Assembly (NCBI GenBank): GCA_977020255.1
Contig: CDROCS010006437.1
Location: forward strand, 1-64,000
DNA: 64,000 nucleotides
Origin: Obrimoposthia wandeli
Taxonomy: Eukaryota
Direction of reading: 5' to 3'
Part shown: positions 1 through 64,000 of the stretch, piece after piece
How the letters are laid out: each line of letters begins with the position of its first letter
Numbering within the stretch: the first letter of the stretch is position 1
Translations under genes and position numbers: made by a program
The notes under the pieces: generated by a model
The model's input: the letters and a program-made list of their open reading frames with translations, nothing else
Told to the model about the DNA's origin: nothing
Database searches by the model: none

Positions 1-114
1 ACAAGCCATGTATTGCTGCCTCTTGCGAAGTAGTTATTATACGTTCAGATTTAAATAAACCCGCTTCTTTTTATTTTGCAGTTCTCATGTATGTTGTTGT
101 ATTTTACCGTACAT
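1..114 (-). pseudogene. kbl: 5' fragment of glycine C-acetyltransferase (2-amino-3-ketobutyrate CoA ligase), frameshifted as given; runs off the window start
   Basis: Manual translation: ATG at 114 gives MYGKIQQHT*; a second frame from 67 gives EAGLFKSERIITTSQEA. Together these match the typical flavobacterial Kbl N-terminus (MYGKI...E.GL(F/Y)K.ERIITS.Q). Absent from the ORF track. The frameshift is probably a sequence error. Confidence 0.75.
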
Positions 115-147
115 TTTTGTTTATTTTTTTTACAAAATTATATTTTT

Positions 148-3100
148 TTAAACTTCTTCTACTACAATTTCATTATTAATATATACCAATAATTTTTTTT
201 CAATTATATATCCTAAATTTTCTAAAGTATTCGCATAATTTTCAATTTGAATATGGTGTTTTTTATCAGGCACTCCTGTTTTATAATCTATAATAGTTGT
301 TTTACCTTCAATAACTACCAATCTGTCTGGAATCACAATTCTTTTTTCAGTAGTTACAATTTCTTGTTCATTATAAACTGTATTATTTTGTTCAAAATAA
401 TCTCTTAATTGAGGATGATTAATAATGTTTTTTAAAATTACCGTAATATCTCCTTTATTAACTTCTTTAATTATTCCATTATATACATATTGGTGTACAA
501 CTTCATCAACATCATCTATAGTAATTATTTTTGATAAAATTTCATGAACCAAATTTCCATAAACAATTGCTTTTCCTTGTTCCGTTTCCCATAAGACAGA
601 AGAGTTTGCAACAATTGAAATATTTTGATTTTTCCAAGAATTCGAAATAAAACTATTTTGGGTTGTAGCTTTACTTTCTTCAACTAAAAACTTTCCTATT
701 CTTTTTTCATTTCCAAAACTGTATGTCAATTTTTCATCATCCCATAAATTAAGCTGTTTTAGATAATTTATAAACAAGCCAGAAGTATGATTTAAGTTTT
801 CTTCTTTTTTAGATGAAATACTTTTTTCTGAAACTATATATAATTGTTCTATTGGTCTTGTTAATGCAACATACAATAAATTAAAATTGTCTAATTCTAC
901 TTCTTCTCGCTGCTCATTAAACAAAGCTTCACCTTGTTCACCTATATAATTTAACTTTTTATTGTAATTAATTAATACTGATTTAATGGAGTCTGACTCT
1001 TCATAATTATACCAGGTTTTTGGATTTATTTGTTTATAAATATCAATATTATAAGGATAAATAACAACTTGAAATTCCAAACCTTTCGCTTTATGAATAG
1101 TCATAATTCGTATAGCATTTTTGTTCTCTGGAGCTACTATACTCAATTTGTCTTTCTTCAACTCCCAAAACTCTAAAAAGGCTAAAACGGATACTTGCTT
1201 TTTTTGTTGAAATTCAAAAACTATATCTAAAAAGAATTGAACATTAGAATCCGATTCAGTTACTAAATTAAAACTCCTTATTATAAACTCTATGCTTTCG
1301 TAAAAAGGACTTTGAATAAATTCATTATAATCAAATGTAACGTGGTAATCTTTTAACTTATTAAAAAATTCTGAAGTTGGTAAATTAACAAACTCACTAA
1401 AAAATGTATGCTTTGCTTCTTCAATATTTAAATAGTCATATAAAAAGTATAATAATTTTATTTTATACTCCTTATTTATTGGGTTTTGTAGTACATATAA
1501 TAAGTCAATAATAAACCTAACTTTAGGACTGTTGCCTAAAAGTAAAGTTTCAGAAGAAATAATTTCAAGTCCTTTTTCAGATAAATAATTTGCGACTGCA
1601 ATTCCTTGTTTTCTTGTTCTAACTAAAACACAAACTTCATTTTTTTGAAAAGATGGATCTAAATTTTCAATTATTTCATGAACTTTTTTAGGGTAAACTA
1701 AATCTCTTTCTTCATCATCTTTTTGCTTTTCAACAAAAGACAACTCAACATACCCACCTTCGTTTTTATTTGTTTTTTGATTGTTCCCCTCTAAAAATAA
1801 ATTGCTAAAACTTGGGTTATTTAAAAATTTTGAAATGTGTTTAAAAAAAGAATTATTGAAGTTTATTATTTCTGAATAACTTCTGTAATTAGTATCTAAA
1901 TTACATAGGTCTTTACCAATATAAAAAGGATTATTTTTCTTTTCCTGGTTGGAAGACGAAAGATCTATAAATTGTTCTGCTTTTCCACCTCTCCATCTGT
2001 AAATAGATTGTTTAGCATCTCCAACTAATAATAACTTACCTACTTCTCCTTCTTCGTTTTCTGAAGAAATTACATTATCAATCAATGGAATTAAATTTTT
2101 CCATTGTAATTCTGAAGTATCCTGCATTTCATCGATAAAATAATATCGAAATTTTTCACCAATCCGTTCATATATAAATGGAGCTGGCTCGTCTTTTATA
2201 GTGTCATTTATTCTTTGATTAAATTCAGCATTAAGCAAAATATTATTCTCGCTTTTAATCTCTTCTAATGAACTATTAATATAATTTAAAACCGCTAAAG
2301 GAATTAAACCATTTAATATTAAATCATTTAATGTTTTCTTCTGAAACAATTCCTCTGATTGATTGTACAAACCTAATAACTGAGGTAAAACTGCATCAAT
2401 AGAATTTTTAATTACATCTGATTTAGATTTTGAATAAAAAACCTCATCTTCAACATTTCTCTTTAAAGTACTTTGATCAAAAAATGAAATCTTTTTTGGA
2501 GGATTCGCTAAAGCATCAAAATGTTTTGGAAGTTGCGAACGATAAAAATCTTTATGTTCAACACCACAATTATTAATAATTGCTAAACCTTCTTCACCTA
2601 TTTCAAATGAATTAATTTCAATTTCTTTATTTTCCTTTTGAAGTGTTTTTTTTAACTTATCAAATTCAGAAATAGAAATTTTATCTAAAGATTTTAAACG
2701 TTTTGCATGGTTTTCATTCAGCAATATTTTAGCAAACGACTTTAATTCATTTGATATATCCCAAGCTTTATCATCTTCTAATTTTTGAATGGAATAACTT
2801 ACCAACAAATCTGTTAATTCTTTATGACTTCCTATTTTTGAAATAACAACATCAACCGCTTCATTTAACAATCTCTCAGCATCCATTTCAACCTCAAAAT
2901 TCATTGGTAAATCTAAATCATGTGCAAAGGTTCTTATTAGTTTATGTGTAAAGCTGTCAATTGTAGTGATGCTAAATGCCGAGTAATTTTGTAAAATGGC
3001 ATTTAATATATTTTTTGATCTATTAAAAACTGTTTCTTCATCTAAATCTATCTCTTTACAAATAAGAAATAGCATATCATTTTTTTCATTATTTGAAAAC

Positions 3101-3294
3101 GAATGAAGGTTTTTAATAACTCTTTCTTTCATTTCACCAGCTGCTTTATTGGTGAATGTGACTGCCAATATATTTTGAAACTTAAATATATTGGAACTCG
3201 CTAATAAAATTTTAAGATATTCTTTTACAAGGGTAAAGGTTTTCCCACTACCAGCTGAGGCATTATAAACTTGAAATGAAGTTGGTTTTTGCAT
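148..3294 (-). CDS. UvrD/AddA-like ATP-dependent helicase-nuclease (1048 aa)
   Basis: Walker A ASAGSGKT, VTFTNKAA, FIDEMQDT, VGDAKQSIYRWRGG, MTIHKAKGLE, LLYVALTR; C-terminal PD-(D/E)XK nuclease motif PDRL...IIDYKTG. Confidence 0.92.
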   Translation of the reverse strand: MQKPTSFQVYNASAGSGKTFTLVKEYLKILLASSNIFKFQNILAVTFTNKAAGEMKERVIKNLHSFSNNEKNDMLFLICKEIDLDEETVFNRSKNILNAILQNYSAFSITTIDSFTHKLIRTFAHDLDLPMNFEVEMDAERLLNEAVDVVISKIGSHKELTDLLVSYSIQKLEDDKAWDISNELKSFAKILLNENHAKRLKSLDKISISEFDKLKKTLQKENKEIEINSFEIGEEGLAIINNCGVEHKDFYRSQLPKHFDALANPPKKISFFDQSTLKRNVEDEVFYSKSKSDVIKNSIDAVLPQLLGLYNQSEELFQKKTLNDLILNGLIPLAVLNYINSSLEEIKSENNILLNAEFNQRINDTIKDEPAPFIYERIGEKFRYYFIDEMQDTSELQWKNLIPLIDNVISSENEEGEVGKLLLVGDAKQSIYRWRGGKAEQFIDLSSSNQEKKNNPFYIGKDLCNLDTNYRSYSEIINFNNSFFKHISKFLNNPSFSNLFLEGNNQKTNKNEGGYVELSFVEKQKDDEERDLVYPKKVHEIIENLDPSFQKNEVCVLVRTRKQGIAVANYLSEKGLEIISSETLLLGNSPKVRFIIDLLYVLQNPINKEYKIKLLYFLYDYLNIEEAKHTFFSEFVNLPTSEFFNKLKDYHVTFDYNEFIQSPFYESIEFIIRSFNLVTESDSNVQFFLDIVFEFQQKKQVSVLAFLEFWELKKDKLSIVAPENKNAIRIMTIHKAKGLEFQVVIYPYNIDIYKQINPKTWYNYEESDSIKSVLINYNKKLNYIGEQGEALFNEQREEVELDNFNLLYVALTRPIEQLYIVSEKSISSKKEENLNHTSGLFINYLKQLNLWDDEKLTYSFGNEKRIGKFLVEESKATTQNSFISNSWKNQNISIVANSSVLWETEQGKAIVYGNLVHEILSKIITIDDVDEVVHQYVYNGIIKEVNKGDITVILKNIINHPQLRDYFEQNNTVYNEQEIVTTEKRIVIPDRLVVIEGKTTIIDYKTGVPDKKHHIQIENYANTLENLGYIIEKKLLVYINNEIVVEEV

Positions 3295-3334
3295 TCATAT
3301 AAATTAAAATGCAAGTTAATAAAATATAACCTTA

Positions 3335-3961
3335 TTAATAGCAATTTTCTCCATTACCACCTCGACTTCCTGCTCTTCCGCCAAACAGTCTCATAACTGC
3401 ACTAAATGAATAATAAAAATGGGGTAACAATTCATAATCTGATGAGTTGTATTTATATCCTCCTTGGGCATTAATTCCAAACTTATCAGTTATCCATAAG
3501 TTGGCACCAATTCCAGCATTAATCGTTCCTGCACTATGGTAAGCTTTCACCCAATTATATCCACCACCAACATATATAAATGGGGTGAATTTAGTGTCAT
3601 TTCTCAGCACACTATATTGCAAATTTCCATCTAAGGCATAATATGGTAAGTCATTTGCTGATGTATCTCCTATTTTTGTTATTTTATTGTAAGAAAACGA
3701 AGCTTCAAATGCAAATTTTCCTTTTAAATGTTTAGCAACACTTAGTTTAGGGCCAGATATATTCCAGTGATCAGTTGCATTAGTGACTTCATTTAAAAAA
3801 CCACCTGTATTTCCAGTCCCAGGTTCATTGGTTGGAAAATAATCTACTGCATTAATACCAATACCCACAACCCATTTGTAAGTTTCGTCCTGTGAATAAA
3901 CATCATGATTTGTTATAAACAAAAATAATATAATTGTAGTAATTAAATAATTGCCATTCAT
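3335..3961 (-). CDS. Outer-membrane beta-barrel protein resembling the N-terminal barrel of flavobacterial OmpA proteins
   Basis: Signal-peptide-like N-terminus then QDETYKWVVGIGINAVDYF; alternating aromatic beta strands (FTPFIYVGGGY, GINAQGGYKY); no OmpA peptidoglycan-binding C-domain. Confidence 0.65.
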   Translation of the reverse strand: MNGNYLITTIILFLFITNHDVYSQDETYKWVVGIGINAVDYFPTNEPGTGNTGGFLNEVTNATDHWNISGPKLSVAKHLKGKFAFEASFSYNKITKIGDTSANDLPYYALDGNLQYSVLRNDTKFTPFIYVGGGYNWVKAYHSAGTINAGIGANLWITDKFGINAQGGYKYNSSDYELLPHFYYSFSAVMRLFGGRAGSRGGNGENCY

Positions 3962-4000
3962 TTTTAAATAAGAATTAGTTAGTAGTATTTAAAAACGTAA

Positions 4001-4042
4001 AAAAAGCGAATAAATTTTAATTATAAAATTTATTCGCTTTTT
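4001..4042. terminator. Intrinsic terminator downstream of the terB pair
   Basis: Perfect 19-bp inverted repeat AAAAAGCGAATAAATTTTA-atta-TAAAATTTATTCGCTTTTT with A/T runs at both ends. Confidence 0.8.
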
Positions 4043-4073
4043 CCGTATATGCAATCAACTATATAACAGTATG

Positions 4074-4508
4074 TTATATTCTATTTACATACTTTATTGC
4101 TTTCGTAAAATCTTCTAAATCATTGTCATTTAAAATTAAATGTATCGCTTCATCAGCAACTTTTTCAGCATTATCTGTTGGAAAACCTAATCCTACACAA
4201 ATTCTTCTAAGCACTTTTGCTTCATCTCCTACCACTTCATCATCAGCACAAATCATTTTACTTAAATCATACAAACGTTCAATTCGCTTGTCATAATTAT
4301 GTGGCGTGTGTAATGGGTAATCCTTTGGATTTTCTAAAATAGCTTTGTATTTGTCCTCTAAAATGTGAAACCTCTTTGCTAATCTTTTTAACAATTTTTC
4401 TTCATTTTCAGAAATTACTTCATCTGCTAAAGCTAGTCTAACTATACTTGCGAAATGTTCTATATTTCTCTTTTGTTCTCCACTTAAATTATAATCTGAT
4501 ATTGCCAT
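4074..4508 (-). CDS. TerB-like (tellurite resistance family) protein
   Basis: HFASIVRLALADEVISENEEKLLKRLA...ERLYDLSKMICADDEV...LRRICVGLGF: duplicated helical TerB pattern. Confidence 0.75.
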   Translation of the reverse strand: MAISDYNLSGEQKRNIEHFASIVRLALADEVISENEEKLLKRLAKRFHILEDKYKAILENPKDYPLHTPHNYDKRIERLYDLSKMICADDEVVGDEAKVLRRICVGLGFPTDNAEKVADEAIHLILNDNDLEDFTKAIKYVNRI

Positions 4509-4528
4509 GTTTTTGATCTTTTTAAAAA

Positions 4529-4536
4529 CAAATATA
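4529..4536 (-). promoter_or_regulatory. Bacteroidota sigma-70 -7 box for 4074..4508
   Basis: CAAATATA = TATATTTG on the minus strand, 20 nt upstream of the ATG. Confidence 0.55.
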
Positions 4537-4574
4537 AAAAAATCGGTAAAATATTTGATAATTAAACCATTAGA

Positions 4575-5015
4575 TTAATGATTCATTGGGTTCACTGTTT
4601 TTATAACATTTTTAAAATCCTCAATATCAGGCTCTTTTAAAAAGAATTTAATTGCCTCTTTTACAATCTCTCTTGCATTTTCCAATGGAAATCCAAGACC
4701 AACTGCAATTCGGTCCATCATAGAAGTTTTATCAATTGTTGGGTTTTTATCTAAAAATAACATTTTTGTTAAATCATACAACCTAACCAAACGATCATCA
4801 TAACTAACTGGCGGATTTACTGGAAATTTCCCTGGGTTTTTCAAAATCGTTTCAAATTCCCTTTTGGTAATATCTAACCTAATTGCTAATCTTTCCAATA
4901 ATTCAAGTTCGCTACCATCAATTTTATTATCTAAAAGTGCTAGCCTAACAATTGTAGCAAAATGCCCAACATTTTGTTGATGTAAACCTGTAGGATATAA
5001 ATCTGAAATAGACAT
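4575..5015 (-). CDS. TerB-like protein, paralog of the adjacent gene
   Basis: GHFATIVRLALLDNKIDGSELELLERLA...RLYDLTKML...RIAVGLGFP; aligns by eye with 4074..4508. Confidence 0.75.
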   Translation of the reverse strand: MSISDLYPTGLHQQNVGHFATIVRLALLDNKIDGSELELLERLAIRLDITKREFETILKNPGKFPVNPPVSYDDRLVRLYDLTKMLFLDKNPTIDKTSMMDRIAVGLGFPLENAREIVKEAIKFFLKEPDIEDFKNVIKTVNPMNH

Positions 5016-5091
5016 AAATTGCTTTTTATTAATTACTTATCTTAAATTTAAGGAATTATTCTCAATTCTTTTCGATTTTTTATTAAAATAG

Positions 5092-5099
5092 TACCTTTG
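5092..5099 (+). promoter_or_regulatory. Bacteroidota -7 promoter box for mfd
   Basis: TACCTTTG matches TAnnTTTG, 16 nt before the TTG start. Confidence 0.65.
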
Positions 5100-5115
5100 C
5101 CGAAATTCTCAACTT

Positions 5116-8100
5116 TTGAGCAAACAACATATTCTTAAAAATTACGAGCAAATTGTAGACAAAAAACAGTTAGCTCAACACTTATCAAAAGAAAAACACC
5201 ATTTTCAAATTTCGAATTTGGTTGGATCTTCATTGTCTTTTGTTATTTCAGAAAGTTTTAAAAAAGCAGAAAAACCATTCCTTTTAATCTTTAATGATAA
5301 GGAAGAAGCCGCTTATTATTTAAATGATTTGGAGCAGCTTCTAAACGATAAAGATGTCCTTTTTTATCCAGGATCTTACAGAAGACCTTATCAAATTGAA
5401 GAAACCGATAATGCCAATGTTTTACTTCGTTCAGAAGTATTAAACAGAATAAATTCTCGTAAAAAACCTGCTATTATTGTTACTTATCCCGATGCTCTTT
5501 TTGAACAGGTAGTAACAAAAGCTGAATTAAATAGAAGCACTCTAAAAGTAAGTGTAAACGACAATTTAAGTTTGGATTTTGTTAATGAAGTGCTATTTGA
5601 ATACAAATTCAATAGAGTAGATTTTGTAACTGAACCTGGTGAATTTTCTGTTCGTGGAGGAATTATAGATGTATTTTCTTTTTCTCACGATGAACCTTAT
5701 AGGATAGAATTTTTTGGTGACGATGTAGATAGTATTAGAACATTTGATATTGAAACGCAGCTATCAACTGAAAAACTTACCAAGATTAGCATAATGCCTA
5801 ATGTTGAAAATAAAGCATTGGATGAAAAGCGTGAAAGTTTTCTGAAGTATATCTCATCTAAAACTGTTGTTTTCACTAAAAATATTGAATTACTAGCTAG
5901 TAAACTTGATAAATTATATTCAAAAGCTGAAGAAACTTTTGAGAAATTAAATACCACAATACAACAAGCAGAACCCTCAGAATTATTTTGCGATAGCATT
6001 CTTATAAAAAGGCAATTACAAGGTTTTACTTTGGTTGAAATTGCAAACACAGGTATTAAAAAAGATGGCGAAAAACCATCCTTATTAAGTGAAGAAAACC
6101 CGAACAATATTATTTTCAACACAAAACCTCAGCCATCTTTTAATAAGCAATTCGATTTATTAATCGAAAATTTACAGCAAAACACTAAAAACGGATTTAA
6201 AAACTATCTGTTTTGTGATTCACAAAAACAAGCAGACAGGTTTGATGATATTTTTAAAGATGTTGAAGAAGAAATTGATTATAAAACAATTGTATTTCCA
6301 TTATATAACGGATTTATAGATGTTGAAAATAAATTAGTTTGTTATACAGATCATCAAATTTTTGAACGTTATCATAAATTCAGATTGAAAAATGGATTTG
6401 CTAAAAAGCAATCCATCACTTTAAAAGAGTTAACAAATCTTGAAATTGGGGATTTTGTAACTCATATTGATCATGGAATTGGAAAATTTGGAGGACTACA
6501 AAAAATTGATGTAGAAGGGAAAAAACAAGAAGCTATTAAACTTATTTATGGAGACAGAGATATTTTATACATAAGTATTCACTCACTTCATAAAATTTCA
6601 AAATACACTGGGAAAGATGGTAAAGCTCCTAAACTATATAAATTAGGATCTGGTGCTTGGAAAAAATTAAAACAAAAAACAAAATCACGCATTAGACACA
6701 TTGCATATAACTTAATTGAATTATATGCGAAGAGAAAAATGCAAAAAGGTTTTCAATACAATCAGGATAGTTATTTACAACACGAATTAGAAGCCAGTTT
6801 TTTATACGAAGATACTCCAGATCAAAATGCATCAACGAAAGATGTTAAAAATGACATGGAAAAAGAACAACCAATGGACAGATTGGTTTGTGGAGATGTT
6901 GGTTTTGGAAAAACTGAAATCGCTATTAGAGCTGCTTTTAAAGCAGTAGATAATGGTAAACAAGTTGCTATTTTAGTTCCTACGACTATTCTAGCATTTC
7001 AACATTTTAAAACTTTTAGTAAGCGTTTAAAAGATTTCCCTGTTACAGTTGATTATTTAAATCGTTTTAGAACTACAACACAAAGAAAAGGAGTTTTAGA
7101 AGGATTAGCTGATGGTTCTGTTGATATTGTTATTGGAACTCATCAACTTACGAATCCAGCCATAAAATATAAAGATTTAGGATTGTTAATTGTTGATGAA
7201 GAACAAAAATTTGGAGTCGCAGTTAAAGATAAGTTAAAGACTATAAAAGAAAATATAGACACTTTAACACTTACCGCAACACCAATACCAAGAACCTTAC
7301 AATTTTCATTAATGGCGGCTCGTGATTTATCAATTATAAATACACCTCCTCCAAACCGTCACCCAATTGAAAGTAATGTAATTCGTTTTAGCGAAGAAAC
7401 CATTAGAGATGCTGTACGATATGAAATTCAACGTGGTGGTCAGATATTTTTTATTCATAATAGAATTGAAAATATTACAGAAGTTGCTGGAATGATTCAA
7501 AGACTGGTTCCCGATGCTAAAATTGGAATTGGCCACGGACAAATGGAAGGTAAAAAGTTGGAAAATTTAATGCTCTCATTTATCAACAATGAATTTGATG
7601 TACTGGTTTCTACAACAATTATTGAAAGTGGTTTAGATGTACCTAATGCAAATACAATTTTTATTAATAATGCCAATAATTTTGGATTGTCAGATTTGCA
7701 CCAAATGCGTGGACGAGTTGGTAGATCTAACAAAAAAGCCTTTTGTTATTTCATTACTCCACCTTTTCATATGATGACAGATGATGCTCGTAAACGAATT
7801 GAAGCAATTTCACTATTCACCGACTTAGGAAGTGGAATTAATATTGCAATGAAAGATTTAGAAATTCGTGGAGCCGGTGATTTATTAGGTGGTGAACAAA
7901 GTGGATTTATTAATGATATTGGTTTTGACACTTATCAGAAAATTTTAAATGAAACCATTGAAGAATTAAAAGAAAACGAATTCAAAGAATTATACAAAGA
8001 CGAATCTAATAAGCCGAAAGAATACGTTAAAGAAATTCAAATTGATACCGATTTTGAGTTGTTAATTCCTGATGATTATATTAGTATTATTTCTGAACGA

Positions 8101-8487
8101 TTAAATCTTTACAATAAGCTGAGCGAGTTAAAAACGGAAGAAGAACTACAAAAATTTGAAGTAGAAATTACTGACCGTTTTGGTGAACTTCCTATACAAG
8201 TAGTGGATTTATTAAATAGTGTTCGCTTAAAATGGATTGCAAAACATTTAGGTATTGAACGATTAATTTTGAAGCAAAAAAGAATGATTTGTTACTTTAT
8301 TTCTGATCAACAGAGTTCTTTTTACAGTACTTCAACCTTTACAAAAGTTCTTGAATACACCCAAAAAAATCCAACAACCTGTGTTATGAAAGAAAAAGAA
8401 ACCAAGGCTGGATTGCGACTATTGTTAACATTTATCCGAATTGATTCTATCGATAAAGCTTTAGATACACTACAAAACATAGAGTAA
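5116..8487 (+). CDS. mfd: Transcription-repair coupling factor
   Basis: UvrB-homology N-terminus, CarD-like RID (GDFVTHIDHGIGKF), CGDVGFGKTE, DEEQKFGV, TLTATPIPRT, GLSDLHQMRGRVGRS, DLEIRGAGDLLG, TRCF C-domain. Confidence 0.97.
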   Translation: MSKQHILKNYEQIVDKKQLAQHLSKEKHHFQISNLVGSSLSFVISESFKKAEKPFLLIFNDKEEAAYYLNDLEQLLNDKDVLFYPGSYRRPYQIEETDNANVLLRSEVLNRINSRKKPAIIVTYPDALFEQVVTKAELNRSTLKVSVNDNLSLDFVNEVLFEYKFNRVDFVTEPGEFSVRGGIIDVFSFSHDEPYRIEFFGDDVDSIRTFDIETQLSTEKLTKISIMPNVENKALDEKRESFLKYISSKTVVFTKNIELLASKLDKLYSKAEETFEKLNTTIQQAEPSELFCDSILIKRQLQGFTLVEIANTGIKKDGEKPSLLSEENPNNIIFNTKPQPSFNKQFDLLIENLQQNTKNGFKNYLFCDSQKQADRFDDIFKDVEEEIDYKTIVFPLYNGFIDVENKLVCYTDHQIFERYHKFRLKNGFAKKQSITLKELTNLEIGDFVTHIDHGIGKFGGLQKIDVEGKKQEAIKLIYGDRDILYISIHSLHKISKYTGKDGKAPKLYKLGSGAWKKLKQKTKSRIRHIAYNLIELYAKRKMQKGFQYNQDSYLQHELEASFLYEDTPDQNASTKDVKNDMEKEQPMDRLVCGDVGFGKTEIAIRAAFKAVDNGKQVAILVPTTILAFQHFKTFSKRLKDFPVTVDYLNRFRTTTQRKGVLEGLADGSVDIVIGTHQLTNPAIKYKDLGLLIVDEEQKFGVAVKDKLKTIKENIDTLTLTATPIPRTLQFSLMAARDLSIINTPPPNRHPIESNVIRFSEETIRDAVRYEIQRGGQIFFIHNRIENITEVAGMIQRLVPDAKIGIGHGQMEGKKLENLMLSFINNEFDVLVSTTIIESGLDVPNANTIFINNANNFGLSDLHQMRGRVGRSNKKAFCYFITPPFHMMTDDARKRIEAISLFTDLGSGINIAMKDLEIRGAGDLLGGEQSGFINDIGFDTYQKILNETIEELKENEFKELYKDESNKPKEYVKEIQIDTDFELLIPDDYISIISERLNLYNKLSELKTEEELQKFEVEITDRFGELPIQVVDLLNSVRLKWIAKHLGIERLILKQKRMICYFISDQQSSFYSTSTFTKVLEYTQKNPTTCVMKEKETKAGLRLLLTFIRIDSIDKALDTLQNIE

Positions 8488-9350
8488 TGAAAAGTGAACA
8501 TTTAAAGCATATTGTTGAACTGAATATTGCAGTTTTACTTATTAGTACATCTGGAGTTTTGGGTAGGTTTATTTCAATGCCTCCTCCAATTACAATTTGG
8601 TGGCGTTGTCTTTTTGCCGCAATTATTTTAGGTTCTTATTGCTGGTATAAGAAGATTAATTTAAAAGTATTACGTAAAAAAGACTGGGTTACAATAATTT
8701 TAAGTGGTCTATTTTTTGGAGCTCATTGGGTTACCTATTTCTATGCTCTTCATTTATCTAGTGTTGCAATTGGTATGCTTTCACTATTTACGTACCCAGT
8801 AATTACTGCGCTTTTAGAACCTCTCTTTTTTAAATCAAAACTAAATAAAAATCACCTTCTTTTAGGTCTGGTAGTTTTAGTAGGAATTTATTTTTTATCG
8901 CCAGAGTTTAATATTGAAAACGATCAAACTAAAGGAGTATTATTTGGTTTAATTTCAGCTGTTTTTTATGCTATTCGAAACATTCTAATGAAGAAAAAAG
9001 TGGCTAATTATCACGGTTCAATGCTAATGTTTTACCAAATGGTGATAATTACCTTAGTTCTTTGGCCTGTACTTTTTATGTTTGAAGCAAACCCAACAGC
9101 AAACGATTGGCAAGCATTATTAGTTTTAGCCTTACTTACCACATCTATTGGACACACCTTATTTGTTATGAGTTTTAAAAATTTCTCAGTAAGTACTGCA
9201 AGTATAATGAGTAGTATTCAACCCGTTTACGGAGTTTTATTTGGCTTATTTTTCTTAAATGAAATTCCTTCTTCAAACACAATAATAGGTGGTCTTTTAA
9301 TTTTAACTACTGTTGTAATTGAAAGTATTCAATCTAAGAAATCATCTTAA
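8487..9350 (+). CDS. DMT/EamA family transporter
   Basis: About ten hydrophobic helices in two EamA halves; start overlaps the mfd stop (TAATG). Confidence 0.88.
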   Translation: MKSEHLKHIVELNIAVLLISTSGVLGRFISMPPPITIWWRCLFAAIILGSYCWYKKINLKVLRKKDWVTIILSGLFFGAHWVTYFYALHLSSVAIGMLSLFTYPVITALLEPLFFKSKLNKNHLLLGLVVLVGIYFLSPEFNIENDQTKGVLFGLISAVFYAIRNILMKKKVANYHGSMLMFYQMVIITLVLWPVLFMFEANPTANDWQALLVLALLTTSIGHTLFVMSFKNFSVSTASIMSSIQPVYGVLFGLFFLNEIPSSNTIIGGLLILTTVVIESIQSKKSS

Positions 9351-9405
9351 AAAAGAATTATAGAAACTTTAAAAAAAGGTAGTTGATTTTATCAATTATT
9401 AAATA

Positions 9406-9413
9406 TAGATTTG
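9406..9413 (+). promoter_or_regulatory. -7 promoter box for the hypothetical gene at 9462
   Basis: TAGATTTG matches TAnnTTTG. Confidence 0.5.
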
Positions 9414-9461
9414 CTGCAGTTGAGTTTTTACTAAAAAATCAAAAATTACCTTACTACTATA

Positions 9462-9830
9462 ATGGAATATTTTAGAATTATAAATAAGAAAACTACAGAA
9501 GCTAAAATACAAAGCAGTATTACACCTGAAAATGTAGATACTTTTGCCGAAACAATGTTGTTTTTAGAACCGGTTGAACATTATTTTAGTGGAGCTACCT
9601 TGTGGGGTGAATTCACTATTAGTTATGATAAGATAAAAGGAGGAGTTCGATTTACATTGTTAGATTGCCCAAATTCACTTTCTTGGACCATAACAACTGG
9701 ATTTCCACCAGATCGAGAAAAAATAATTATCCATTGTACAATAAACAGAATTCAAAAACCTACTCACTTTATTGAAGAACTAAAAGAATTTTTAGATGAA
9801 TGGGAAGAAGGAATACTAAAAGAGTTTTAG
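9462..9830 (+). CDS. Hypothetical protein (122 aa)
   Basis: Clean ATG ORF in an intergenic slot with its own promoter box; no recognised family. Confidence 0.75.
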   Translation: MEYFRIINKKTTEAKIQSSITPENVDTFAETMLFLEPVEHYFSGATLWGEFTISYDKIKGGVRFTLLDCPNSLSWTITTGFPPDREKIIIHCTINRIQKPTHFIEELKEFLDEWEEGILKEF

Positions 9831-9831
9831 A

Positions 9832-10440
9832 TTAAACAACAAATTCCATTTTGAAGTAATCATTTACATCTACCACCATCATACCAGCTTCTTTGGCAGC
9901 TTCTATTCCGAGAATTCCATCTTCAAAAACAACACAATTCTTAGGTTCAACACCCATTAATAAAGCACATTTTAAAAAAGTCTCTGGATCAGGCTTTGCT
10001 TTTGAAATATCATTGGCTGTAATTACATAATCAAAATAATGACTCATTTCAATAACTTCCAATGTTTTTTTGGCTCCATTTCTTGTACTTCCGGTTCCAA
10101 TAGACATTGGTAAAATGTTGTGATATTTTCTTACCACATCAGCAACAATAGAAATTTCTTTTGTTGCGTTAACTAGCGTATTAAATTGATCAGCTTTAAC
10201 ATTGCCAACTTCAACAGGATCCATTTTAGTTCCAAACAGTTCATTTAATTTATGAATAGTTGCAATTCTAGTTTTACCAGTAAGACTTTTAAACAAATCT
10301 GAAGTAAATTCTATACCATGAGGTGTTACAGCTTTTCTCCAAGCATAAAAATGATTTTGCATTGTATCTGCAACTGTTCCATCCAAATCAAATATAAGTG
10401 CTTTTGCGTGTTTTGCTATTTCTATCATAATTTTTTTCAA
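9832..10440 (-). CDS. HAD-superfamily phosphatase (beta-PGM/YqaB-like)
   Basis: Motif I IFDLDGTVADT; KAKPDPETF; motif IV VFEDGILGIEAA. Confidence 0.9.
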   Translation of the reverse strand: MKKIMIEIAKHAKALIFDLDGTVADTMQNHFYAWRKAVTPHGIEFTSDLFKSLTGKTRIATIHKLNELFGTKMDPVEVGNVKADQFNTLVNATKEISIVADVVRKYHNILPMSIGTGSTRNGAKKTLEVIEMSHYFDYVITANDISKAKPDPETFLKCALLMGVEPKNCVVFEDGILGIEAAKEAGMMVVDVNDYFKMEFVV

Positions 10441-10501
10441 AGGCTAAAGATAATAATTATATAGCGTATCAAATTAACATTTTTCAATTCTTAATAAAAA
10501 T

Positions 10502-11605
10502 TTAAACAGCTTCAAATAATTTTCCTGGTAATGGTTTTACGACTCCTTTCATTTCTAAATTAAACAAAATAGTAGTTGTTTTATGAATTGGTAATTCACA
10601 ATTCAAAGAAATAACATCTAATAATTCTTTTCCTTCATCTAGTAAAAAATCATATACCAATTGTTCTGTTTCATCCAACTCTATAAACAATTGTTTTTGA
10701 ATAACTTTTTGTTTCCCATTATCTAATTTCCAATTCAACATTTCAATTAAATCATTTGCAGAAGTTAATATCGCAGCTTTATTCCTTTTAATTAAATCGT
10801 TACATCCTTTACTATAAACATCTGTACTTCTTCCTGGAACCGCAAACACATCTCTACTGTATGAATTAGCAATATCAGCTGTCACCAACGAACCTCCTTT
10901 ATCGGCAGATTCAATAATTATGGTTGCTTCTGAAATTCCAGCTACAATTCTATTTCGTTTTAAAAAATTTTCACGTTGTAACTCATCAGTATGCCAAAAA
11001 TCAGTTAAAAACCCACCATTACTATTAATTTCAGAAACATATTTTTTATGAGATTTTGGATAAACATCTTCAAAACCATGTGCCAATACCCCAATTGTTT
11101 TCAAGTTATTTTTAACTGCCGCTTTGTGAGCACAAATATCAACACCATAAGCAAAACCACTTACAATAATTGGGTTAAATTCCTTTAGTTCCGAAATTAA
11201 TTTCTCACAAAAATCTCTACCGTAACTGGTGATTTTTCGTGTGCCAACAATACTAATAATTGGATGATTTTCTAAATTAAAATTTCCCTCTTTAAACATT
11301 AAAATTGGTCCGTCTATACAATGTTTCAACTTTGAAGGGTAATTTTCATTTTCAAAATAAAGTGTTTCTATATTATTTTTCTGAATGTATTTAAGTTCCT
11401 TTTCAGCTTCTTTTAAGTTAACTGAATTAAAAAGGTTTTTTAAAGTAAATGAGCCAATACCATTAATTTTTTCAAGTGTTTGACGCTTCTCTTTCAACAC
11501 CTTTTTTGCACTACCACAATGTCCAATTAACTTTTTTGCGTTAACATCACCAATACCTTTTACACGTTGTAACGCTAAAACGTATAGCAAATCTTCTTCA
11601 AGCAT
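10502..11605 (-). CDS. dprA: DNA-processing protein DprA
   Basis: ISIVGTR, IVSGFAYGVDICAH, FLKRNRIVAG, ESADKGGSLVTA, VFAVPGR; C-terminal winged helix LEMKGVV. Confidence 0.95.
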   Translation of the reverse strand: MLEEDLLYVLALQRVKGIGDVNAKKLIGHCGSAKKVLKEKRQTLEKINGIGSFTLKNLFNSVNLKEAEKELKYIQKNNIETLYFENENYPSKLKHCIDGPILMFKEGNFNLENHPIISIVGTRKITSYGRDFCEKLISELKEFNPIIVSGFAYGVDICAHKAAVKNNLKTIGVLAHGFEDVYPKSHKKYVSEINSNGGFLTDFWHTDELQRENFLKRNRIVAGISEATIIIESADKGGSLVTADIANSYSRDVFAVPGRSTDVYSKGCNDLIKRNKAAILTSANDLIEMLNWKLDNGKQKVIQKQLFIELDETEQLVYDFLLDEGKELLDVISLNCELPIHKTTTILFNLEMKGVVKPLPGKLFEAV

Positions 11606-11688
11606 ATTTTAACAATTTGATTGTCAATATATAAAATTATTGTTAATAAAAATTCTGACAACTCTTAATATTAAGGTTGCTTTTCTGT

Positions 11689-11696
11689 TATATTTG
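11689..11696 (+). promoter_or_regulatory. -7 promoter box almost abutting the SPOR gene start
   Basis: TATATTTG, with the ATG 5 nt downstream. Confidence 0.55.
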
Positions 11697-11701
11697 TTAT
11701 A

Positions 11702-12634
11702 ATGACACTAGCAACATACATCAGCGACTTACTTTACAGATACGAATGTGTAATTGTTCCTAATTTTGGAGGTTTTGTAACCAATGAAATTTCAGCAAAA
11801 GTGAATCACTTTACACATACGTTTTATGCACCATCAAAGCAATTGACTTTTAATACTCATTTGCAAAACAATGATGGCTTGTTAGCTAACTATATTGCAA
11901 GTGCAGATAAAATTTCATATTCAGAAGCTTTAGATTTTATTAAAAATGAAATTGAAAACTGGAATACTACATTAGCTAGTGAAGAATTAGAACTTAAAAA
12001 TATTGGTTCTTTAAAATTTAATAATGAAGACAAACTAATTTTTGAACCTTCTAATGTTACCAACTATTTAACATCTTCATTTGGATTAAATTCTTATGTT
12101 TCTCCAGCTGTGAAGCGAATTACTTATAAAGAAGAAGTTAAACAGTTAGAAGCTATTGCACCAATTCTTCCTTCCGAAGAAAACAAACGTAAAACACCTG
12201 CATTTATTAAGTATGCAGCCGCTGCAGCTATTATTTTTGCTATTGGAACTGTTGGATGGAAAGAGTATCAAAAATTTGAATACAACGACCTAGTCGCAAA
12301 ATCCGAATTACAACAACAAAAAGTTGAGAAAACTATTCAGGAAGCAACATTTGTAATCAGCAATCCTTTACCTGCTATTACTTTAAATGTTACTAAAGAA
12401 ACTTTCAGATATCATATCGTAGCAGGAGCTTTTAGAGAGCCTACCAATGCAGAAAAAAAATTAGATCAACTTTTACAAAAAGGATTCAATGCTAAAATTT
12501 TAGGTATAAACAAATGGAACTTAACACAAGTTTCTTACGAAAGTTTTAATTCTAAAAGAGAGGCTATTAATAAATTGAATTCTATTAAAAAATCTGTTTC
12601 TAAAGACGCTTGGCTACTTGTAAAAGAGTACTAA
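11702..12634 (+). CDS. HU-like (HU-CCDC81) N-domain + transmembrane helix + SPOR domain protein
   Basis: N-terminus YISDLLYRYECVIVPNFGGF, TM segment YAAAAAIIFAIGTVGW, C-terminal SPOR YHIVAGAFREPTNA...DAWL. Confidence 0.85.
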   Translation: MTLATYISDLLYRYECVIVPNFGGFVTNEISAKVNHFTHTFYAPSKQLTFNTHLQNNDGLLANYIASADKISYSEALDFIKNEIENWNTTLASEELELKNIGSLKFNNEDKLIFEPSNVTNYLTSSFGLNSYVSPAVKRITYKEEVKQLEAIAPILPSEENKRKTPAFIKYAAAAAIIFAIGTVGWKEYQKFEYNDLVAKSELQQQKVEKTIQEATFVISNPLPAITLNVTKETFRYHIVAGAFREPTNAEKKLDQLLQKGFNAKILGINKWNLTQVSYESFNSKREAINKLNSIKKSVSKDAWLLVKEY

Positions 12635-12677
12635 AAACCAAATTTACATATTCTCTTATTTTTTTATAAAATAGCTA

Positions 12678-12685
12678 TACCTTTG
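12678..12685 (+). promoter_or_regulatory. -7 promoter box for the thioesterase gene
   Basis: TACCTTTG, 16 nt upstream of the ATG. Confidence 0.6.
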
Positions 12686-12701
12686 CAAAAAAATCAAAGA
12701 C

Positions 12702-13217
12702 ATGCTAATAAAAACACCTAAAGAATCTTTAACCATATTAACAGACATTGTTCTACCTGGGGAAACGAATCCATTAGGTAATTTATTTGGAGGAGAATTA
12801 TTAGCAAGAATGGATAGAGCCTGTAGTATTGCAGCAAGACGTCACTCAAGAAGAATAGTTGTAACTGCATCCGTAAATCATGTAGCATTCAATAAAGCTG
12901 TACCAGTTGGAAGTGTTGTAACTATTGAAGCAAAAGTAACTCGTGCCTTTAAATCTTCTATGGAAATTTATGTTGATGTTTGGAGTGAAGACAGAGAATC
13001 TCAGGAGCGCAGTAAGGTTAATGAAGGAATTTACACGTTTGTTGCTGTTGATAATACTGGAAGTCCGGTTGCTATCCCACAAATAAATCCTGAAACTGAT
13101 CTTGAAAAGAAAAGATATGAAGGTGCTTTAAGAAGAAAACAACTTAGTTTAATTCTTTCTGGAAAAATGGATCCACACGATGCAACTGATTTAAAAGCTT
13201 TATTTTTAAACGCATAA
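12702..13217 (+). CDS. Acyl-CoA thioesterase (hotdog fold, YciA-like)
   Basis: NPLGNLFGGELLARMD, VVTASV, FVAVD motifs. Confidence 0.9.
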   Translation: MLIKTPKESLTILTDIVLPGETNPLGNLFGGELLARMDRACSIAARRHSRRIVVTASVNHVAFNKAVPVGSVVTIEAKVTRAFKSSMEIYVDVWSEDRESQERSKVNEGIYTFVAVDNTGSPVAIPQINPETDLEKKRYEGALRRKQLSLILSGKMDPHDATDLKALFLNA

Positions 13218-14444
13218 TTACATTTTATAAATCCAAGGTTTGGGATTTTGTTTTTTTGTATTATTCCAAAATTCAAATCCTAAAATTGTTTTTTTTGTGA
13301 TTTTATCAGTGAAAATTGTTCCAATAGTTTGTTTTGTTTTTACCTTATCCCCTTTAGTAACAACAATATTTTTAAGATTTTTGTAAACTGTAATATAGTT
13401 CCCATGCTGAATTAGAACAGCTTTTTTATTACCTGGCATTACTTGAATAGACATTACTTTCCCATCAAAAACTGCCCTAGCTTTACTTCCATTGTTTGTA
13501 GTTATTCTAACTCCATTACTTTGAATTGTAATACTTTTTACAACTGGATGCGGTTGTTTTCCATAATAAGTGGAAACATACCCTTTTTCTACTGGCCATG
13601 GCAACTTCCCTTTATTTAAATTAAATTTAGAAGCTAAAACTTTATCTTCAGCAGTTAGTTTAAAAACTGATGAACCACTAGGTTTTGATCCCGAATTATT
13701 ATTTGATGCTGCAATCGCAGCTTTAATAGCTTTATCAATTTGAGCATTTATTCGAGTTTCCTCTCTTTGAAATTTTCTAATCTGTTTTTTGTATTTACTT
13801 TCTTTCTTTTTAACCTGACCTAGTAAATTTTCTTGATCCTTTTTCTCTTTCTCAACAACAGTTTGTTCCTTTTTCTTTTCCGAAAGCAATTCCTGCTTTA
13901 ACTCCTTTTTCTTTTTTAAAGTGTCTGTTAACTGCTGTAATTCTTCTGTTTTTATATAAATATCTTCCCCCTGTTTTTTTCTGAAGGAAGTATATTGTTT
14001 CATATATTGAAATCTCTTATAACCTTGAGAAAAACTTTCCGAAGACAATAAAAACATCAATCTACTATTTTGAGATTTACTTTTATATGATTTAAAAATC
14101 ATCTCGCCATATTCCTTTTTTAATGCCTTTAGATCTCGTTTATTTTGATTAATTTCAAGCTGATTTAAATAAATTTCATTTCCTAACTCTTTAGATTCAC
14201 TAGTTATTGAAGAAATCAAATTCTCTCTTGAATTTATTTTATCTTTTAAATCTTTTATATCATTTAAAAGGTTCTTTTCCTTTCTTTTTGTGTTAGAAAG
14301 TAATGCATTAATATATATTTGATCTTTTTGATTTTGGATACGTCTAGCTTCTAAAACTTGACGTTTGGTTCTCTTTTGTGCAGAAATATTAACACTTAAC
14401 AAAAGTGACAATATAAATATGAGGTACTTAAATTTAAACTGCAT
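13218..14444 (-). CDS. EnvC-like murein hydrolase activator (coiled coil + degenerate M23 domain)
   Basis: Signal peptide, long coiled coil, KGKLPWPV, HGNYITVY, VKTKQTIG, NPKPWI. Confidence 0.88.
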   Translation of the reverse strand: MQFKFKYLIFILSLLLSVNISAQKRTKRQVLEARRIQNQKDQIYINALLSNTKRKEKNLLNDIKDLKDKINSRENLISSITSESKELGNEIYLNQLEINQNKRDLKALKKEYGEMIFKSYKSKSQNSRLMFLLSSESFSQGYKRFQYMKQYTSFRKKQGEDIYIKTEELQQLTDTLKKKKELKQELLSEKKKEQTVVEKEKKDQENLLGQVKKKESKYKKQIRKFQREETRINAQIDKAIKAAIAASNNNSGSKPSGSSVFKLTAEDKVLASKFNLNKGKLPWPVEKGYVSTYYGKQPHPVVKSITIQSNGVRITTNNGSKARAVFDGKVMSIQVMPGNKKAVLIQHGNYITVYKNLKNIVVTKGDKVKTKQTIGTIFTDKITKKTILGFEFWNNTKKQNPKPWIYKM

Positions 14445-15220
14445 TATTTTAAACTAATTTCTTTATATCCTTTTGGTATTGAAAACGGAAAAGATAATTT
14501 TTTATTGAATTCTACAGAGCGATATTCAATATTTATGGTTGTTAATTTCTTGTTATCTGTGGCTCTTATTTTAATACTTTTAGGAAATTGCTCTCCCTTA
14601 ATAACATTGTATTTTGGGTATGAAACAGATAATAGCTGCTGCTTTTCTTGGTTTCTAATTTCCTGTTTGCTTAATTTAAAATTATCTGGATTTAAAAAGA
14701 AAAGTATCCCAAATAGTCCATTCTGTTTTTTAGGTGTTAACTGATATAAATTTTCATCAACTTTAGAGTTATACCTACCTTTTTTCAAATTTAAAACAGC
14801 TTGACCTAATAAAATGTTTTGAACTTTATCATAATCTAATTCAGTTCCCAACCATTTACTTAACAATGAAAAATCTCCATCAAAATAAGTTCTAGAGAGC
14901 TTCTCATAATAAGTAACTCTATTAGGTGTAATCTTTACTTTAGCAATAGGGAATCCAACCTTTGTAGCACTCATCCAAATGGTTTTATCCTTTTCCAAAC
15001 GTAATTTAATACTAATCGTTGCTGAAGTCTTTTTGTCTTTATATTTAGCACTTAACCTCGCAAATATTGTTTTCTGATTGAAATTATTGGTGTAATGATT
15101 ATTGATAATTTTTTTAGTAGATATATTTGTCGCTACACCTGCAGCAACAACAGCTTTATTTGTTCTACAAGAAGTTGTAACTATTAAAATTAATATCAAT
15201 ATTGTTGTAAAATGCTTCAT
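14444..15220 (-). CDS. DUF4292-family lipoprotein
   Basis: Lipobox VTTSC; KDKTIWMS...KITPNRVTYYEKL...YFDGDFSLLSKWLG; typical position before EnvC. Confidence 0.8.
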   Translation of the reverse strand: MKHFTTILILILIVTTSCRTNKAVVAAGVATNISTKKIINNHYTNNFNQKTIFARLSAKYKDKKTSATISIKLRLEKDKTIWMSATKVGFPIAKVKITPNRVTYYEKLSRTYFDGDFSLLSKWLGTELDYDKVQNILLGQAVLNLKKGRYNSKVDENLYQLTPKKQNGLFGILFFLNPDNFKLSKQEIRNQEKQQLLSVSYPKYNVIKGEQFPKSIKIRATDNKKLTTINIEYRSVEFNKKLSFPFSIPKGYKEISLK

Positions 15221-15226
15221 TTAGTT

Positions 15227-16185
15227 TTAATTTCTTAATTCATAAGCTTTCTGCTTATACATTAATGATTTACTTGTTTGTTTTAATCCTTCATAACTTT
15301 TAGCTAGTTGATCATAAAAACTAGCTTCCATCTCCTTGTTATCAATCGCAAAATCAATGCCAAGAGTTAAAACGTCAATTGCCTCATTATATTTCCCTAG
15401 TTTATTTAAAGCCAATCCATTTACCTTGTATAAATAAGGTTGAGCAGGAAATAATTCTAAACCATTTTTACTATCTGATGCTAACAATTCAAAAAGATTA
15501 GATGTTAATTCTAATTCCAAAATCTTTAATAAAATTGGATAATCCTTTTTAAGAGCATATTTCTTTTTTAATAAATTCAAATCTGCATCTTTTACAACAC
15601 TTACATCTTTAACCTCTAAATGTTTTTTTACAGTAATTTTTCTACTTATTAAATACTTTTTAAAACCTTTAATTCTTTGGGTGGTTAAAGCATTATTTTC
15701 AATTTCGATAATTAATTGTTCTGCTTTTTCAAATTCTTTATTTTGAATATATAAAAGCACTAATTTTTCTGAATGTTTTGGCTGTGCTTTTATTATTTCT
15801 TTTTGAATTTTAATATTGCCTCACCATAATTTCGTTGAGTAATCAAAACCTCAACCTTATGCTTTAATAAAAAGATATTCTGGGAGTCTTTCTGCAATGC
15901 TTTATTAATAAAATATTCCGCTTCAAAAAGCTTATCTAATAGCAAATTGTTTTTAGATAACTCAAACTCAACAGCTATACTTAATGAATCCAATTCATAA
16001 CCTTTCTCAAGATTTTCTATTGCTTTTGAATAATTTTTAATTGCTTTTTGCTTTAAAGCTTCAAAAAAATAAGTTTGAAATTTTAAATCATTTTCCTCTG
16101 CAACATTTACATCTTGAGCATCAGAAAAACTCGAAATAAAAAGTATTCCTAATAAAAGAAAAATATGTGAAAATTTAGATTTCAT
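15227..16185 (-). CDS. Tetratricopeptide repeat protein, split into ORFs 15793..16185 and 15227..15760 by one indel
   Basis: TPR helices in both ORFs. The second frame is open upstream of its annotated GTG (IKIQKEIIKAQPKHSEKLVLLY) and overlaps the end of the first ORF near 15795-15818. Confidence 0.75.
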
Positions 16186-16213
16186 TTAAGTTGCAATATA
16201 CAATTTCTCGATG

Positions 16214-17896
16214 TTAAATTCCTTTTGGAATTGCATCAATTAATTTTTTAGCATAAGCAGTTTTTGGTGAATTATAAACAATATCAGCATCATCAATTTC
16301 TTCAATAATACCTTTATTCATAACAACTAATTGATCTGCCATAAATTTAACAACTGCTAAATCGTGTGAAATAAAAATATAAGTAAAACCAAAATCTCTT
16401 TTTAACTCATTTAATAAATTTAAAACCTGCGCTTGAACAGAAACATCTAATGCTGAAACCGACTCGTCACAAATTATTAATTTAGGTTTTAAAACTATAG
16501 CTCTGGCAATACCAATTCTTTGACGTTGACCGCCAGAAAATTCATGTGGATATCTATAAAAGTGTTCTTCTTCCAATCCAACTCGTTCTAAAATTTCAAA
16601 AACATATTTTTTTCGTTCCTTATTAGAGTTTAAAATTTTATGAACTTTCATTGGTTCCATAATTGCCTCTCCAACAGGAATTCTAGGATTTAAAGATGAA
16701 AACGGATCTTGAAATATTAATTGAACTTCTTTTCTAAATGCTTTTAACTCTTTTTTTGATAAACTAGTAATGTCCTTTTGTTTATAGAAAATTTCACCTT
16801 CTGTAACTTTTTCCAAATGCAAAATAGTTCTACCTAAGGTCGTTTTACCACAACCAGATTCACCAACCAAACCTAATGTTTCTCCTTCATACAATTTAAA
16901 GGAAACATCATCTACTGCTTTTACCACATTCTCCTTTCCAAACATCCAATTAGTACCAGATGTAAAATAGGTTGCTAAATTATTAACTTTTAAAAGTGGT
17001 TCTTTTGAATAAATATTTTGATGGTTCTCTTCTCTTTCTTCCTTTGAATAGTATTGCGTTGGGACTGTTTCTTCAATGAAATCTTTAACCGTTGGAAGCG
17101 TTTTTAATCTTTTGGTTAAACTTGGTTTTGAATTAATAAGCGCTTTTGTATAATTATGTTGTGGCGATTTGAAGATTTCTACAACATTTCCTTCCTCTAC
17201 AATTTCACCCTTATACATTACAATAACCTCATCAGCAATTTCAGAAACCAAGGCCAAATCGTGACTAATAAAAATAATGCTCATTCCCGTTTCTTGCTGC
17301 AATTCTTTTAACAACTCAATTATTTCTTTCTGAACCGTAACATCTAAAGCAGTAGTTGGCTCGTCAGCAATTAAAATTTGAGGTTTACAAGCTATTGCCA
17401 TAGCAATCATAACCCGTTGCTTTTGACCACCAGATAATTGATGAGGATACTGATTAAAAATAGTAGAAACTCTTGGTAATTTCACTTTATTAAAAAGTTC
17501 TAAAACTTCTTTTTTAGCAGCACTCTTTGATATTTTTTTATGTTGTAATAAAATTTCTTGAACCTGAAATCCACATGTCAAACTAGGATTTAAAGAACTC
17601 ATTGGTTCTTGAAAAATCATTGAAATTTTATTTCCCCTTATAGTTCTAAAAATTTTATCAGAAACAGTTATTAAATTCAAATCATTAAAATTAATAGTTC
17701 CTTCAACCTTAGAATTCTCAGAAAGCAATCCTAATATAGCTAAAGCCGTTACAGATTTCCCACTACCCGACTCTCCTACTATTCCAAGAATCTGCTGCTC
17801 CTTTAATCCAAAAGACACCCCATGAACTACGGTATTTACACTCCCATTGGTTGGAAACGAAATATTTAAATTTTCAATTTTAAGAATATTTTTCAT
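16214..17896 (-). CDS. Dual-NBD peptide/nickel-type ABC transporter ATP-binding protein
   Basis: Two NBDs: GESGSGKS/LSGGQKQR/ADEPTTALD and GESGCGKT/FSGGQRQR/CDESVSALD; oligopeptide-type P.H.YT tail. Confidence 0.92.
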   Translation of the reverse strand: MKNILKIENLNISFPTNGSVNTVVHGVSFGLKEQQILGIVGESGSGKSVTALAILGLLSENSKVEGTINFNDLNLITVSDKIFRTIRGNKISMIFQEPMSSLNPSLTCGFQVQEILLQHKKISKSAAKKEVLELFNKVKLPRVSTIFNQYPHQLSGGQKQRVMIAMAIACKPQILIADEPTTALDVTVQKEIIELLKELQQETGMSIIFISHDLALVSEIADEVIVMYKGEIVEEGNVVEIFKSPQHNYTKALINSKPSLTKRLKTLPTVKDFIEETVPTQYYSKEEREENHQNIYSKEPLLKVNNLATYFTSGTNWMFGKENVVKAVDDVSFKLYEGETLGLVGESGCGKTTLGRTILHLEKVTEGEIFYKQKDITSLSKKELKAFRKEVQLIFQDPFSSLNPRIPVGEAIMEPMKVHKILNSNKERKKYVFEILERVGLEEEHFYRYPHEFSGGQRQRIGIARAIVLKPKLIICDESVSALDVSVQAQVLNLLNELKRDFGFTYIFISHDLAVVKFMADQLVVMNKGIIEEIDDADIVYNSPKTAYAKKLIDAIPKGI

Positions 17897-18032
17897 ATTA
17901 TGAAATTACTTTATTTTTAACTAAACACCTTCTTATTTAAAAAATTCGTAAAAATTTATATATTTTGTTAGTTTAAATTTTAATTTATACTTTGTAGCGT
18001 TAAAAATCACTAACCAAAACAAATCTAATTCT

Positions 18033-21000
18033 ATGATTAAAAAACTACTTTTTTTAACATTTATTTTATCATTTACTTACGGGTTTTCACAAAGTGTGAA
18101 TCCATGGGTGAAATCATCTAAAAATGATAAAAATAATGTATTACAAAACAGAAATCAAATTGCGAATACTTTTCAAGTATTTAGTCTTGACGTAACTGTT
18201 CTGAACAAAGCTCTAACTAATTCTCCAAAAAGAGGAGGATATTTACAAAAATCATCAACAATTATTGAATTTCCTAACTCAAAAGGGAAATTTGAACGCT
18301 TTAGTATTTTTGAAGCATCTGTAATGCATCCAGATCTACAAGCAAAATATCCAACTATTAAATCTTATGCAGGAAAAGGGATTGATGATCCTACTGCTAC
18401 AATTCGTTTTAGTATTTCACAATTAGGTTTAAAAACCATGACTATTGCAGCAGGAAAAAATGCTGTATTTATTGAGCCTTATACTTCTGACTATTCTCAA
18501 TATATGGTTTATGATAAAAAATCTAAAAACGCTTCTTTAAATTCTTTTGAATGTTTAGTTAAAGATGATATTTCATCTAAAATTAAATCAAACCCTGCGG
18601 CAAGACCAAATGCTGATGATGGAACCTTAAGAACTTTTAGATTGGCAATGTCTGCTTCAGGAGATTACACAGCTCATTTTGGTGGAACAAAAGCAAATGC
18701 TTTAGCTGCTATTAATGCAACAATGACCAGAGTTAACGGAATTTACGAAATTGACTTTGGTGTAACTATGGAGTTAATTGCAAATACGGATGCTGTTATT
18801 TACACAAATGCAAGTACCGATCCTTATACTACTAGTTTAAACAGTCAATTACAATCTACTCTTACAAATGTTATTGGTGAATCTAACTACGATGTTGGTC
18901 ACTTAGTTCATAAAGGAGGAAATAATGGTAATGCAGGTTGTATAGGTTGTGTATGTGTTAATAACCAAAAAGGAAGTGGCTATACATCTCACGGAACTCC
19001 AGAAGGTGATAATTTTGATGTAGATTATGTTGCCCATGAATTAGGACATCAATTTGGTGGTAACCATACATGGACACATAATGGTAATGAAGGAACAAAT
19101 GCACAAGTTGAACCAGGAAGTGGATCAACAATTATGGGATATGCTGGTATTACAGGAGCTACTGATGTTCAACCACACAGTGATCCATATTTCCATGCAA
19201 TGTCTATTCAACAAATCACTAATTATGTAAAAACTACAAGTTGCCAAACTAATACAGCAACAGGAAATAATGTTCCAACTGCTTTAGCCGGTGCAAACTA
19301 TACAATTCCAAAAAGTACACCATTTATCTTAACTGGAGATGGAACCGACGCTGATGGAAATAATCTTTCATATTGTTGGGAACAAATGGATGAAAATAAT
19401 GCAGCTACTAAATATCCAAGTACAACCGCTACAACAGGTATTGCGTTTAGATCATTTTCTCCTAGTGCTTTAAAAACAAGATCTTTTCCTCAATTATCAA
19501 CTGTACTAGCAGGAAATACTTCAACACAATGGGAAGCTATGCCTTCTGTTGCAAGAACTTTAAATTTCAGGTTAACGGTAAGAGATAATGTTGCTGGTGG
19601 TGGAGCTAATAATAGTGATGATATGGTTGTTACTGTGAACAGTTCAACTGGTCCATTTGTGGTATCAAGTCCAAATACAAATGTAACTTGGAATGTGAGT
19701 CAATCACAAACAGTTAACTGGGATGTTGCAGGAACAAATGGAGGCGCTGTTAATTCTCAAACTGTAAATATTTTATTATCTACAGATGGCGGAAATACAT
19801 ATCCAATTACATTAGCAACAGGTGTTTCTAACAATGGTTCAGCTCAAATTACTGTACCTAATAATGTTGGTACACAAAATAGAGTAAAAGTTGAAGCTGC
19901 TGATAACATTTTTTATGATGTTTCAAATTCAAACTTTACAATTGCTGGAGAAGTTGTATGTAATGCGACAGTGCCAACAGGTGTAAACTCTTCAAATGTT
20001 AGTGCAACAGGAGCTACAATAGCTTGGAATTCAGTTTCAGGTGCAACTTATAACGTACAGTATCGTCAAGTTGGAACAACTCCTTGGACGACTGTAAATA
20101 CTGGAGGAATTTCAACAAATTTAACAGGACTAAATACGTTAACACAATATGAGGCACAAGTTCAAAGTGTTTGTTCAAGTGGAAGTTCTGCTTTTAGTTC
20201 ATCGGTTAATTTTACAACTTTAGATCAAGTATTAACGTACTGTGCTTCAAAAGGAAATAGTGTTGCTGATGAATTTATTAGTAATGTTCAAATTGGTACT
20301 ATAAACAATTCTTCAAATGGAAGTAATGGATATACAGATCACACTTCAACTTCTACTAATTTAAATAAAGGTGAAGCTGTAACAATAACTATTACACCAA
20401 CTTGGAATGGTACAGTTTACGATGAAGGCTATGCCGTTTGGATTGATTATAATAAAAATGGAAGTTTTACGGATGCTGGTGAACAAGTTTGGACAAAAGC
20501 AGCTTCAAAAACAACACCTGTAAGCGGAACTTTTACTGTTCCTTCAGGAGCGGTAACTGGAACAACAACCATGAGAGTTTCTATGAAATATAATGGTGTT
20601 CCAACAGCTTGTGAAGCTTTTTCATACGGTGAAGTTGAAGATTACACTGTTGTATTGATGGATTCAGCTCCGGACACAGAAGCTCCGACTGCAGCAACTT
20701 TATCTTCATCAAACATAACTGATACTACGGTTGATTTATCTTGGAGTGGTTCAAGTGATAATGTTGGTGTTACTGGATATGATATTTATAAAGACAATGT
20801 TCTATTAACTTCTATTTCAGGAACTACTTACCAAGCAACAGGATTAACTGACGCAACTACTTATAATTTTAAAGTAAAATCAAAAGATGCTGCTGGAAAC
20901 GTTTCTACGGATAGTAATATAGTTTCAATAACTACACTTACAACTCCAGATACACAAGCGCCAACTGCTACTACTTTAACTCACAGCAATGTTACAGAAA

Positions 21001-23261
21001 CAACTGTAGATTTAGCTTGGAGTGGTTCAACAGATAATGTTGGAGTTACAGGATATGATATTTATAAGGACAATGTTCTTTTAACTTCTGTTACTGGAGC
21101 TTCGTATCAAGTAACTGGATTAACTAATGGTACAGCTTATAATTTTAAAGTAAAAGCAAAAGATGCTGCTGGAAACGTCTCTTTGGATAGTAATATTGTT
21201 TCAATTACAACGGTTACTTCTCCTGATACTCAAGCGCCAACATCTCCAGTATTAACAAGCAATTCTATTACAGAAACAACTGTTGATTTAGTTTGGAGTG
21301 GTTCAACTGATAATGTTGGAGTTACTGGATATGATGTTTATAGAAATGGAGTTCTTTTAACTTCTGTTACTGGAACTTCTTATCAAGCAACTGGTTTAAC
21401 TTCAGGTAGTTCTTATAATTTTACTGTAAAAGCAAAAGATGCTGCTGGAAATATTTCGGCAAATAGTAATACAGAAACTATTACAACTGTTACACCAGAT
21501 ACTCAAGCTCCTACATCTGCTGTTTTAACTACAAGTAATATTACTCAAAGTACGGTTGATCTATCTTGGACTGCTTCTACTGATAATGTTGGAGTTACTG
21601 GATATGATGTTTATAAAAACAATGTTCTTTTAACTTCTGTTACAGGGACTTCTTATCAAGCAACAGGATTAACAGCTAATACATCTTATAATTTTACTAT
21701 CAAAGCAAAAGATGCTGCTGGAAATACGTCTGACAGTAATACTGCAACTATTACAACCTTAATACAATCATTAACTTATTGTGCTTCTAAAGGAAATAGT
21801 GTTGCTGATGAATTTATTAGTAATGTTCAAATTGGTACAATTAACAATGCTTCAAATGGAAGTAATGGTTATACAGATCACACTTCAATTTCTACTAGTT
21901 TAAATAAAGGTGTAGCTGCAACAATAACAATTACTCCGACATGGACAGGTACTTTGTACAATGAAGGTTATGGAGTTTGGATTGATTACAACCAAAATGG
22001 AGACTTTACAGATGCTGGTGAACAAGTTTGGACTAAATCAGCTTCAAAAACAACACCTGTTAGTGGATCTTTTACAATTCCAACAAGTGCAACAAACGGA
22101 GCAACGAGAATGAGAGTTTCTATGAAATATAATGGAATTCCATCCGCTTGTGAAGCATTTTCTTATGGTGAAGTTGAAGACTATACAGTAGTTTTAAATT
22201 CAGCTGCTCCAGATACGCAAGCTCCAAGTGCTCCTTCATTAAGTTCAGCTAACATTACACAATCAAGTGTTAACTTATCGTGGAGTGGATCAACAGACAA
22301 TGTTAGTGTAACTGGATATGATGTTTACCAAGATGGAAGTTTAATAACTTCCGTTTCAGGCACAAGTTATCAAGCTTCAGGATTAACAGCTGTTACAACA
22401 TATAACTTTACTGTAAGATCTAAAGATGCTGCTGGAAATATTTCAGGAGATAGTAATACTGAATCAATAACTACATTGCTAGGAAATCCAAATTCTACAA
22501 CTGTTCTTCACCAAGGATTCTTTGAATCTGGATGGGATGGTTGGTCTGACGGAGGAAGTGATGTTGCACGTGATGGAACTAGTGCTTATGCCAATGAAGG
22601 AAGCTTTTCAATCCGTCTAAGAGATAATTCAGGAACAGGATCAGCAATGACTCTTTCTAATATGGATTTAAGTACATACGATGCTGTAAAAGTTGAATTC
22701 TACTTCTACTCTCGTAGTATGGAAAGTGGTGAAGATTTTTGGTTAAGATATCACAATGGTACAACTTGGTCTACAGTGGCAAGTTATGCTCGTGGAACTG
22801 ATTTCGAAAACAATGGATTCTATACTGCGACCGTTACGCTAGATAAGGCAAACTTCAACCTAGCTTCGAACGCACAATTTAGATTCCAATGTGATGCCTC
22901 AGGAAATGCAGATTACATTTATATGGATCAAATTACTATAAGCGGGATAGTTGGAACTGGAAGAACTGATAGAAACGGAGACAGTGCTATTTTGGTTAAA
23001 TCAATGAATGTTGACGATAGAGATTTTGAAGAGATTGATGATTTCGTTGTATATCCAAACCCTGTTAAAGGTCAATTTATTAGTATTCAAATGGCTAATA
23101 AAGAAAATGCAACTTATAAAATTGCAAATATTTTAGGTCAAACTGTTCAAGCAGGTGATTTAAAAGGTGAAATTAATGTTGCTAATTTAAAAGCAGGGTT
23201 ATACATTATTGAAGTAAATGATGGTGATGAAATTCTTTCCAAGAAATTCATTAAAGAATAA
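18033..23261 (+). CDS. Reprolysin-like (M12B) zinc metalloprotease with 6 FN3, 2 GEVED, a jelly-roll module and T9SS CTD (1742 aa)
   Basis: HELGHQFGGNH zinc motif plus Met-turn STIMGY; two literal GEVEDY motifs; five DT(E/Q)AP...DNVGVTGYD...KDAAGN FN3 units plus one earlier FN3; CTD VYPNPVKG...KKFIKE. Confidence 0.92.
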   Translation: MIKKLLFLTFILSFTYGFSQSVNPWVKSSKNDKNNVLQNRNQIANTFQVFSLDVTVLNKALTNSPKRGGYLQKSSTIIEFPNSKGKFERFSIFEASVMHPDLQAKYPTIKSYAGKGIDDPTATIRFSISQLGLKTMTIAAGKNAVFIEPYTSDYSQYMVYDKKSKNASLNSFECLVKDDISSKIKSNPAARPNADDGTLRTFRLAMSASGDYTAHFGGTKANALAAINATMTRVNGIYEIDFGVTMELIANTDAVIYTNASTDPYTTSLNSQLQSTLTNVIGESNYDVGHLVHKGGNNGNAGCIGCVCVNNQKGSGYTSHGTPEGDNFDVDYVAHELGHQFGGNHTWTHNGNEGTNAQVEPGSGSTIMGYAGITGATDVQPHSDPYFHAMSIQQITNYVKTTSCQTNTATGNNVPTALAGANYTIPKSTPFILTGDGTDADGNNLSYCWEQMDENNAATKYPSTTATTGIAFRSFSPSALKTRSFPQLSTVLAGNTSTQWEAMPSVARTLNFRLTVRDNVAGGGANNSDDMVVTVNSSTGPFVVSSPNTNVTWNVSQSQTVNWDVAGTNGGAVNSQTVNILLSTDGGNTYPITLATGVSNNGSAQITVPNNVGTQNRVKVEAADNIFYDVSNSNFTIAGEVVCNATVPTGVNSSNVSATGATIAWNSVSGATYNVQYRQVGTTPWTTVNTGGISTNLTGLNTLTQYEAQVQSVCSSGSSAFSSSVNFTTLDQVLTYCASKGNSVADEFISNVQIGTINNSSNGSNGYTDHTSTSTNLNKGEAVTITITPTWNGTVYDEGYAVWIDYNKNGSFTDAGEQVWTKAASKTTPVSGTFTVPSGAVTGTTTMRVSMKYNGVPTACEAFSYGEVEDYTVVLMDSAPDTEAPTAATLSSSNITDTTVDLSWSGSSDNVGVTGYDIYKDNVLLTSISGTTYQATGLTDATTYNFKVKSKDAAGNVSTDSNIVSITTLTTPDTQAPTATTLTHSNVTETTVDLAWSGSTDNVGVTGYDIYKDNVLLTSVTGASYQVTGLTNGTAYNFKVKAKDAAGNVSLDSNIVSITTVTSPDTQAPTSPVLTSNSITETTVDLVWSGSTDNVGVTGYDVYRNGVLLTSVTGTSYQATGLTSGSSYNFTVKAKDAAGNISANSNTETITTVTPDTQAPTSAVLTTSNITQSTVDLSWTASTDNVGVTGYDVYKNNVLLTSVTGTSYQATGLTANTSYNFTIKAKDAAGNTSDSNTATITTLIQSLTYCASKGNSVADEFISNVQIGTINNASNGSNGYTDHTSISTSLNKGVAATITITPTWTGTLYNEGYGVWIDYNQNGDFTDAGEQVWTKSASKTTPVSGSFTIPTSATNGATRMRVSMKYNGIPSACEAFSYGEVEDYTVVLNSAAPDTQAPSAPSLSSANITQSSVNLSWSGSTDNVSVTGYDVYQDGSLITSVSGTSYQASGLTAVTTYNFTVRSKDAAGNISGDSNTESITTLLGNPNSTTVLHQGFFESGWDGWSDGGSDVARDGTSAYANEGSFSIRLRDNSGTGSAMTLSNMDLSTYDAVKVEFYFYSRSMESGEDFWLRYHNGTTWSTVASYARGTDFENNGFYTATVTLDKANFNLASNAQFRFQCDASGNADYIYMDQITISGIVGTGRTDRNGDSAILVKSMNVDDRDFEEIDDFVVYPNPVKGQFISIQMANKENATYKIANILGQTVQAGDLKGEINVANLKAGLYIIEVNDGDEILSKKFIKE
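20697..21760 (+). repeat. Four tandem FN3-coding repeats inside the reprolysin gene
   Basis: Recurrent GATAATGTTGG(A/T)GTTAC(T/A)GGATATGAT and AAAGATGCTGCTGGAAA at roughly 280-bp spacing. Confidence 0.85.
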
Positions 23262-23280
23262 TCTTTACTTATTTTTAATA

Positions 23281-23313
23281 AAAAAACCTGAGAATCACTT
23301 CTCGGGTTTTTTT
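23281..23313 (+). terminator. Intrinsic terminator after the reprolysin gene
   Basis: AACCTGAGAA-tcac-TTCTCGGGTT stem followed by a T tract. Confidence 0.8.
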
Positions 23314-23340
23314 ATGTAGTTTTGTCAAAATTTATATTGA

Positions 23341-25197
23341 ATGAATTACGTTTCTGTTGAAAACATATCAAAATCTTACGGTGAAGTTGAACTTTTTAGT
23401 GATATTTCCTTTGGAATAAATAAGGATCAAAAAATTGCTTTTATCGCCAAAAACGGAACTGGTAAAACAACCATTCTAAATATTTTAGCAGGGTTAGGAA
23501 GTTCTGATACAGGACAAGTAATTTCAAGAAAAGGATTAAAAGTTGAATACCTTGCTCAAGAAGATAATTTAGATTTTGAATCAACCATTGAAGAAATAAT
23601 ATTCAATTCTGATAATGATACCTTAAAAATAATTGAGGAATACGAAATTGCACTAAAAGATCCATCCGATGAAAAAGCATATCAAATAGCTTTTGAAAAT
23701 ATGGAACAACACAATGCGTGGGATTTTGAAACACAATACAAGCAAATTTTATTCAAATTAAAATTAGATGATTTATCCCAAAAAGTTGGAGCTTTATCTG
23801 GTGGTCAAAGAAAACGTTTAGCTCTCGCTGTTATTTTAATTCATAAGCCCGATTTATTAATACTTGACGAGCCAACGAATCATTTAGATTTAGAAATGAT
23901 TGAATGGCTAGAAAGCTACTTTAAAAAGGAAAAAATAACCTTATTTATGGTAACACATGATAGGTATTTTCTTGAACGCGTTTGTAATGAAATTGTAGAA
24001 TTAGACAATGGAGGTTTTTATACCTACAAAGGTAACTACTCCTACTATTTACAAAAAAAAGAGGAACGTATAGCTACAGAACAGGCAAGCGTTGATAAGG
24101 CAAAAAATCTATTTACAAAAGAATTAGATTGGATGCGTAGACAGCCAAAAGCGAGAACTACAAAATCTAAATCCAGAATTGATGACTTTTACAAAATAAA
24201 AGAAGAAGCACATAAAAGAAGAGACAACCATAGTGTCCAATTAGAAATAAATATGGAACGTATGGGTTCTAAAATTTTAGAATTGCATAGTATTTCAAAA
24301 TCTTTTGGAGATTTAAAAATATTAGACAAATTTGAATATGTTTTTAAACGAGGTGAACGCATAGGAATTATTGGAAAAAATGGTACTGGAAAATCTTCAT
24401 TTTTAAACATTATCACTCAAGGTTTGCCAGTAGATTCTGGAAAAGTTGTTGTTGGCGAAACTATAAAATTTGGTTATTACACCCAAGATGGAATCAACCC
24501 AAAACCAGGACAAAAGGTTATTGAAATTATTAAGGAATACGGAGAATATATTCCTTTAACCAAAGGAAGAAAAATTTCTGCAGCTCAACTATTAGAACGG
24601 TTTTTATTTAGCAGAAAAAGACAGTATGACTTTGTTGAAAAACTAAGTGGTGGTGAAAGAAAACGTTTGTATTTATGTACAGTTTTAATTCAAAATCCTA
24701 ACTTTTTAATATTAGATGAGCCTACAAATGACCTTGATATTATTACTTTAAATGTATTGGAGAATTTCCTATTAGATTTCCCTGGATGTTTATTAGTTGT
24801 TTCACATGATAGGTACTTTATGGATAAAATAGTAGATCATTTATTTGTCTTTAGAGGTGAGGGAGAAATTGAAGATTTCCCTGGAAACTATTCTGATTAT
24901 AGAACTTACGAAGATTCTAGACCTAAAGAAATTGCAACTACAGTTCAAAAAACTGATACACGCCAAAAAACAACAAAAGTTAAATTAACTTTTAAAGAGA
25001 AAAAAGAGTTTGATGCAATTGAAGGCGAAATAGAAAAACTTAATACTCAAAAAGAAGAAATTGAAGCTAAATTTTTAGACGGATCTGTTTTTGGCGATGA
25101 GGTAAATGAGTTATCTATCAAACTTCAGGAAATTATTTCTAAAATTGATAAAAAAGAAGAACGTTGGTTTGAACTTTCTTCAAAACTAGAAGATTAA
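23341..25197 (+). CDS. ABC-F family ATPase (Uup-like)
   Basis: Two NBDs (KNGTGKT, LSGGQRKR, LDEPTNHLD; KNGTGKS, LSGGERKR, LDEPTNDLD), inter-domain linker, C-terminal coiled coil KLTFKEKKE; own -7 box TAGTTTTG at 23317-23324. Confidence 0.92.
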   Translation: MNYVSVENISKSYGEVELFSDISFGINKDQKIAFIAKNGTGKTTILNILAGLGSSDTGQVISRKGLKVEYLAQEDNLDFESTIEEIIFNSDNDTLKIIEEYEIALKDPSDEKAYQIAFENMEQHNAWDFETQYKQILFKLKLDDLSQKVGALSGGQRKRLALAVILIHKPDLLILDEPTNHLDLEMIEWLESYFKKEKITLFMVTHDRYFLERVCNEIVELDNGGFYTYKGNYSYYLQKKEERIATEQASVDKAKNLFTKELDWMRRQPKARTTKSKSRIDDFYKIKEEAHKRRDNHSVQLEINMERMGSKILELHSISKSFGDLKILDKFEYVFKRGERIGIIGKNGTGKSSFLNIITQGLPVDSGKVVVGETIKFGYYTQDGINPKPGQKVIEIIKEYGEYIPLTKGRKISAAQLLERFLFSRKRQYDFVEKLSGGERKRLYLCTVLIQNPNFLILDEPTNDLDIITLNVLENFLLDFPGCLLVVSHDRYFMDKIVDHLFVFRGEGEIEDFPGNYSDYRTYEDSRPKEIATTVQKTDTRQKTTKVKLTFKEKKEFDAIEGEIEKLNTQKEEIEAKFLDGSVFGDEVNELSIKLQEIISKIDKKEERWFELSSKLED

Positions 25198-25914
25198 TTA
25201 AACACTTATAATATTTGAAGGGTTAATTAATGGTTCATTGTTAAATCTCAATAATAATTGAGCAACAGCAACTGTGTCCTTTTCACAATATTTAACAATG
25301 CGTTCAATATTTTTTTCTTTATAAAAAACAGCACCTACTTCGCTTCCATCAATATCATCTTTAGGTGATGGAATACCTAATATTGAGGTTAGTAATTTTA
25401 AAGAAGTAAAATGTTTATAGTCTCCAAATTTCCATAAATCCATAGTATCAATATGTGGAACTTCCCAAGGTTTTTTTCCAAATAAATTTAATTTTTCTGG
25501 CAATCCAATTTGGTGAATAATCATTCTTCTAGCAATAAAAGGAAAATCAAATTCCTTTCCATTATGACCACATAATAAATGATATGGTTTGTTAAAATGA
25601 TTCTCCAGTAACTTTTTAAAATCTTCTAAAATTTTTGATTCTTCACCATAAAAAGAAGTAACTCTAAACTCTCTATTTTCAGATTTAAAATTGACAAAAT
25701 AACCAACCGAAATACAAACAATAATTCCAAATTCAGCCCAAATTCCAGCTCTATCATAAAATTCTTCTGGTGTAAATTCTTCCTTTCTTTGATATTGCGT
25801 TTTTAATGAAAATAAGTGTTGTTTTTCTTCTGATAAATCCTTGAAGTTTTCAACCTCAGGCACCGTTTCAATATCCAAAAACAAAATGTTTTCAAAGTTC
25901 GTTTTTATGTTCAT
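25198..25914 (-). CDS. 3'-5' exonuclease (PolB-exo-like, DEDD)
   Basis: FLDIETVP, GHNGKEFDFPF, HIDTMDLW, YCEKDT motifs. Confidence 0.88.
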   Translation of the reverse strand: MNIKTNFENILFLDIETVPEVENFKDLSEEKQHLFSLKTQYQRKEEFTPEEFYDRAGIWAEFGIIVCISVGYFVNFKSENREFRVTSFYGEESKILEDFKKLLENHFNKPYHLLCGHNGKEFDFPFIARRMIIHQIGLPEKLNLFGKKPWEVPHIDTMDLWKFGDYKHFTSLKLLTSILGIPSPKDDIDGSEVGAVFYKEKNIERIVKYCEKDTVAVAQLLLRFNNEPLINPSNIISV

Positions 25915-25940
25915 AGCTGTTTTTGAGATAAATATAACAA

Positions 25941-25970
25941 AAAAAGCATCTTAAAATTAAGATGCTTTTT
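25941..25970. terminator. Intrinsic terminator downstream of the small T9SS gene
   Basis: AAAAAGCATCTT-aaaatt-AAGATGCTTTTT inverted repeat. Confidence 0.75.
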
Positions 25971-25989
25971 AAAATTATGTTTTAGTAAT

Positions 25990-26814
25990 TTATTTAATTA
26001 CTAATTTTCTAGTAGCTATTTTACCACCTTCTGTAACTCTCATTAAATAAATTCCATTCTTTAAATTAGAAACATCAACAGTTTCGTTTGCTTGTACAGA
26101 TTTAGAAAATACTTGTTGACCAACCATTGAATAAATCTCAACAGTTTTGTTTTCTCTACTGTTAGATGAAATAACAAATTTTCCTTCAACCACAGGATTT
26201 GGATACATAGAAAAACCTTTAATTTGGTTTTCAACAACAGATAGAGTATTCGTATCTACAAAAGAAAAATCATCATAATAAACAATTCCACCAGAATAAG
26301 TTCTTACTTCAAAATAAAACTCATTTGCTATCCAGTCAAAGGAGCAGTAACAGTAGTGTATATGAACTCCAAACCCCACCATTATTATCAAGGTAAGAAT
26401 TTCCATTTGCAGGTCCATCAGTTGCTGTAAATACTCCTTCATAACTAAGAAATTCTCAGTGATCTTTGTATTCCATCTATTAAAAATTCCATCTGACCAT
26501 TTTGACCAGATTCTAGCAGTAGTAGCATCACCAGCTTCAACCTTATACCACATTGTTAAAGTATATGTTTCACCTGGTTCAATTCCTGTTATTAATTGTC
26601 CTAAATCTTTTGTTCCTCCAATATGTTTTACAGATGTAACACCTCCATGAAAATTACCCGCTCCTAAATCTTGATTTGCATTTTCAATATGAGTCCAACC
26701 TGTTGGAGTTGTAGGGTCGTCCCAAGATTCAAAATTACCATTTTGTAATTTATCTTGCCCAAAGCTTAAAGATGTAATAAATAATGTAATTAATAAAATG
26801 TAGTTTTGTTTCAT
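25990..26814 (-). CDS. T9SS type A sorting domain protein with an N-terminal CBM-like jelly-roll; probable start is the ATG at 26814, not 26943
   Basis: MKQNYILLITLFITSLSFGQ signal peptide; LQNGNFESW...YTLTMWYKV...VYYDDFSF jelly-roll; CTD MYPNPVV...RKLVIK. The central ~50 codons look frameshift-scrambled. Confidence 0.8.
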   Translation of the reverse strand: MKQNYILLITLFITSLSFGQDKLQNGNFESWDDPTTPTGWTHIENANQDLGAGNFHGGVTSVKHIGGTKDLGQLITGIEPGETYTLTMWYKVEAGDATTARIWSKWSDGIFNRWNTKITENFLVMKEYLQQLMDLQMEILTLIIMVGFGVHIHYCYCSFDWIANEFYFEVRTYSGGIVYYDDFSFVDTNTLSVVENQIKGFSMYPNPVVEGKFVISSNSRENKTVEIYSMVGQQVFSKSVQANETVDVSNLKNGIYLMRVTEGGKIATRKLVIK

Positions 26815-26830
26815 GTGTTTTTTGTGTTTA

Positions 26831-26980
26831 AATGTTAATAATAAATTTCCTATCAAATTTATCAATAAACCATATATAAATGCGTTACTATTCTCACATA
26901 TTAACAAAATATTACATTTCCTTAACAAACGGTATAAATACATTAACCAAATGTATTTTTAATGTTAGCTTAATGTTATT
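26831..26980. promoter_or_regulatory. Phased TTAAC/TAACATTAA repeat array, candidate response-regulator operator
   Basis: TTAAC at 26901, 26922 and 26943 (21-bp period); TTAATGTTA at 26959 and 26970 (11-bp period); -7 box TACATTTG at 27028-27035. Confidence 0.5.
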
Positions 26981-27057
26981 ATTTCAAAACCTTTATTATA
27001 ATTAAATTAGCAATACATAATTATGTTTACATTTGATTGTTTTTATAATTTAAAACT

Positions 27058-27756
27058 ATGAAGAATACAGATATTAAGATATTACTTGTTGATGATGAGC
27101 CAGATATTTTGGAAATTGTTGGTTACAATTTAAAAAATGAGGGATACACTATTTTTACAGCAAAAAACGGAATTGAAGCTGTTGAAATTGCTAAAAAAGA
27201 AATCCCACATTTAATAATTTTAGACATAATGATGCCTGAAATGGATGGTATTGAAGCTTGTGAAAAAATTAGATCCAGTAAAGGCCTAGAAAATGTTTTA
27301 ATAACTTTCTTTACAGCTCGTGGTGAAGATTATTCTCAGGTCGCTGGTTTTAATGTTGGTGCAGATGATTATATTACCAAACCTATTAAACCGAAAGTTT
27401 TAGTAAGTAAAATTAAAGCACTGCTTCGAAGAGTTAAAACAATTAATAATGTAGTTTCTTCAGAAAGAGTTAATGTTGGTGGAATAATTATTGATAAGGA
27501 AGAATACGTAGTTATAAAAGATGGTGTAAAATTATCTTTACCAAGAAAAGAATTTGAATTATTATCTTTACTAGCCTCAAAACCTGGAAAAGTTTTTAAA
27601 CGTGATGATATTTTAGATCGTGTTTGGGGAAATGAAGTTGTTGTTGGCGGCAGAACAATTGACGTTCATATTAGAAAATTACGCGAAAAAATTGGAGATG
27701 ATTATTTTAAAACTGTAAAAGGTGTCGGCTATAAATTTGTAATTGATGAAGATTAA
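27058..27756 (+). CDS. OmpR/PhoB-family response regulator (PhoP/RprY-like)
   Basis: LLVDDE, ILDIMMPEMDG, GADDYITKP, winged helix RTIDVHIRKLREK...TVKGVGY. Confidence 0.93.
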   Translation: MKNTDIKILLVDDEPDILEIVGYNLKNEGYTIFTAKNGIEAVEIAKKEIPHLIILDIMMPEMDGIEACEKIRSSKGLENVLITFFTARGEDYSQVAGFNVGADDYITKPIKPKVLVSKIKALLRRVKTINNVVSSERVNVGGIIIDKEEYVVIKDGVKLSLPRKEFELLSLLASKPGKVFKRDDILDRVWGNEVVVGGRTIDVHIRKLREKIGDDYFKTVKGVGYKFVIDED

Positions 27757-28795
27757 AAAAACATATGCCAATGCTTTTTGGACAGCATTGTATTTAACAT
27801 TTGTAATATCTATTACACTATTTTTAATTACCTATTTTTATTTACATACACCTATAAAAATAAGTCATTTTCTAATTTATATTTCTGGAGTCTATGTTTT
27901 TACTTTTATCATTTTTCAGTATCGACTCGAAAAATTTATTTACCAACGAATTAAAAAAATATACGATAGTGTTTCTATTTTAGATTCATCAGATTTTAAT
28001 AAAACATTTATAACTTCAGATATTGATGCCTTATCTAGAGAAGTGCAAAAATTTGCTGAAAACAAACAAGAGCAAATCAAAAATTTAACACTTAGAGAGG
28101 GTTATAGAAGAGAATTTTTAGGAAACGTTTCTCACGAATTAAAAACACCTTTATTTACTGTTCAAGGATATTTGTTAACCTTATCTGATGGAGCAATTGA
28201 TGATAAAGAAGTAAGTAAAAAATACCTAGAAAGAGCCAATAAAGGAGTTGAAAGGCTTATTGCTATTGTAAAAGATTTAGACTTAATTTCAAAATTAGAA
28301 TCGGCAGATTTAAATTTAAATAAGCAACCTTTTGATATTATTGAATTGATAAAAGATGTATTTGAATTGCTTGAAATGAAAGCCAAAAAAAGAAATATTT
28401 CTTTACTACTTGATAAGCAATATGAATATCCATTAATTGTAATTGGAGATATTGAAAGATATGAGCAAGTACTTACCAATTTACTTGTAAATTCTATTAA
28501 ATACGGAAAAGTAAATGGTACAACTGTAGTAAGTGTTGAGCCATCAAAGGATAATAAAGTACTTGTAAACATAAAAGATAACGGAGAAGGAATTAGTTCT
28601 GAAAATCAATCGAGAATTTTTGAAAGATTTTATAGAGTAGATCAAAGTAGATCACGAGAACAAGGTGGGTCTGGTTTAGGATTGTCTATTGTAAAACATA
28701 TTATTGAAGCTCATAGTGAACAAATTTTTGTAAAGAGTAAACTCTATAAAGGTTCTGAATTTTCATTCACCATTGAAAAGGCTGAAAAGATTTAA
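27743..28795 (+). CDS. Sensor histidine kinase (PhoR/RprX-like)
   Basis: Two N-terminal TMs, H-box VSHELKTP, N-box NLLVNSIKY, DNGEGI, RFYRVD, GGSGLGLSIVKH. Confidence 0.93.
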   Translation: MMKIKKTYANAFWTALYLTFVISITLFLITYFYLHTPIKISHFLIYISGVYVFTFIIFQYRLEKFIYQRIKKIYDSVSILDSSDFNKTFITSDIDALSREVQKFAENKQEQIKNLTLREGYRREFLGNVSHELKTPLFTVQGYLLTLSDGAIDDKEVSKKYLERANKGVERLIAIVKDLDLISKLESADLNLNKQPFDIIELIKDVFELLEMKAKKRNISLLLDKQYEYPLIVIGDIERYEQVLTNLLVNSIKYGKVNGTTVVSVEPSKDNKVLVNIKDNGEGISSENQSRIFERFYRVDQSRSREQGGSGLGLSIVKHIIEAHSEQIFVKSKLYKGSEFSFTIEKAEKI

Positions 28796-29820
28796 GTTAA
28801 CTGAAGATTCTGTTTTATTAAATCCTTTATAATTATTTAATTCATCTAGTTTTTCCAATTTAAAATCATCTTGTGAAGAAAATGGAACACTATTTTTTTC
28901 ACTCAATTGAATTGCTAAATATTCTTGTTCAAATTGTCCTAGAGTAGGAATAAAAAATGCTTTTTTACCTAAAACTGCCAAATCCATTATTGAAGTATAC
29001 CCAGATCTAGAAATAACAATTTCAGATTCGTTTATTGCTTTTTCTAAATCATTTGACAATAAATAGTTTTCAATTTTAAAATTATCTGGAGCTTTTATTG
29101 TTTCACTTTCATTTAAAACTCCTCTAACAAATAATATATTCCCTTTAAATCCTTCAAGCTCTTTTAATAACTTATTTTCTAATAATGATCGTTGAGGTTC
29201 TGGCCCCGAGAGAACAACTAACAAATCATTTTTAATCTCTAATTTTTTATATTTAAACCTACTTAGAATTCCTAAATATTTCAATTTAAAATTTACGTTT
29301 TTTGGATGTCCTAATATTCCTGAAAAACTATCTGAATTTTGAGAATCAGGAATCCAACATTCATCAAATTTTTTAATTATTTTTTGATGAAATTTTGAAG
29401 TGAAAAAAGTGGTAATACCTGATAGTACATTTATCTGATGAGTAATATAAACCGATGGTATTTTATGGCTAAAAACTCCAAATCTATTATCAGAAATAAC
29501 ACCTTTTATATTTTCTTGTTTAATGATATTATCAATTATTTTTTGCTCTTTTTTTACAGAAGAATAAATTGATGGCACACTTAAAAGCAGTTTAAACATT
29601 AAGTTTTTACCGCTTTTAGTGTACTTTATATTATATGATGGAAGTGTATAACTTTTCAGTGTAGGAAATTCTTTTTGTAGCAATTCTAAGGCATTTCCAT
29701 CACTTGCAATTATTGGACAGAAATTAGCTTCAATTAGAGCTTTTATAATAGGAATACAACGTGTTGCATGTCCTAATCCCCAATTTAATGGCGCTACAAG
29801 AATTTTTTTTTACAAGTCAA
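28763..29820 (-). CDS. Glycosyltransferase (GT-B, Glyco_tran_28_C-like); true N-terminus extends above the ORF-track start at 29683
   Basis: Frame open up to 29809 giving KKILVAPLNWGLGHATRCIP; C-terminal ISRSGYTSIMDL, PTLGQFEQEYLA. There is no in-frame ATG/GTG/TTG before the motif unless the A9 run is really A10 (TTG at 29820). Confidence 0.8.
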
Positions 29821-31081
29821 AACCTATATCAGTTCTAAAATTCATTTTATCAAAGCTTATTTTGTCAATATTTTTATAAGACTGACTTAAAGCTTCATTA
29901 AAATTATCTCCATAAGAAGTTATCGCAATTACTCTACCTCCATTAGTAACAACTTCATTTTCTTTAATTGTGGTTCCAGCATGAAACGCAATTGAATTTT
30001 CAATTGTATCCAAACCAGTAATTACTTTACCTTTTTCATAAGCTTCTGGATATCCACCAGAAACCAACATAACCGTACAAGCGCTTTCTTCTTTAAATTC
30101 TATCGTTTTAGAACCTAATTCATTTTTACCAGTTGCAATTAACAACTCTAAAAAATCACTTTTAACACGTGGAATTACAACTTCAGTTTCGGGATCTCCC
30201 ATTCTGCAATTGTATTCAATCACTTTTGGTTCGTTACCAACTTTAATAATTCCGAAGAAAATAAAACCTTTGTAAGGGATGCCATCTTTTTGCAAGCCTT
30301 CAACAGTTGGTTTAATCACCCTGTCTTCGATCTTTTTCATAAACTCATCACTTGCAAAAGGAACTGGAGAAACCGCTCCCATACCTCCTGTATTTAAGCC
30401 TACATCTCCTTCTCCTATTCTTTTATAATCTTTTGCGTTTGGTAAGTTTACATAACTCTTACCATCTGTTAAAACAAAACAACTAAGCTCAATTCCATCT
30501 AAAAATTCTTCAATTACAACTTTACTACTTGCTGCTCCAAATTTTTCATTGGCAAGCATTTCGTGTAGTTCATCTTTTGCTTCTTGTAAATCATTTAAAA
30601 TCAATACACCTTTTCCAGCTGCCAATCCATCTGCTTTTAAAACATATGGTGGATTTAGTGTTTCTAAAAAGTCAAAACCTGCTTCTAAATTTTCTTTTGT
30701 AAAACTCTTATAAGCTGCCGTAGGAACATTATGTCTGTACATAAATTCTTTAGCAAATTCCTTACTTCCTTCTAATTGAGCAGCATATTTTTGAGGCCCA
30801 ATAACAGCAACACTTTTTAATTTTTCATCATTTAAAAAGAAGTCATGAATACCTTTAACTAAAGGATCTTCAGGTCCAACTACTACTAATTCAATATTGT
30901 TATTTAAAACTGATTGTTTTACAGCATCAAAATCAATTGGGTTTACATCTAAATTTGTTCCAAACTGCATAGTTCCTGCATTTCCTGGAGCAATAAATAA
31001 TTTATCTAATAAATTACTTTCAGAAATTTTCCATGACAATGCATGTTCTCTACCTCCCGACCCTAAAATAAGTACATTCAT
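29810..31081 (-). CDS. purD: Phosphoribosylamine-glycine ligase
   Basis: ILGSGGREHAL, APGNAG, LEGSKEFAK, KADGLAAGKGV, GLNTGGMGA, EYNCRMGDPE, TNGGRV. Confidence 0.97.
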   Translation of the reverse strand: MNVLILGSGGREHALSWKISESNLLDKLFIAPGNAGTMQFGTNLDVNPIDFDAVKQSVLNNNIELVVVGPEDPLVKGIHDFFLNDEKLKSVAVIGPQKYAAQLEGSKEFAKEFMYRHNVPTAAYKSFTKENLEAGFDFLETLNPPYVLKADGLAAGKGVLILNDLQEAKDELHEMLANEKFGAASSKVVIEEFLDGIELSCFVLTDGKSYVNLPNAKDYKRIGEGDVGLNTGGMGAVSPVPFASDEFMKKIEDRVIKPTVEGLQKDGIPYKGFIFFGIIKVGNEPKVIEYNCRMGDPETEVVIPRVKSDFLELLIATGKNELGSKTIEFKEESACTVMLVSGGYPEAYEKGKVITGLDTIENSIAFHAGTTIKENEVVTNGGRVIAITSYGDNFNEALSQSYKNIDKISFDKMNFRTDIGFDL

Positions 31082-31135
31082 AAACTTTTATTCTTAACTC
31101 TTAATTGATTTAGTTTTTTATTAAATTCTAATAAC

Positions 31136-32824
31136 TTAAAAAATTTGTTCTAATATTTTCTCTGTTATCACATATGTTGGTAAAACACCGGTAGTTCCTA
31201 ATCCTCCTGATGCAAGCGTACTTCCTGTTTCTAATGGATTATCCGATGCATAATATGCATAACGAACTTTTACTTTACTAGAAATATTTCCTCTAATTTT
31301 TGCAGCTGCCTGAATTGCTTTTTGATAATGTGCACCTTCCATTTCAAGACCAGTTACTTTCCAAGTAGAATCATAAAAGAATTTTAAAATATCTTTATTT
31401 TGAAGCGATGTTCCCAATACGGTTACCATTGCTCCAGAAGAAACATTTACACCACAACCTTCAAACATTTTCTTTTTCAATTCATTTTTAAAAGGGTAAT
31501 TATCTGCTGTCCCTTCAAAAACGTGTGAGGAAGGAATCATAATATCTCCTTTACCGCCTTCTAAAATACCTGCTTTTCCCATTATGGAAACAGACTCTAC
31601 TTTTAAATGATACTTTTTATTATTTTCACAAACATATGGTTTCAACAATTCATCCATCGTTTCATACGCTTGTTCTCCAAAAGCATAATCCATAACAATA
31701 AGAACCGGTTTTTCCTTATCTTCTAAACTATTATCAAGCGTATATCTAGTTTTATTTATATCAATTTTTTCAGTATCAATAATTTGAACATTAATATTAG
31801 TTCCAGAATGATCTTTTATATAAGTCAGACCATTTTCTGAAGCATATTTAATTACCTGATTACGTAAATCTTCATTTTCATCTTTACTTAACAATTCAAA
31901 AAGTGTAATTGAATTATTGTTTTTAATTTGTTGAGGAAGTACAATTGGTGCGTAAATAGAATTCATTACACTGTGCATATTTGCACTAATAATGTGGATT
32001 GGACGATTTAATAAATTTTGTTCATTTAGAACATCTTTAATATTATTTGCCCATTTTTCACCATAAATATGATGTCCAATTCGTTCTCTTAAAACTGGAC
32101 TAAATGTAATTGCTCTTTTAAGTCCATTAACCTTTTCGTTAATAGCAATATTTCCCAACCAATAAATTATTTGAAAAAAACGATCTGGATTTTCTTTTTC
32201 TGACAATTCTGCATGAACATTTTGAGTTTCTTCAAAAGTTCTTCCCAAAACACTTGCCATATGCGCTAATAAAATATCTCTGTCATCTCTAGATAATTCT
32301 CTATTATGTAATACTGTGTCTTCAAGTTTTTTCCATTCTCTAAGTGTATCAGTATTATTCTCTATAAGAACATTATTCGCTATTTTATGAGATTCAATAA
32401 ATAAAAATGTCAAATGAGTTAAAATATCATAGATTTCAGATCTTCCACGAGTAACTTCAATATTCATTTGATCCTTATCAATTCTAAAACAATTTCTTCT
32501 TCTTTTTGGTGGAATAATTGATTTAAAATGTGAATTTGAATATCCCTCATCAGCCGTTAAATTTACATATCTACATTCTTCAATTCCTGCAGGTAATCTT
32601 TCAATAACATATACCAAACCATTAAGTTCTACTTTTTCTTCAGCTATTGATCCATAAATTTCAGGACGAAGTAATAACAAAGATTCTCTTAAGGCATCTC
32701 CAGATATTCCCATTGGTTTGTAAAAACCACGACTAAATAAATGACGCATTGAAATGTATAATCTTTCAATTGCTTTTGATGATTCTTGAGCTCTAGTTCT
32801 TCCTATATTTTTTGACTTTGACAT
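31136..32824 (-). CDS. Conserved Bacteroidota hypothetical protein (DUF6909-like) with a C-terminal nucleoside phosphorylase/AMP nucleosidase-like region
   Basis: IMGKAGIL..GDIMIP, EGTADNY, GLEMEGAHY, YYASDNP; -7 box on the minus strand at 32842-32849. Confidence 0.7.
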   Translation of the reverse strand: MSKSKNIGRTRAQESSKAIERLYISMRHLFSRGFYKPMGISGDALRESLLLLRPEIYGSIAEEKVELNGLVYVIERLPAGIEECRYVNLTADEGYSNSHFKSIIPPKRRRNCFRIDKDQMNIEVTRGRSEIYDILTHLTFLFIESHKIANNVLIENNTDTLREWKKLEDTVLHNRELSRDDRDILLAHMASVLGRTFEETQNVHAELSEKENPDRFFQIIYWLGNIAINEKVNGLKRAITFSPVLRERIGHHIYGEKWANNIKDVLNEQNLLNRPIHIISANMHSVMNSIYAPIVLPQQIKNNNSITLFELLSKDENEDLRNQVIKYASENGLTYIKDHSGTNINVQIIDTEKIDINKTRYTLDNSLEDKEKPVLIVMDYAFGEQAYETMDELLKPYVCENNKKYHLKVESVSIMGKAGILEGGKGDIMIPSSHVFEGTADNYPFKNELKKKMFEGCGVNVSSGAMVTVLGTSLQNKDILKFFYDSTWKVTGLEMEGAHYQKAIQAAAKIRGNISSKVKVRYAYYASDNPLETGSTLASGGLGTTGVLPTYVITEKILEQIF

Positions 32825-32922
32825 ACTTATTTTTTGGGATTCAAAGATACAAATATTCTAATTATAGTTTTTTTAACCTTTGGACAAACTCCGATTCTCA
32901 ACTATAAAAAAGGTTTTTATAA

Positions 32923-34557
32923 TTATTGTAAAATTGAATTATACTTTTTTGAATTATTTAATAGTGAATTCGCTTCTTTTATTGCTGGATCAAACTTTGA
33001 TTTTTGTTGATAAACTCCTTCGCTATAATAATAACGCTTTACTATTTCACTTGTTAATTTATCAAGAATTTCAGATTTATTCTTATCCAATTCATTGTTT
33101 TTTTCTTCTTCAATTTTAGTCAATAAATCTTTATATAGATTATCTAAACTACCATTCAAATTTTCTGAAACTGCTTTTTCCTTTGCCTTTTTAAATTCAG
33201 CTTCTGTTTTAGTTTCAAAACTATCGTTGTTCTTTTTTAAATAATTTTTAAGATTGCCAAAATCTACATCTTTTAAATGAAATTCAGTTGGTGAAGAAAT
33301 CGTCTTATTTTGATAAAAATAGTTTGTTGCATAATTAAAAAATGCTTCAGATTTATATAATGTCTCAGTGGTCTTGGTGGTTTTCTCTTTTTTAATTTCT
33401 ACATCAGGTAAAATACCACCACCACCATAAACAGTTCTTCCAACAGCTGTTTTAAAAGTTTTTCTACCTACATCTGAAAACTTAGGTATATTTCCTTTAT
33501 CATCTCTATTTGTATAATCTAATTCTTGGATACATCTTCCACTAGGTGTATAATATTTAGAAATCGTGATTTTCATTTGAGCTCCATACGAAAGCGGTCT
33601 GTAACGTTGTACCAATCCTTTTCCAAAAGAACGTTCACCAATGATAACTGCTCTATCATAATCTTGTAAAGAACCTGCTAAAATTTCTGAAGCGGAAGCT
33701 GACCTATTATTAATTAAAATAGCAAGAGGCATTTCCAAATCTAACGGTTCTTCTCTTGTTTTAAAAGTATTGCTCCATTTTTTTATTTTTGCTTTTGTAG
33801 TAACTATAATTTTATCTTTAGGTAGAAAAAAATTTGAAATTTTAACGGCTTCAATTAATAAACCTCCCGGGTTACCTCTAACATCAATTATAAGTTTTTT
33901 CATTCCTTCATCTTTTAATTCAAGGAATGCTTTTTTCACTTCAAAACTTGCTTTTTCATTAAATTTTGTAAAAGCTATATAACCTACTTCGGCATTTAAC
34001 ATTGTGTAAAAAGGAACCGGATTAATCTCAACTTTTTTCCTAGTTACAATAACGTTACTCTTTTTATTTTGACGTTCTATTTGAAGGTTAACTTTTGTAT
34101 TAGGTAAGCCATTTAGTAAAGCCGAAACACCTTTCCCTTCAAATTCATTCACTACAATTTCATTAATTTTTAAAATTTTGTCACCAGGTTTTAAACCTAC
34201 TTTTTCAGCCGCAGAATTTTTATAAACTTCACGAATTGTAATCGTTTTATTTTTATATTTTGAAACAATACCAATGCCTCCAAATTCACCTGTTGAAGCT
34301 ATACGAGCATCTTCTACTCCCTGCTCATCATAATATCTTGTATATGGGTCTAAATTTTGAAGCATATGGTTAACCGCATTATTAGTCAGTTTGGCAGGGT
34401 TAACTTCATCAATATAATACATATTCAATTCCTTGAATAAAGTGGTGTAAATATCAATTTGTTTTGCTATTTCAAAAAAATCAGATTGAAAACCTATCGA
34501 AATTACTATTGAAAAACCAACAATTATGGTTGTTAATAGTTTTTTAGTCTTGTTCAT
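32923..34557 (-). CDS. S41 family C-terminal processing peptidase
   Basis: LDPYTRY, PDZ region, IIDVRGNPGGLL, SASASEI, GERSFGKGLVQ, YYTPSGRCIQ. Confidence 0.93.
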   Translation of the reverse strand: MNKTKKLLTTIIVGFSIVISIGFQSDFFEIAKQIDIYTTLFKELNMYYIDEVNPAKLTNNAVNHMLQNLDPYTRYYDEQGVEDARIASTGEFGGIGIVSKYKNKTITIREVYKNSAAEKVGLKPGDKILKINEIVVNEFEGKGVSALLNGLPNTKVNLQIERQNKKSNVIVTRKKVEINPVPFYTMLNAEVGYIAFTKFNEKASFEVKKAFLELKDEGMKKLIIDVRGNPGGLLIEAVKISNFFLPKDKIIVTTKAKIKKWSNTFKTREEPLDLEMPLAILINNRSASASEILAGSLQDYDRAVIIGERSFGKGLVQRYRPLSYGAQMKITISKYYTPSGRCIQELDYTNRDDKGNIPKFSDVGRKTFKTAVGRTVYGGGGILPDVEIKKEKTTKTTETLYKSEAFFNYATNYFYQNKTISSPTEFHLKDVDFGNLKNYLKKNNDSFETKTEAEFKKAKEKAVSENLNGSLDNLYKDLLTKIEEEKNNELDKNKSEILDKLTSEIVKRYYYSEGVYQQKSKFDPAIKEANSLLNNSKKYNSILQ

Positions 34558-34930
34558 TTTTAGAGATTTTAATTAAAAATTTTTCACAAACATTTTGAAT
34601 AGCTAACTCTAAATCAGCATATTTAATTTCTTTATTTGTCGTATAAACAAACATAAAGATATATTGTTCATTTATATTTTCGGTAAATAAATGTTTGTTT
34701 TTTCTAAATACTTCACGCATTAATCTTTTAATTCTAATTCTATTTACTGCTAGTTTTACGGATCTCTTTGGAACCGTAAACCCAACGCAAAAAGGAGAAT
34801 TTGAATCAAGTTTTCTTTGCAAATAAACCAATTGAAAAGGATAAGATTTTACACGTTTTCCTTCTGCAAATAATTGTCCTATAAGTATTTTACTTTTTAA
34901 TTTCTCTTCTTTTCCTAAGGTAAATCTCAT
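34544..34930 (-). CDS. rnpA: Ribonuclease P protein component (likely start ATG 34930)
   Basis: MRFTLGKEEKLKSK, GFTVPKR..KLAVNRIRIKRLMRE (RNR-like motif); -7 box TACATTTG at 34936-34943. Confidence 0.92.
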   Translation of the reverse strand: MRFTLGKEEKLKSKILIGQLFAEGKRVKSYPFQLVYLQRKLDSNSPFCVGFTVPKRSVKLAVNRIRIKRLMREVFRKNKHLFTENINEQYIFMFVYTTNKEIKYADLELAIQNVCEKFLIKISKNEQD

Positions 34931-35025
34931 TAGCACAAATGTAATCAATAAAAGAATTTAAAAAATCAATTTCTAAAAGACTTTAATTGTTAAATTTGTG
35001 TACTAACAAAAATTAAAAAAAGAGA

Positions 35026-36204
35026 ATGTCACAAGATTTATTTCAAGCTCCAGATTATTATCAATTGGATGATTTACTTTCTGAAGAGCATATTTTAGTA
35101 CGAGATGCAGCACGTGAATGGGTAAAACGAGAAGTTTCACCTATTATTGAAGAAGCTGCACAACAAGCTAAATTTCCAACTTCAATAATTAAAGGATTAG
35201 CAGAAATTGGTGCTTTTGGACCTTATATTCCTGAAGAATATGGAGGAGCAGGATTGGATCAGATTTCTTATGGTTTAATTATGCAAGAAATTGAAAGAGG
35301 TGACTCTGGTGTTCGTTCTACTGCATCTGTACAATCTTCATTAGTTATGTATCCTATTTGGAAATATGGTAGTGAAGAACAAAAACAAAAATTTTTACCA
35401 AAACTAGCTAGTGGTGAATTTTTAGGTTGTTTCGGATTAACCGAACCTGATCACGGATCTAACCCTAGTGGTATGGTTACAAATATTAAAGATATGGGTG
35501 ACCACTATATCTTAAATGGTGCAAAAATGTGGATTTCAAATGCACCTTTTGCTGATGTGGCTGTTGTTTGGGCTAAAAATGAAGAAGGTAGAATTAAAGG
35601 ACTTATTGTTGAAAGAGGAATGGAAGGATTTACAACTCCAGAAACACATAATAAATGGTCGTTAAGAGCTTCATCAACTGGTGAATTGATTTTTGACAAT
35701 GTGAAAATTCCAAAAGACAATATTTTACCTAATAAAGATGGTTTAGGAGCACCACTTGGATGTTTGGATTCTGCCAGGTATGGAATTGCTTGGGGAGCTA
35801 TAGGAGCTGCAATGGATTGTTATGATACTGCATTACGTTACTCTAAAGAACGAATGCAATTTGGAAAACCAATTGGAGCGTTTCAACTTCAACAAAAGAA
35901 ATTAGCTGAAATGATTACTGAGATCACAAAAGCACAATTACTGACTTGGCGTTTGGGAACATTAAGAAATGAAGGTAAAGCAACTTCTGCTCAAATTTCA
36001 ATGGCAAAACGTAATAATGTTGAAATGGCAATAAATATTGCAAGAGAAGCACGTCAGGTTCTTGGAGCAATGGGTATTACTGGTGAATATTCAATTATGC
36101 GTCATATGATGAATTTAGAAAGTGTAATTACGTATGAAGGTACGCATGACATTCACTTACTAATTACTGGATTTGATGTAACTGGTTTATCTGCTTTTAA
36201 ATAA
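35026..36204 (+). CDS. gcdH: Acyl-CoA dehydrogenase, glutaryl-CoA dehydrogenase-like
   Basis: ERGDSGVRS, GCFGLTEPDHGS, NGAKMWISN, ARYGIAWG, ITYEGTHDIH; -7 box TAAATTTG at 34991-34998. Confidence 0.8.
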   Translation: MSQDLFQAPDYYQLDDLLSEEHILVRDAAREWVKREVSPIIEEAAQQAKFPTSIIKGLAEIGAFGPYIPEEYGGAGLDQISYGLIMQEIERGDSGVRSTASVQSSLVMYPIWKYGSEEQKQKFLPKLASGEFLGCFGLTEPDHGSNPSGMVTNIKDMGDHYILNGAKMWISNAPFADVAVVWAKNEEGRIKGLIVERGMEGFTTPETHNKWSLRASSTGELIFDNVKIPKDNILPNKDGLGAPLGCLDSARYGIAWGAIGAAMDCYDTALRYSKERMQFGKPIGAFQLQQKKLAEMITEITKAQLLTWRLGTLRNEGKATSAQISMAKRNNVEMAINIAREARQVLGAMGITGEYSIMRHMMNLESVITYEGTHDIHLLITGFDVTGLSAFK

Positions 36205-36223
36205 AATATTTACACAATTAAGA

Positions 36224-36257
36224 ATAAAAAAAGCCTGCAGTTGCAGGCTTTTTTATT
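36224..36257. terminator. Bidirectional intrinsic terminator between convergent genes
   Basis: AAAAAAA-GCCTGC-agtt-GCAGGC-TTTTTT. Confidence 0.85.
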
Positions 36258-36265
36258 TATGATAA

Positions 36266-37552
36266 TTATTCTATAACTAGTTTTTTAACATTTCTACCTT
36301 CATCTGAATTTATTATTATAAAATAAACTCCAGCTTCCAAGTTTCTAGTTGATATTACATGTTTATTATCAATTAATCTAGATACTTGTTCAAAGTAAAC
36401 TTTTTGACCAATCATATTAGTCATAGTTATGTTAAATGTTCCAATACTCTTGTTGGTTAACTTTAATGTAATTTGTTTGATTGAAGAAGGGTTTGGATAT
36501 ATTGAAAACTCAATCTCCTCTACTTGATTAATACTAAGTGTTGATGTAACATTTACAGTTCTAATAACTTCATCGGCTGCATTTCCACTGGCATCTGCTA
36601 CATTGTATGTTACACTATAACTTCCTACTGCTGCTGTGTTTACTGCTGTGGAAACTATTGTTGCTGTTAAGCCTGTATCATAATTGTCTGAAACTGTAGC
36701 GCCAAGTTCTGTGTACGCTGTGCCTACTTCAATAACCTGTGGAGTTGCTCCATCTAAAGTAATCACTGGTTTTTCTGTATCTACTACATTTACCGTTCGT
36801 ACTACTTGTGTCGCTGCATTTCCACTGGCATCTGCTACATTGTATGTTACACTATAACTTCCTACTGCTGCTGTGTTTACCGCTGTGGAAACTATTGTTG
36901 CTGTTAAGCCTGTATCATAATTGTCTGAAACTGTAGCGCCTAGTTCTGTGTACGCTGTGCCTACTTCAATCACCTGTGGAGTTGCTCCATCTAAAGTAAT
37001 CACTGGTTTTTCTGTATCTACTACATTTACCGTTCGTATTTTCTGATCTGCAACGTTGCCATTGGCATCCGTTACATTGTAAGTAACACTGTAACTTCCT
37101 ACTGCTGCTGTGTTTACTGCTGTGGAAACTATTGTTGCTGTTAATCCAGTGTCATAATTGTCCGAAACTGTAGCCCCAAGTTCTGTGTACGCTGTGCCTA
37201 CTTCAATAACCTGTGGAGTTGCTCCATCTAAAGTAATCACTGGTTTTTCTGTATCTACTACATTTACCGTTCGTACTACTTGTGTCGCTGCATTTCCACT
37301 GGCATCTGCTACATTGTATGTTACACTATAACTTCCTACTGCTGCTGTGTTTACTGCTGTGGAAACTATTGTTGCTGTTAAGCCTGTATCGTAATTGTCT
37401 GAAACTGTAGCGCCAAGTTCTGTGTACGCTGTGCCTACTTCAATCACCTGTGGAGTTGCTCCATCTAAAGTAATCACTGGTTTTTCTGTATCTACTACAT
37501 TTACCGTTCGTACTACTTGTGTCGCTGCATTTCCACTGGCGGCATCTGCCAT
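36266..37552 (-). CDS. C-terminal fragment of the giant gene: four DUF5011-like Ig repeats + T9SS CTD
   Basis: [11 protein letters not shown]...VRTVNVV x4, then FSIYPNPSS...KKLVIE. Confidence 0.85.
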   Translation of the reverse strand: MADAASGNAATQVVRTVNVVDTEKPVITLDGATPQVIEVGTAYTELGATVSDNYDTGLTATIVSTAVNTAAVGSYSVTYNVADASGNAATQVVRTVNVVDTEKPVITLDGATPQVIEVGTAYTELGATVSDNYDTGLTATIVSTAVNTAAVGSYSVTYNVTDANGNVADQKIRTVNVVDTEKPVITLDGATPQVIEVGTAYTELGATVSDNYDTGLTATIVSTAVNTAAVGSYSVTYNVADASGNAATQVVRTVNVVDTEKPVITLDGATPQVIEVGTAYTELGATVSDNYDTGLTATIVSTAVNTAAVGSYSVTYNVADASGNAADEVIRTVNVTSTLSINQVEEIEFSIYPNPSSIKQITLKLTNKSIGTFNITMTNMIGQKVYFEQVSRLIDNKHVISTRNLEAGVYFIIINSDEGRNVKKLVIE

Positions 37553-40500
37553 ATGTTACTATAAATTCCTACTGCTGCTGTGTTTACTGCTGTGGAAACT
37601 ATTGTTGCTGTTAAGCCTGTATCATAATTGTCTGTAACTGTAGCGCCGTGTGTATGCTGTGTGCCTGTCTCCATCTGAAGTAATCACTGGTTTTTCTGTA
37701 TCTACAACATCATTTACCGTTCGTACTACTTGTGTCGCTGCTTACCACTGGCTACATTGTATGTTACCGCTATAACTTCCTACTGCTGCTGTGTTTTACT
37801 GCTGTGGAAACCATTGTTGCTGTTAAGCTGTATCATAATTGTCTGCTGAACTCTAGTTCTGTGGTATGCTGTGCCTACTTCAATCACCTGTGGAAAAAGT
37901 AATCACTGGTTTTTCTGTATCTACTACATTTACCATTCGGGTTACTTGGATCGCTGCATTACCACTAGCATCGGAAACATTGTATGTTACACTATAACTT
38001 CCTACAACTCCTAGGTTCACATCTGAAATATCAATCGTTGCTGATAAGCCTGTATCGTAATTGTCCGAAACTGTTGCGTTAAGTTCTGTATAACTTGTTC
38101 CTACTTCTATAATCTGTGGAATTGCTCCAGCATAGTTTTTCTGTTTTTCTGTATCTGCTACATTTACCGCGTACTACTTGTGTCGCTGCATTACCACTCG
38201 GCATCTGCTACATCATGTTACGCTGTCCTGCTGCTGTGTTTACTGCTGTGGAAACTATTGTTGCTGTTAATCCAGTGTCATAATTGTCTGAAACTGTCGC
38301 GCCAAGTTCTGTGTACGCTGTGCCTACTTCAATCACCTGTGGAGTTGCTCCATCTAAAGTAATCACTGGTTTTTCTGTATCTACTACATTTACCGTTCGT
38401 GTTACTTGTGTCGCTGCATTACCACTGGCATCTGCTACATTGTATGTTACACTATAACTTCCTACTGCTGCTGTGTTTACTGCTGTGGAAACTATTGTTG
38501 CTGTTAAGCCTGTATCGTAATTGTCCGAAACTGTTGCGCCAAAGTCTCTGTGTACGCTGTGCTTGTTCAATCACCTGTGGAGTTGCTCCATCTAAAGTAA
38601 TCACTGGTTTTTCTGTATCTACTACATTTACCGTTCGTGTTACTTGTGTCGCTGCATTACCACTGGCATCTGCTACATTGTATGTTACACTATAACTTCC
38701 TACTGCTGCTGTGTTTACTGCTGTGGAAACTATTGTTGCTGTTAATCCAGTGTCATAATTGTCTGAATGTAGCTCCATCTAAAGCCAGTTATTTCTGTAC
38801 TTCATAAATTCCTAACCTGTGGTATCACAATTGTCTGCTCCATCTAAAAATCACAATGTTTTTCGCTGGATCTACTACATTTACCGCGTGTTTATGCTGC
38901 TGTTTTTGCTGATAAACCTGTAAACTACTGCGTATGTCGCGCTACTTACCGCTGCATTTGTGGAAACTATTGTTGCTGTATAAGCCTGTATGTGGAGCGC
39001 AAACTTCCGCTGCCTGTTTCCGCACAAGTAATTATCTGTTCTGTACTACTTGTGTCGCTGCAACCACTGGCATCTGCTACATTGTATGTTACGCTATATT
39101 CCCTACTGCCGCTCCGCTAAACTATTGTTGCTGTTAAGCCTGTATCCAAACTGTAGCGCCTAGTTCTGTGTGTGTGGAGTTGCTCCTAAAGTAATCACTG
39201 GTCTGCAGTGTGTTACACCGGCATCTGCTACAATGTTACACTATAACACTGCTGCTGTGTTTACTGCTGTGGATATTGTTGCTGTTAAGCCTGTATCATA
39301 ATTGTCTTGAAACCGCCAAGTTCTGTGTTGTGCCTACTAATCACCTGTGGAGTTGCCCGTCCAGTTGCTCCATCTAAAGTAATCACTGTATCTACTACAT
39401 TTACCGTTCGCCATTTCCACTGGCATCTGCTACATTCTGCTGCTACGCTGCAAACCATTGCCTGTATCAGCTGTAGCGCCTAGTTCTGTGCATGCTGTGC
39501 CTGTGGAGTTGCTCCATCTAAAGTAATCACTGGTTTTTCTGTATCTTCTACATTTACCGTTCGTGTTACTTGTGTCGCTGCATTACCACTGGCATCTGCT
39601 ACATTGTATGTTACGCTATAACTTCCTACTGCTGCTGTGTTTACTGCTGTGGAAACTATTGTTGCTGTTAAGCCTGTATCATAATCTGAAACCAGCGCCA
39701 AGTTCTGTGTACGCTGTGCCTACTTCAATAACCTGTGGAGTTGCTCCATCTAAAGTAATCACTGGTTTTTCTGTATCTACTACATTTACCGTTCGTGTTA
39801 CTTGTGTCGCTGCATTTCCACTGGCATCTGCTACATTGTATGTTACACTATAACTTCCTACTGCTGCTGTGTTTACTGCTGTGGAAACTATTGTTGCTGT
39901 TAAGCCTGTATCATAATTGTCCCGTTCTGTGTAACTGTAGCGCCTAGCCTCGTGTAGTTCTGTGTATGCTGTGCTCATTTCAATCTTGTGGAGGAGTTGT
40001 TCTCCAGTCTGCTCCAAAAGTAATCACCACTGGTTTTTCTGTATCTTCACTACATTTACCGTTCGTGTTACTTGTGTCGCTGCATTTCCACTGGCATCTG
40101 CTACATTTGTGTCGCGCATGTTACGCCATATAACTTCCTACTGCTGCTGTGTTTACATTGTGCTTAAACTATTGTTGCTGTTAGCTATAACTTCCTACTG
40201 AAACTATGTGTTTGCCGCTGTGGATAATTCATTGTGTATCATAATTGAAACTGTTAAAGCTCTGTGTACGCCAATGTGCCTAACCTTCTGTGTACGCTGT
40301 GCCTATAACTGTGGAGTTGCAATCTGCTTCATCTAGTTGCTCAGTGTTTAAAGTAATCACCTGGTTTCCGGAAACTTAGCGCCCTGTGTACTGTATCTAC
40401 TCATTTTTGGTTTTTCTGTATCTACTACATTTACCGTTCGTGTTACTTGTGTCGCTGCATTACCACTGGCATCTGCTACATTGTATGTTACACTATAACT

Positions 40501-43500
40501 TCCTACTGCTGCTGTGTTTACTGCTGTGGAAACTATTGTTGCTGTTAAGCCTGTATCGTAATTGTCTGAAACTGTAGCGCCAAGTTCTGTGTACGCTGTG
40601 CCTACTTCAATCACCTGTGGAGTTGCTCCATCTAAAGTAATCACTGGTTTTTCTGTATCTACTACATTTACCGTTCGTACTACTTGTGTCGCTGCATTTC
40701 CACTGGCATCTGCTACATTGTATGTTACATTATAACTTCCTACAACTGCTGTGTTAACCGCTGTGGAAACTATTGTTACTGATAAGCCTGTATCGTAATT
40801 GTCTGAAACTGTAGCCCCAAGTTCTGTGTACGCTGTGCCTACTTCAATCACCTGTGGAGTTGCTCCATCTAAAGTAATCACTGGTTTTTCTGTATCTACT
40901 ACATTTACCGTTCGTGTTACTTGTGTCGCTGCATTTCCACTGGCATCTGCTACATTGTATGTTACACTATAACTTCCTACTACTGCAGTGTTTACTGAAG
41001 TGGAAACTATTGTTGCTGTTAAGCCTGTATCATAATTGTCTGAAACTGTAGCGCCAAGTTCTGTGTACGCTGTGCCTACTTCAATCACCTGTGGAGTTGC
41101 TCCATCTAAAGTAATCACTGGTTTTTCTGTATCTACTACATTTACCGTTCGTGTTACTTGTGTCGCTGCATTTCCACTGGCATCTGCTACATTGTTAGCA
41201 TTGTATGTTACTACACTTCCTCTTCCTACTGCTGCTGTGTTTACTGCTGTGGAAACTATTGTTGCTGTTAAGCCTGTATCATAATTGTCTGTAACTGTAG
41301 CCCTGCCTGTCCTCTATCAATAACTCCAGAGTTGCCCATCTAAAGCATGGTTTTTCTGTATCTACTAAGTTCTGTGTACTTGTGTCGCTGCATTTCCACT
41401 GGCATCTGCTACATTGTATGTTACTGTAACTTCCTACTGCTGCTGTGTTTATTTCAATTGCTGCTGTTAAGCCCGTATCATAATTGTTCGAAACTGTATC
41501 CTGCCCTGTGTACGCTGTGCCTAGCTCAGTCAAAGTAATCACTGTGAGCCCATCTAAAGTAATCACTGGTTTTTCTGTATCTACTACATTTACCGTTCGT
41601 TACAACATTTGCTCGTTCTGCATAGCTTCTACTGCTATATTACTAACTTCCTACTGCTGCTGTGTTTACCGAAGTGGAAACTATTGTTGCTGTTTCCGTT
41701 AGTGTGTAAATGCACTTATAACTGTGGAGTTGCTCCATCTAAAGTAATCACTGGTTTTTCTGGTACTACGTACATTTACCGTCTGTGTTCTTTCTAGCAT
41801 CTGCTACATTGTATGTTACGCTATAATCCTACTGCTGCTGTGTTTACTGCTGTGGAAACTATTGTCGTAATTGTCTGTGTCATAATTTTCACCTGAAACT
41901 GTAGCGCCAAGTTCTGTGTACGCTGTGCCTACTTCAATCACCTGTGGAGTTGCTCCATCTAAAGTAATCACTGGTTTTTCTGTATCTACTACATTTACCG
42001 TTCGTACTACTTGTGTCGCTGCATTACCACTGGCATCTGCTACATTGTATGTTACACTATAACTTCCTACTGCTGCTGTGTTTACTGCTGTGGAAACTAT
42101 TGTTGCTGTTAAGCCTGTATCGTAATTGTCCGAAACTGTTGCGCCTAGTTCTGTGTACGCTGTGCCTACTTCAATCACCTGTGGAGTTGCTCCAGTCAAA
42201 GTAATCACTGGTTTTTCTGTATCTACTACATTTACCGTTCGTACTACTTGTGTCGCTGCATTACCACTGGCATCTGCTACATTGTATGTTACACTATAAC
42301 TTCCTACTGCTGCTGTGTTTACTGCTGTGGAAACTATTGTTGCTGTTAAGCCTGTATCATAATTGTCTGTAACTGTAGCGCCAAGTTCTGTGTACGCTGT
42401 GCCTACTTCAATCACCTGTGGAGTTGCTCCATCTAAAAAGCCATCACTGGTTTCTGTATCTACTACATTTACCGTGTTACTTGTGTCGCTGCATTACCAC
42501 TGGCATCTGCCAAGCATTGTATGTTACACTATAACCTACTGCTGCTGTGTTTACTGCTGTGAAAACTATTGTTACAGCAGTTAATCTCTCGTGTACGCTA
42601 CTGTGTACGTGTACTGTGCCTACTTCCAATAATGGAGTTGCCCTGTTAAAAGTAATCACTGGTTTTCATGTATCTACTACATTGCCAGTTGCATTGCCAC
42701 TGGCATCTACTGCATTGTATTTACTATATTCCTGCGCGCTGTGTTTGCCACTGCTGTGAAACTATTGTTGCTGTTAGCCTGTATCGTAATTGTCTGAAAC
42801 TGTAGCATGGTTCTGTACGCTGTGCCTACTTCAATCACCTAATCACTGGTTTTTCTGTATCTACTACATTTACCGTTCTTTTCTTTGTATTCTGCATTTC
42901 CCTGGCATCTGCCATTGTATATTCCTATAACTTCCTACTGTAACTGTGTTTACCGCTGTACGAAACTATTGTTGCTGATAAGCCTGTATCGTAATTGTCG
43001 GCTTCGTGCGCCATTCTGTACGCTGTGCTAATACCTACTTCAATCACCTGTGGAGTTTGCTCCATCAAAGTAATCACTGGTTTTTCTGTATCTACTACAT
43101 ACATTTACCGTTCGTATTACTTGTGTCGCTGCATTACCACTGGCATCTGCGCACATTGTATGTTACACTATAACTTCCTACTGCTGCTGTGTTTACCGCT
43201 GTGGAAACTATTGTTGCTGTTAAGCCTGTATCATAATTGTCTGAAACTGTAGCGCCAAGTTCTGTGTACGCTGTGCCTACTTCAATAACCTGTGGAGTTG
43301 CTCCATCTAAAGTAATCACTGGTTTTTCTGTATCTACTACATTTACCGTTCGTGTTACTTGTGCCGCTGCATTTCCACTGGCATCTCTGCTACCATTGTA
43401 TGTTACATTATAACTTCCTACAACTGCTGTGTTAACCGCTGTGGAAACTATTGTTGCTGATAAGCCTGTATCGTAATTGTCCGAAACTGTTGCGTTAAGT

Positions 43501-45528
43501 TCTGTATAACTTGTTCCTACTTCTATTATCTGTGGAATTGCTCCTGTTAAAGTAATTACTGGTTTGGTTGTATCGACTACATTCACTGTTCGTGTTACTT
43601 GTGTCGCTGCATTTCCACTGGCATTGCTACATTACATATTTACGCTATCTCCTACTGCTGCTGTGTTAACCGCTGTGGAAACTATTGTTGCTGTTAAGCC
43701 TGTATCATAATTGTCTGCTTTGAAACTGTGGCGCGCCAAGTTTGTGTACGCTGTTGCCCCTGCTTCAATAACCTGTGGAGTTGCTCCATCCTAAAGTAAA
43801 TCACTAGGTTTTTCTGTATCATAATTGTTCGTGTACTACTTGTGCCGCTGCATTACTGTAGCGCCATCTGCTACTGTGTACGCTAATCCATGTTACTATA
43901 ACAACTCACCTGTGGAGTTGCTGCATCTAAAGTAATCACTGGCTTTTCTGTATCTACTACATTTACCGTTCGTGTTACTTGTGTCGCTGCATTTCCACTG
44001 GCATCTGCTACATTGTATGTTACGTATATATAACTCCCAAACTGTTGCCAAGTTCTGTGTACGCCTTTATTGCCTACTTCAATAACCTGTAGGTTATCTC
44101 CATCTAATCACTGGTTTTCTGTATCTACTACATTATACAAGTTCGTTGCCCTTCAACTGCATTACCACTAGCATCAGAAACATTGTATGTTACATTATAA
44201 CTTCCTACAACTGCTGTGTTAACCGCTGTGGAAACTATTGTTGCTGATAAGCCTGTATCGTAATTATCTGAAACTGCTTTTTCTTAAGTTCTGTGTACAC
44301 TGTACCTACTTCAATAACCTGTGGAGTTGCTCCAATCTGCTAATCACTGGTTTTCTGTATCTACTACATTTACCGTTCGTACCACTTGTGTCGCTGCATT
44401 ACCACTGGCATCTGCTGCATTGTATGTTACATATAACTTCCCTACTGCTGTGTTTACTGCTGTGGAAGCTATTGTTGCTGTTAATCCAGTGTCATAATTG
44501 TCTGAAGCTGTCTTTATGGTTCTGTAACATATGTACCTACTTCAATCACCTGTGGTGCTCCATCTAAAGTAATCACTGGTTTTTCTTATCTACTACATTT
44601 ACGTTCGTGTTACTTGTGTCGCTGCATTACCACTAGCATCACTAACATTGTATGTGTTTATAACTTTTCTACTATACTGTGTGAAACTATGTGCCTAATC
44701 AGTGTCATAATTGTCTGAAACTGTCGCATAAGTTCTGTGTACGCTGTGCCTACTTCAATCACCACCAATGAGTTGTATCTAAAGTAATCACTCGGTTTTG
44801 CAACATCTACTACATTTACCACTTGTTCGCTATTTCCTGATCTGCCGCTACTGCTGCTTGCTGTGTTTATGCATTGGCCAGGAAGCACTGTTGCTGTTAA
44901 GTACTGTAGCAATTGTCTGCACTGAACTGCTTTGGCGTCTTGCCGTAGCGGCCTAAGTTCTGTCTCACCACTTTGTATCTGAACTTCTACCCTAACTCTG
45001 CTTGCTAACCATCATCTAATGTACTTCTAAGAATGGTTTTCTGTATCTACTACATTTACCGTTCGTGTTACTTGTGTCGCTGCGCATTTCCACTGGCATG
45101 CTTACATTGTATGTTACGCTACTACTTTCCTACTGCTGTGTTTACTGCTGTAAACTATTGTCGCTGTTCAGCCTGTATCGTAATTGTCCGAAACTGTAGC
45201 CCCCAAGTTCTGTGTACGCTGTGCCTACTAATAACCTCTGTGGAGTTGCTCCATCTAAAGTAATCACTGGTTTTTCTGTATCTACTACATTTACCGTTCG
45301 TGTTACTTGTGTCGCTTTGCATTTACTGGCATCTGGTTTTACATTGTATGTTACGCTATAACTTCCTACTGCTGCTGTGTTTACCGCTGTGGAAACTATT
45401 GTTGCTGTTAGACCAATATCACAATTATCTGTAATACTAACACCCAACTCAGTATAACCTGAATTTACTTCTATAATTTGTGGAGTTGCTCCTGCCAACG
45501 TTATTACTGGTGAACTAGAATCCTCCAC
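36548..45528 (-). repeat. Tandem array of ~38-40 x 237-bp coding repeats (79-aa DUF5011-like Ig domain)
   Basis: Anchor CATCTAAAGTAATCACTGG at 36751 and 36988 (237 bp apart); about 40 PVITL-type anchors counted by hand up to 45500; clean and scrambled stretches alternate. Confidence 0.92.
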
Positions 45529-45529
45529 T

Positions 45530-45770
45530 GTAACAAGAGCTGAACATGTATCTGTTTGACTATTTGCATCAGTTACTGTTAATGTTACTGAAACTGGAGT
45601 TCCAATATTTGTACAGTTAAATGTATCAATATCTAAGCTATAATTTGTTATTGCAACATCATCTGTTGATCCATTATCAATTTGACTTGGTAAAATAGTT
45701 ACTGATCCACTATTGTCTAATTGTACTGTAATATTTTGGCATGAAGCAACGGGTGGAGATGAAGAATTGA
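45530..45770 (-). other. Ig/HYR-like domain coding segment missed by the ORF track
   Basis: Manual translation PPVASCQNITVQLDNSGSVTILPSQIDNGSTDDVAITNYSLDIDTFNCTNIGTPVSVTLTVTDANSQTDTCSALVTVEDSSSP, in frame with 45142..45528. Confidence 0.8.
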
Positions 45771-46398
45771 TTAAAATGATAATTCCCCACTGTATAATCT
45801 TCTAATCCTCCATCATAAATCTTTTTTAATTATATTTCCAACACTACTATGCGGGAATATTATTGTATCTCGCTGCAATTCTCATTTAGTATTATCCGTT
45901 ATCAGCAATTGAAGATGCACCAGCACACCATTATCAATACTAATTGATTAACTGGTGTAATACTTGTTTTTGGACATAGATTATCCAATAGTTACGGTGA
46001 AGTCTAGCATTAATTTCTGAAGATCAAAACTCCATTTCAAATATTAAATCCCATCCAAGCAGTCGCATGTCCAACATTTTTGCAACCAAAGACGTTTGAA
46101 AGATAATGTTTGGGGAAAGTATATTGATCCCTGGATTACAGTTGTTGACATTGCAATAAAATCTTGATAACCATTATTCTCTTTATTGTTGTGCATTGGA
46201 ATTATTAAAATACTTGTGTTCCAACCTGTATCAGAATTACCGCATTATCTCCCTCCCATAAACATTTTTCAAATAATTATCTCTGGTAGAACTAATACAG
46301 TTTGTGTGAAAATAGCGATGATGTTGTATATGCTGAAGTATTTGAAACACTACGCACGAGCGCACTTGTACCTTAATTTGATAATTCATGAAAAAGTG

Positions 46399-49071
46399 TT
46401 AAGCCCAGTTAAAGTGTGTTACTGTGGCTAAATTAGTCGTCAATACACCATCTGAAGAACCAACCACTCTATATCTTAAATCAGAAGTTGAAGAAGGAAT
46501 GTTATCCCAACCTATAGTAGCTTCTGAAGCATTAATTGATGAAGAGTTTAATCCTGCTGGTACACTTACTACACAAGGAATTTGAACGCCTATAATTTTA
46601 AAATCATCAATGAAAAATCCATCAGATGTTGTTGAATAATTTTCTGAAACATTGACTCCATCTGTCCTAAAATTAAATCTAATTTTAGCCGTACTTGAAT
46701 TAAGTAGAGAAAGGTAAGTATTGTCAATCGCGATTTCTTCCATCACCCAATTATCCATTCGATCACCATCGTAAATCTGACCAGAACTATTGGCTTGAAA
46801 ATTTGCGTAAGAACTACTTTTATTATCATGACTTGTAGTTGCACTAGTTGCGTTGGGCTTGGTATACTTCCCACTTAGTGATATCCAACTACTTCCACCA
46901 TCGGGTGAACCAAGAACTTCAACAAAATCATAATTTCTTTCAATATCCCATTTAGAATAAAATTGAATTAAAACTTCATTAGAATTAGAAAAATCATAAC
47001 TATTTGTAGTTGTTAATGTTTTTGTTGTATTATTAGAATATGTTCCCGTATTTAAAGAGTTATTATTAGAGTAAGCATCTGAAGTTGTATTGGTCCAACC
47101 ACCAGATTGTGTCCAACCTGTTAAGCCATTTGTATCTGGAATATGATCAAATAAAAGTGTAGGCTGATAATACTTCTCAAAATTCGCTTCATAAATATCA
47201 CCATTATCATTCGATAATTTAACATTATACTCTATTTTTTCATTAGCAGTGATCGTAGGATTTAATTGTAATGTACCAGTAACCTTTTTTTGCTCTAGAA
47301 CAGCTATGCCTGTTTGAGTTACAGGGGAAATAATACTTGAAATATTTGATGATATTGGTGTTATAGTAACAGTAAAATTACTAGCTGTTTGACCAACACG
47401 TTCAATACCGAAATCTAGGTTTGCTGTTGTACTTTCAATATTACTTTGAGTTAAGTCATGAAGTTTTGCATATTTCCCTCCATAATATGCAGTACCCAAA
47501 GAAATTCGCATAGACTGTTTTGCAATAGGAACTATAGTTGATGTAGAAGGCCAGAACGCTTCACTTCCATGCTCTGGTGTTGTACCTAGTATACCTTGCC
47601 CAGATCCAAAAGAACCATTAAGGTCTGCAACAGGGGGGTCTATACCATTATCGTAACTACCCGCCATCCAATCGTCAGGTAAACCATTAGATGAATAAAA
47701 TATAGTAGCTCCGTATAAATATCTATTATACCGTGTCATTTCTTCATGCCATCTATAAAACTCATCTTCTCTTCCTGATTTCTTGGTAGGAATACCACCA
47801 TAAGGATGTGGAACTGAGTTAGCAAAAGAGTGATTCCATACTGAAGTTTTAAAGTTTCGATTCAATATAAAATCTACCATTATCTGTGTTTCTGGTTCAG
47901 AAGCTCTACTTGGGCCTCTATAGGTTCCAGATGAAGCTGTTCCTGAAGAACCAACATTGTCATATCCCCAGAAATAATCAAAATTTCTATTCAAATCTAC
48001 ACCTCTATCGGGAGTAGTATTACTTGTACTACCAGTATTTGGTCTTAAATTTTTACGTTGGTATTGTCCTCCATCATCAACTAAACCATCTAAACGCGCA
48101 TCTAAGTGCTCATTCCATTTTAAACCATCAGGATTCACAACAGGAACAAAATATAATTCATTGTTATCTACCAATTCTTTAATTGCAGGATTGGTACTGT
48201 AGTTTTCAATAAGATACCACATAAAGTAAATGTTATTCATCAATGCACTTACCTCTCGTGAGTGTATCATAGATGTAAATAGCATTTGTGGTTTTGAATT
48301 TTCTGGAGTTCCACTTTGGTTTCCAGTTATTCTAACATACCAAATAGTTTCTGGGTTCCAAAATGTTTTACCGTCTCTATCTGGTTCATTTTCGAATGAA
48401 CTTGCGGTGCCTTGACCAGAATAGGTTAGACCATTATTAGTTGTTGAATTTGCGGGATTACCCCAAGTTGTTTGACCTGTAGAAGATGCACTTGCTTTTT
48501 GAGATACTATATTTAACCCGTTTGTTTGGGAATAGGTATACATGTCATCTAATTCAGATTTCATTTCACTAAATGTCAAACAGCCTTTCATACTCCCTAA
48601 ATTAAAATTATTAGGCAATACCCAGTCTACTTCGGCAACTCCACTATATTGCAGATAGTTATCCAATACAACACTCGTTATTGATGTTGGATTTTTGGCA
48701 CTAACTGTTGATTTTTTAGCTAATTTATTTTTTGCTTTTTCAGCCGCTAATTCTGCTTTAGCAATAGGTAACTCAATTGCTGCTCTTTCTGAATTATACT
48801 TCGCAAGGTCTTCAATTTCTACTGAATAAGTAATTTTTGCTTTGTTTAAACTTTCTAATTCAGATGAAGTAAGTTCCATAATTAAGCTATTATCTTCAAA
48901 AATAGCACCACAATGCAAATCAATACCTGCTTTTAGTAATTGAGTAATCTTTGATTCTGTAGGATTTTCAATTCTAACTCTTTTTCCTTTTGTATTGTCA
49001 AGAATTTTAGTTTGGGAAAAGACCAAAACTGTATTTAGCAATAAACATACTAATATAAGTTTAGCTTTCAT
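46399..49071 (-). CDS. M14 zinc carboxypeptidase (N-terminal part of the giant gene)
   Basis: Signal peptide; zinc ligands HSRE and NHSF; YQRKNLR; GVDLNRNF; catalytic Glu candidate in TPEHG; then a jelly-roll domain and the start of an FN3 domain that ends abruptly. Confidence 0.88.
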   Translation of the reverse strand: MKAKLILVCLLLNTVLVFSQTKILDNTKGKRVRIENPTESKITQLLKAGIDLHCGAIFEDNSLIMELTSSELESLNKAKITYSVEIEDLAKYNSERAAIELPIAKAELAAEKAKNKLAKKSTVSAKNPTSITSVVLDNYLQYSGVAEVDWVLPNNFNLGSMKGCLTFSEMKSELDDMYTYSQTNGLNIVSQKASASSTGQTTWGNPANSTTNNGLTYSGQGTASSFENEPDRDGKTFWNPETIWYVRITGNQSGTPENSKPQMLFTSMIHSREVSALMNNIYFMWYLIENYSTNPAIKELVDNNELYFVPVVNPDGLKWNEHLDARLDGLVDDGGQYQRKNLRPNTGSTSNTTPDRGVDLNRNFDYFWGYDNVGSSGTASSGTYRGPSRASEPETQIMVDFILNRNFKTSVWNHSFANSVPHPYGGIPTKKSGREDEFYRWHEEMTRYNRYLYGATIFYSSNGLPDDWMAGSYDNGIDPPVADLNGSFGSGQGILGTTPEHGSEAFWPSTSTIVPIAKQSMRISLGTAYYGGKYAKLHDLTQSNIESTTANLDFGIERVGQTASNFTVTITPISSNISSIISPVTQTGIAVLEQKKVTGTLQLNPTITANEKIEYNVKLSNDNGDIYEANFEKYYQPTLLFDHIPDTNGLTGWTQSGGWTNTTSDAYSNNNSLNTGTYSNNTTKTLTTTNSYDFSNSNEVLIQFYSKWDIERNYDFVEVLGSPDGGSSWISLSGKYTKPNATSATTSHDNKSSSYANFQANSSGQIYDGDRMDNWVMEEIAIDNTYLSLLNSSTAKIRFNFRTDGVNVSENYSTTSDGFFIDDFKIIGVQIPCVVSVPAGLNSSSINASEATIGWDNIPSSTSDLRYRVVGSSDGVLTTNLATVTHFNWA

Positions 49072-49117
49072 AATGTAGGGGTTTGGGGTTAAGTATTTTA
49101 ATTAATGTAATTTATGG

Positions 49118-52100
49118 TTATTCAAATATAATCTTTTTAGATAATTCACCTTTTTTTGTTGAAATTTTAACAACATAGACTCCTGTTATTGAGCTTATTG
49201 GTAAAGATAATTCTCTTCCTGATAAATTTCTATTCCAACTTTTAACGGTTTGTCCTAATATGTTAAAAATCTTTACCGATGCTATTTCTGCATTTATATT
49301 ATTTCTAATTTGCAATTCAGAAATAGCGTTATTCATAAATACGGAAATTCCGTTATTTAATATATCATCTTCAACACCTAGTGACTTTTGTGCCATAAAA
49401 ACTAAAGAAAATCTATCTAAATATTCTCCAGGGTCTAATGCTATTTCGAATGGGTTATTGCTAATATCAACAATATCACCTGTTAAATTATCTTTAATAA
49501 ATAAATTCATTTTGGAGTTTGTATTCTCCAATTCATCAATTTTTATTCTAGCTATTCCTGCAGTTTCAATTTTTAAGCCTAATAAAAACTCTTGATCTAC
49601 TCCAAAGTTATTAACTCCTTGAATTACAAACTTAGAATTACTAATAGACCAATACATATCCTCTTTATTAACATCAACAATAGGTGCATCATAGCCTAAA
49701 TCAAATCCATTGGTTGCATTTTCATCAAGTCCAATTACAATTTGTCTATGATATCCAGTTGGAGAATCAAACATCAATCTAATTTTGGATCTATTATCTA
49801 TTCGGGTTTTATTTTCTTCAGGAGAATTAGAGTTCTTAGATTTAGAATTCTTCATAAATACAGAATTTCCAACTGCCTCTCTTACAAAAACTCTTTGGCT
49901 ATTTTTAAAAGTAATGTCTCCACCTGATACAGTAGCAACTGTTGTTAATGCATTATCTACTTCAGTTGTTACTAAAAATGCTTGATTTACTGGAATATAC
50001 TGACCAGGTGTTTTTGTACCAACTGCTCCACTATTATTGATACGAATATCGTTTGATATTGCAGGAGCTCCTGCTGTTAAATTTCTTGTCGCATATCCTC
50101 CAACATAATCTGCCAAATAATGTGAATTTACTGGTCCAAAATGATCCCAAAAATAAATAGCTCCATTAAATACATTATTCCCACTCGCATGCCTTCCACT
50201 TAAATTATCCAATATAAATTCTCTCGAATCCATAGCTGAAGGATATGGGTTTCCAATTAACCTATTTTTTTCTTCAACAGATTTATCAAGTTCTAATAAA
50301 ATAGTTCCGTTATTTGGCTTTCCTCTAAATTTATAATTTTGAAATGTTCCAACAGTTACTGGACCTGAAGTTCCTTTCATAGTATACCCTTCTCCTGGTA
50401 ATAAAGTTGAATTCTCATCCATTGTTACCCAGGAGTTGTAATCATTAGCTGTTCCATAAAACTTAAACAACCAATAGGTACTAATCTTTCTTGGATTTGT
50501 AGGTGTGGCATCTGCATAAGTATACACAGGGTTAAAATCTAACCCTAATGGACTGCTAGTAGATGTACCATCCATAACATTTACTCCTAATGTAAAATTG
50601 TCATTAATGCTTGAAACTCCCAATCCTCTTGAAGTTTTTGAACTCGCACTAGAATTAACAGCCCCAACCGAAGAGGACCAATAATTATAATTAAAACTAT
50701 TTGCTGTCCCTTGTTGATCTTTATCTATATATCCACCACTATCCTGATCCAATACAGAACCTTCATCTTGTAATAACTGGGATTGACCTACTAAGTCTAT
50801 TTCGCCATCAATTTCTAAATAATGAGTTATTCTCAAACTTTGTCCATCATTATCTTCAATAGGAGTAGTTACTACTCCATCTGCAATAGTTATTTTTTCT
50901 GTTTTGTTTTTTAACCCTAATAAAGTAATATTTCTATCTCCTGAACTAATATCATGCTCTGTTTCTACAATATTCCAATCAATTGGAGTAGTATTATCTA
51001 CAATTGATAAACTATTTGTGTGTTTGGAACTTGTCATTTAACCAAGTTCCAGCCAATTCACCTACTCTGTTTTGATTTATATGTTTCTCATATAAATTAA
51101 AGAGCCGTTTGTCTATCTACTGTATTCAAATTTCTTAATGCACCTTGGTGTCCATTTCCTGATGCATCATTTGTATTTGTATAGGTGTAAACCGACATTG
51201 GATAATACCCTGCCAATTTGTTCCAAGGAACATTATCAATTTCATTTTTTGTAATTGCTTTAGGAACTACAGTTCCATTAACAAAGTTTCCATTATCTTC
51301 AATTTCTTGATTCATTACATATCTCAATTGATCAATTGAAAGAGCTGCATTCCAAACTCTAACCTCATCTATATTTCCTTTAAAATGAGCTTCAGGAGTA
51401 TTTTTACCTGCTGCAGCAATAAAAAATGATTGTGAATTTGAAGATGGGTTACTCAAAGAATTTACAGTTGAATCCAATATTCCATCAATATAAATATTTG
51501 CTGTACCTGAATTATAAATTACAGATACTTGGTGCCATTCATTTTCTGGAATTATTGTAGAAGATGTTATTATTTGGCTTCCTAAATTACCCCAAGACAT
51601 TTCTACTCTACCCGAATTATTAATTTTGGAAAATCTATCCTTCAGAATAACTCTTCTTTTTAGAAAGAATAGACGTTGATAAAGAACCTGCTTCTCTTTT
51701 TATCCAAGATGAAACCGTAAACTCAGAAGCATTTAAATCTAAGACATCTTCCATATCTACATAATCAACAATACCATCAAACTTTATTGATCGTACAACA
51801 ACCGTTTCCGGAGCATATCCAAAAGTGATATATTTAATACCATCAAAATCATAATCTGTATATAAATTCCCTCCTGTTTCAGTCATAACTCTATAATCTG
51901 ATGTTGGTGTAAAAACACCTGTTTCAGAAATAAACATTAAATAACTACCCGGAGGTGAAATATTTCTAACTGAGCTTTTAGGAATAGAGACTTTTACTTT
52001 TGGAATGTCGCCTCCATTTTCCTTTACTTTCCAAACACGCTGCATTCCTGTAAAATGAACATCAGTTATTAAAGCAGGTAAAATTTCTGAACTCATATTT

Positions 52101-55100
52101 ACACTAATTGTTGTGGCCGCAAGATTTAAATCTTTTCCATTATCCCCCCAAACTAAATATTGTTTATTGGCAAGAGTATTTACAGAATTTGTTGAAATAT
52201 TTTCACTATTTGTGGAATAAATATTAGTTAAACCAATAGTTAATATTCCTTGATCAACACCATTGTTTACACTTTTTGATTGTTTTTGATTTAATTCAGA
52301 AGCATCGTCTCTTCCAATACCTGCAATATCAAAATTAAATCCATCATTCACAGATTGATCCCAAATCAGGGTTCCATCAGAATCTACATAGTCTTGAGAT
52401 GTACCATTTACACCTAAAGTAATTCCATATTTAATTCCTAAATAAGATTGAATTCTATTACGCTCCGTTGTTAAATCAACATCATTTTTTGTTGAAGAAT
52501 AAGTTATAACCACAGCACTTCTACCATCAAAACTACCATTCCATAATTGAGATCTTCCTAACCAATATCTCGTATTATTTACTTGAGCAAAATCTGTAAT
52601 TTCAGAAGTACTAGTAGCTATTGATTTTGCATTTAAATATAAATTAACATCACTATTCGTATTATTATGTCTAACATTAATAATACCTATTTGATTGTAA
52701 TTATGTGTCCCTGATTTATCAGATTTTCCATATCCGTCATTTAAACCTCCTGTTGTCCCAATACAATATGTAAATATTTCATCATCAAATCGTTTAGTGA
52801 ATCCTCCATATCCAAAACCTGTTACATCTTCACTATATGTGTTACCACTTGCAGTTGGATCTGTACTTGTAAAGGTGTCTAAAGGAATCATAGAACTTGT
52901 TATTGTTGGATCTGGCATAATAACAACAAACATATCTGTACTATTAAAACCACCTGTTCCTTTTAACTCATCTCTTGATTCTAGATAGGTCATATCTTTT
53001 GAAGCTGTAGTATTATCATTTTCAAAATCAATCACAGGATTAAAGTTCATGTTTCGAGAAATGCTATTTCTATAAACTGGTTCCTGACCAGCAACAACTA
53101 CTTCAGCATGATTTCCTTTTCCATTATCTACCCATTTACTTACATTAGAACCATCAACTGCAATAGTTACTCCATCAACTTTATCTGCCTTTAACCATAA
53201 ATCCAAGTCTGCTGTGATACCTCCCGGAGCTTTTGTTGGAGTTGAAAAAGTAGTTCCAGTAATACTTATATTATCAATATAAATGATATCATCAACTTCA
53301 CCAGCATCGCATCTTACTCTAAATCTTGCTTCATTTGCTATAGGAAATGTATAATTTGTTTTAAATATAGTTGATGTTTTACTATAAAAAAATACTTCTG
53401 AATCAGTACTTTCAAAATCTCCATTTTTATCCACAATATCACCCGATTTAAATGTGTTGATTATTGACCAGGTTGCTCCATCATCGCTACTATATTCAAT
53501 GAAAAAATCATCGTTATTTTCCATGCTATATGCTGAAAAGAAAAACTTAAAATCAACTTTATCGTAGGCATTTAAACTCATTACAGGAGAACAAAATGAA
53601 GAAGCCTCATTAGAATTATCTCTTATTCTATAGCTATAATTACTCAAATATGACCAAGTAGAATCATTAATTCTTGTTGCGTCAGAACCTCCAGAGTTCC
53701 AACCATCAGTTCCTGTTTCAAAATCTTGAGTATATGGTAAAGCAATTATCGTACTACTGCACAAAATGAAATTGTATGCAGCAACAACAGTATCATTGTT
53801 TGCTATCGAAATTGTTGCTGTCTTAATTCCAGCTGATGTAGGATCAAAAGTAATTGTAAATGTTGTACTTCCTGAAGCAGATATTGGAGTTGTTGGGTTT
53901 GATGTTAAAGTAAATTCTGAAGTATCTCCAGTTATAATTATATAAGGACTTGCACTATTTAAAGTTAAATTGGCACTCCCTGTATTCTGAATTGTAAAAG
54001 TATTAGCTATAGTTCCTGAAGTTACCAATGCTGTTCCAAAATCAGTATCATCATTAGTTGATGGTGTTATATCTCCATTTGAAATACTATTTCCATTACC
54101 TACAATATTAATCTCAGGTTGTGGTGCTGCTGATTGAATATTTATGGTATAATCTTCTACTTCTCCATATCCAAAACTTTCACAAGATGATGAATTAGCA
54201 TTATACTTCATTGAAACACGCATTCTCGTATTTCCAGAAACTGCAGTAGCTGGAATGGTAAAGGATCCAGAAACGGATGCTGCAGTTGTTCTAGACCTCG
54301 AATAAACATTTTCTCCTGCATCTGTAAAATCACCATTCTTATTATAATCAATCCAAACATTATAAGCTTCACTAAAGGAACCACCTGTCCAGGTAGGTGT
54401 AATCGTTATTGGATAAATCGACCCAATAGTTAGATCTGTAGAAATTGATGTGAAATCCGAATATCCAGTACTTGTAGTTCCAATACCTGAGGCATTATCA
54501 ATTGTATTTAATTGAACTCTTCCAATAAATTCATCACTTGTACTGTTTCCATTAGAAGCACAATATCCTATAGCCAATACTGCGATTCTTGGAGATGATG
54601 TACAAATACCATTAGTAGCATCAACATAATATGTTGTTGTAGCAGATATTGTTGGTGTTGTAAAACTTGTTCCAGTTCCTAATGAGCTTCCTCCAGTAGA
54701 ACTAGAGTACCAATTAATTGTACCAGCTGATGCAATTGCTCCCAAAGTTGCTGTTCCAGCACCTGAAATAGAACCGTTTGTTGTACTATTAATTGTTGGT
54801 GTTGTTCCAGAGTTAATTGTTACAGTTTTAGATTCAATATTTGTAAAATTACCATCAGTTACACTTAATGACACCAAATAATTTCCATTAATTGAAGGGG
54901 TGAATGATGTTCCAGTTGTAGTCGCTAAATTATTAGCCAATGTACCAGTACTATTTCCAAATATAACATCAACAGAATTAGGATCAGTAACAGTCCATTC
55001 ATAACTTACATTAGTTGCTGCCCCTCCAAACATTCCTAATAAATTTATGTCTTGCCCTCCGCAACTAACAAAAGGACTGGTAGAAGGATTGGTAATTATT

Positions 55101-55675
55101 GCATTAATTGTACCACCACTAGCTACAACCTCACCAAAAGTTAGTACGGTACCTCCTCCACCTCTACAAACAGCGGTTAATTCTCCTCCTATATAAATTT
55201 CAGTATTATTTGAGCAACGACCAATAATATCACCTCCATTATCTATTTGAATTACAGAATTCGTTGGTAAATAAAGCTCAGTTTTATTATGTAAAAACCC
55301 CAAATCTCCTCCATTTAAATACAATAAAGGTGTATTTAAGGTTATTTGTAAGTTTTTTGTCCAACCTACATTTAGCCTTCCATTAACTACTACATTCCCC
55401 ATTGTTGAAGATGTAAAGTTCGTTCTTATATAAATTGTATCACCTGATAAAATTGTTACCGTATAAGACCCTGCATTTTGACCTGGATATGAAATGGCAG
55501 CTACCCAAGATGATCCGTTATAGGTTTCCCAAGAAGAAGATGTTTGCCAATCACCAGCAGTTGTTGAAGATCTAAAGTCTCCACTATTTTGGGCAAATAA
55601 AACTTGAGTAAATAATAAACTTACAGTTATGAAAAATAACTTATATAATTGTCTAGGGCTAGTTTTTTTAGTCAA
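49118..55675 (-). CDS. Large LamG-type T9SS protein (Ig_7-like, GEVED, choice-of-anchor-D-like Ig, jelly-roll, LamG, CTD), split into ORFs 51635..55732, 51097..51600 and 49118..51037
   Basis: Likely start TTG 55675 ([28 protein letters not shown]); GEVEDYT; LWLKAD; Lam[11 protein letters not shown]...WHQVSVIY...IDEVRVWN. Fragments are collinear with the intact paralog 56257..61119; garbled junctions near 51600-51660 and 51040-51100. Confidence 0.8.
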
Positions 55676-56099
55676 TGGATAGGGTTTAAAAAATGGGAGA
55701 AATATTATTGTATTGCAAATTAAAATGCACAACTATTTTAGATAAACTAAGTTTATCTATTTTATTATCAATTAAAAAAAATTGTTTTTGCTTAAGGGTT
55801 TTTCTTTTAAGCGTATTGAAAGATTTCAATAAAGAATTTAATACTGGGGCTAGCATATTTTATATTACTGAATTAGCTTAGGGTTCTCTAAAACAGTGGT
55901 ATAAAGCTAATTTAATTATGCATTTCTATTTTGCGAATTTTACAAAACCACCTCAAAAATATGCAAACTGTTAACTTTTGTCAATAAATGGTTTTATTTA
56001 TTTTTTAAAAATCTACCCATAATCAACAAATAAAGACTGAAAAGCATCTTTTTTGTAATTATTAACTCAATAGCGAAGCTAAAAATAACCATCTTCCAG

Positions 56100-56126
56100 A
56101 AGCACTTATAGAAGATATAAGTGCTT
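56100..56126. terminator. Hairpin ~130 nt downstream of the 56257..61119 gene, possible terminator
   Basis: AAGCACTTATA-gaaga-TATAAGTGCTT perfect 11-bp stem; the U-tail on the minus strand is weak. Confidence 0.45.
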
Positions 56127-56256
56127 TGTAATGAACATCAAAAATATTAACTATGTATGTTTACACTTAAAAAAAGAAGCTAAAGTTGTATAACTTCTAC
56201 CTTATCTGGACACCCATATTCAATAATATCAATAGTTAAACCCTAATAATTTGACT

Positions 56257-59200
56257 TTAATTTATTATAATCTTTTTCTTTAGGATTCCTTTTGTGGTTA
56301 TTATTTGAACAATATAGGCTCCGGTATTTTTATTTAAAGGTATTGAAAATTCCATTTCTTCAAAGCCGTCTTTCCAATTCCCTTCCTTTTGGCCTAAATA
56401 ATTGAATAACTGAATTTCAACTATTTCAAGAGGGTTATTCTTTTTAATTTGTAATACAGAAATTTCATTATTCATAAATACCTGAATTCCTCCTATTTTT
56501 TCTTCTTCTTCATTTATCAAATCACTTTCATCAATAGCAATTATATTTGAAGAAAATATTAATGAAAATCTATCTAAATATTCTCCCGCTATTAAATCTA
56601 ATTCAAAAGGCTGGTTATTAATTAGGTGTATTTCTCCAGTTAAATTATCCTTAATATTAATTTCAATGGTACTGTCAATATTTTGAAGTGAATCAATTTT
56701 TATGCTGATTAAACCATCTTCTTCTAATTTTAAACCTAATGGAAATCCCTTATCTATACTAAAACTATTTACTGCTTGAATTACAAATTTACTATTATTA
56801 AATACCCAAAACATATCATCTTTTCCTAAATCTGGAATTGGTGCATCGTACCCAATATCAAAATTATTGGTTGCATTTTCATCTTCTCCAAGTAATAACT
56901 GACGATAGTACCCTTTTGGAGATTTAAATTGTAGTCTAATTTTTGCTCTTAGATCAATATTGTTTTTTACCTTAGGTTTATTGCTTGTTTTAAAAAATAA
57001 TGATCCTGTATTTGTTCCGGTAAACCTTTCTTTCTCAAAAACTCTTTGACTATTTTTAAAAACAATATCTCCTCCTGAAACAGTAGTAGTTGTACTATCC
57101 AATGCGGCGTCTAACGCAGCGATTACAAAGAACCCTTGGTTTACAGGAATATACCTTTCTGGAATTTTACCACCGGCAGCACCTGTCGCATTAATTCGAC
57201 TGTCGTTTGCGTATGCTTGCGTACCTCCCATTAAAGTATAGGAAGCAAAACCTCCTACATAATCAGCCAAATAATGAGAATTTTCTTGACCAAAATGATG
57301 CCAAAAATACAAAGCTCCATTAAAAACATTAACAGTATTTTGACCTTCATTTGAATTAATTGTTGCCGAAATATTGTCTAATATAAATTCATCCGCATCC
57401 ATAGCTGAAGGATAAGGGTTTCCAATAAGTCGATCATTTCCAACACTTATAGGCAATGTAAAATCACCATTATAAGGTTTCCCTTTAAATACATAGTTTT
57501 GATTATTGGTAACTGCAACAGCACCAGATGCTCCTTTCATTGTGTATCCTTCCCCTGGACTAAGTGAACTTGTTTCATTTATAGCCATCCAACTGTTATA
57601 ATCATCGTGAGTTCCATTAAACTTATAAAACCAGTATGAACTTAAAGTAATTGGATTAGTTGTACCCACATCAGCGGCTGTATAAGCAGATGAAAAAATA
57701 ATATTTTGAGGAGTCGATGAAGTTGATCCATCTAATAAAAATCCTGAAACGGAATGGCTAGTATTTATACTGGACACACCAGTTCCTCTTGTTCCCACAT
57801 TTCCATTTATAGGCCCAACGGATGATGACCAATAATTATAGTTATAGCTATTTGCTGTTCCTTGTTGGTCTCTTTCTAAATATCCACCACTATCTTCATC
57901 TAAAATACTTCCATCATCTTGCACCAATTGTGATTCTCCTACTAAATCTATAACACCATCTAATTCTAAATAATGAGTAACTCTTAAACCTTGACCCGAA
58001 TTCGTTTCATCTTGACTGTCAATTGGATCTGCAATAGTTATTTTTCCAGAATTATTTTTCAATCCTAATAAAGTAATATCTCTATCTCCAGAAGTAATAT
58101 TATGCGATGTTTCAACAATATTCCAATCAATCTTAGTTACACCATTTAAACTTAGAGAATTTGGTATAACTTGATCAGCGCTATTACTCCAAGTTGTTGC
58201 TGCATCCCATACACCATTAGCTGCAGAGATATATGGAGTTGGTATAGACTGTGATTTAACTATTTCTTTGTCTTTATCCAAATATTTCAAACGTAGAAAA
58301 TAGCGACTATCTGTTAATCCTTCAATAGTAGACCCATAAAAAGAATTAAAATCATAATACACTCTAAGACTACTCCAAGGAATTGATGATACAGGGTTAC
58401 TCGCTGCTGCTTGTGGAAGTACTTTACCATCTATATAATCCGTACCACTATTATCAAATCGCTCTATTTCTTGATTCATTAAATATCGTAATTGGTTTTC
58501 TGAAAGTGCAGTATCCCAAACATATACTTCATCAATTTCTCCTAAAAATGGATATACAATGTTATTTTTTTCTAAACATAAAGCTCCTATTGCAAAATGA
58601 TTGTAGTTAGGAGAAGGATGCACAACATTTTGAACCGATTTATCCAAAACACCATCGACATACACTAAAAGTGATCCACTATCATAGATATAGGTTGTAT
58701 GATGCCATTTGTTATCGTTTATCACCATATTAGATGTGTACTTTGGTGTGATATCATCATCTACATATATTTCAATTTTATCAGCACTATTTAGCCTTAT
58801 TTGTAATTTAGTCCCTTTAGACATAAGTGTTCTATTACTCGCATTAGATGCACTTTTAATCCAAGCAGAAATTGTAAACGAATCAATATTTAAATTTAGA
58901 CTAGACTCACCTATTAAAACATCTCCAGAACCTATACTTATGGATCTTTTTCCAGTTAATTGAGCTACCTTTCCAAAAGTAAAAAACTTAGTCCCATCAA
59001 AATCATACCAGGTTTGAAGGTTTGTACCTCCATCAGATTTTAAAGGAATAACATCAATAATATCAGCATTTGTAAAATTTGCATTGTCGGCTACAATTAA
59101 AGCATATTCTTCACTTGCCCCCTTTGAAAAACCACTAAACGCAGCTGTAGGAATAGATACAAAAATGTTTTCAACGTCACCATCTACATCTTCTATAGAT

Positions 59201-61119
59201 TCTACAATTTTCCATTTTCTATCTATGCGTGTAAGCGAAGTTGTTAACCCTGTGGCAATGGTAACCAAATTTGTATTAGTACCTGAATAGGCTCCATCAT
59301 TAGATCCCCAAACCAAAAAATCTCCATCTTTTTTAAATTCATTTGGGTTTATACTATTAGTAACAAATATACCTCCCAAACCGATGGTTACTTCATTGGT
59401 TGTATTTAGTGTTTTTGATTGTTTTTGATTTAAATCTGAAATAGAATCTCTACCGATTCCTGCAACATGATAGTTAAAACCCGCATTCCCAGAAATATCC
59501 CAAACAGATGTTCCAAATGAATTAATATAATCCTTTTCAACTTCAGTAGAGGATCCCAAAGTAATACCATATTTAATTGCCAAATAAGATTCAATTTTTT
59601 GACGACCAGCATCACTTACTCGTGATGCAAAAGTGAAAATTTCTGCAATACGTCCATTTAAACTTCCTTGTGTATCAAAATTTCTACCAATCCAATATTT
59701 ACTTCCACTTACATTTGAAAATGAGATATCGTTAACTGTTGATGTGGTTAAAAGGTTTGAATTGTAAATTATTTCTTGTTTTGTAACAACATCAGCATCA
59801 TTTCTTACATTTATAATACCGGCATTGGAATATGAGGAATTTAATTCTGCTGCTCCATTATAACTTCCTCCTCCAGCAATATTTTGATTGTATGAAAGTA
59901 CTTCATTTGTAAACTCTGTTGAATAATCTCCAAAACCAACACCAGTAATATCACCTGCACTTCCTGACGAAATTCCAGAAAAAATTGTGTTTTTTGAAGA
60001 GGTATTTGTCATGGTAGCATTTGGAATCATAACAATAAATATATCCTCACTATAAAAACCATTAATGTCATTATACAAGTATTCCTCTAAACTACCACCA
60101 TCATTTTCAAAGTTAATAACAGGATTAAAATTAATATTATCTGTAATAGTATCTCTATATGTAGGTTGATTTGCCAATGTACCTTGTGATGCATTCTTTC
60201 CATTTGTTCCTAAATCTTCCCATAAAGAAACTTTAGAACTTGATGCAGTAACTCCTCTGGTTGATTTCAACCACAATCTAAAATCGGCAGTGATACCACC
60301 AGGTCCAGGTATTGAATAATCAAATACCTCAGCACTAACAGTAAATGTAAAGGTAGTGTTATCTGTATTCCCAATACTAATAATACCTGAATGCGTTCCT
60401 CCCGTAGACGGAGCTGTAAACGTAACATTTATAACAATATAGTAATACGGATCAAGCCCTAAGAACGGAATAGTATAAGGAGATGTTACAACAAAATCTC
60501 CATTTGAACTAGTCGCAGAATTAATATCAAGTGGACAACTACCAATATTAACAATAATGAATGTTCTTGTTACCGAATCTCCATCTTCTACAACACCAAA
60601 ATAGGTTCCATTAGTAGCTGATGTGGCTGTATCTCCATGTGCAATATCAGCCCACGGACTTCCTCCCAAAACATAAATTTCTGGCGATGAATTAACCTCT
60701 AAAGTAAAAGTAAAATCTGCTTGCCCCTTAATTTCTATACTAATTAGGGTACTTATGGTTGAGCAACTATCACTTGTATTTTCAATTTCAAAATCAAGAA
60801 ATTTTTTCCCGCCATTACAACTTTGAGGTTTTATATTTCTTTTAGGATTATTAGGGTTTATATCAAAATCAATAGGATTTGAAATATCGACATCCTTAAT
60901 TTTTAGTTTATTACAATTTGATGTTTCTACATTGATAATTCTAAAGGTAAGAGCACTCCCTGCATCAATTGTAATTGTTGAACCTTGAGTTACAACTGCA
61001 CCACCTAAAATATTAACTTGTATCTCCTGAGTATAACCCGTATAATTAACAAATAACCCTAAAAATAGCAGTATGCTAAAAATAATTTTCCTTCTACGTA
61101 TTGCTTTTTTCATCCCCAA
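56257..61119 (-). CDS. Large LamG-like jelly-roll T9SS protein (1620 aa) with N-terminal Ig (choice-of-anchor-D-like) domains
   Basis: Signal-like N-terminus; PEIYVLGG...TYFG Ig; LWLKST; [14 protein letters not shown]; LamG FTISAWIK...WHHTTYIY...IDEVYVWD; CTD ending KKIIIN. Confidence 0.88.
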   Translation of the reverse strand: MGMKKAIRRRKIIFSILLFLGLFVNYTGYTQEIQVNILGGAVVTQGSTITIDAGSALTFRIINVETSNCNKLKIKDVDISNPIDFDINPNNPKRNIKPQSCNGGKKFLDFEIENTSDSCSTISTLISIEIKGQADFTFTLEVNSSPEIYVLGGSPWADIAHGDTATSATNGTYFGVVEDGDSVTRTFIIVNIGSCPLDINSATSSNGDFVVTSPYTIPFLGLDPYYYIVINVTFTAPSTGGTHSGIISIGNTDNTTFTFTVSAEVFDYSIPGPGGITADFRLWLKSTRGVTASSSKVSLWEDLGTNGKNASQGTLANQPTYRDTITDNINFNPVINFENDGGSLEEYLYNDINGFYSEDIFIVMIPNATMTNTSSKNTIFSGISSGSAGDITGVGFGDYSTEFTNEVLSYNQNIAGGGSYNGAAELNSSYSNAGIINVRNDADVVTKQEIIYNSNLLTTSTVNDISFSNVSGSKYWIGRNFDTQGSLNGRIAEIFTFASRVSDAGRQKIESYLAIKYGITLGSSTEVEKDYINSFGTSVWDISGNAGFNYHVAGIGRDSISDLNQKQSKTLNTTNEVTIGLGGIFVTNSINPNEFKKDGDFLVWGSNDGAYSGTNTNLVTIATGLTTSLTRIDRKWKIVESIEDVDGDVENIFVSIPTAAFSGFSKGASEEYALIVADNANFTNADIIDVIPLKSDGGTNLQTWYDFDGTKFFTFGKVAQLTGKRSISIGSGDVLIGESSLNLNIDSFTISAWIKSASNASNRTLMSKGTKLQIRLNSADKIEIYVDDDITPKYTSNMVINDNKWHHTTYIYDSGSLLVYVDGVLDKSVQNVVHPSPNYNHFAIGALCLEKNNIVYPFLGEIDEVYVWDTALSENQLRYLMNQEIERFDNSGTDYIDGKVLPQAAASNPVSSIPWSSLRVYYDFNSFYGSTIEGLTDSRYFLRLKYLDKDKEIVKSQSIPTPYISAANGVWDAATTWSNSADQVIPNSLSLNGVTKIDWNIVETSHNITSGDRDITLLGLKNNSGKITIADPIDSQDETNSGQGLRVTHYLELDGVIDLVGESQLVQDDGSILDEDSGGYLERDQQGTANSYNYNYWSSSVGPINGNVGTRGTGVSSINTSHSVSGFLLDGSTSSTPQNIIFSSAYTAADVGTTNPITLSSYWFYKFNGTHDDYNSWMAINETSSLSPGEGYTMKGASGAVAVTNNQNYVFKGKPYNGDFTLPISVGNDRLIGNPYPSAMDADEFILDNISATINSNEGQNTVNVFNGALYFWHHFGQENSHYLADYVGGFASYTLMGGTQAYANDSRINATGAAGGKIPERYIPVNQGFFVIAALDAALDSTTTTVSGGDIVFKNSQRVFEKERFTGTNTGSLFFKTSNKPKVKNNIDLRAKIRLQFKSPKGYYRQLLLGEDENATNNFDIGYDAPIPDLGKDDMFWVFNNSKFVIQAVNSFSIDKGFPLGLKLEEDGLISIKIDSLQNIDSTIEINIKDNLTGEIHLINNQPFELDLIAGEYLDRFSLIFSSNIIAIDESDLINEEEEKIGGIQVFMNNEISVLQIKKNNPLEIVEIQLFNYLGQKEGNWKDGFEEMEFSIPLNKNTGAYIVQIITTKGILKKKIIIN

Positions 61120-61137
61120 ATATCTTAATATACGTTC

Positions 61138-61180
61138 CCAATGTACTTAAAATAAATGAATTACAACCAAATGAATTACA
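61138..61180 (-). promoter_or_regulatory. Promoter with an overlapping 12-bp direct repeat upstream of the LamG gene
   Basis: AAATGAATTACA at 61154-61165 and 61169-61180; minus-strand TTTG (61168-61171) and TACATTGG (61138-61145) resemble -33/-7 boxes. Confidence 0.5.
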
Positions 61181-61230
61181 TAATAACATAAATAAAAGGT
61201 TTGTTATATAATGTAATTGGTGAATAAGTG

Positions 61231-63684
61231 CTAAATGTTACATAAAACTGATAGCGATAAATTTCTTCCTGGAGCGCTAATTGAAGATGCAAATTCCTTA
61301 AAGTGACGATCAAAAATGTTATCAAGGTTTACATAAAATGTTAAGTTGTTATTTAACTTGTAATTAGAGCTAATATTGAAAGTGTTCCAGCTAGGATTGC
61401 CGTAATAACTATTTGTTGAAGCAATAAAAGGAGTTTGTTCAACATTATCTATTCCTTCAATCAAATTATAATCTTTTATTTTTTTTCGACCATTAAACCT
61501 CCAATTAACTGCAGCTTGTAAACGTTCTTTTTTAAAACCTATTTCAAACAAACCAAATAATGGAGGAATTGATGATAGTGGTAATTTAGTGTCATATGCT
61601 TTTCCTTTAGTATATGTTATTGAGCCTTTAGTGTACCAATTTGGAGATAGGCTCCCTTTAAAACTAAAAGTACTTCCAATTATATATGCTTTGTCTTTAT
61701 TAACATTAGCAACTATATTTGCTTCCTCTCCATCATACATTATAGTTGAAGCATTATCGATTTCAAATTGATCTCTAGTAATATAATTATCTAACAATGT
61801 ATAATATAAATTTATACCTGTTTGAAATTTTCTATTGTTAAAATACTTTAAAATACTTGACTCAAAGCTATATGCATACTCTGGCTTAACATAAATATTT
61901 GGAACTGTAACATCTCCAGATTTTTCTCTAATTTTCCCAACATCATCAATGTTTGGAGATCTAAATCCAGATGCAATAACACTATTTATTTGCCAATCCT
62001 TTTCAGGTTTAAACACATATCCTATAGTTGCAGTAACAGCAGAATTGTTCAGGTTTATATCAAAACTTGGTAAGGTAATAAAAGTATCATCTATCCATTT
62101 TGCATTTAAATTTGTATTCACAAATCTAATACCTGTGTTAAGTGTGGATTTTTTACTAATATCTTGTCTATAATTAATATATGAAGCTAAACTTGTATAA
62201 CTGCTTCCCCCATCTGGATATCTAGATTGAACAGTAAAGTTATCGCTAAATCCAACAATAGTATTATCTACTACATCCAAAGTTTTACCATATGCATTCG
62301 ATTTAACTTCATTATGTGAAACTTCAAAACCGTATGACATAACCCTTTTATTAGATGTGTTTAATGGAATAAAAAAATCTCCATTTAAACTAAAAACATC
62401 TACATTTTCTTTTCTGTAAGAACGATCAAGACTTGTAAATTTTCTTTGAATTCTAGATTCTTTAAGATTTTGGTAAGCTGCTGTAATTGTTCCCGTTTTT
62501 ACCCATTTTTTATTAGGTCTAATTTTTAACTGAGATGATATTAATAATCTTTTTTGTGGGCCATAATGCCATTCTGCAAATTTTAAATTATCATCCGAAT
62601 ATTCTGTTAATTTATCAAATCTATCAATATTAGAAGATTTCGAATATTGAAAATTTAATACTAAATCACTTTTAAGTGAAAGTGGTATCGCTATTTTTTG
62701 AAGTAAATCGGTTTGACTATGCCCTGTATTTTTTTGAATAGAATTATCATTATTTATAACTGAAGTTGGATTGTAAAAATTATCAGAATTATTAGAATAT
62801 TCAAATACTTTACCCCAATTATCAAAATTATGGGTTCTGTTTTTACCCATTTTTAAATCTCCAAATTTACTATGCGAAATACTAGTATAAGAAGCCCATT
62901 TTTTATTTCTAAGTTCAATATTCCCTTCGGTCATAAATTCATTATTAACAGAACTAAAACGAGAATAAACTGATGAATTAACTTCTTCTTTATTACTAAT
63001 TTTAGGTGTTTTAGTATAGTAATGAATTACTCCTCCCAATGCATCTGATCCATAAATTACAGATGATGGTCCAAAAATTACTTCTGTTCTATCCAAAAGG
63101 TTTGGAGATATAGTTATTGAGCTTTGTAAATGTCCAGATCTATAAATAGCATTGTTCATTCTAACACCATCAACTACTAATAAAACTCTATTAGCTTCCA
63201 TTCCTCTCAAAACAGGACTTCCACCACCAAATTGAGATTTTTGAACTTTAATTCCAGGTAAGTTCGCTAATAAATCGGCAGTTGTTTGTGGAGCAAATCT
63301 TTTAATTTCTTCTTTCGAAACAATCTCTAGTTGTTCTGCTATTCGCCTTCTACTTTCTACACCTTTAGAGGCTGATAAAACAATCTCATCTAAACGCTCC
63401 GCTTTTTTATTTAAATGGACAACAAATTCAATTTCACCTAATTCTCTTTTTAAAATCTCATATTCAACGTATGACAAATGATTAAATGCTATTATATCTG
63501 ATTCTTTAAATTCAGACAAATCGGCAATACCCTCCTTATTTGAGTAAACGACAGTGCTATTGACATCATTATATATGGTAACATTTTCAATTGGGAAATT
63601 AGTGCCCCGCTCAAGAACTTTAACCTTTTGGGCGTTAATTGAAAACGAAATAAAAAAAAGAAATAGTATTGATAAAACCCTCAT
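61231..63684 (-). CDS. TonB-dependent outer-membrane receptor
   Basis: Carboxypeptidase-like N-domain, TonB box LDEIVLSAS, plug GGGSPVLRG...VDGVRMNN, EVIFGPSSVIYGSDALGG, FRSPNIDD, C-terminal NLDNIFD...APGRNLSLS. Confidence 0.93.
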   Translation of the reverse strand: MRVLSILFLFFISFSINAQKVKVLERGTNFPIENVTIYNDVNSTVVYSNKEGIADLSEFKESDIIAFNHLSYVEYEILKRELGEIEFVVHLNKKAERLDEIVLSASKGVESRRRIAEQLEIVSKEEIKRFAPQTTADLLANLPGIKVQKSQFGGGSPVLRGMEANRVLLVVDGVRMNNAIYRSGHLQSSITISPNLLDRTEVIFGPSSVIYGSDALGGVIHYYTKTPKISNKEEVNSSVYSRFSSVNNEFMTEGNIELRNKKWASYTSISHSKFGDLKMGKNRTHNFDNWGKVFEYSNNSDNFYNPTSVINNDNSIQKNTGHSQTDLLQKIAIPLSLKSDLVLNFQYSKSSNIDRFDKLTEYSDDNLKFAEWHYGPQKRLLISSQLKIRPNKKWVKTGTITAAYQNLKESRIQRKFTSLDRSYRKENVDVFSLNGDFFIPLNTSNKRVMSYGFEVSHNEVKSNAYGKTLDVVDNTIVGFSDNFTVQSRYPDGGSSYTSLASYINYRQDISKKSTLNTGIRFVNTNLNAKWIDDTFITLPSFDINLNNSAVTATIGYVFKPEKDWQINSVIASGFRSPNIDDVGKIREKSGDVTVPNIYVKPEYAYSFESSILKYFNNRKFQTGINLYYTLLDNYITRDQFEIDNASTIMYDGEEANIVANVNKDKAYIIGSTFSFKGSLSPNWYTKGSITYTKGKAYDTKLPLSSIPPLFGLFEIGFKKERLQAAVNWRFNGRKKIKDYNLIEGIDNVEQTPFIASTNSYYGNPSWNTFNISSNYKLNNNLTFYVNLDNIFDRHFKEFASSISAPGRNLSLSVLCNI

Positions 63685-63686
63685 AA

Positions 63687-64000
63687 TTAATTAAATACTG
63701 ACTTTAAAACTTCTAAAGATTTTGGCTTTTTAAATCCTTCCAAATGTAATTCAAAATATTGAATTAAAACAGACAATACAGCCTGTCTGTTTGATGCGTT
63801 AAAATCTATCGTGTGTAGCACATCAAAGTTTATGCCCAAAAGCTTTTTAAACTGTGTTAAATTATTCCCAGAAACAGTGTTATTTGTATTGTGATTTGTG
63901 AATACTCCTTCTAATAAGTCAAAATATAAATATTCAGGATTATTTGCTTCAGGATAAAAACCTAAAAACTTAGTCAAGTTCAATAAAAATAATAGATGGA
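63687..64000 (-). CDS. recO: DNA repair protein RecO, C-terminal part (5' end beyond the window)
   Basis: FLLNLTKFLGFYP...YFDLLEGVF...RQAVLSVLIQYFELHLEGFKKPKSLEVLKSVF matches the flavobacterial RecO C-terminus. Confidence 0.85.
   Translation of the reverse strand, partial: HLLFLLNLTKFLGFYPEANNPEYLYFDLLEGVFTNHNTNNTVSGNNLTQFKKLLGINFDVLHTIDFNASNRQAVLSVLIQYFELHLEGFKKPKSLEVLKSVFN

What the first reader, a model, noticed from the sequence alone, without database searches (positions are those of the whole stretch)
36266..49071. Giant 'enzyme-on-a-stalk': M14 carboxypeptidase carried on ~38-40 near-identical Ig repeats (~4270 aa, T9SS-exported)
Seen: the ORF track shows dozens of fragments, but the minus strand reads continuously as signal peptide, M14 catalytic domain with zinc and catalytic residues intact, jelly-roll, FN3, GEVED, HYR-like Ig, about 9 kb of 79-aa repeats, and a single CTD. 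Knowledge: T9SS cargo can be anchored to the surface at the C-terminus after CTD cleavage, and tandem Ig repeats form rigid extenders in repeat adhesins. Inference: the array could hold an exopeptidase on the order of 100+ nm from the cell (assuming about 4 nm per domain), beyond capsule or biofilm matrix. It would act as a particle-foraging or adhesin-tip enzyme. M14-T9SS proteins with a few DUF5011 repeats are familiar to me; a stalk this long is not.
Basis: partly seen in the sequence, partly recalled or inferred. Interest (0 to 1): 0.8.

Follow-up and report, generated by a model that had tools for sequence, protein, structure and literature searches.

The report
Giant repeat-stalk peptidase gene, garbled assembly
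A marine-type Flavobacteriaceae bacterium appears to carry a very long gene for a secreted protein-trimming enzyme mounted on about 39 copies of one small domain. The middle 9 kb of the gene is written here in error-ridden letters, so its intactness and exact length remain unproven.

Summary

It is not a continuous reading frame. Only the ends are open: 890 aa (49071-46402) and 428 aa (37552-36266). Between about 46425 and 37505 there are 543 indel events in the array alone. Clean stretches (1.6% difference, mostly third-codon positions) alternate with dirty ones (23% error, no codon bias). The unique GEVED segment is equally garbled.

The short-read run of the same sample holds 94% of the head's sampled words but only 7% of the garbled unique segment's. 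I therefore read the breaks as uncorrected long-read sequence, not gene decay. Repeat-unit word depth is 20-50 times the single-copy depth, which fits tens of copies.

Relatives share the roughly 1,100-aa head and carry other tandem arrays in the variable tail between head and CTD: 3, 4 or 6 MopE-like repeats within one 90% cluster, 16 HYR_4C domains, and relatives up to 3,316 aa.

Verdict: probably a real gene, and the longest stalk seen here in a family with variable stalks. Interest is moderate to low.

The parts
36266..49071 (-). Whole locus: inferred single gene of about 4,300 codons for a T9SS-exported M14 carboxypeptidase with a DUF5011 repeat stalk. In this assembly it is broken into dozens of ORF fragments.
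46402..49071 (-). Intact N-terminal ORF of 890 aa (the head). It is 76% identical to a 1,160-aa Lutibacter MAG homologue over its full length.
49012..49071 (-). N-terminal hydrophobic segment that looks like a signal peptide (first 20 codons).
   Evidence: read by eye; no signal-peptide predictor was run
47512..48348 (-). Peptidase_M14 domain (residues 242-520), nearest solved relative carboxypeptidase T. H270, E273, R339, N361, R362, H414 and E500 are invariant in 37 family heads.
46816..47031 (-). MAM-like jelly-roll (InhA-like_MAM partial match, residues 681-752).
   Evidence: 26.3 bits, just under the 26.9 cut-off; the same domain scores above cut-off in relatives
46399..46401 (-). Stop codon that ends the 890-aa ORF. 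It follows a frameshift at about 46425 inside the FN3 domain.
45802..46425 (-). Garbled unique segment: the end of FN3 plus the GEVED domain, recognisable only across frames. About 700 nt need at least 15 frameshifts and contain 7 stops; identity to the closest relative is 41% against 73% in the head.
   Evidence: absent from the same sample's short-read contigs
45512..45790 (-). HYR-like Ig domain, open in frame, 49% identical to the HYR region of the Lacinutrix homologue.
36549..45511 (-). Tandem array of a 237-nt (79-aa) PF16403/DUF5011 Ig-like unit: 38 full and 2 partial units, with clean and error-dense stretches alternating.
37505..46425 (-). Extent of the error-dense zone (with clean islands of 95-390 nt), read as uncorrected long-read sequence.
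36266..37552 (-). Intact C-terminal ORF of 428 aa: the last 4.5 repeat units plus the CTD and the stop codon.
36272..36502 (-). T9SS type A C-terminal sorting domain (Por_Secre_tail / TIGR04183, residues 351-427 of the 428-aa piece).

Best explanation
The locus is most likely one real gene of a Flavobacteriaceae bacterium. By the head, the nearest relatives found are an unnamed Flavobacteriales metagenome cluster and a Lutibacter MAG. The gene encodes a protein of about 4,300 aa with this order: Sec signal, N-terminal region, CPT-like M14 zinc carboxypeptidase, MAM-like jelly-roll, FN3, GEVED, HYR-like domain, about 39 tandem 79-aa DUF5011 Ig-like domains, and a type A T9SS C-terminal domain.

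Its fragmentation in this window is most likely technical. The interval from about 46425 to 37505 looks like poorly corrected single-molecule read sequence. Short-read polishing repaired it only in islands, which fits the repeats being unmappable and the local draft error too high.

Inferred mechanism, not shown here. The protein crosses the inner membrane by Sec and the outer membrane by the T9SS. The CTD is removed and the new C-terminus is probably tied to the cell surface. The short-linkered Ig-like domains then form a fibre of the order of 100-150 nm, which presents the N-terminal carboxypeptidase and its binding-type domains away from the cell, for example to particles or to a host surface.

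Across the family the roughly 1,100-aa head is conserved. The tail between head and CTD carries lineage-specific tandem arrays of unrelated units, and the copy number varies even among near-identical proteins. This suggests the stalk, or its length, is the variable trait.
For: Domains and order. The catalytic set is invariant in 37 heads.

Noise rather than decay:
- 543 indel events in 9 kb, 497 of them frame-breaking, with no homopolymer bias.
- Dirty zones have 23% error, with mismatches at 213 of 237 unit positions and no strong codon bias (182/195/269). Clean zones differ by 1.6%, with 26 of 39 differences at third codon positions and at recurrent sites.
- Both ends, and nearly all other genes of the window, are long clean ORFs.
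- The unique GEVED segment is just as garbled.
- Run X1 from the same sample holds 0.94 of the head's sampled words but 0.07 of the words of 45805-46425. No contig of any of the three runs lies on 45810-46337 even at 80% likeness.

Copy number: the array length gives 38-39 units. Summed word depth on a repeat unit is 220-506 in X1 against about 10 for exact single-copy contigs, and 50-61 against about 3 in X6.

Family: the core is about 1,140 aa, and relatives reach 3,316 aa. P0005 carries 16 HYR_4C domains. P0001, P0157 and P0156 differ only by having 3, 4 or 6 repeats. Ten of 41 genome contigs end inside the gene, six of them in or at tandem repeats.

Literature: assembly frameshifts in repetitive giant adhesin genes, even in long-read assemblies (bioRxiv 10.1101/2025.09.30.679566); A-LPS anchoring of T9SS cargo including the M14 enzyme CPG70 (PMC5445135).
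Against: - No read or contig spanning the array was seen. The tool itself warns that summed contig depth is not a copy number and that a hole in coverage proves nothing.
- The sample is a mixture containing related strains (contigs at 85-90% likeness), which can inflate repeat depth.
- The true sequence could still hold one or a few real disabling mutations hidden under the noise.
- Polishing with multi-mapped reads may have made the clean units look more alike than they are.
- It is unexplained why a unique 600-nt segment stayed uncorrected while the adjacent HYR segment is clean.
- Surface anchoring, fibre rigidity, reach and enzymatic activity are untested. A carboxypeptidase held about 140 nm from the cell would release its products far from the cell's transporters, which argues against a simple nutrient-capture role.
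- The single-sequence AlphaFold model of the repeat piece was unusable (pLDDT 37.6).
Confidence: 0.7

Rival explanations
1. Real pseudogene: the array and the FN3/GEVED segment have truly decayed in the organism, so no giant protein is made.
For: As written, the sequence has a stop at 46401-46399 and dozens of frame breaks. No spanning accurate read was examined.
Against: - A density of about one indel event per 17 nt, flanked by perfectly open 890-aa and 428-aa ends, does not resemble gene decay.
- Clean units show synonymous-biased differences.
- The same sample's short-read contigs hold 94% of the head's words but only 7% of the garbled unique zone's. A real pseudogene would be present letter for letter.
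Confidence: 0.05
2. The gene is real but the array length is an assembly artefact. The true copy number would be far from 39 (a few units, or many more) because the array was expanded, collapsed or mis-joined.
For: - The interior appears to rest on very few noisy reads.
- Tandem arrays of near-identical units are the classic site of mis-sizing.
- Depth ratios range widely, from 17 to 50, and are formally not copy numbers.
Against: - Two independent rough estimates agree on tens of copies: 38-39 units from array length, and word-depth ratios of 22-50 (X1) and 17-20 (X6).
- At least two unit subtypes are spread along the array, and a two-unit (474-nt) period is seen near its 3' end. A simple expansion artefact would not be expected to produce this.
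Confidence: 0.15
3. Chimeric join of two genes: an ordinary M14 enzyme of about 1,150 aa (head, GEVED, own CTD) and a separate DUF5011 repeat adhesin, fused by the assembler.
For: The closest complete genomic homologue (L001, 1,160 aa) goes straight from GEVED to CTD and has no array. The junction zone is the noisiest part.
Against: - The GEVED remnant ends about 10 codons before the HYR-like domain starts, in the same orientation, which leaves no room for a CTD or an intergenic region.
- Several relatives have head, HYR domain and then a tandem array in one clean ORF.
Confidence: 0.05
4. Functional rival, assuming the same gene: the array is not a passive spacer but the working part. It would act as a multivalent adhesin or matrix-binding fibre, or as a variable surface array, with the peptidase as accessory or processing module. 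Alternatively the protein is shed rather than anchored.
For: - The head also carries binding-type domains (MAM-like, FN3, GEVED, HYR).
- HYR and DUF5011 domains are typical of surface and adhesion proteins by their Pfam descriptions.
- Copy-number variation among near-identical relatives resembles variable surface proteins.
- Product capture at about 140 nm from the cell would be poor.
Against: The stalk units are of unrelated types in different lineages: DUF5011, HYR_4C, MopE-like and 27-33-aa Cys repeats. That is easier to explain by selection on length or presentation than on one binding specificity. Nothing here tests binding.
Confidence: 0.3

Closest known systems
Uncharacterised Flavobacteriaceae 'M14 family zinc carboxypeptidase' T9SS proteins (e.g. 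WP_344788483.1 of Postechiella marina, 2,322 aa; Lutibacter, Winogradskyella, Olleya, Psychroserpens and Lacinutrix homologues)
   Same: - The head is orthologous at 51-77% identity for 40 of the 41 genome loci (one locus 40%) over about 880 aa. It has the same order, signal peptide, M14, MAM-like, FN3, then GEVED or MAM+HYR, and ends in a type A CTD.
- Many carry tandem arrays in the tail between head and CTD.
   Different: - Lengths found were 1,130-3,316 aa.
- None of the relatives I domain-scanned or repeat-searched had a long DUF5011 array. A search with the window's own unit hit at most 2 domains in any genome homologue, and the longest array I counted was 16 HYR_4C.
- Here there are about 39 DUF5011 units and about 4,300 aa.
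CPG70 (PG0232) of Porphyromonas gingivalis
   Same: An M14 metallocarboxypeptidase that is itself T9SS cargo with Ig-like (PKD) domains and a CTD, and is held on the surface through A-LPS (PMC5445135).
   Different: - CPG70 is short, with a few PKD domains and no tandem near-identical array.
- It trims C-terminal Arg/Lys of gingipains.
- No sequence comparison with it was made here, and the head's nearest solved relative is carboxypeptidase T.
Extender regions of giant RTX adhesins (e.g. MpIBP/MpAFP of Marinomonas primoryensis, about 120 identical 104-aa Ig-like repeats)
   Same: Tens of near-identical tandem beta-sandwich domains are thought to project a functional tip away from the cell. Their genes are regularly broken or mis-sized in assemblies (PMC4083281, PMC7493085, bioRxiv 10.1101/2025.09.30.679566).
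   Different: - Those proteins are T1SS substrates, with C-terminal RTX signals, an N-terminal anchor and C-terminal ligand-binding tips.
- Here the polarity is reversed (N-terminal tip, C-terminal T9SS CTD).
- The tip is an enzyme.
- No Ca2+ dependence is known for this unit.
Giant T9SS surface proteins of gliding Bacteroidota (SprB and RemA of Flavobacterium johnsoniae)
   Same: Very large repetitive surface proteins exported by the T9SS. From my own knowledge SprB is about 6,500 aa, so the size is within the system's capacity.
   Different: SprB and RemA are motility adhesins without a peptidase domain. From my own knowledge SprB has a type B CTD, whereas this protein matches the type A model.

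Membership tests
Peptidase family M14 (zinc carboxypeptidases, CPA/CPT-like) | Match to the family profile above its curated cut-off | tested here: met
   PF00246 at 134 bits (cut-off 21.6), residues 242-520. Carboxypeptidase T chains match at E 1e-24.
Peptidase family M14 (zinc carboxypeptidases, CPA/CPT-like) | Zinc ligands HxxE plus a distal His, substrate-anchoring Arg and Asn-Arg, and the catalytic Glu | tested here: met
   H270/E273, R339, N361/R362 and H414 align to the CPT residues. E500 lies in a TPE motif. All are invariant in 37 family heads. The Tyr248 equivalent is present in the window but not invariant.
T9SS type A cargo | C-terminal sorting domain (TIGR04183 / PF18962) at the extreme C-terminus | tested here: met
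   TIGR04183 at 40.4 bits (cut-off 23) and PF18962 at 46.3 bits (cut-off 27), residues 351-427 of the last 428-aa ORF.
T9SS type A cargo | Sec signal peptide and CTD on the same polypeptide | tested here: inconclusive
   A signal-like N-terminus and a CTD lie at the two ends. The 9 kb between them is not an open frame in this assembly.
T9SS type A cargo | T9SS machinery in the same genome; CTD cleavage and surface attachment | not tested
   No T9SS component gene was seen among the window ORFs I scanned. Other CTD-bearing proteins lie nearby. Cleavage and anchoring need experiments.
DUF5011 / Bact_surface_Ig-like (PF16403) repeat proteins | Profile match of the repeat unit | tested here: met
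   PF16403 at E 2e-63 (4 stretches) in the C-terminal piece, and at 4e-51, 9e-37 and 5e-13 in three interior clean pieces. There is also a weak match to the solved Ig-like domain 2KPN.
Intact protein-coding gene (as opposed to a pseudogene) | One uninterrupted reading frame from start to stop | tested here: not met
   There are 47 stop-to-stop segments of 40 aa or more over three frames and 497 frame-breaking indel events in the array. I judge this technical, but that is not proven.
RTX (T1SS) fibrillar adhesins | C-terminal RTX nonapeptide repeats and a T1SS signal; N-terminal retention module | tested here: not met
   Pfam and NCBIfam scans of the C-terminal piece give a T9SS CTD and no RTX repeat family. 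The weak LapB_rpt_80 match reflects only the repeat type. This protein is an analogue, not a member.

The most novel reading that the evidence does not exclude
Behind a conserved M14 'head' of about 1,100 aa, the tail between head and CTD is a hot spot. Different Flavobacteriaceae lineages have there independently grown tandem arrays of unrelated units: DUF5011 x ~39 here, HYR_4C x 16, MopE-like x 3-6, and 27-33-aa Cys repeats. Copy number varies even within one 90%-identity cluster. On this reading, selection acts on the reach or length of an enzyme-tipped surface fibre and not on the identity of the repeat. The window's gene would be the extreme case: a functional carboxypeptidase of roughly 450 kDa (my estimate) held about 140 nm from the cell.
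Probability: 0.3. Interest if true: 0.55.

Novelty: new variant of a known kind. Interest (0 to 1): 0.3.

Why it matters
If the gene is intact, it would be an unusually long enzyme-tipped T9SS surface fibre. It would also be a convenient natural series for asking whether stalk length tunes how surface enzymes of marine Flavobacteriaceae reach particles or host surfaces, because the same head occurs on stalks of very different length and type.

In practical terms it is a warning. The 9 kb interior of this locus cannot be trusted letter by letter. Annotation pipelines will call it a string of pseudogene fragments. Short-read assemblies of relatives break in or at repeat arrays of this gene, so the family's true size range is probably underestimated in databases.

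Tried and rejected
- Single-sequence AlphaFold2 of the 428-aa C-terminal piece gave pLDDT 37.6. It was unusable, so no fold search was made.
- An exact 29-nt repeat core found nothing in metagenome contigs. A protein-guided scan with the C-terminal piece found only two unrelated DUF5011 proteins at about 50% identity. No better copy of this gene was found.
- The genome-contig scan returned relatives at 77% identity or less and no second copy of this species.
- Read laying could be used only once, and I kept it off the array. It shows depth and the absence of contigs, but no spanning record.
- Homopolymer-linked error was considered and not supported. One-nt deletions follow the base composition of the unit.
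- A diversity-generating or contingency mechanism was considered and rejected. The changes are random indels and mismatches at nearly all positions, not targeted substitutions or simple-sequence slippage.
- The earlier-findings index held nothing for this place or for these words.
- Literature searches for DUF5011 with T9SS, or for carboxypeptidase with tandem repeats in Flavobacteriia, found no paper on this family.


Full report
**What is in the sequence**

On the minus strand of 36266-49071 only two long ORFs exist: 49071-46399 (890 aa) and 37552-36266 (428 aa). Between them the three frames hold dozens of short open segments; counting the two end ORFs there are 47 segments of 40 aa or more across the whole locus.

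The 890-aa piece starts with a hydrophobic segment that looks like a signal peptide. It contains Peptidase_M14 (134 bits, residues 242-520) and a MAM-like jelly-roll. Its closest solved relatives are carboxypeptidase T chains (E 1e-24). The zinc ligands HxxE and His, the substrate-binding Arg and Asn-Arg, and the catalytic Glu are present and invariant across 37 family heads.

The 428-aa piece is 4.5 copies of a PF16403 (DUF5011, 'bacterial surface Ig-like') unit followed by a T9SS type A sorting domain (PF18962, TIGR04183). Interior open pieces are also PF16403 repeats.

**The array**

Tandem Repeats Finder, nhmmer and a wraparound alignment against a consensus built from clean copies agree. 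A 237-nt (79-aa) unit fills 45511-36549 as 38 full and 2 partial units. The unit occurs nowhere else in the window.

Upstream of the array, 45790-45512 is an open HYR-like domain, 49% identical to the HYR region of a Lacinutrix homologue. The segment 46425-45802 is the end of FN3 plus a GEVED domain, but it is readable only with a frameshift-aware alignment. Motifs typical of relatives appear in different frames. About 700 nt need at least 15 frameshifts and contain 7 stops, and identity to the closest relative falls to 41% from 73% in the head. No independent start or gene follows it.

The statement that the strand reads continuously is not correct.

**Why the breaks look technical**

- Relative to its own consensus the array has 685 mismatches and 543 indel events, of which 497 are not multiples of three. 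There is no homopolymer preference.
- Errors are not spread evenly. Clean stretches of 95-390 nt differ from the consensus by 1.6%, with 26 of 39 differences at third codon positions and at recurrent sites. That is the signature of real, selected variation between units.
- Dirty stretches differ by 23% per column. Their mismatches fall on 213 of 237 positions with almost no codon bias.
- The rest of the window is densely packed with long clean ORFs.
- Such an error level is that of raw single-molecule reads, not gene decay.
- A direct test points the same way. Run X1, from the sample that also yields exact contigs on the head, holds 0.94 of the sampled 31-mers of 46402-49071 but only 0.07 of those of the garbled unique segment 45805-46425.
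- No contig of X1, X6 or X21 lies on 45810-46337 even at 80% likeness. A true pseudogene would be present in the reads letter for letter.
- The literature describes exactly this problem for repetitive giant adhesin genes, even in long-read assemblies (bioRxiv 10.1101/2025.09.30.679566).
- One more probable frameshift sits in a neighbouring gene, so residual indel errors exist outside the array too.
- Earlier notes of this scan report LTR elements and a gammaproteobacterial locus on other pieces of the same assembly. The contig therefore seems to come from a mixed host-plus-bacteria assembly in which this bacterium has low coverage: about 10x word depth in X1.

**Copy number**

The array length gives 37.8 units as written and about 38.9 after allowing for the net deletion bias. 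Independently, summed word depth on the first full unit is 220-331 per bin (up to 506 at single positions) in X1, against about 10 for the exact single-copy contigs. In X6 it is 50-61 against about 3. The tool warns that such sums are not copy numbers, and related strains are present. The two lines together still support tens of copies. No spanning accurate read was seen.

**Family context**

A scan of species-representative genomes found 41 loci with the same head, in Lutibacter, Winogradskyella, Olleya, Psychroserpens, Lacinutrix and others. Identity is 51-77% for 40 of them and 40% for one.

- The common core is signal peptide, M14, MAM-like domain, FN3, GEVED, CTD, at about 1,140 aa.
- Ten of the 41 contigs end inside the gene. 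Six of those end in or at tandem arrays of other unit types: 27-33-aa Cys-containing repeats and MopE-like repeats of about 50 aa.
- An exhaustive profile search found 789 relatives at E up to 1e-30. Most of the best 150 are 780-1,760 aa, with outliers of 2,308, 2,589, 2,718 and 3,316 aa.
- The 2,589-aa relative carries 16 HYR_4C domains before its CTD.
- In the closest cluster (73% identity to the window's head), three members are the same protein apart from having 3, 4 or 6 MopE-like repeats (1,304, 1,354 and 1,456 aa). The other five members are shorter, and the four with names are annotated as partial on short contigs.

The tail between head and CTD is thus a place where arrays of different units expand and vary. 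The window's 39 DUF5011 units are the longest case seen here, but they belong to a pattern.

**How it probably works (inference)**

By analogy with T9SS type A cargo, including the M14 enzyme CPG70 of P. gingivalis, the CTD directs outer-membrane export. It is then cleaved and the cargo is attached to the surface (PMC5445135, PMC8545088). The array would then be proximal and the N-terminal head distal.

The units follow each other without Ser/Thr/Pro-rich linkers, as in the extender regions of RTX adhesins (PMC4083281, PMC7493085). At an assumed 3.5-4 nm per domain the stalk would reach about 135-155 nm.

It is not known whether the stalk is a passive spacer, a binding fibre or a variable surface structure. 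A carboxypeptidase that far from the cell would feed the cell poorly, which favours action on particles or surfaces, or an adhesin-like role, over simple nutrient capture.

**Verdict**

This is a new, extreme variant of a known kind (multidomain T9SS M14 peptidases; repeat-extended surface proteins). I put about 0.7 on a real, intact gene whose interior is mis-written here. Interest is 0.3.

Noticed in passing
window 51100-55732 (- strand), break at about 51640-51700: A 1,365-aa ORF (Ig_7, GEVED) ends inside what looks like the start of a Laminin_G_3 domain. The next ORF (51600-51100) continues that domain from profile position 64 in another frame. This is probably a single frameshift, either an assembly error or real. 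The 639-aa ORF downstream (51037-49118) carries the T9SS CTD, so the three may be pieces of one secreted protein of about 2,200 aa.
   Followed up: partly
window 18033-23261 (+ strand): An intact 1,742-aa T9SS cargo: a reprolysin-like M12B metallopeptidase with four FN3, two GEVED and a Por_Secre_tail CTD. It is another multidomain secreted peptidase of the same bacterium.
   Followed up: no
window 56257-63684 (- strand): A 1,620-aa Laminin_G_3 protein and a TonB-dependent receptor (Plug plus barrel) lie upstream on the same strand as the M14 gene, forming a run of large secreted or surface proteins.
   Followed up: no
L010, L012, L009, L041 (Psychroserpens, Olleya, Dokdonia homologues), last 100-300 codons before the contig end: After the HYR domain these orthologues enter tandem arrays of 27-33-aa Cys-containing repeats. 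Neither homologue I scanned (L010, L012) gave a Pfam match there at E 1e-4, and the contigs stop inside the arrays, so their true length is unknown.
   Followed up: partly
P0001 / P0157 / P0156 (one 90%-identity cluster of metagenomic proteins): These are the same protein with 3, 4 or 6 MopE-like repeats of about 50 aa between GEVED and the CTD. This is either natural copy-number variation or collapse of repeats in short-read assemblies.
   Followed up: partly
runs X1, X6, X21 laid on window 45150-49100: The sample holds at least one related strain or species: contigs at 85-90% likeness on the head, word depth about 6, beside exact contigs at depth about 10. All three runs have 7-9 million very short Logan contigs, so the source is a complex mixture and not a pure culture.
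   Followed up: no
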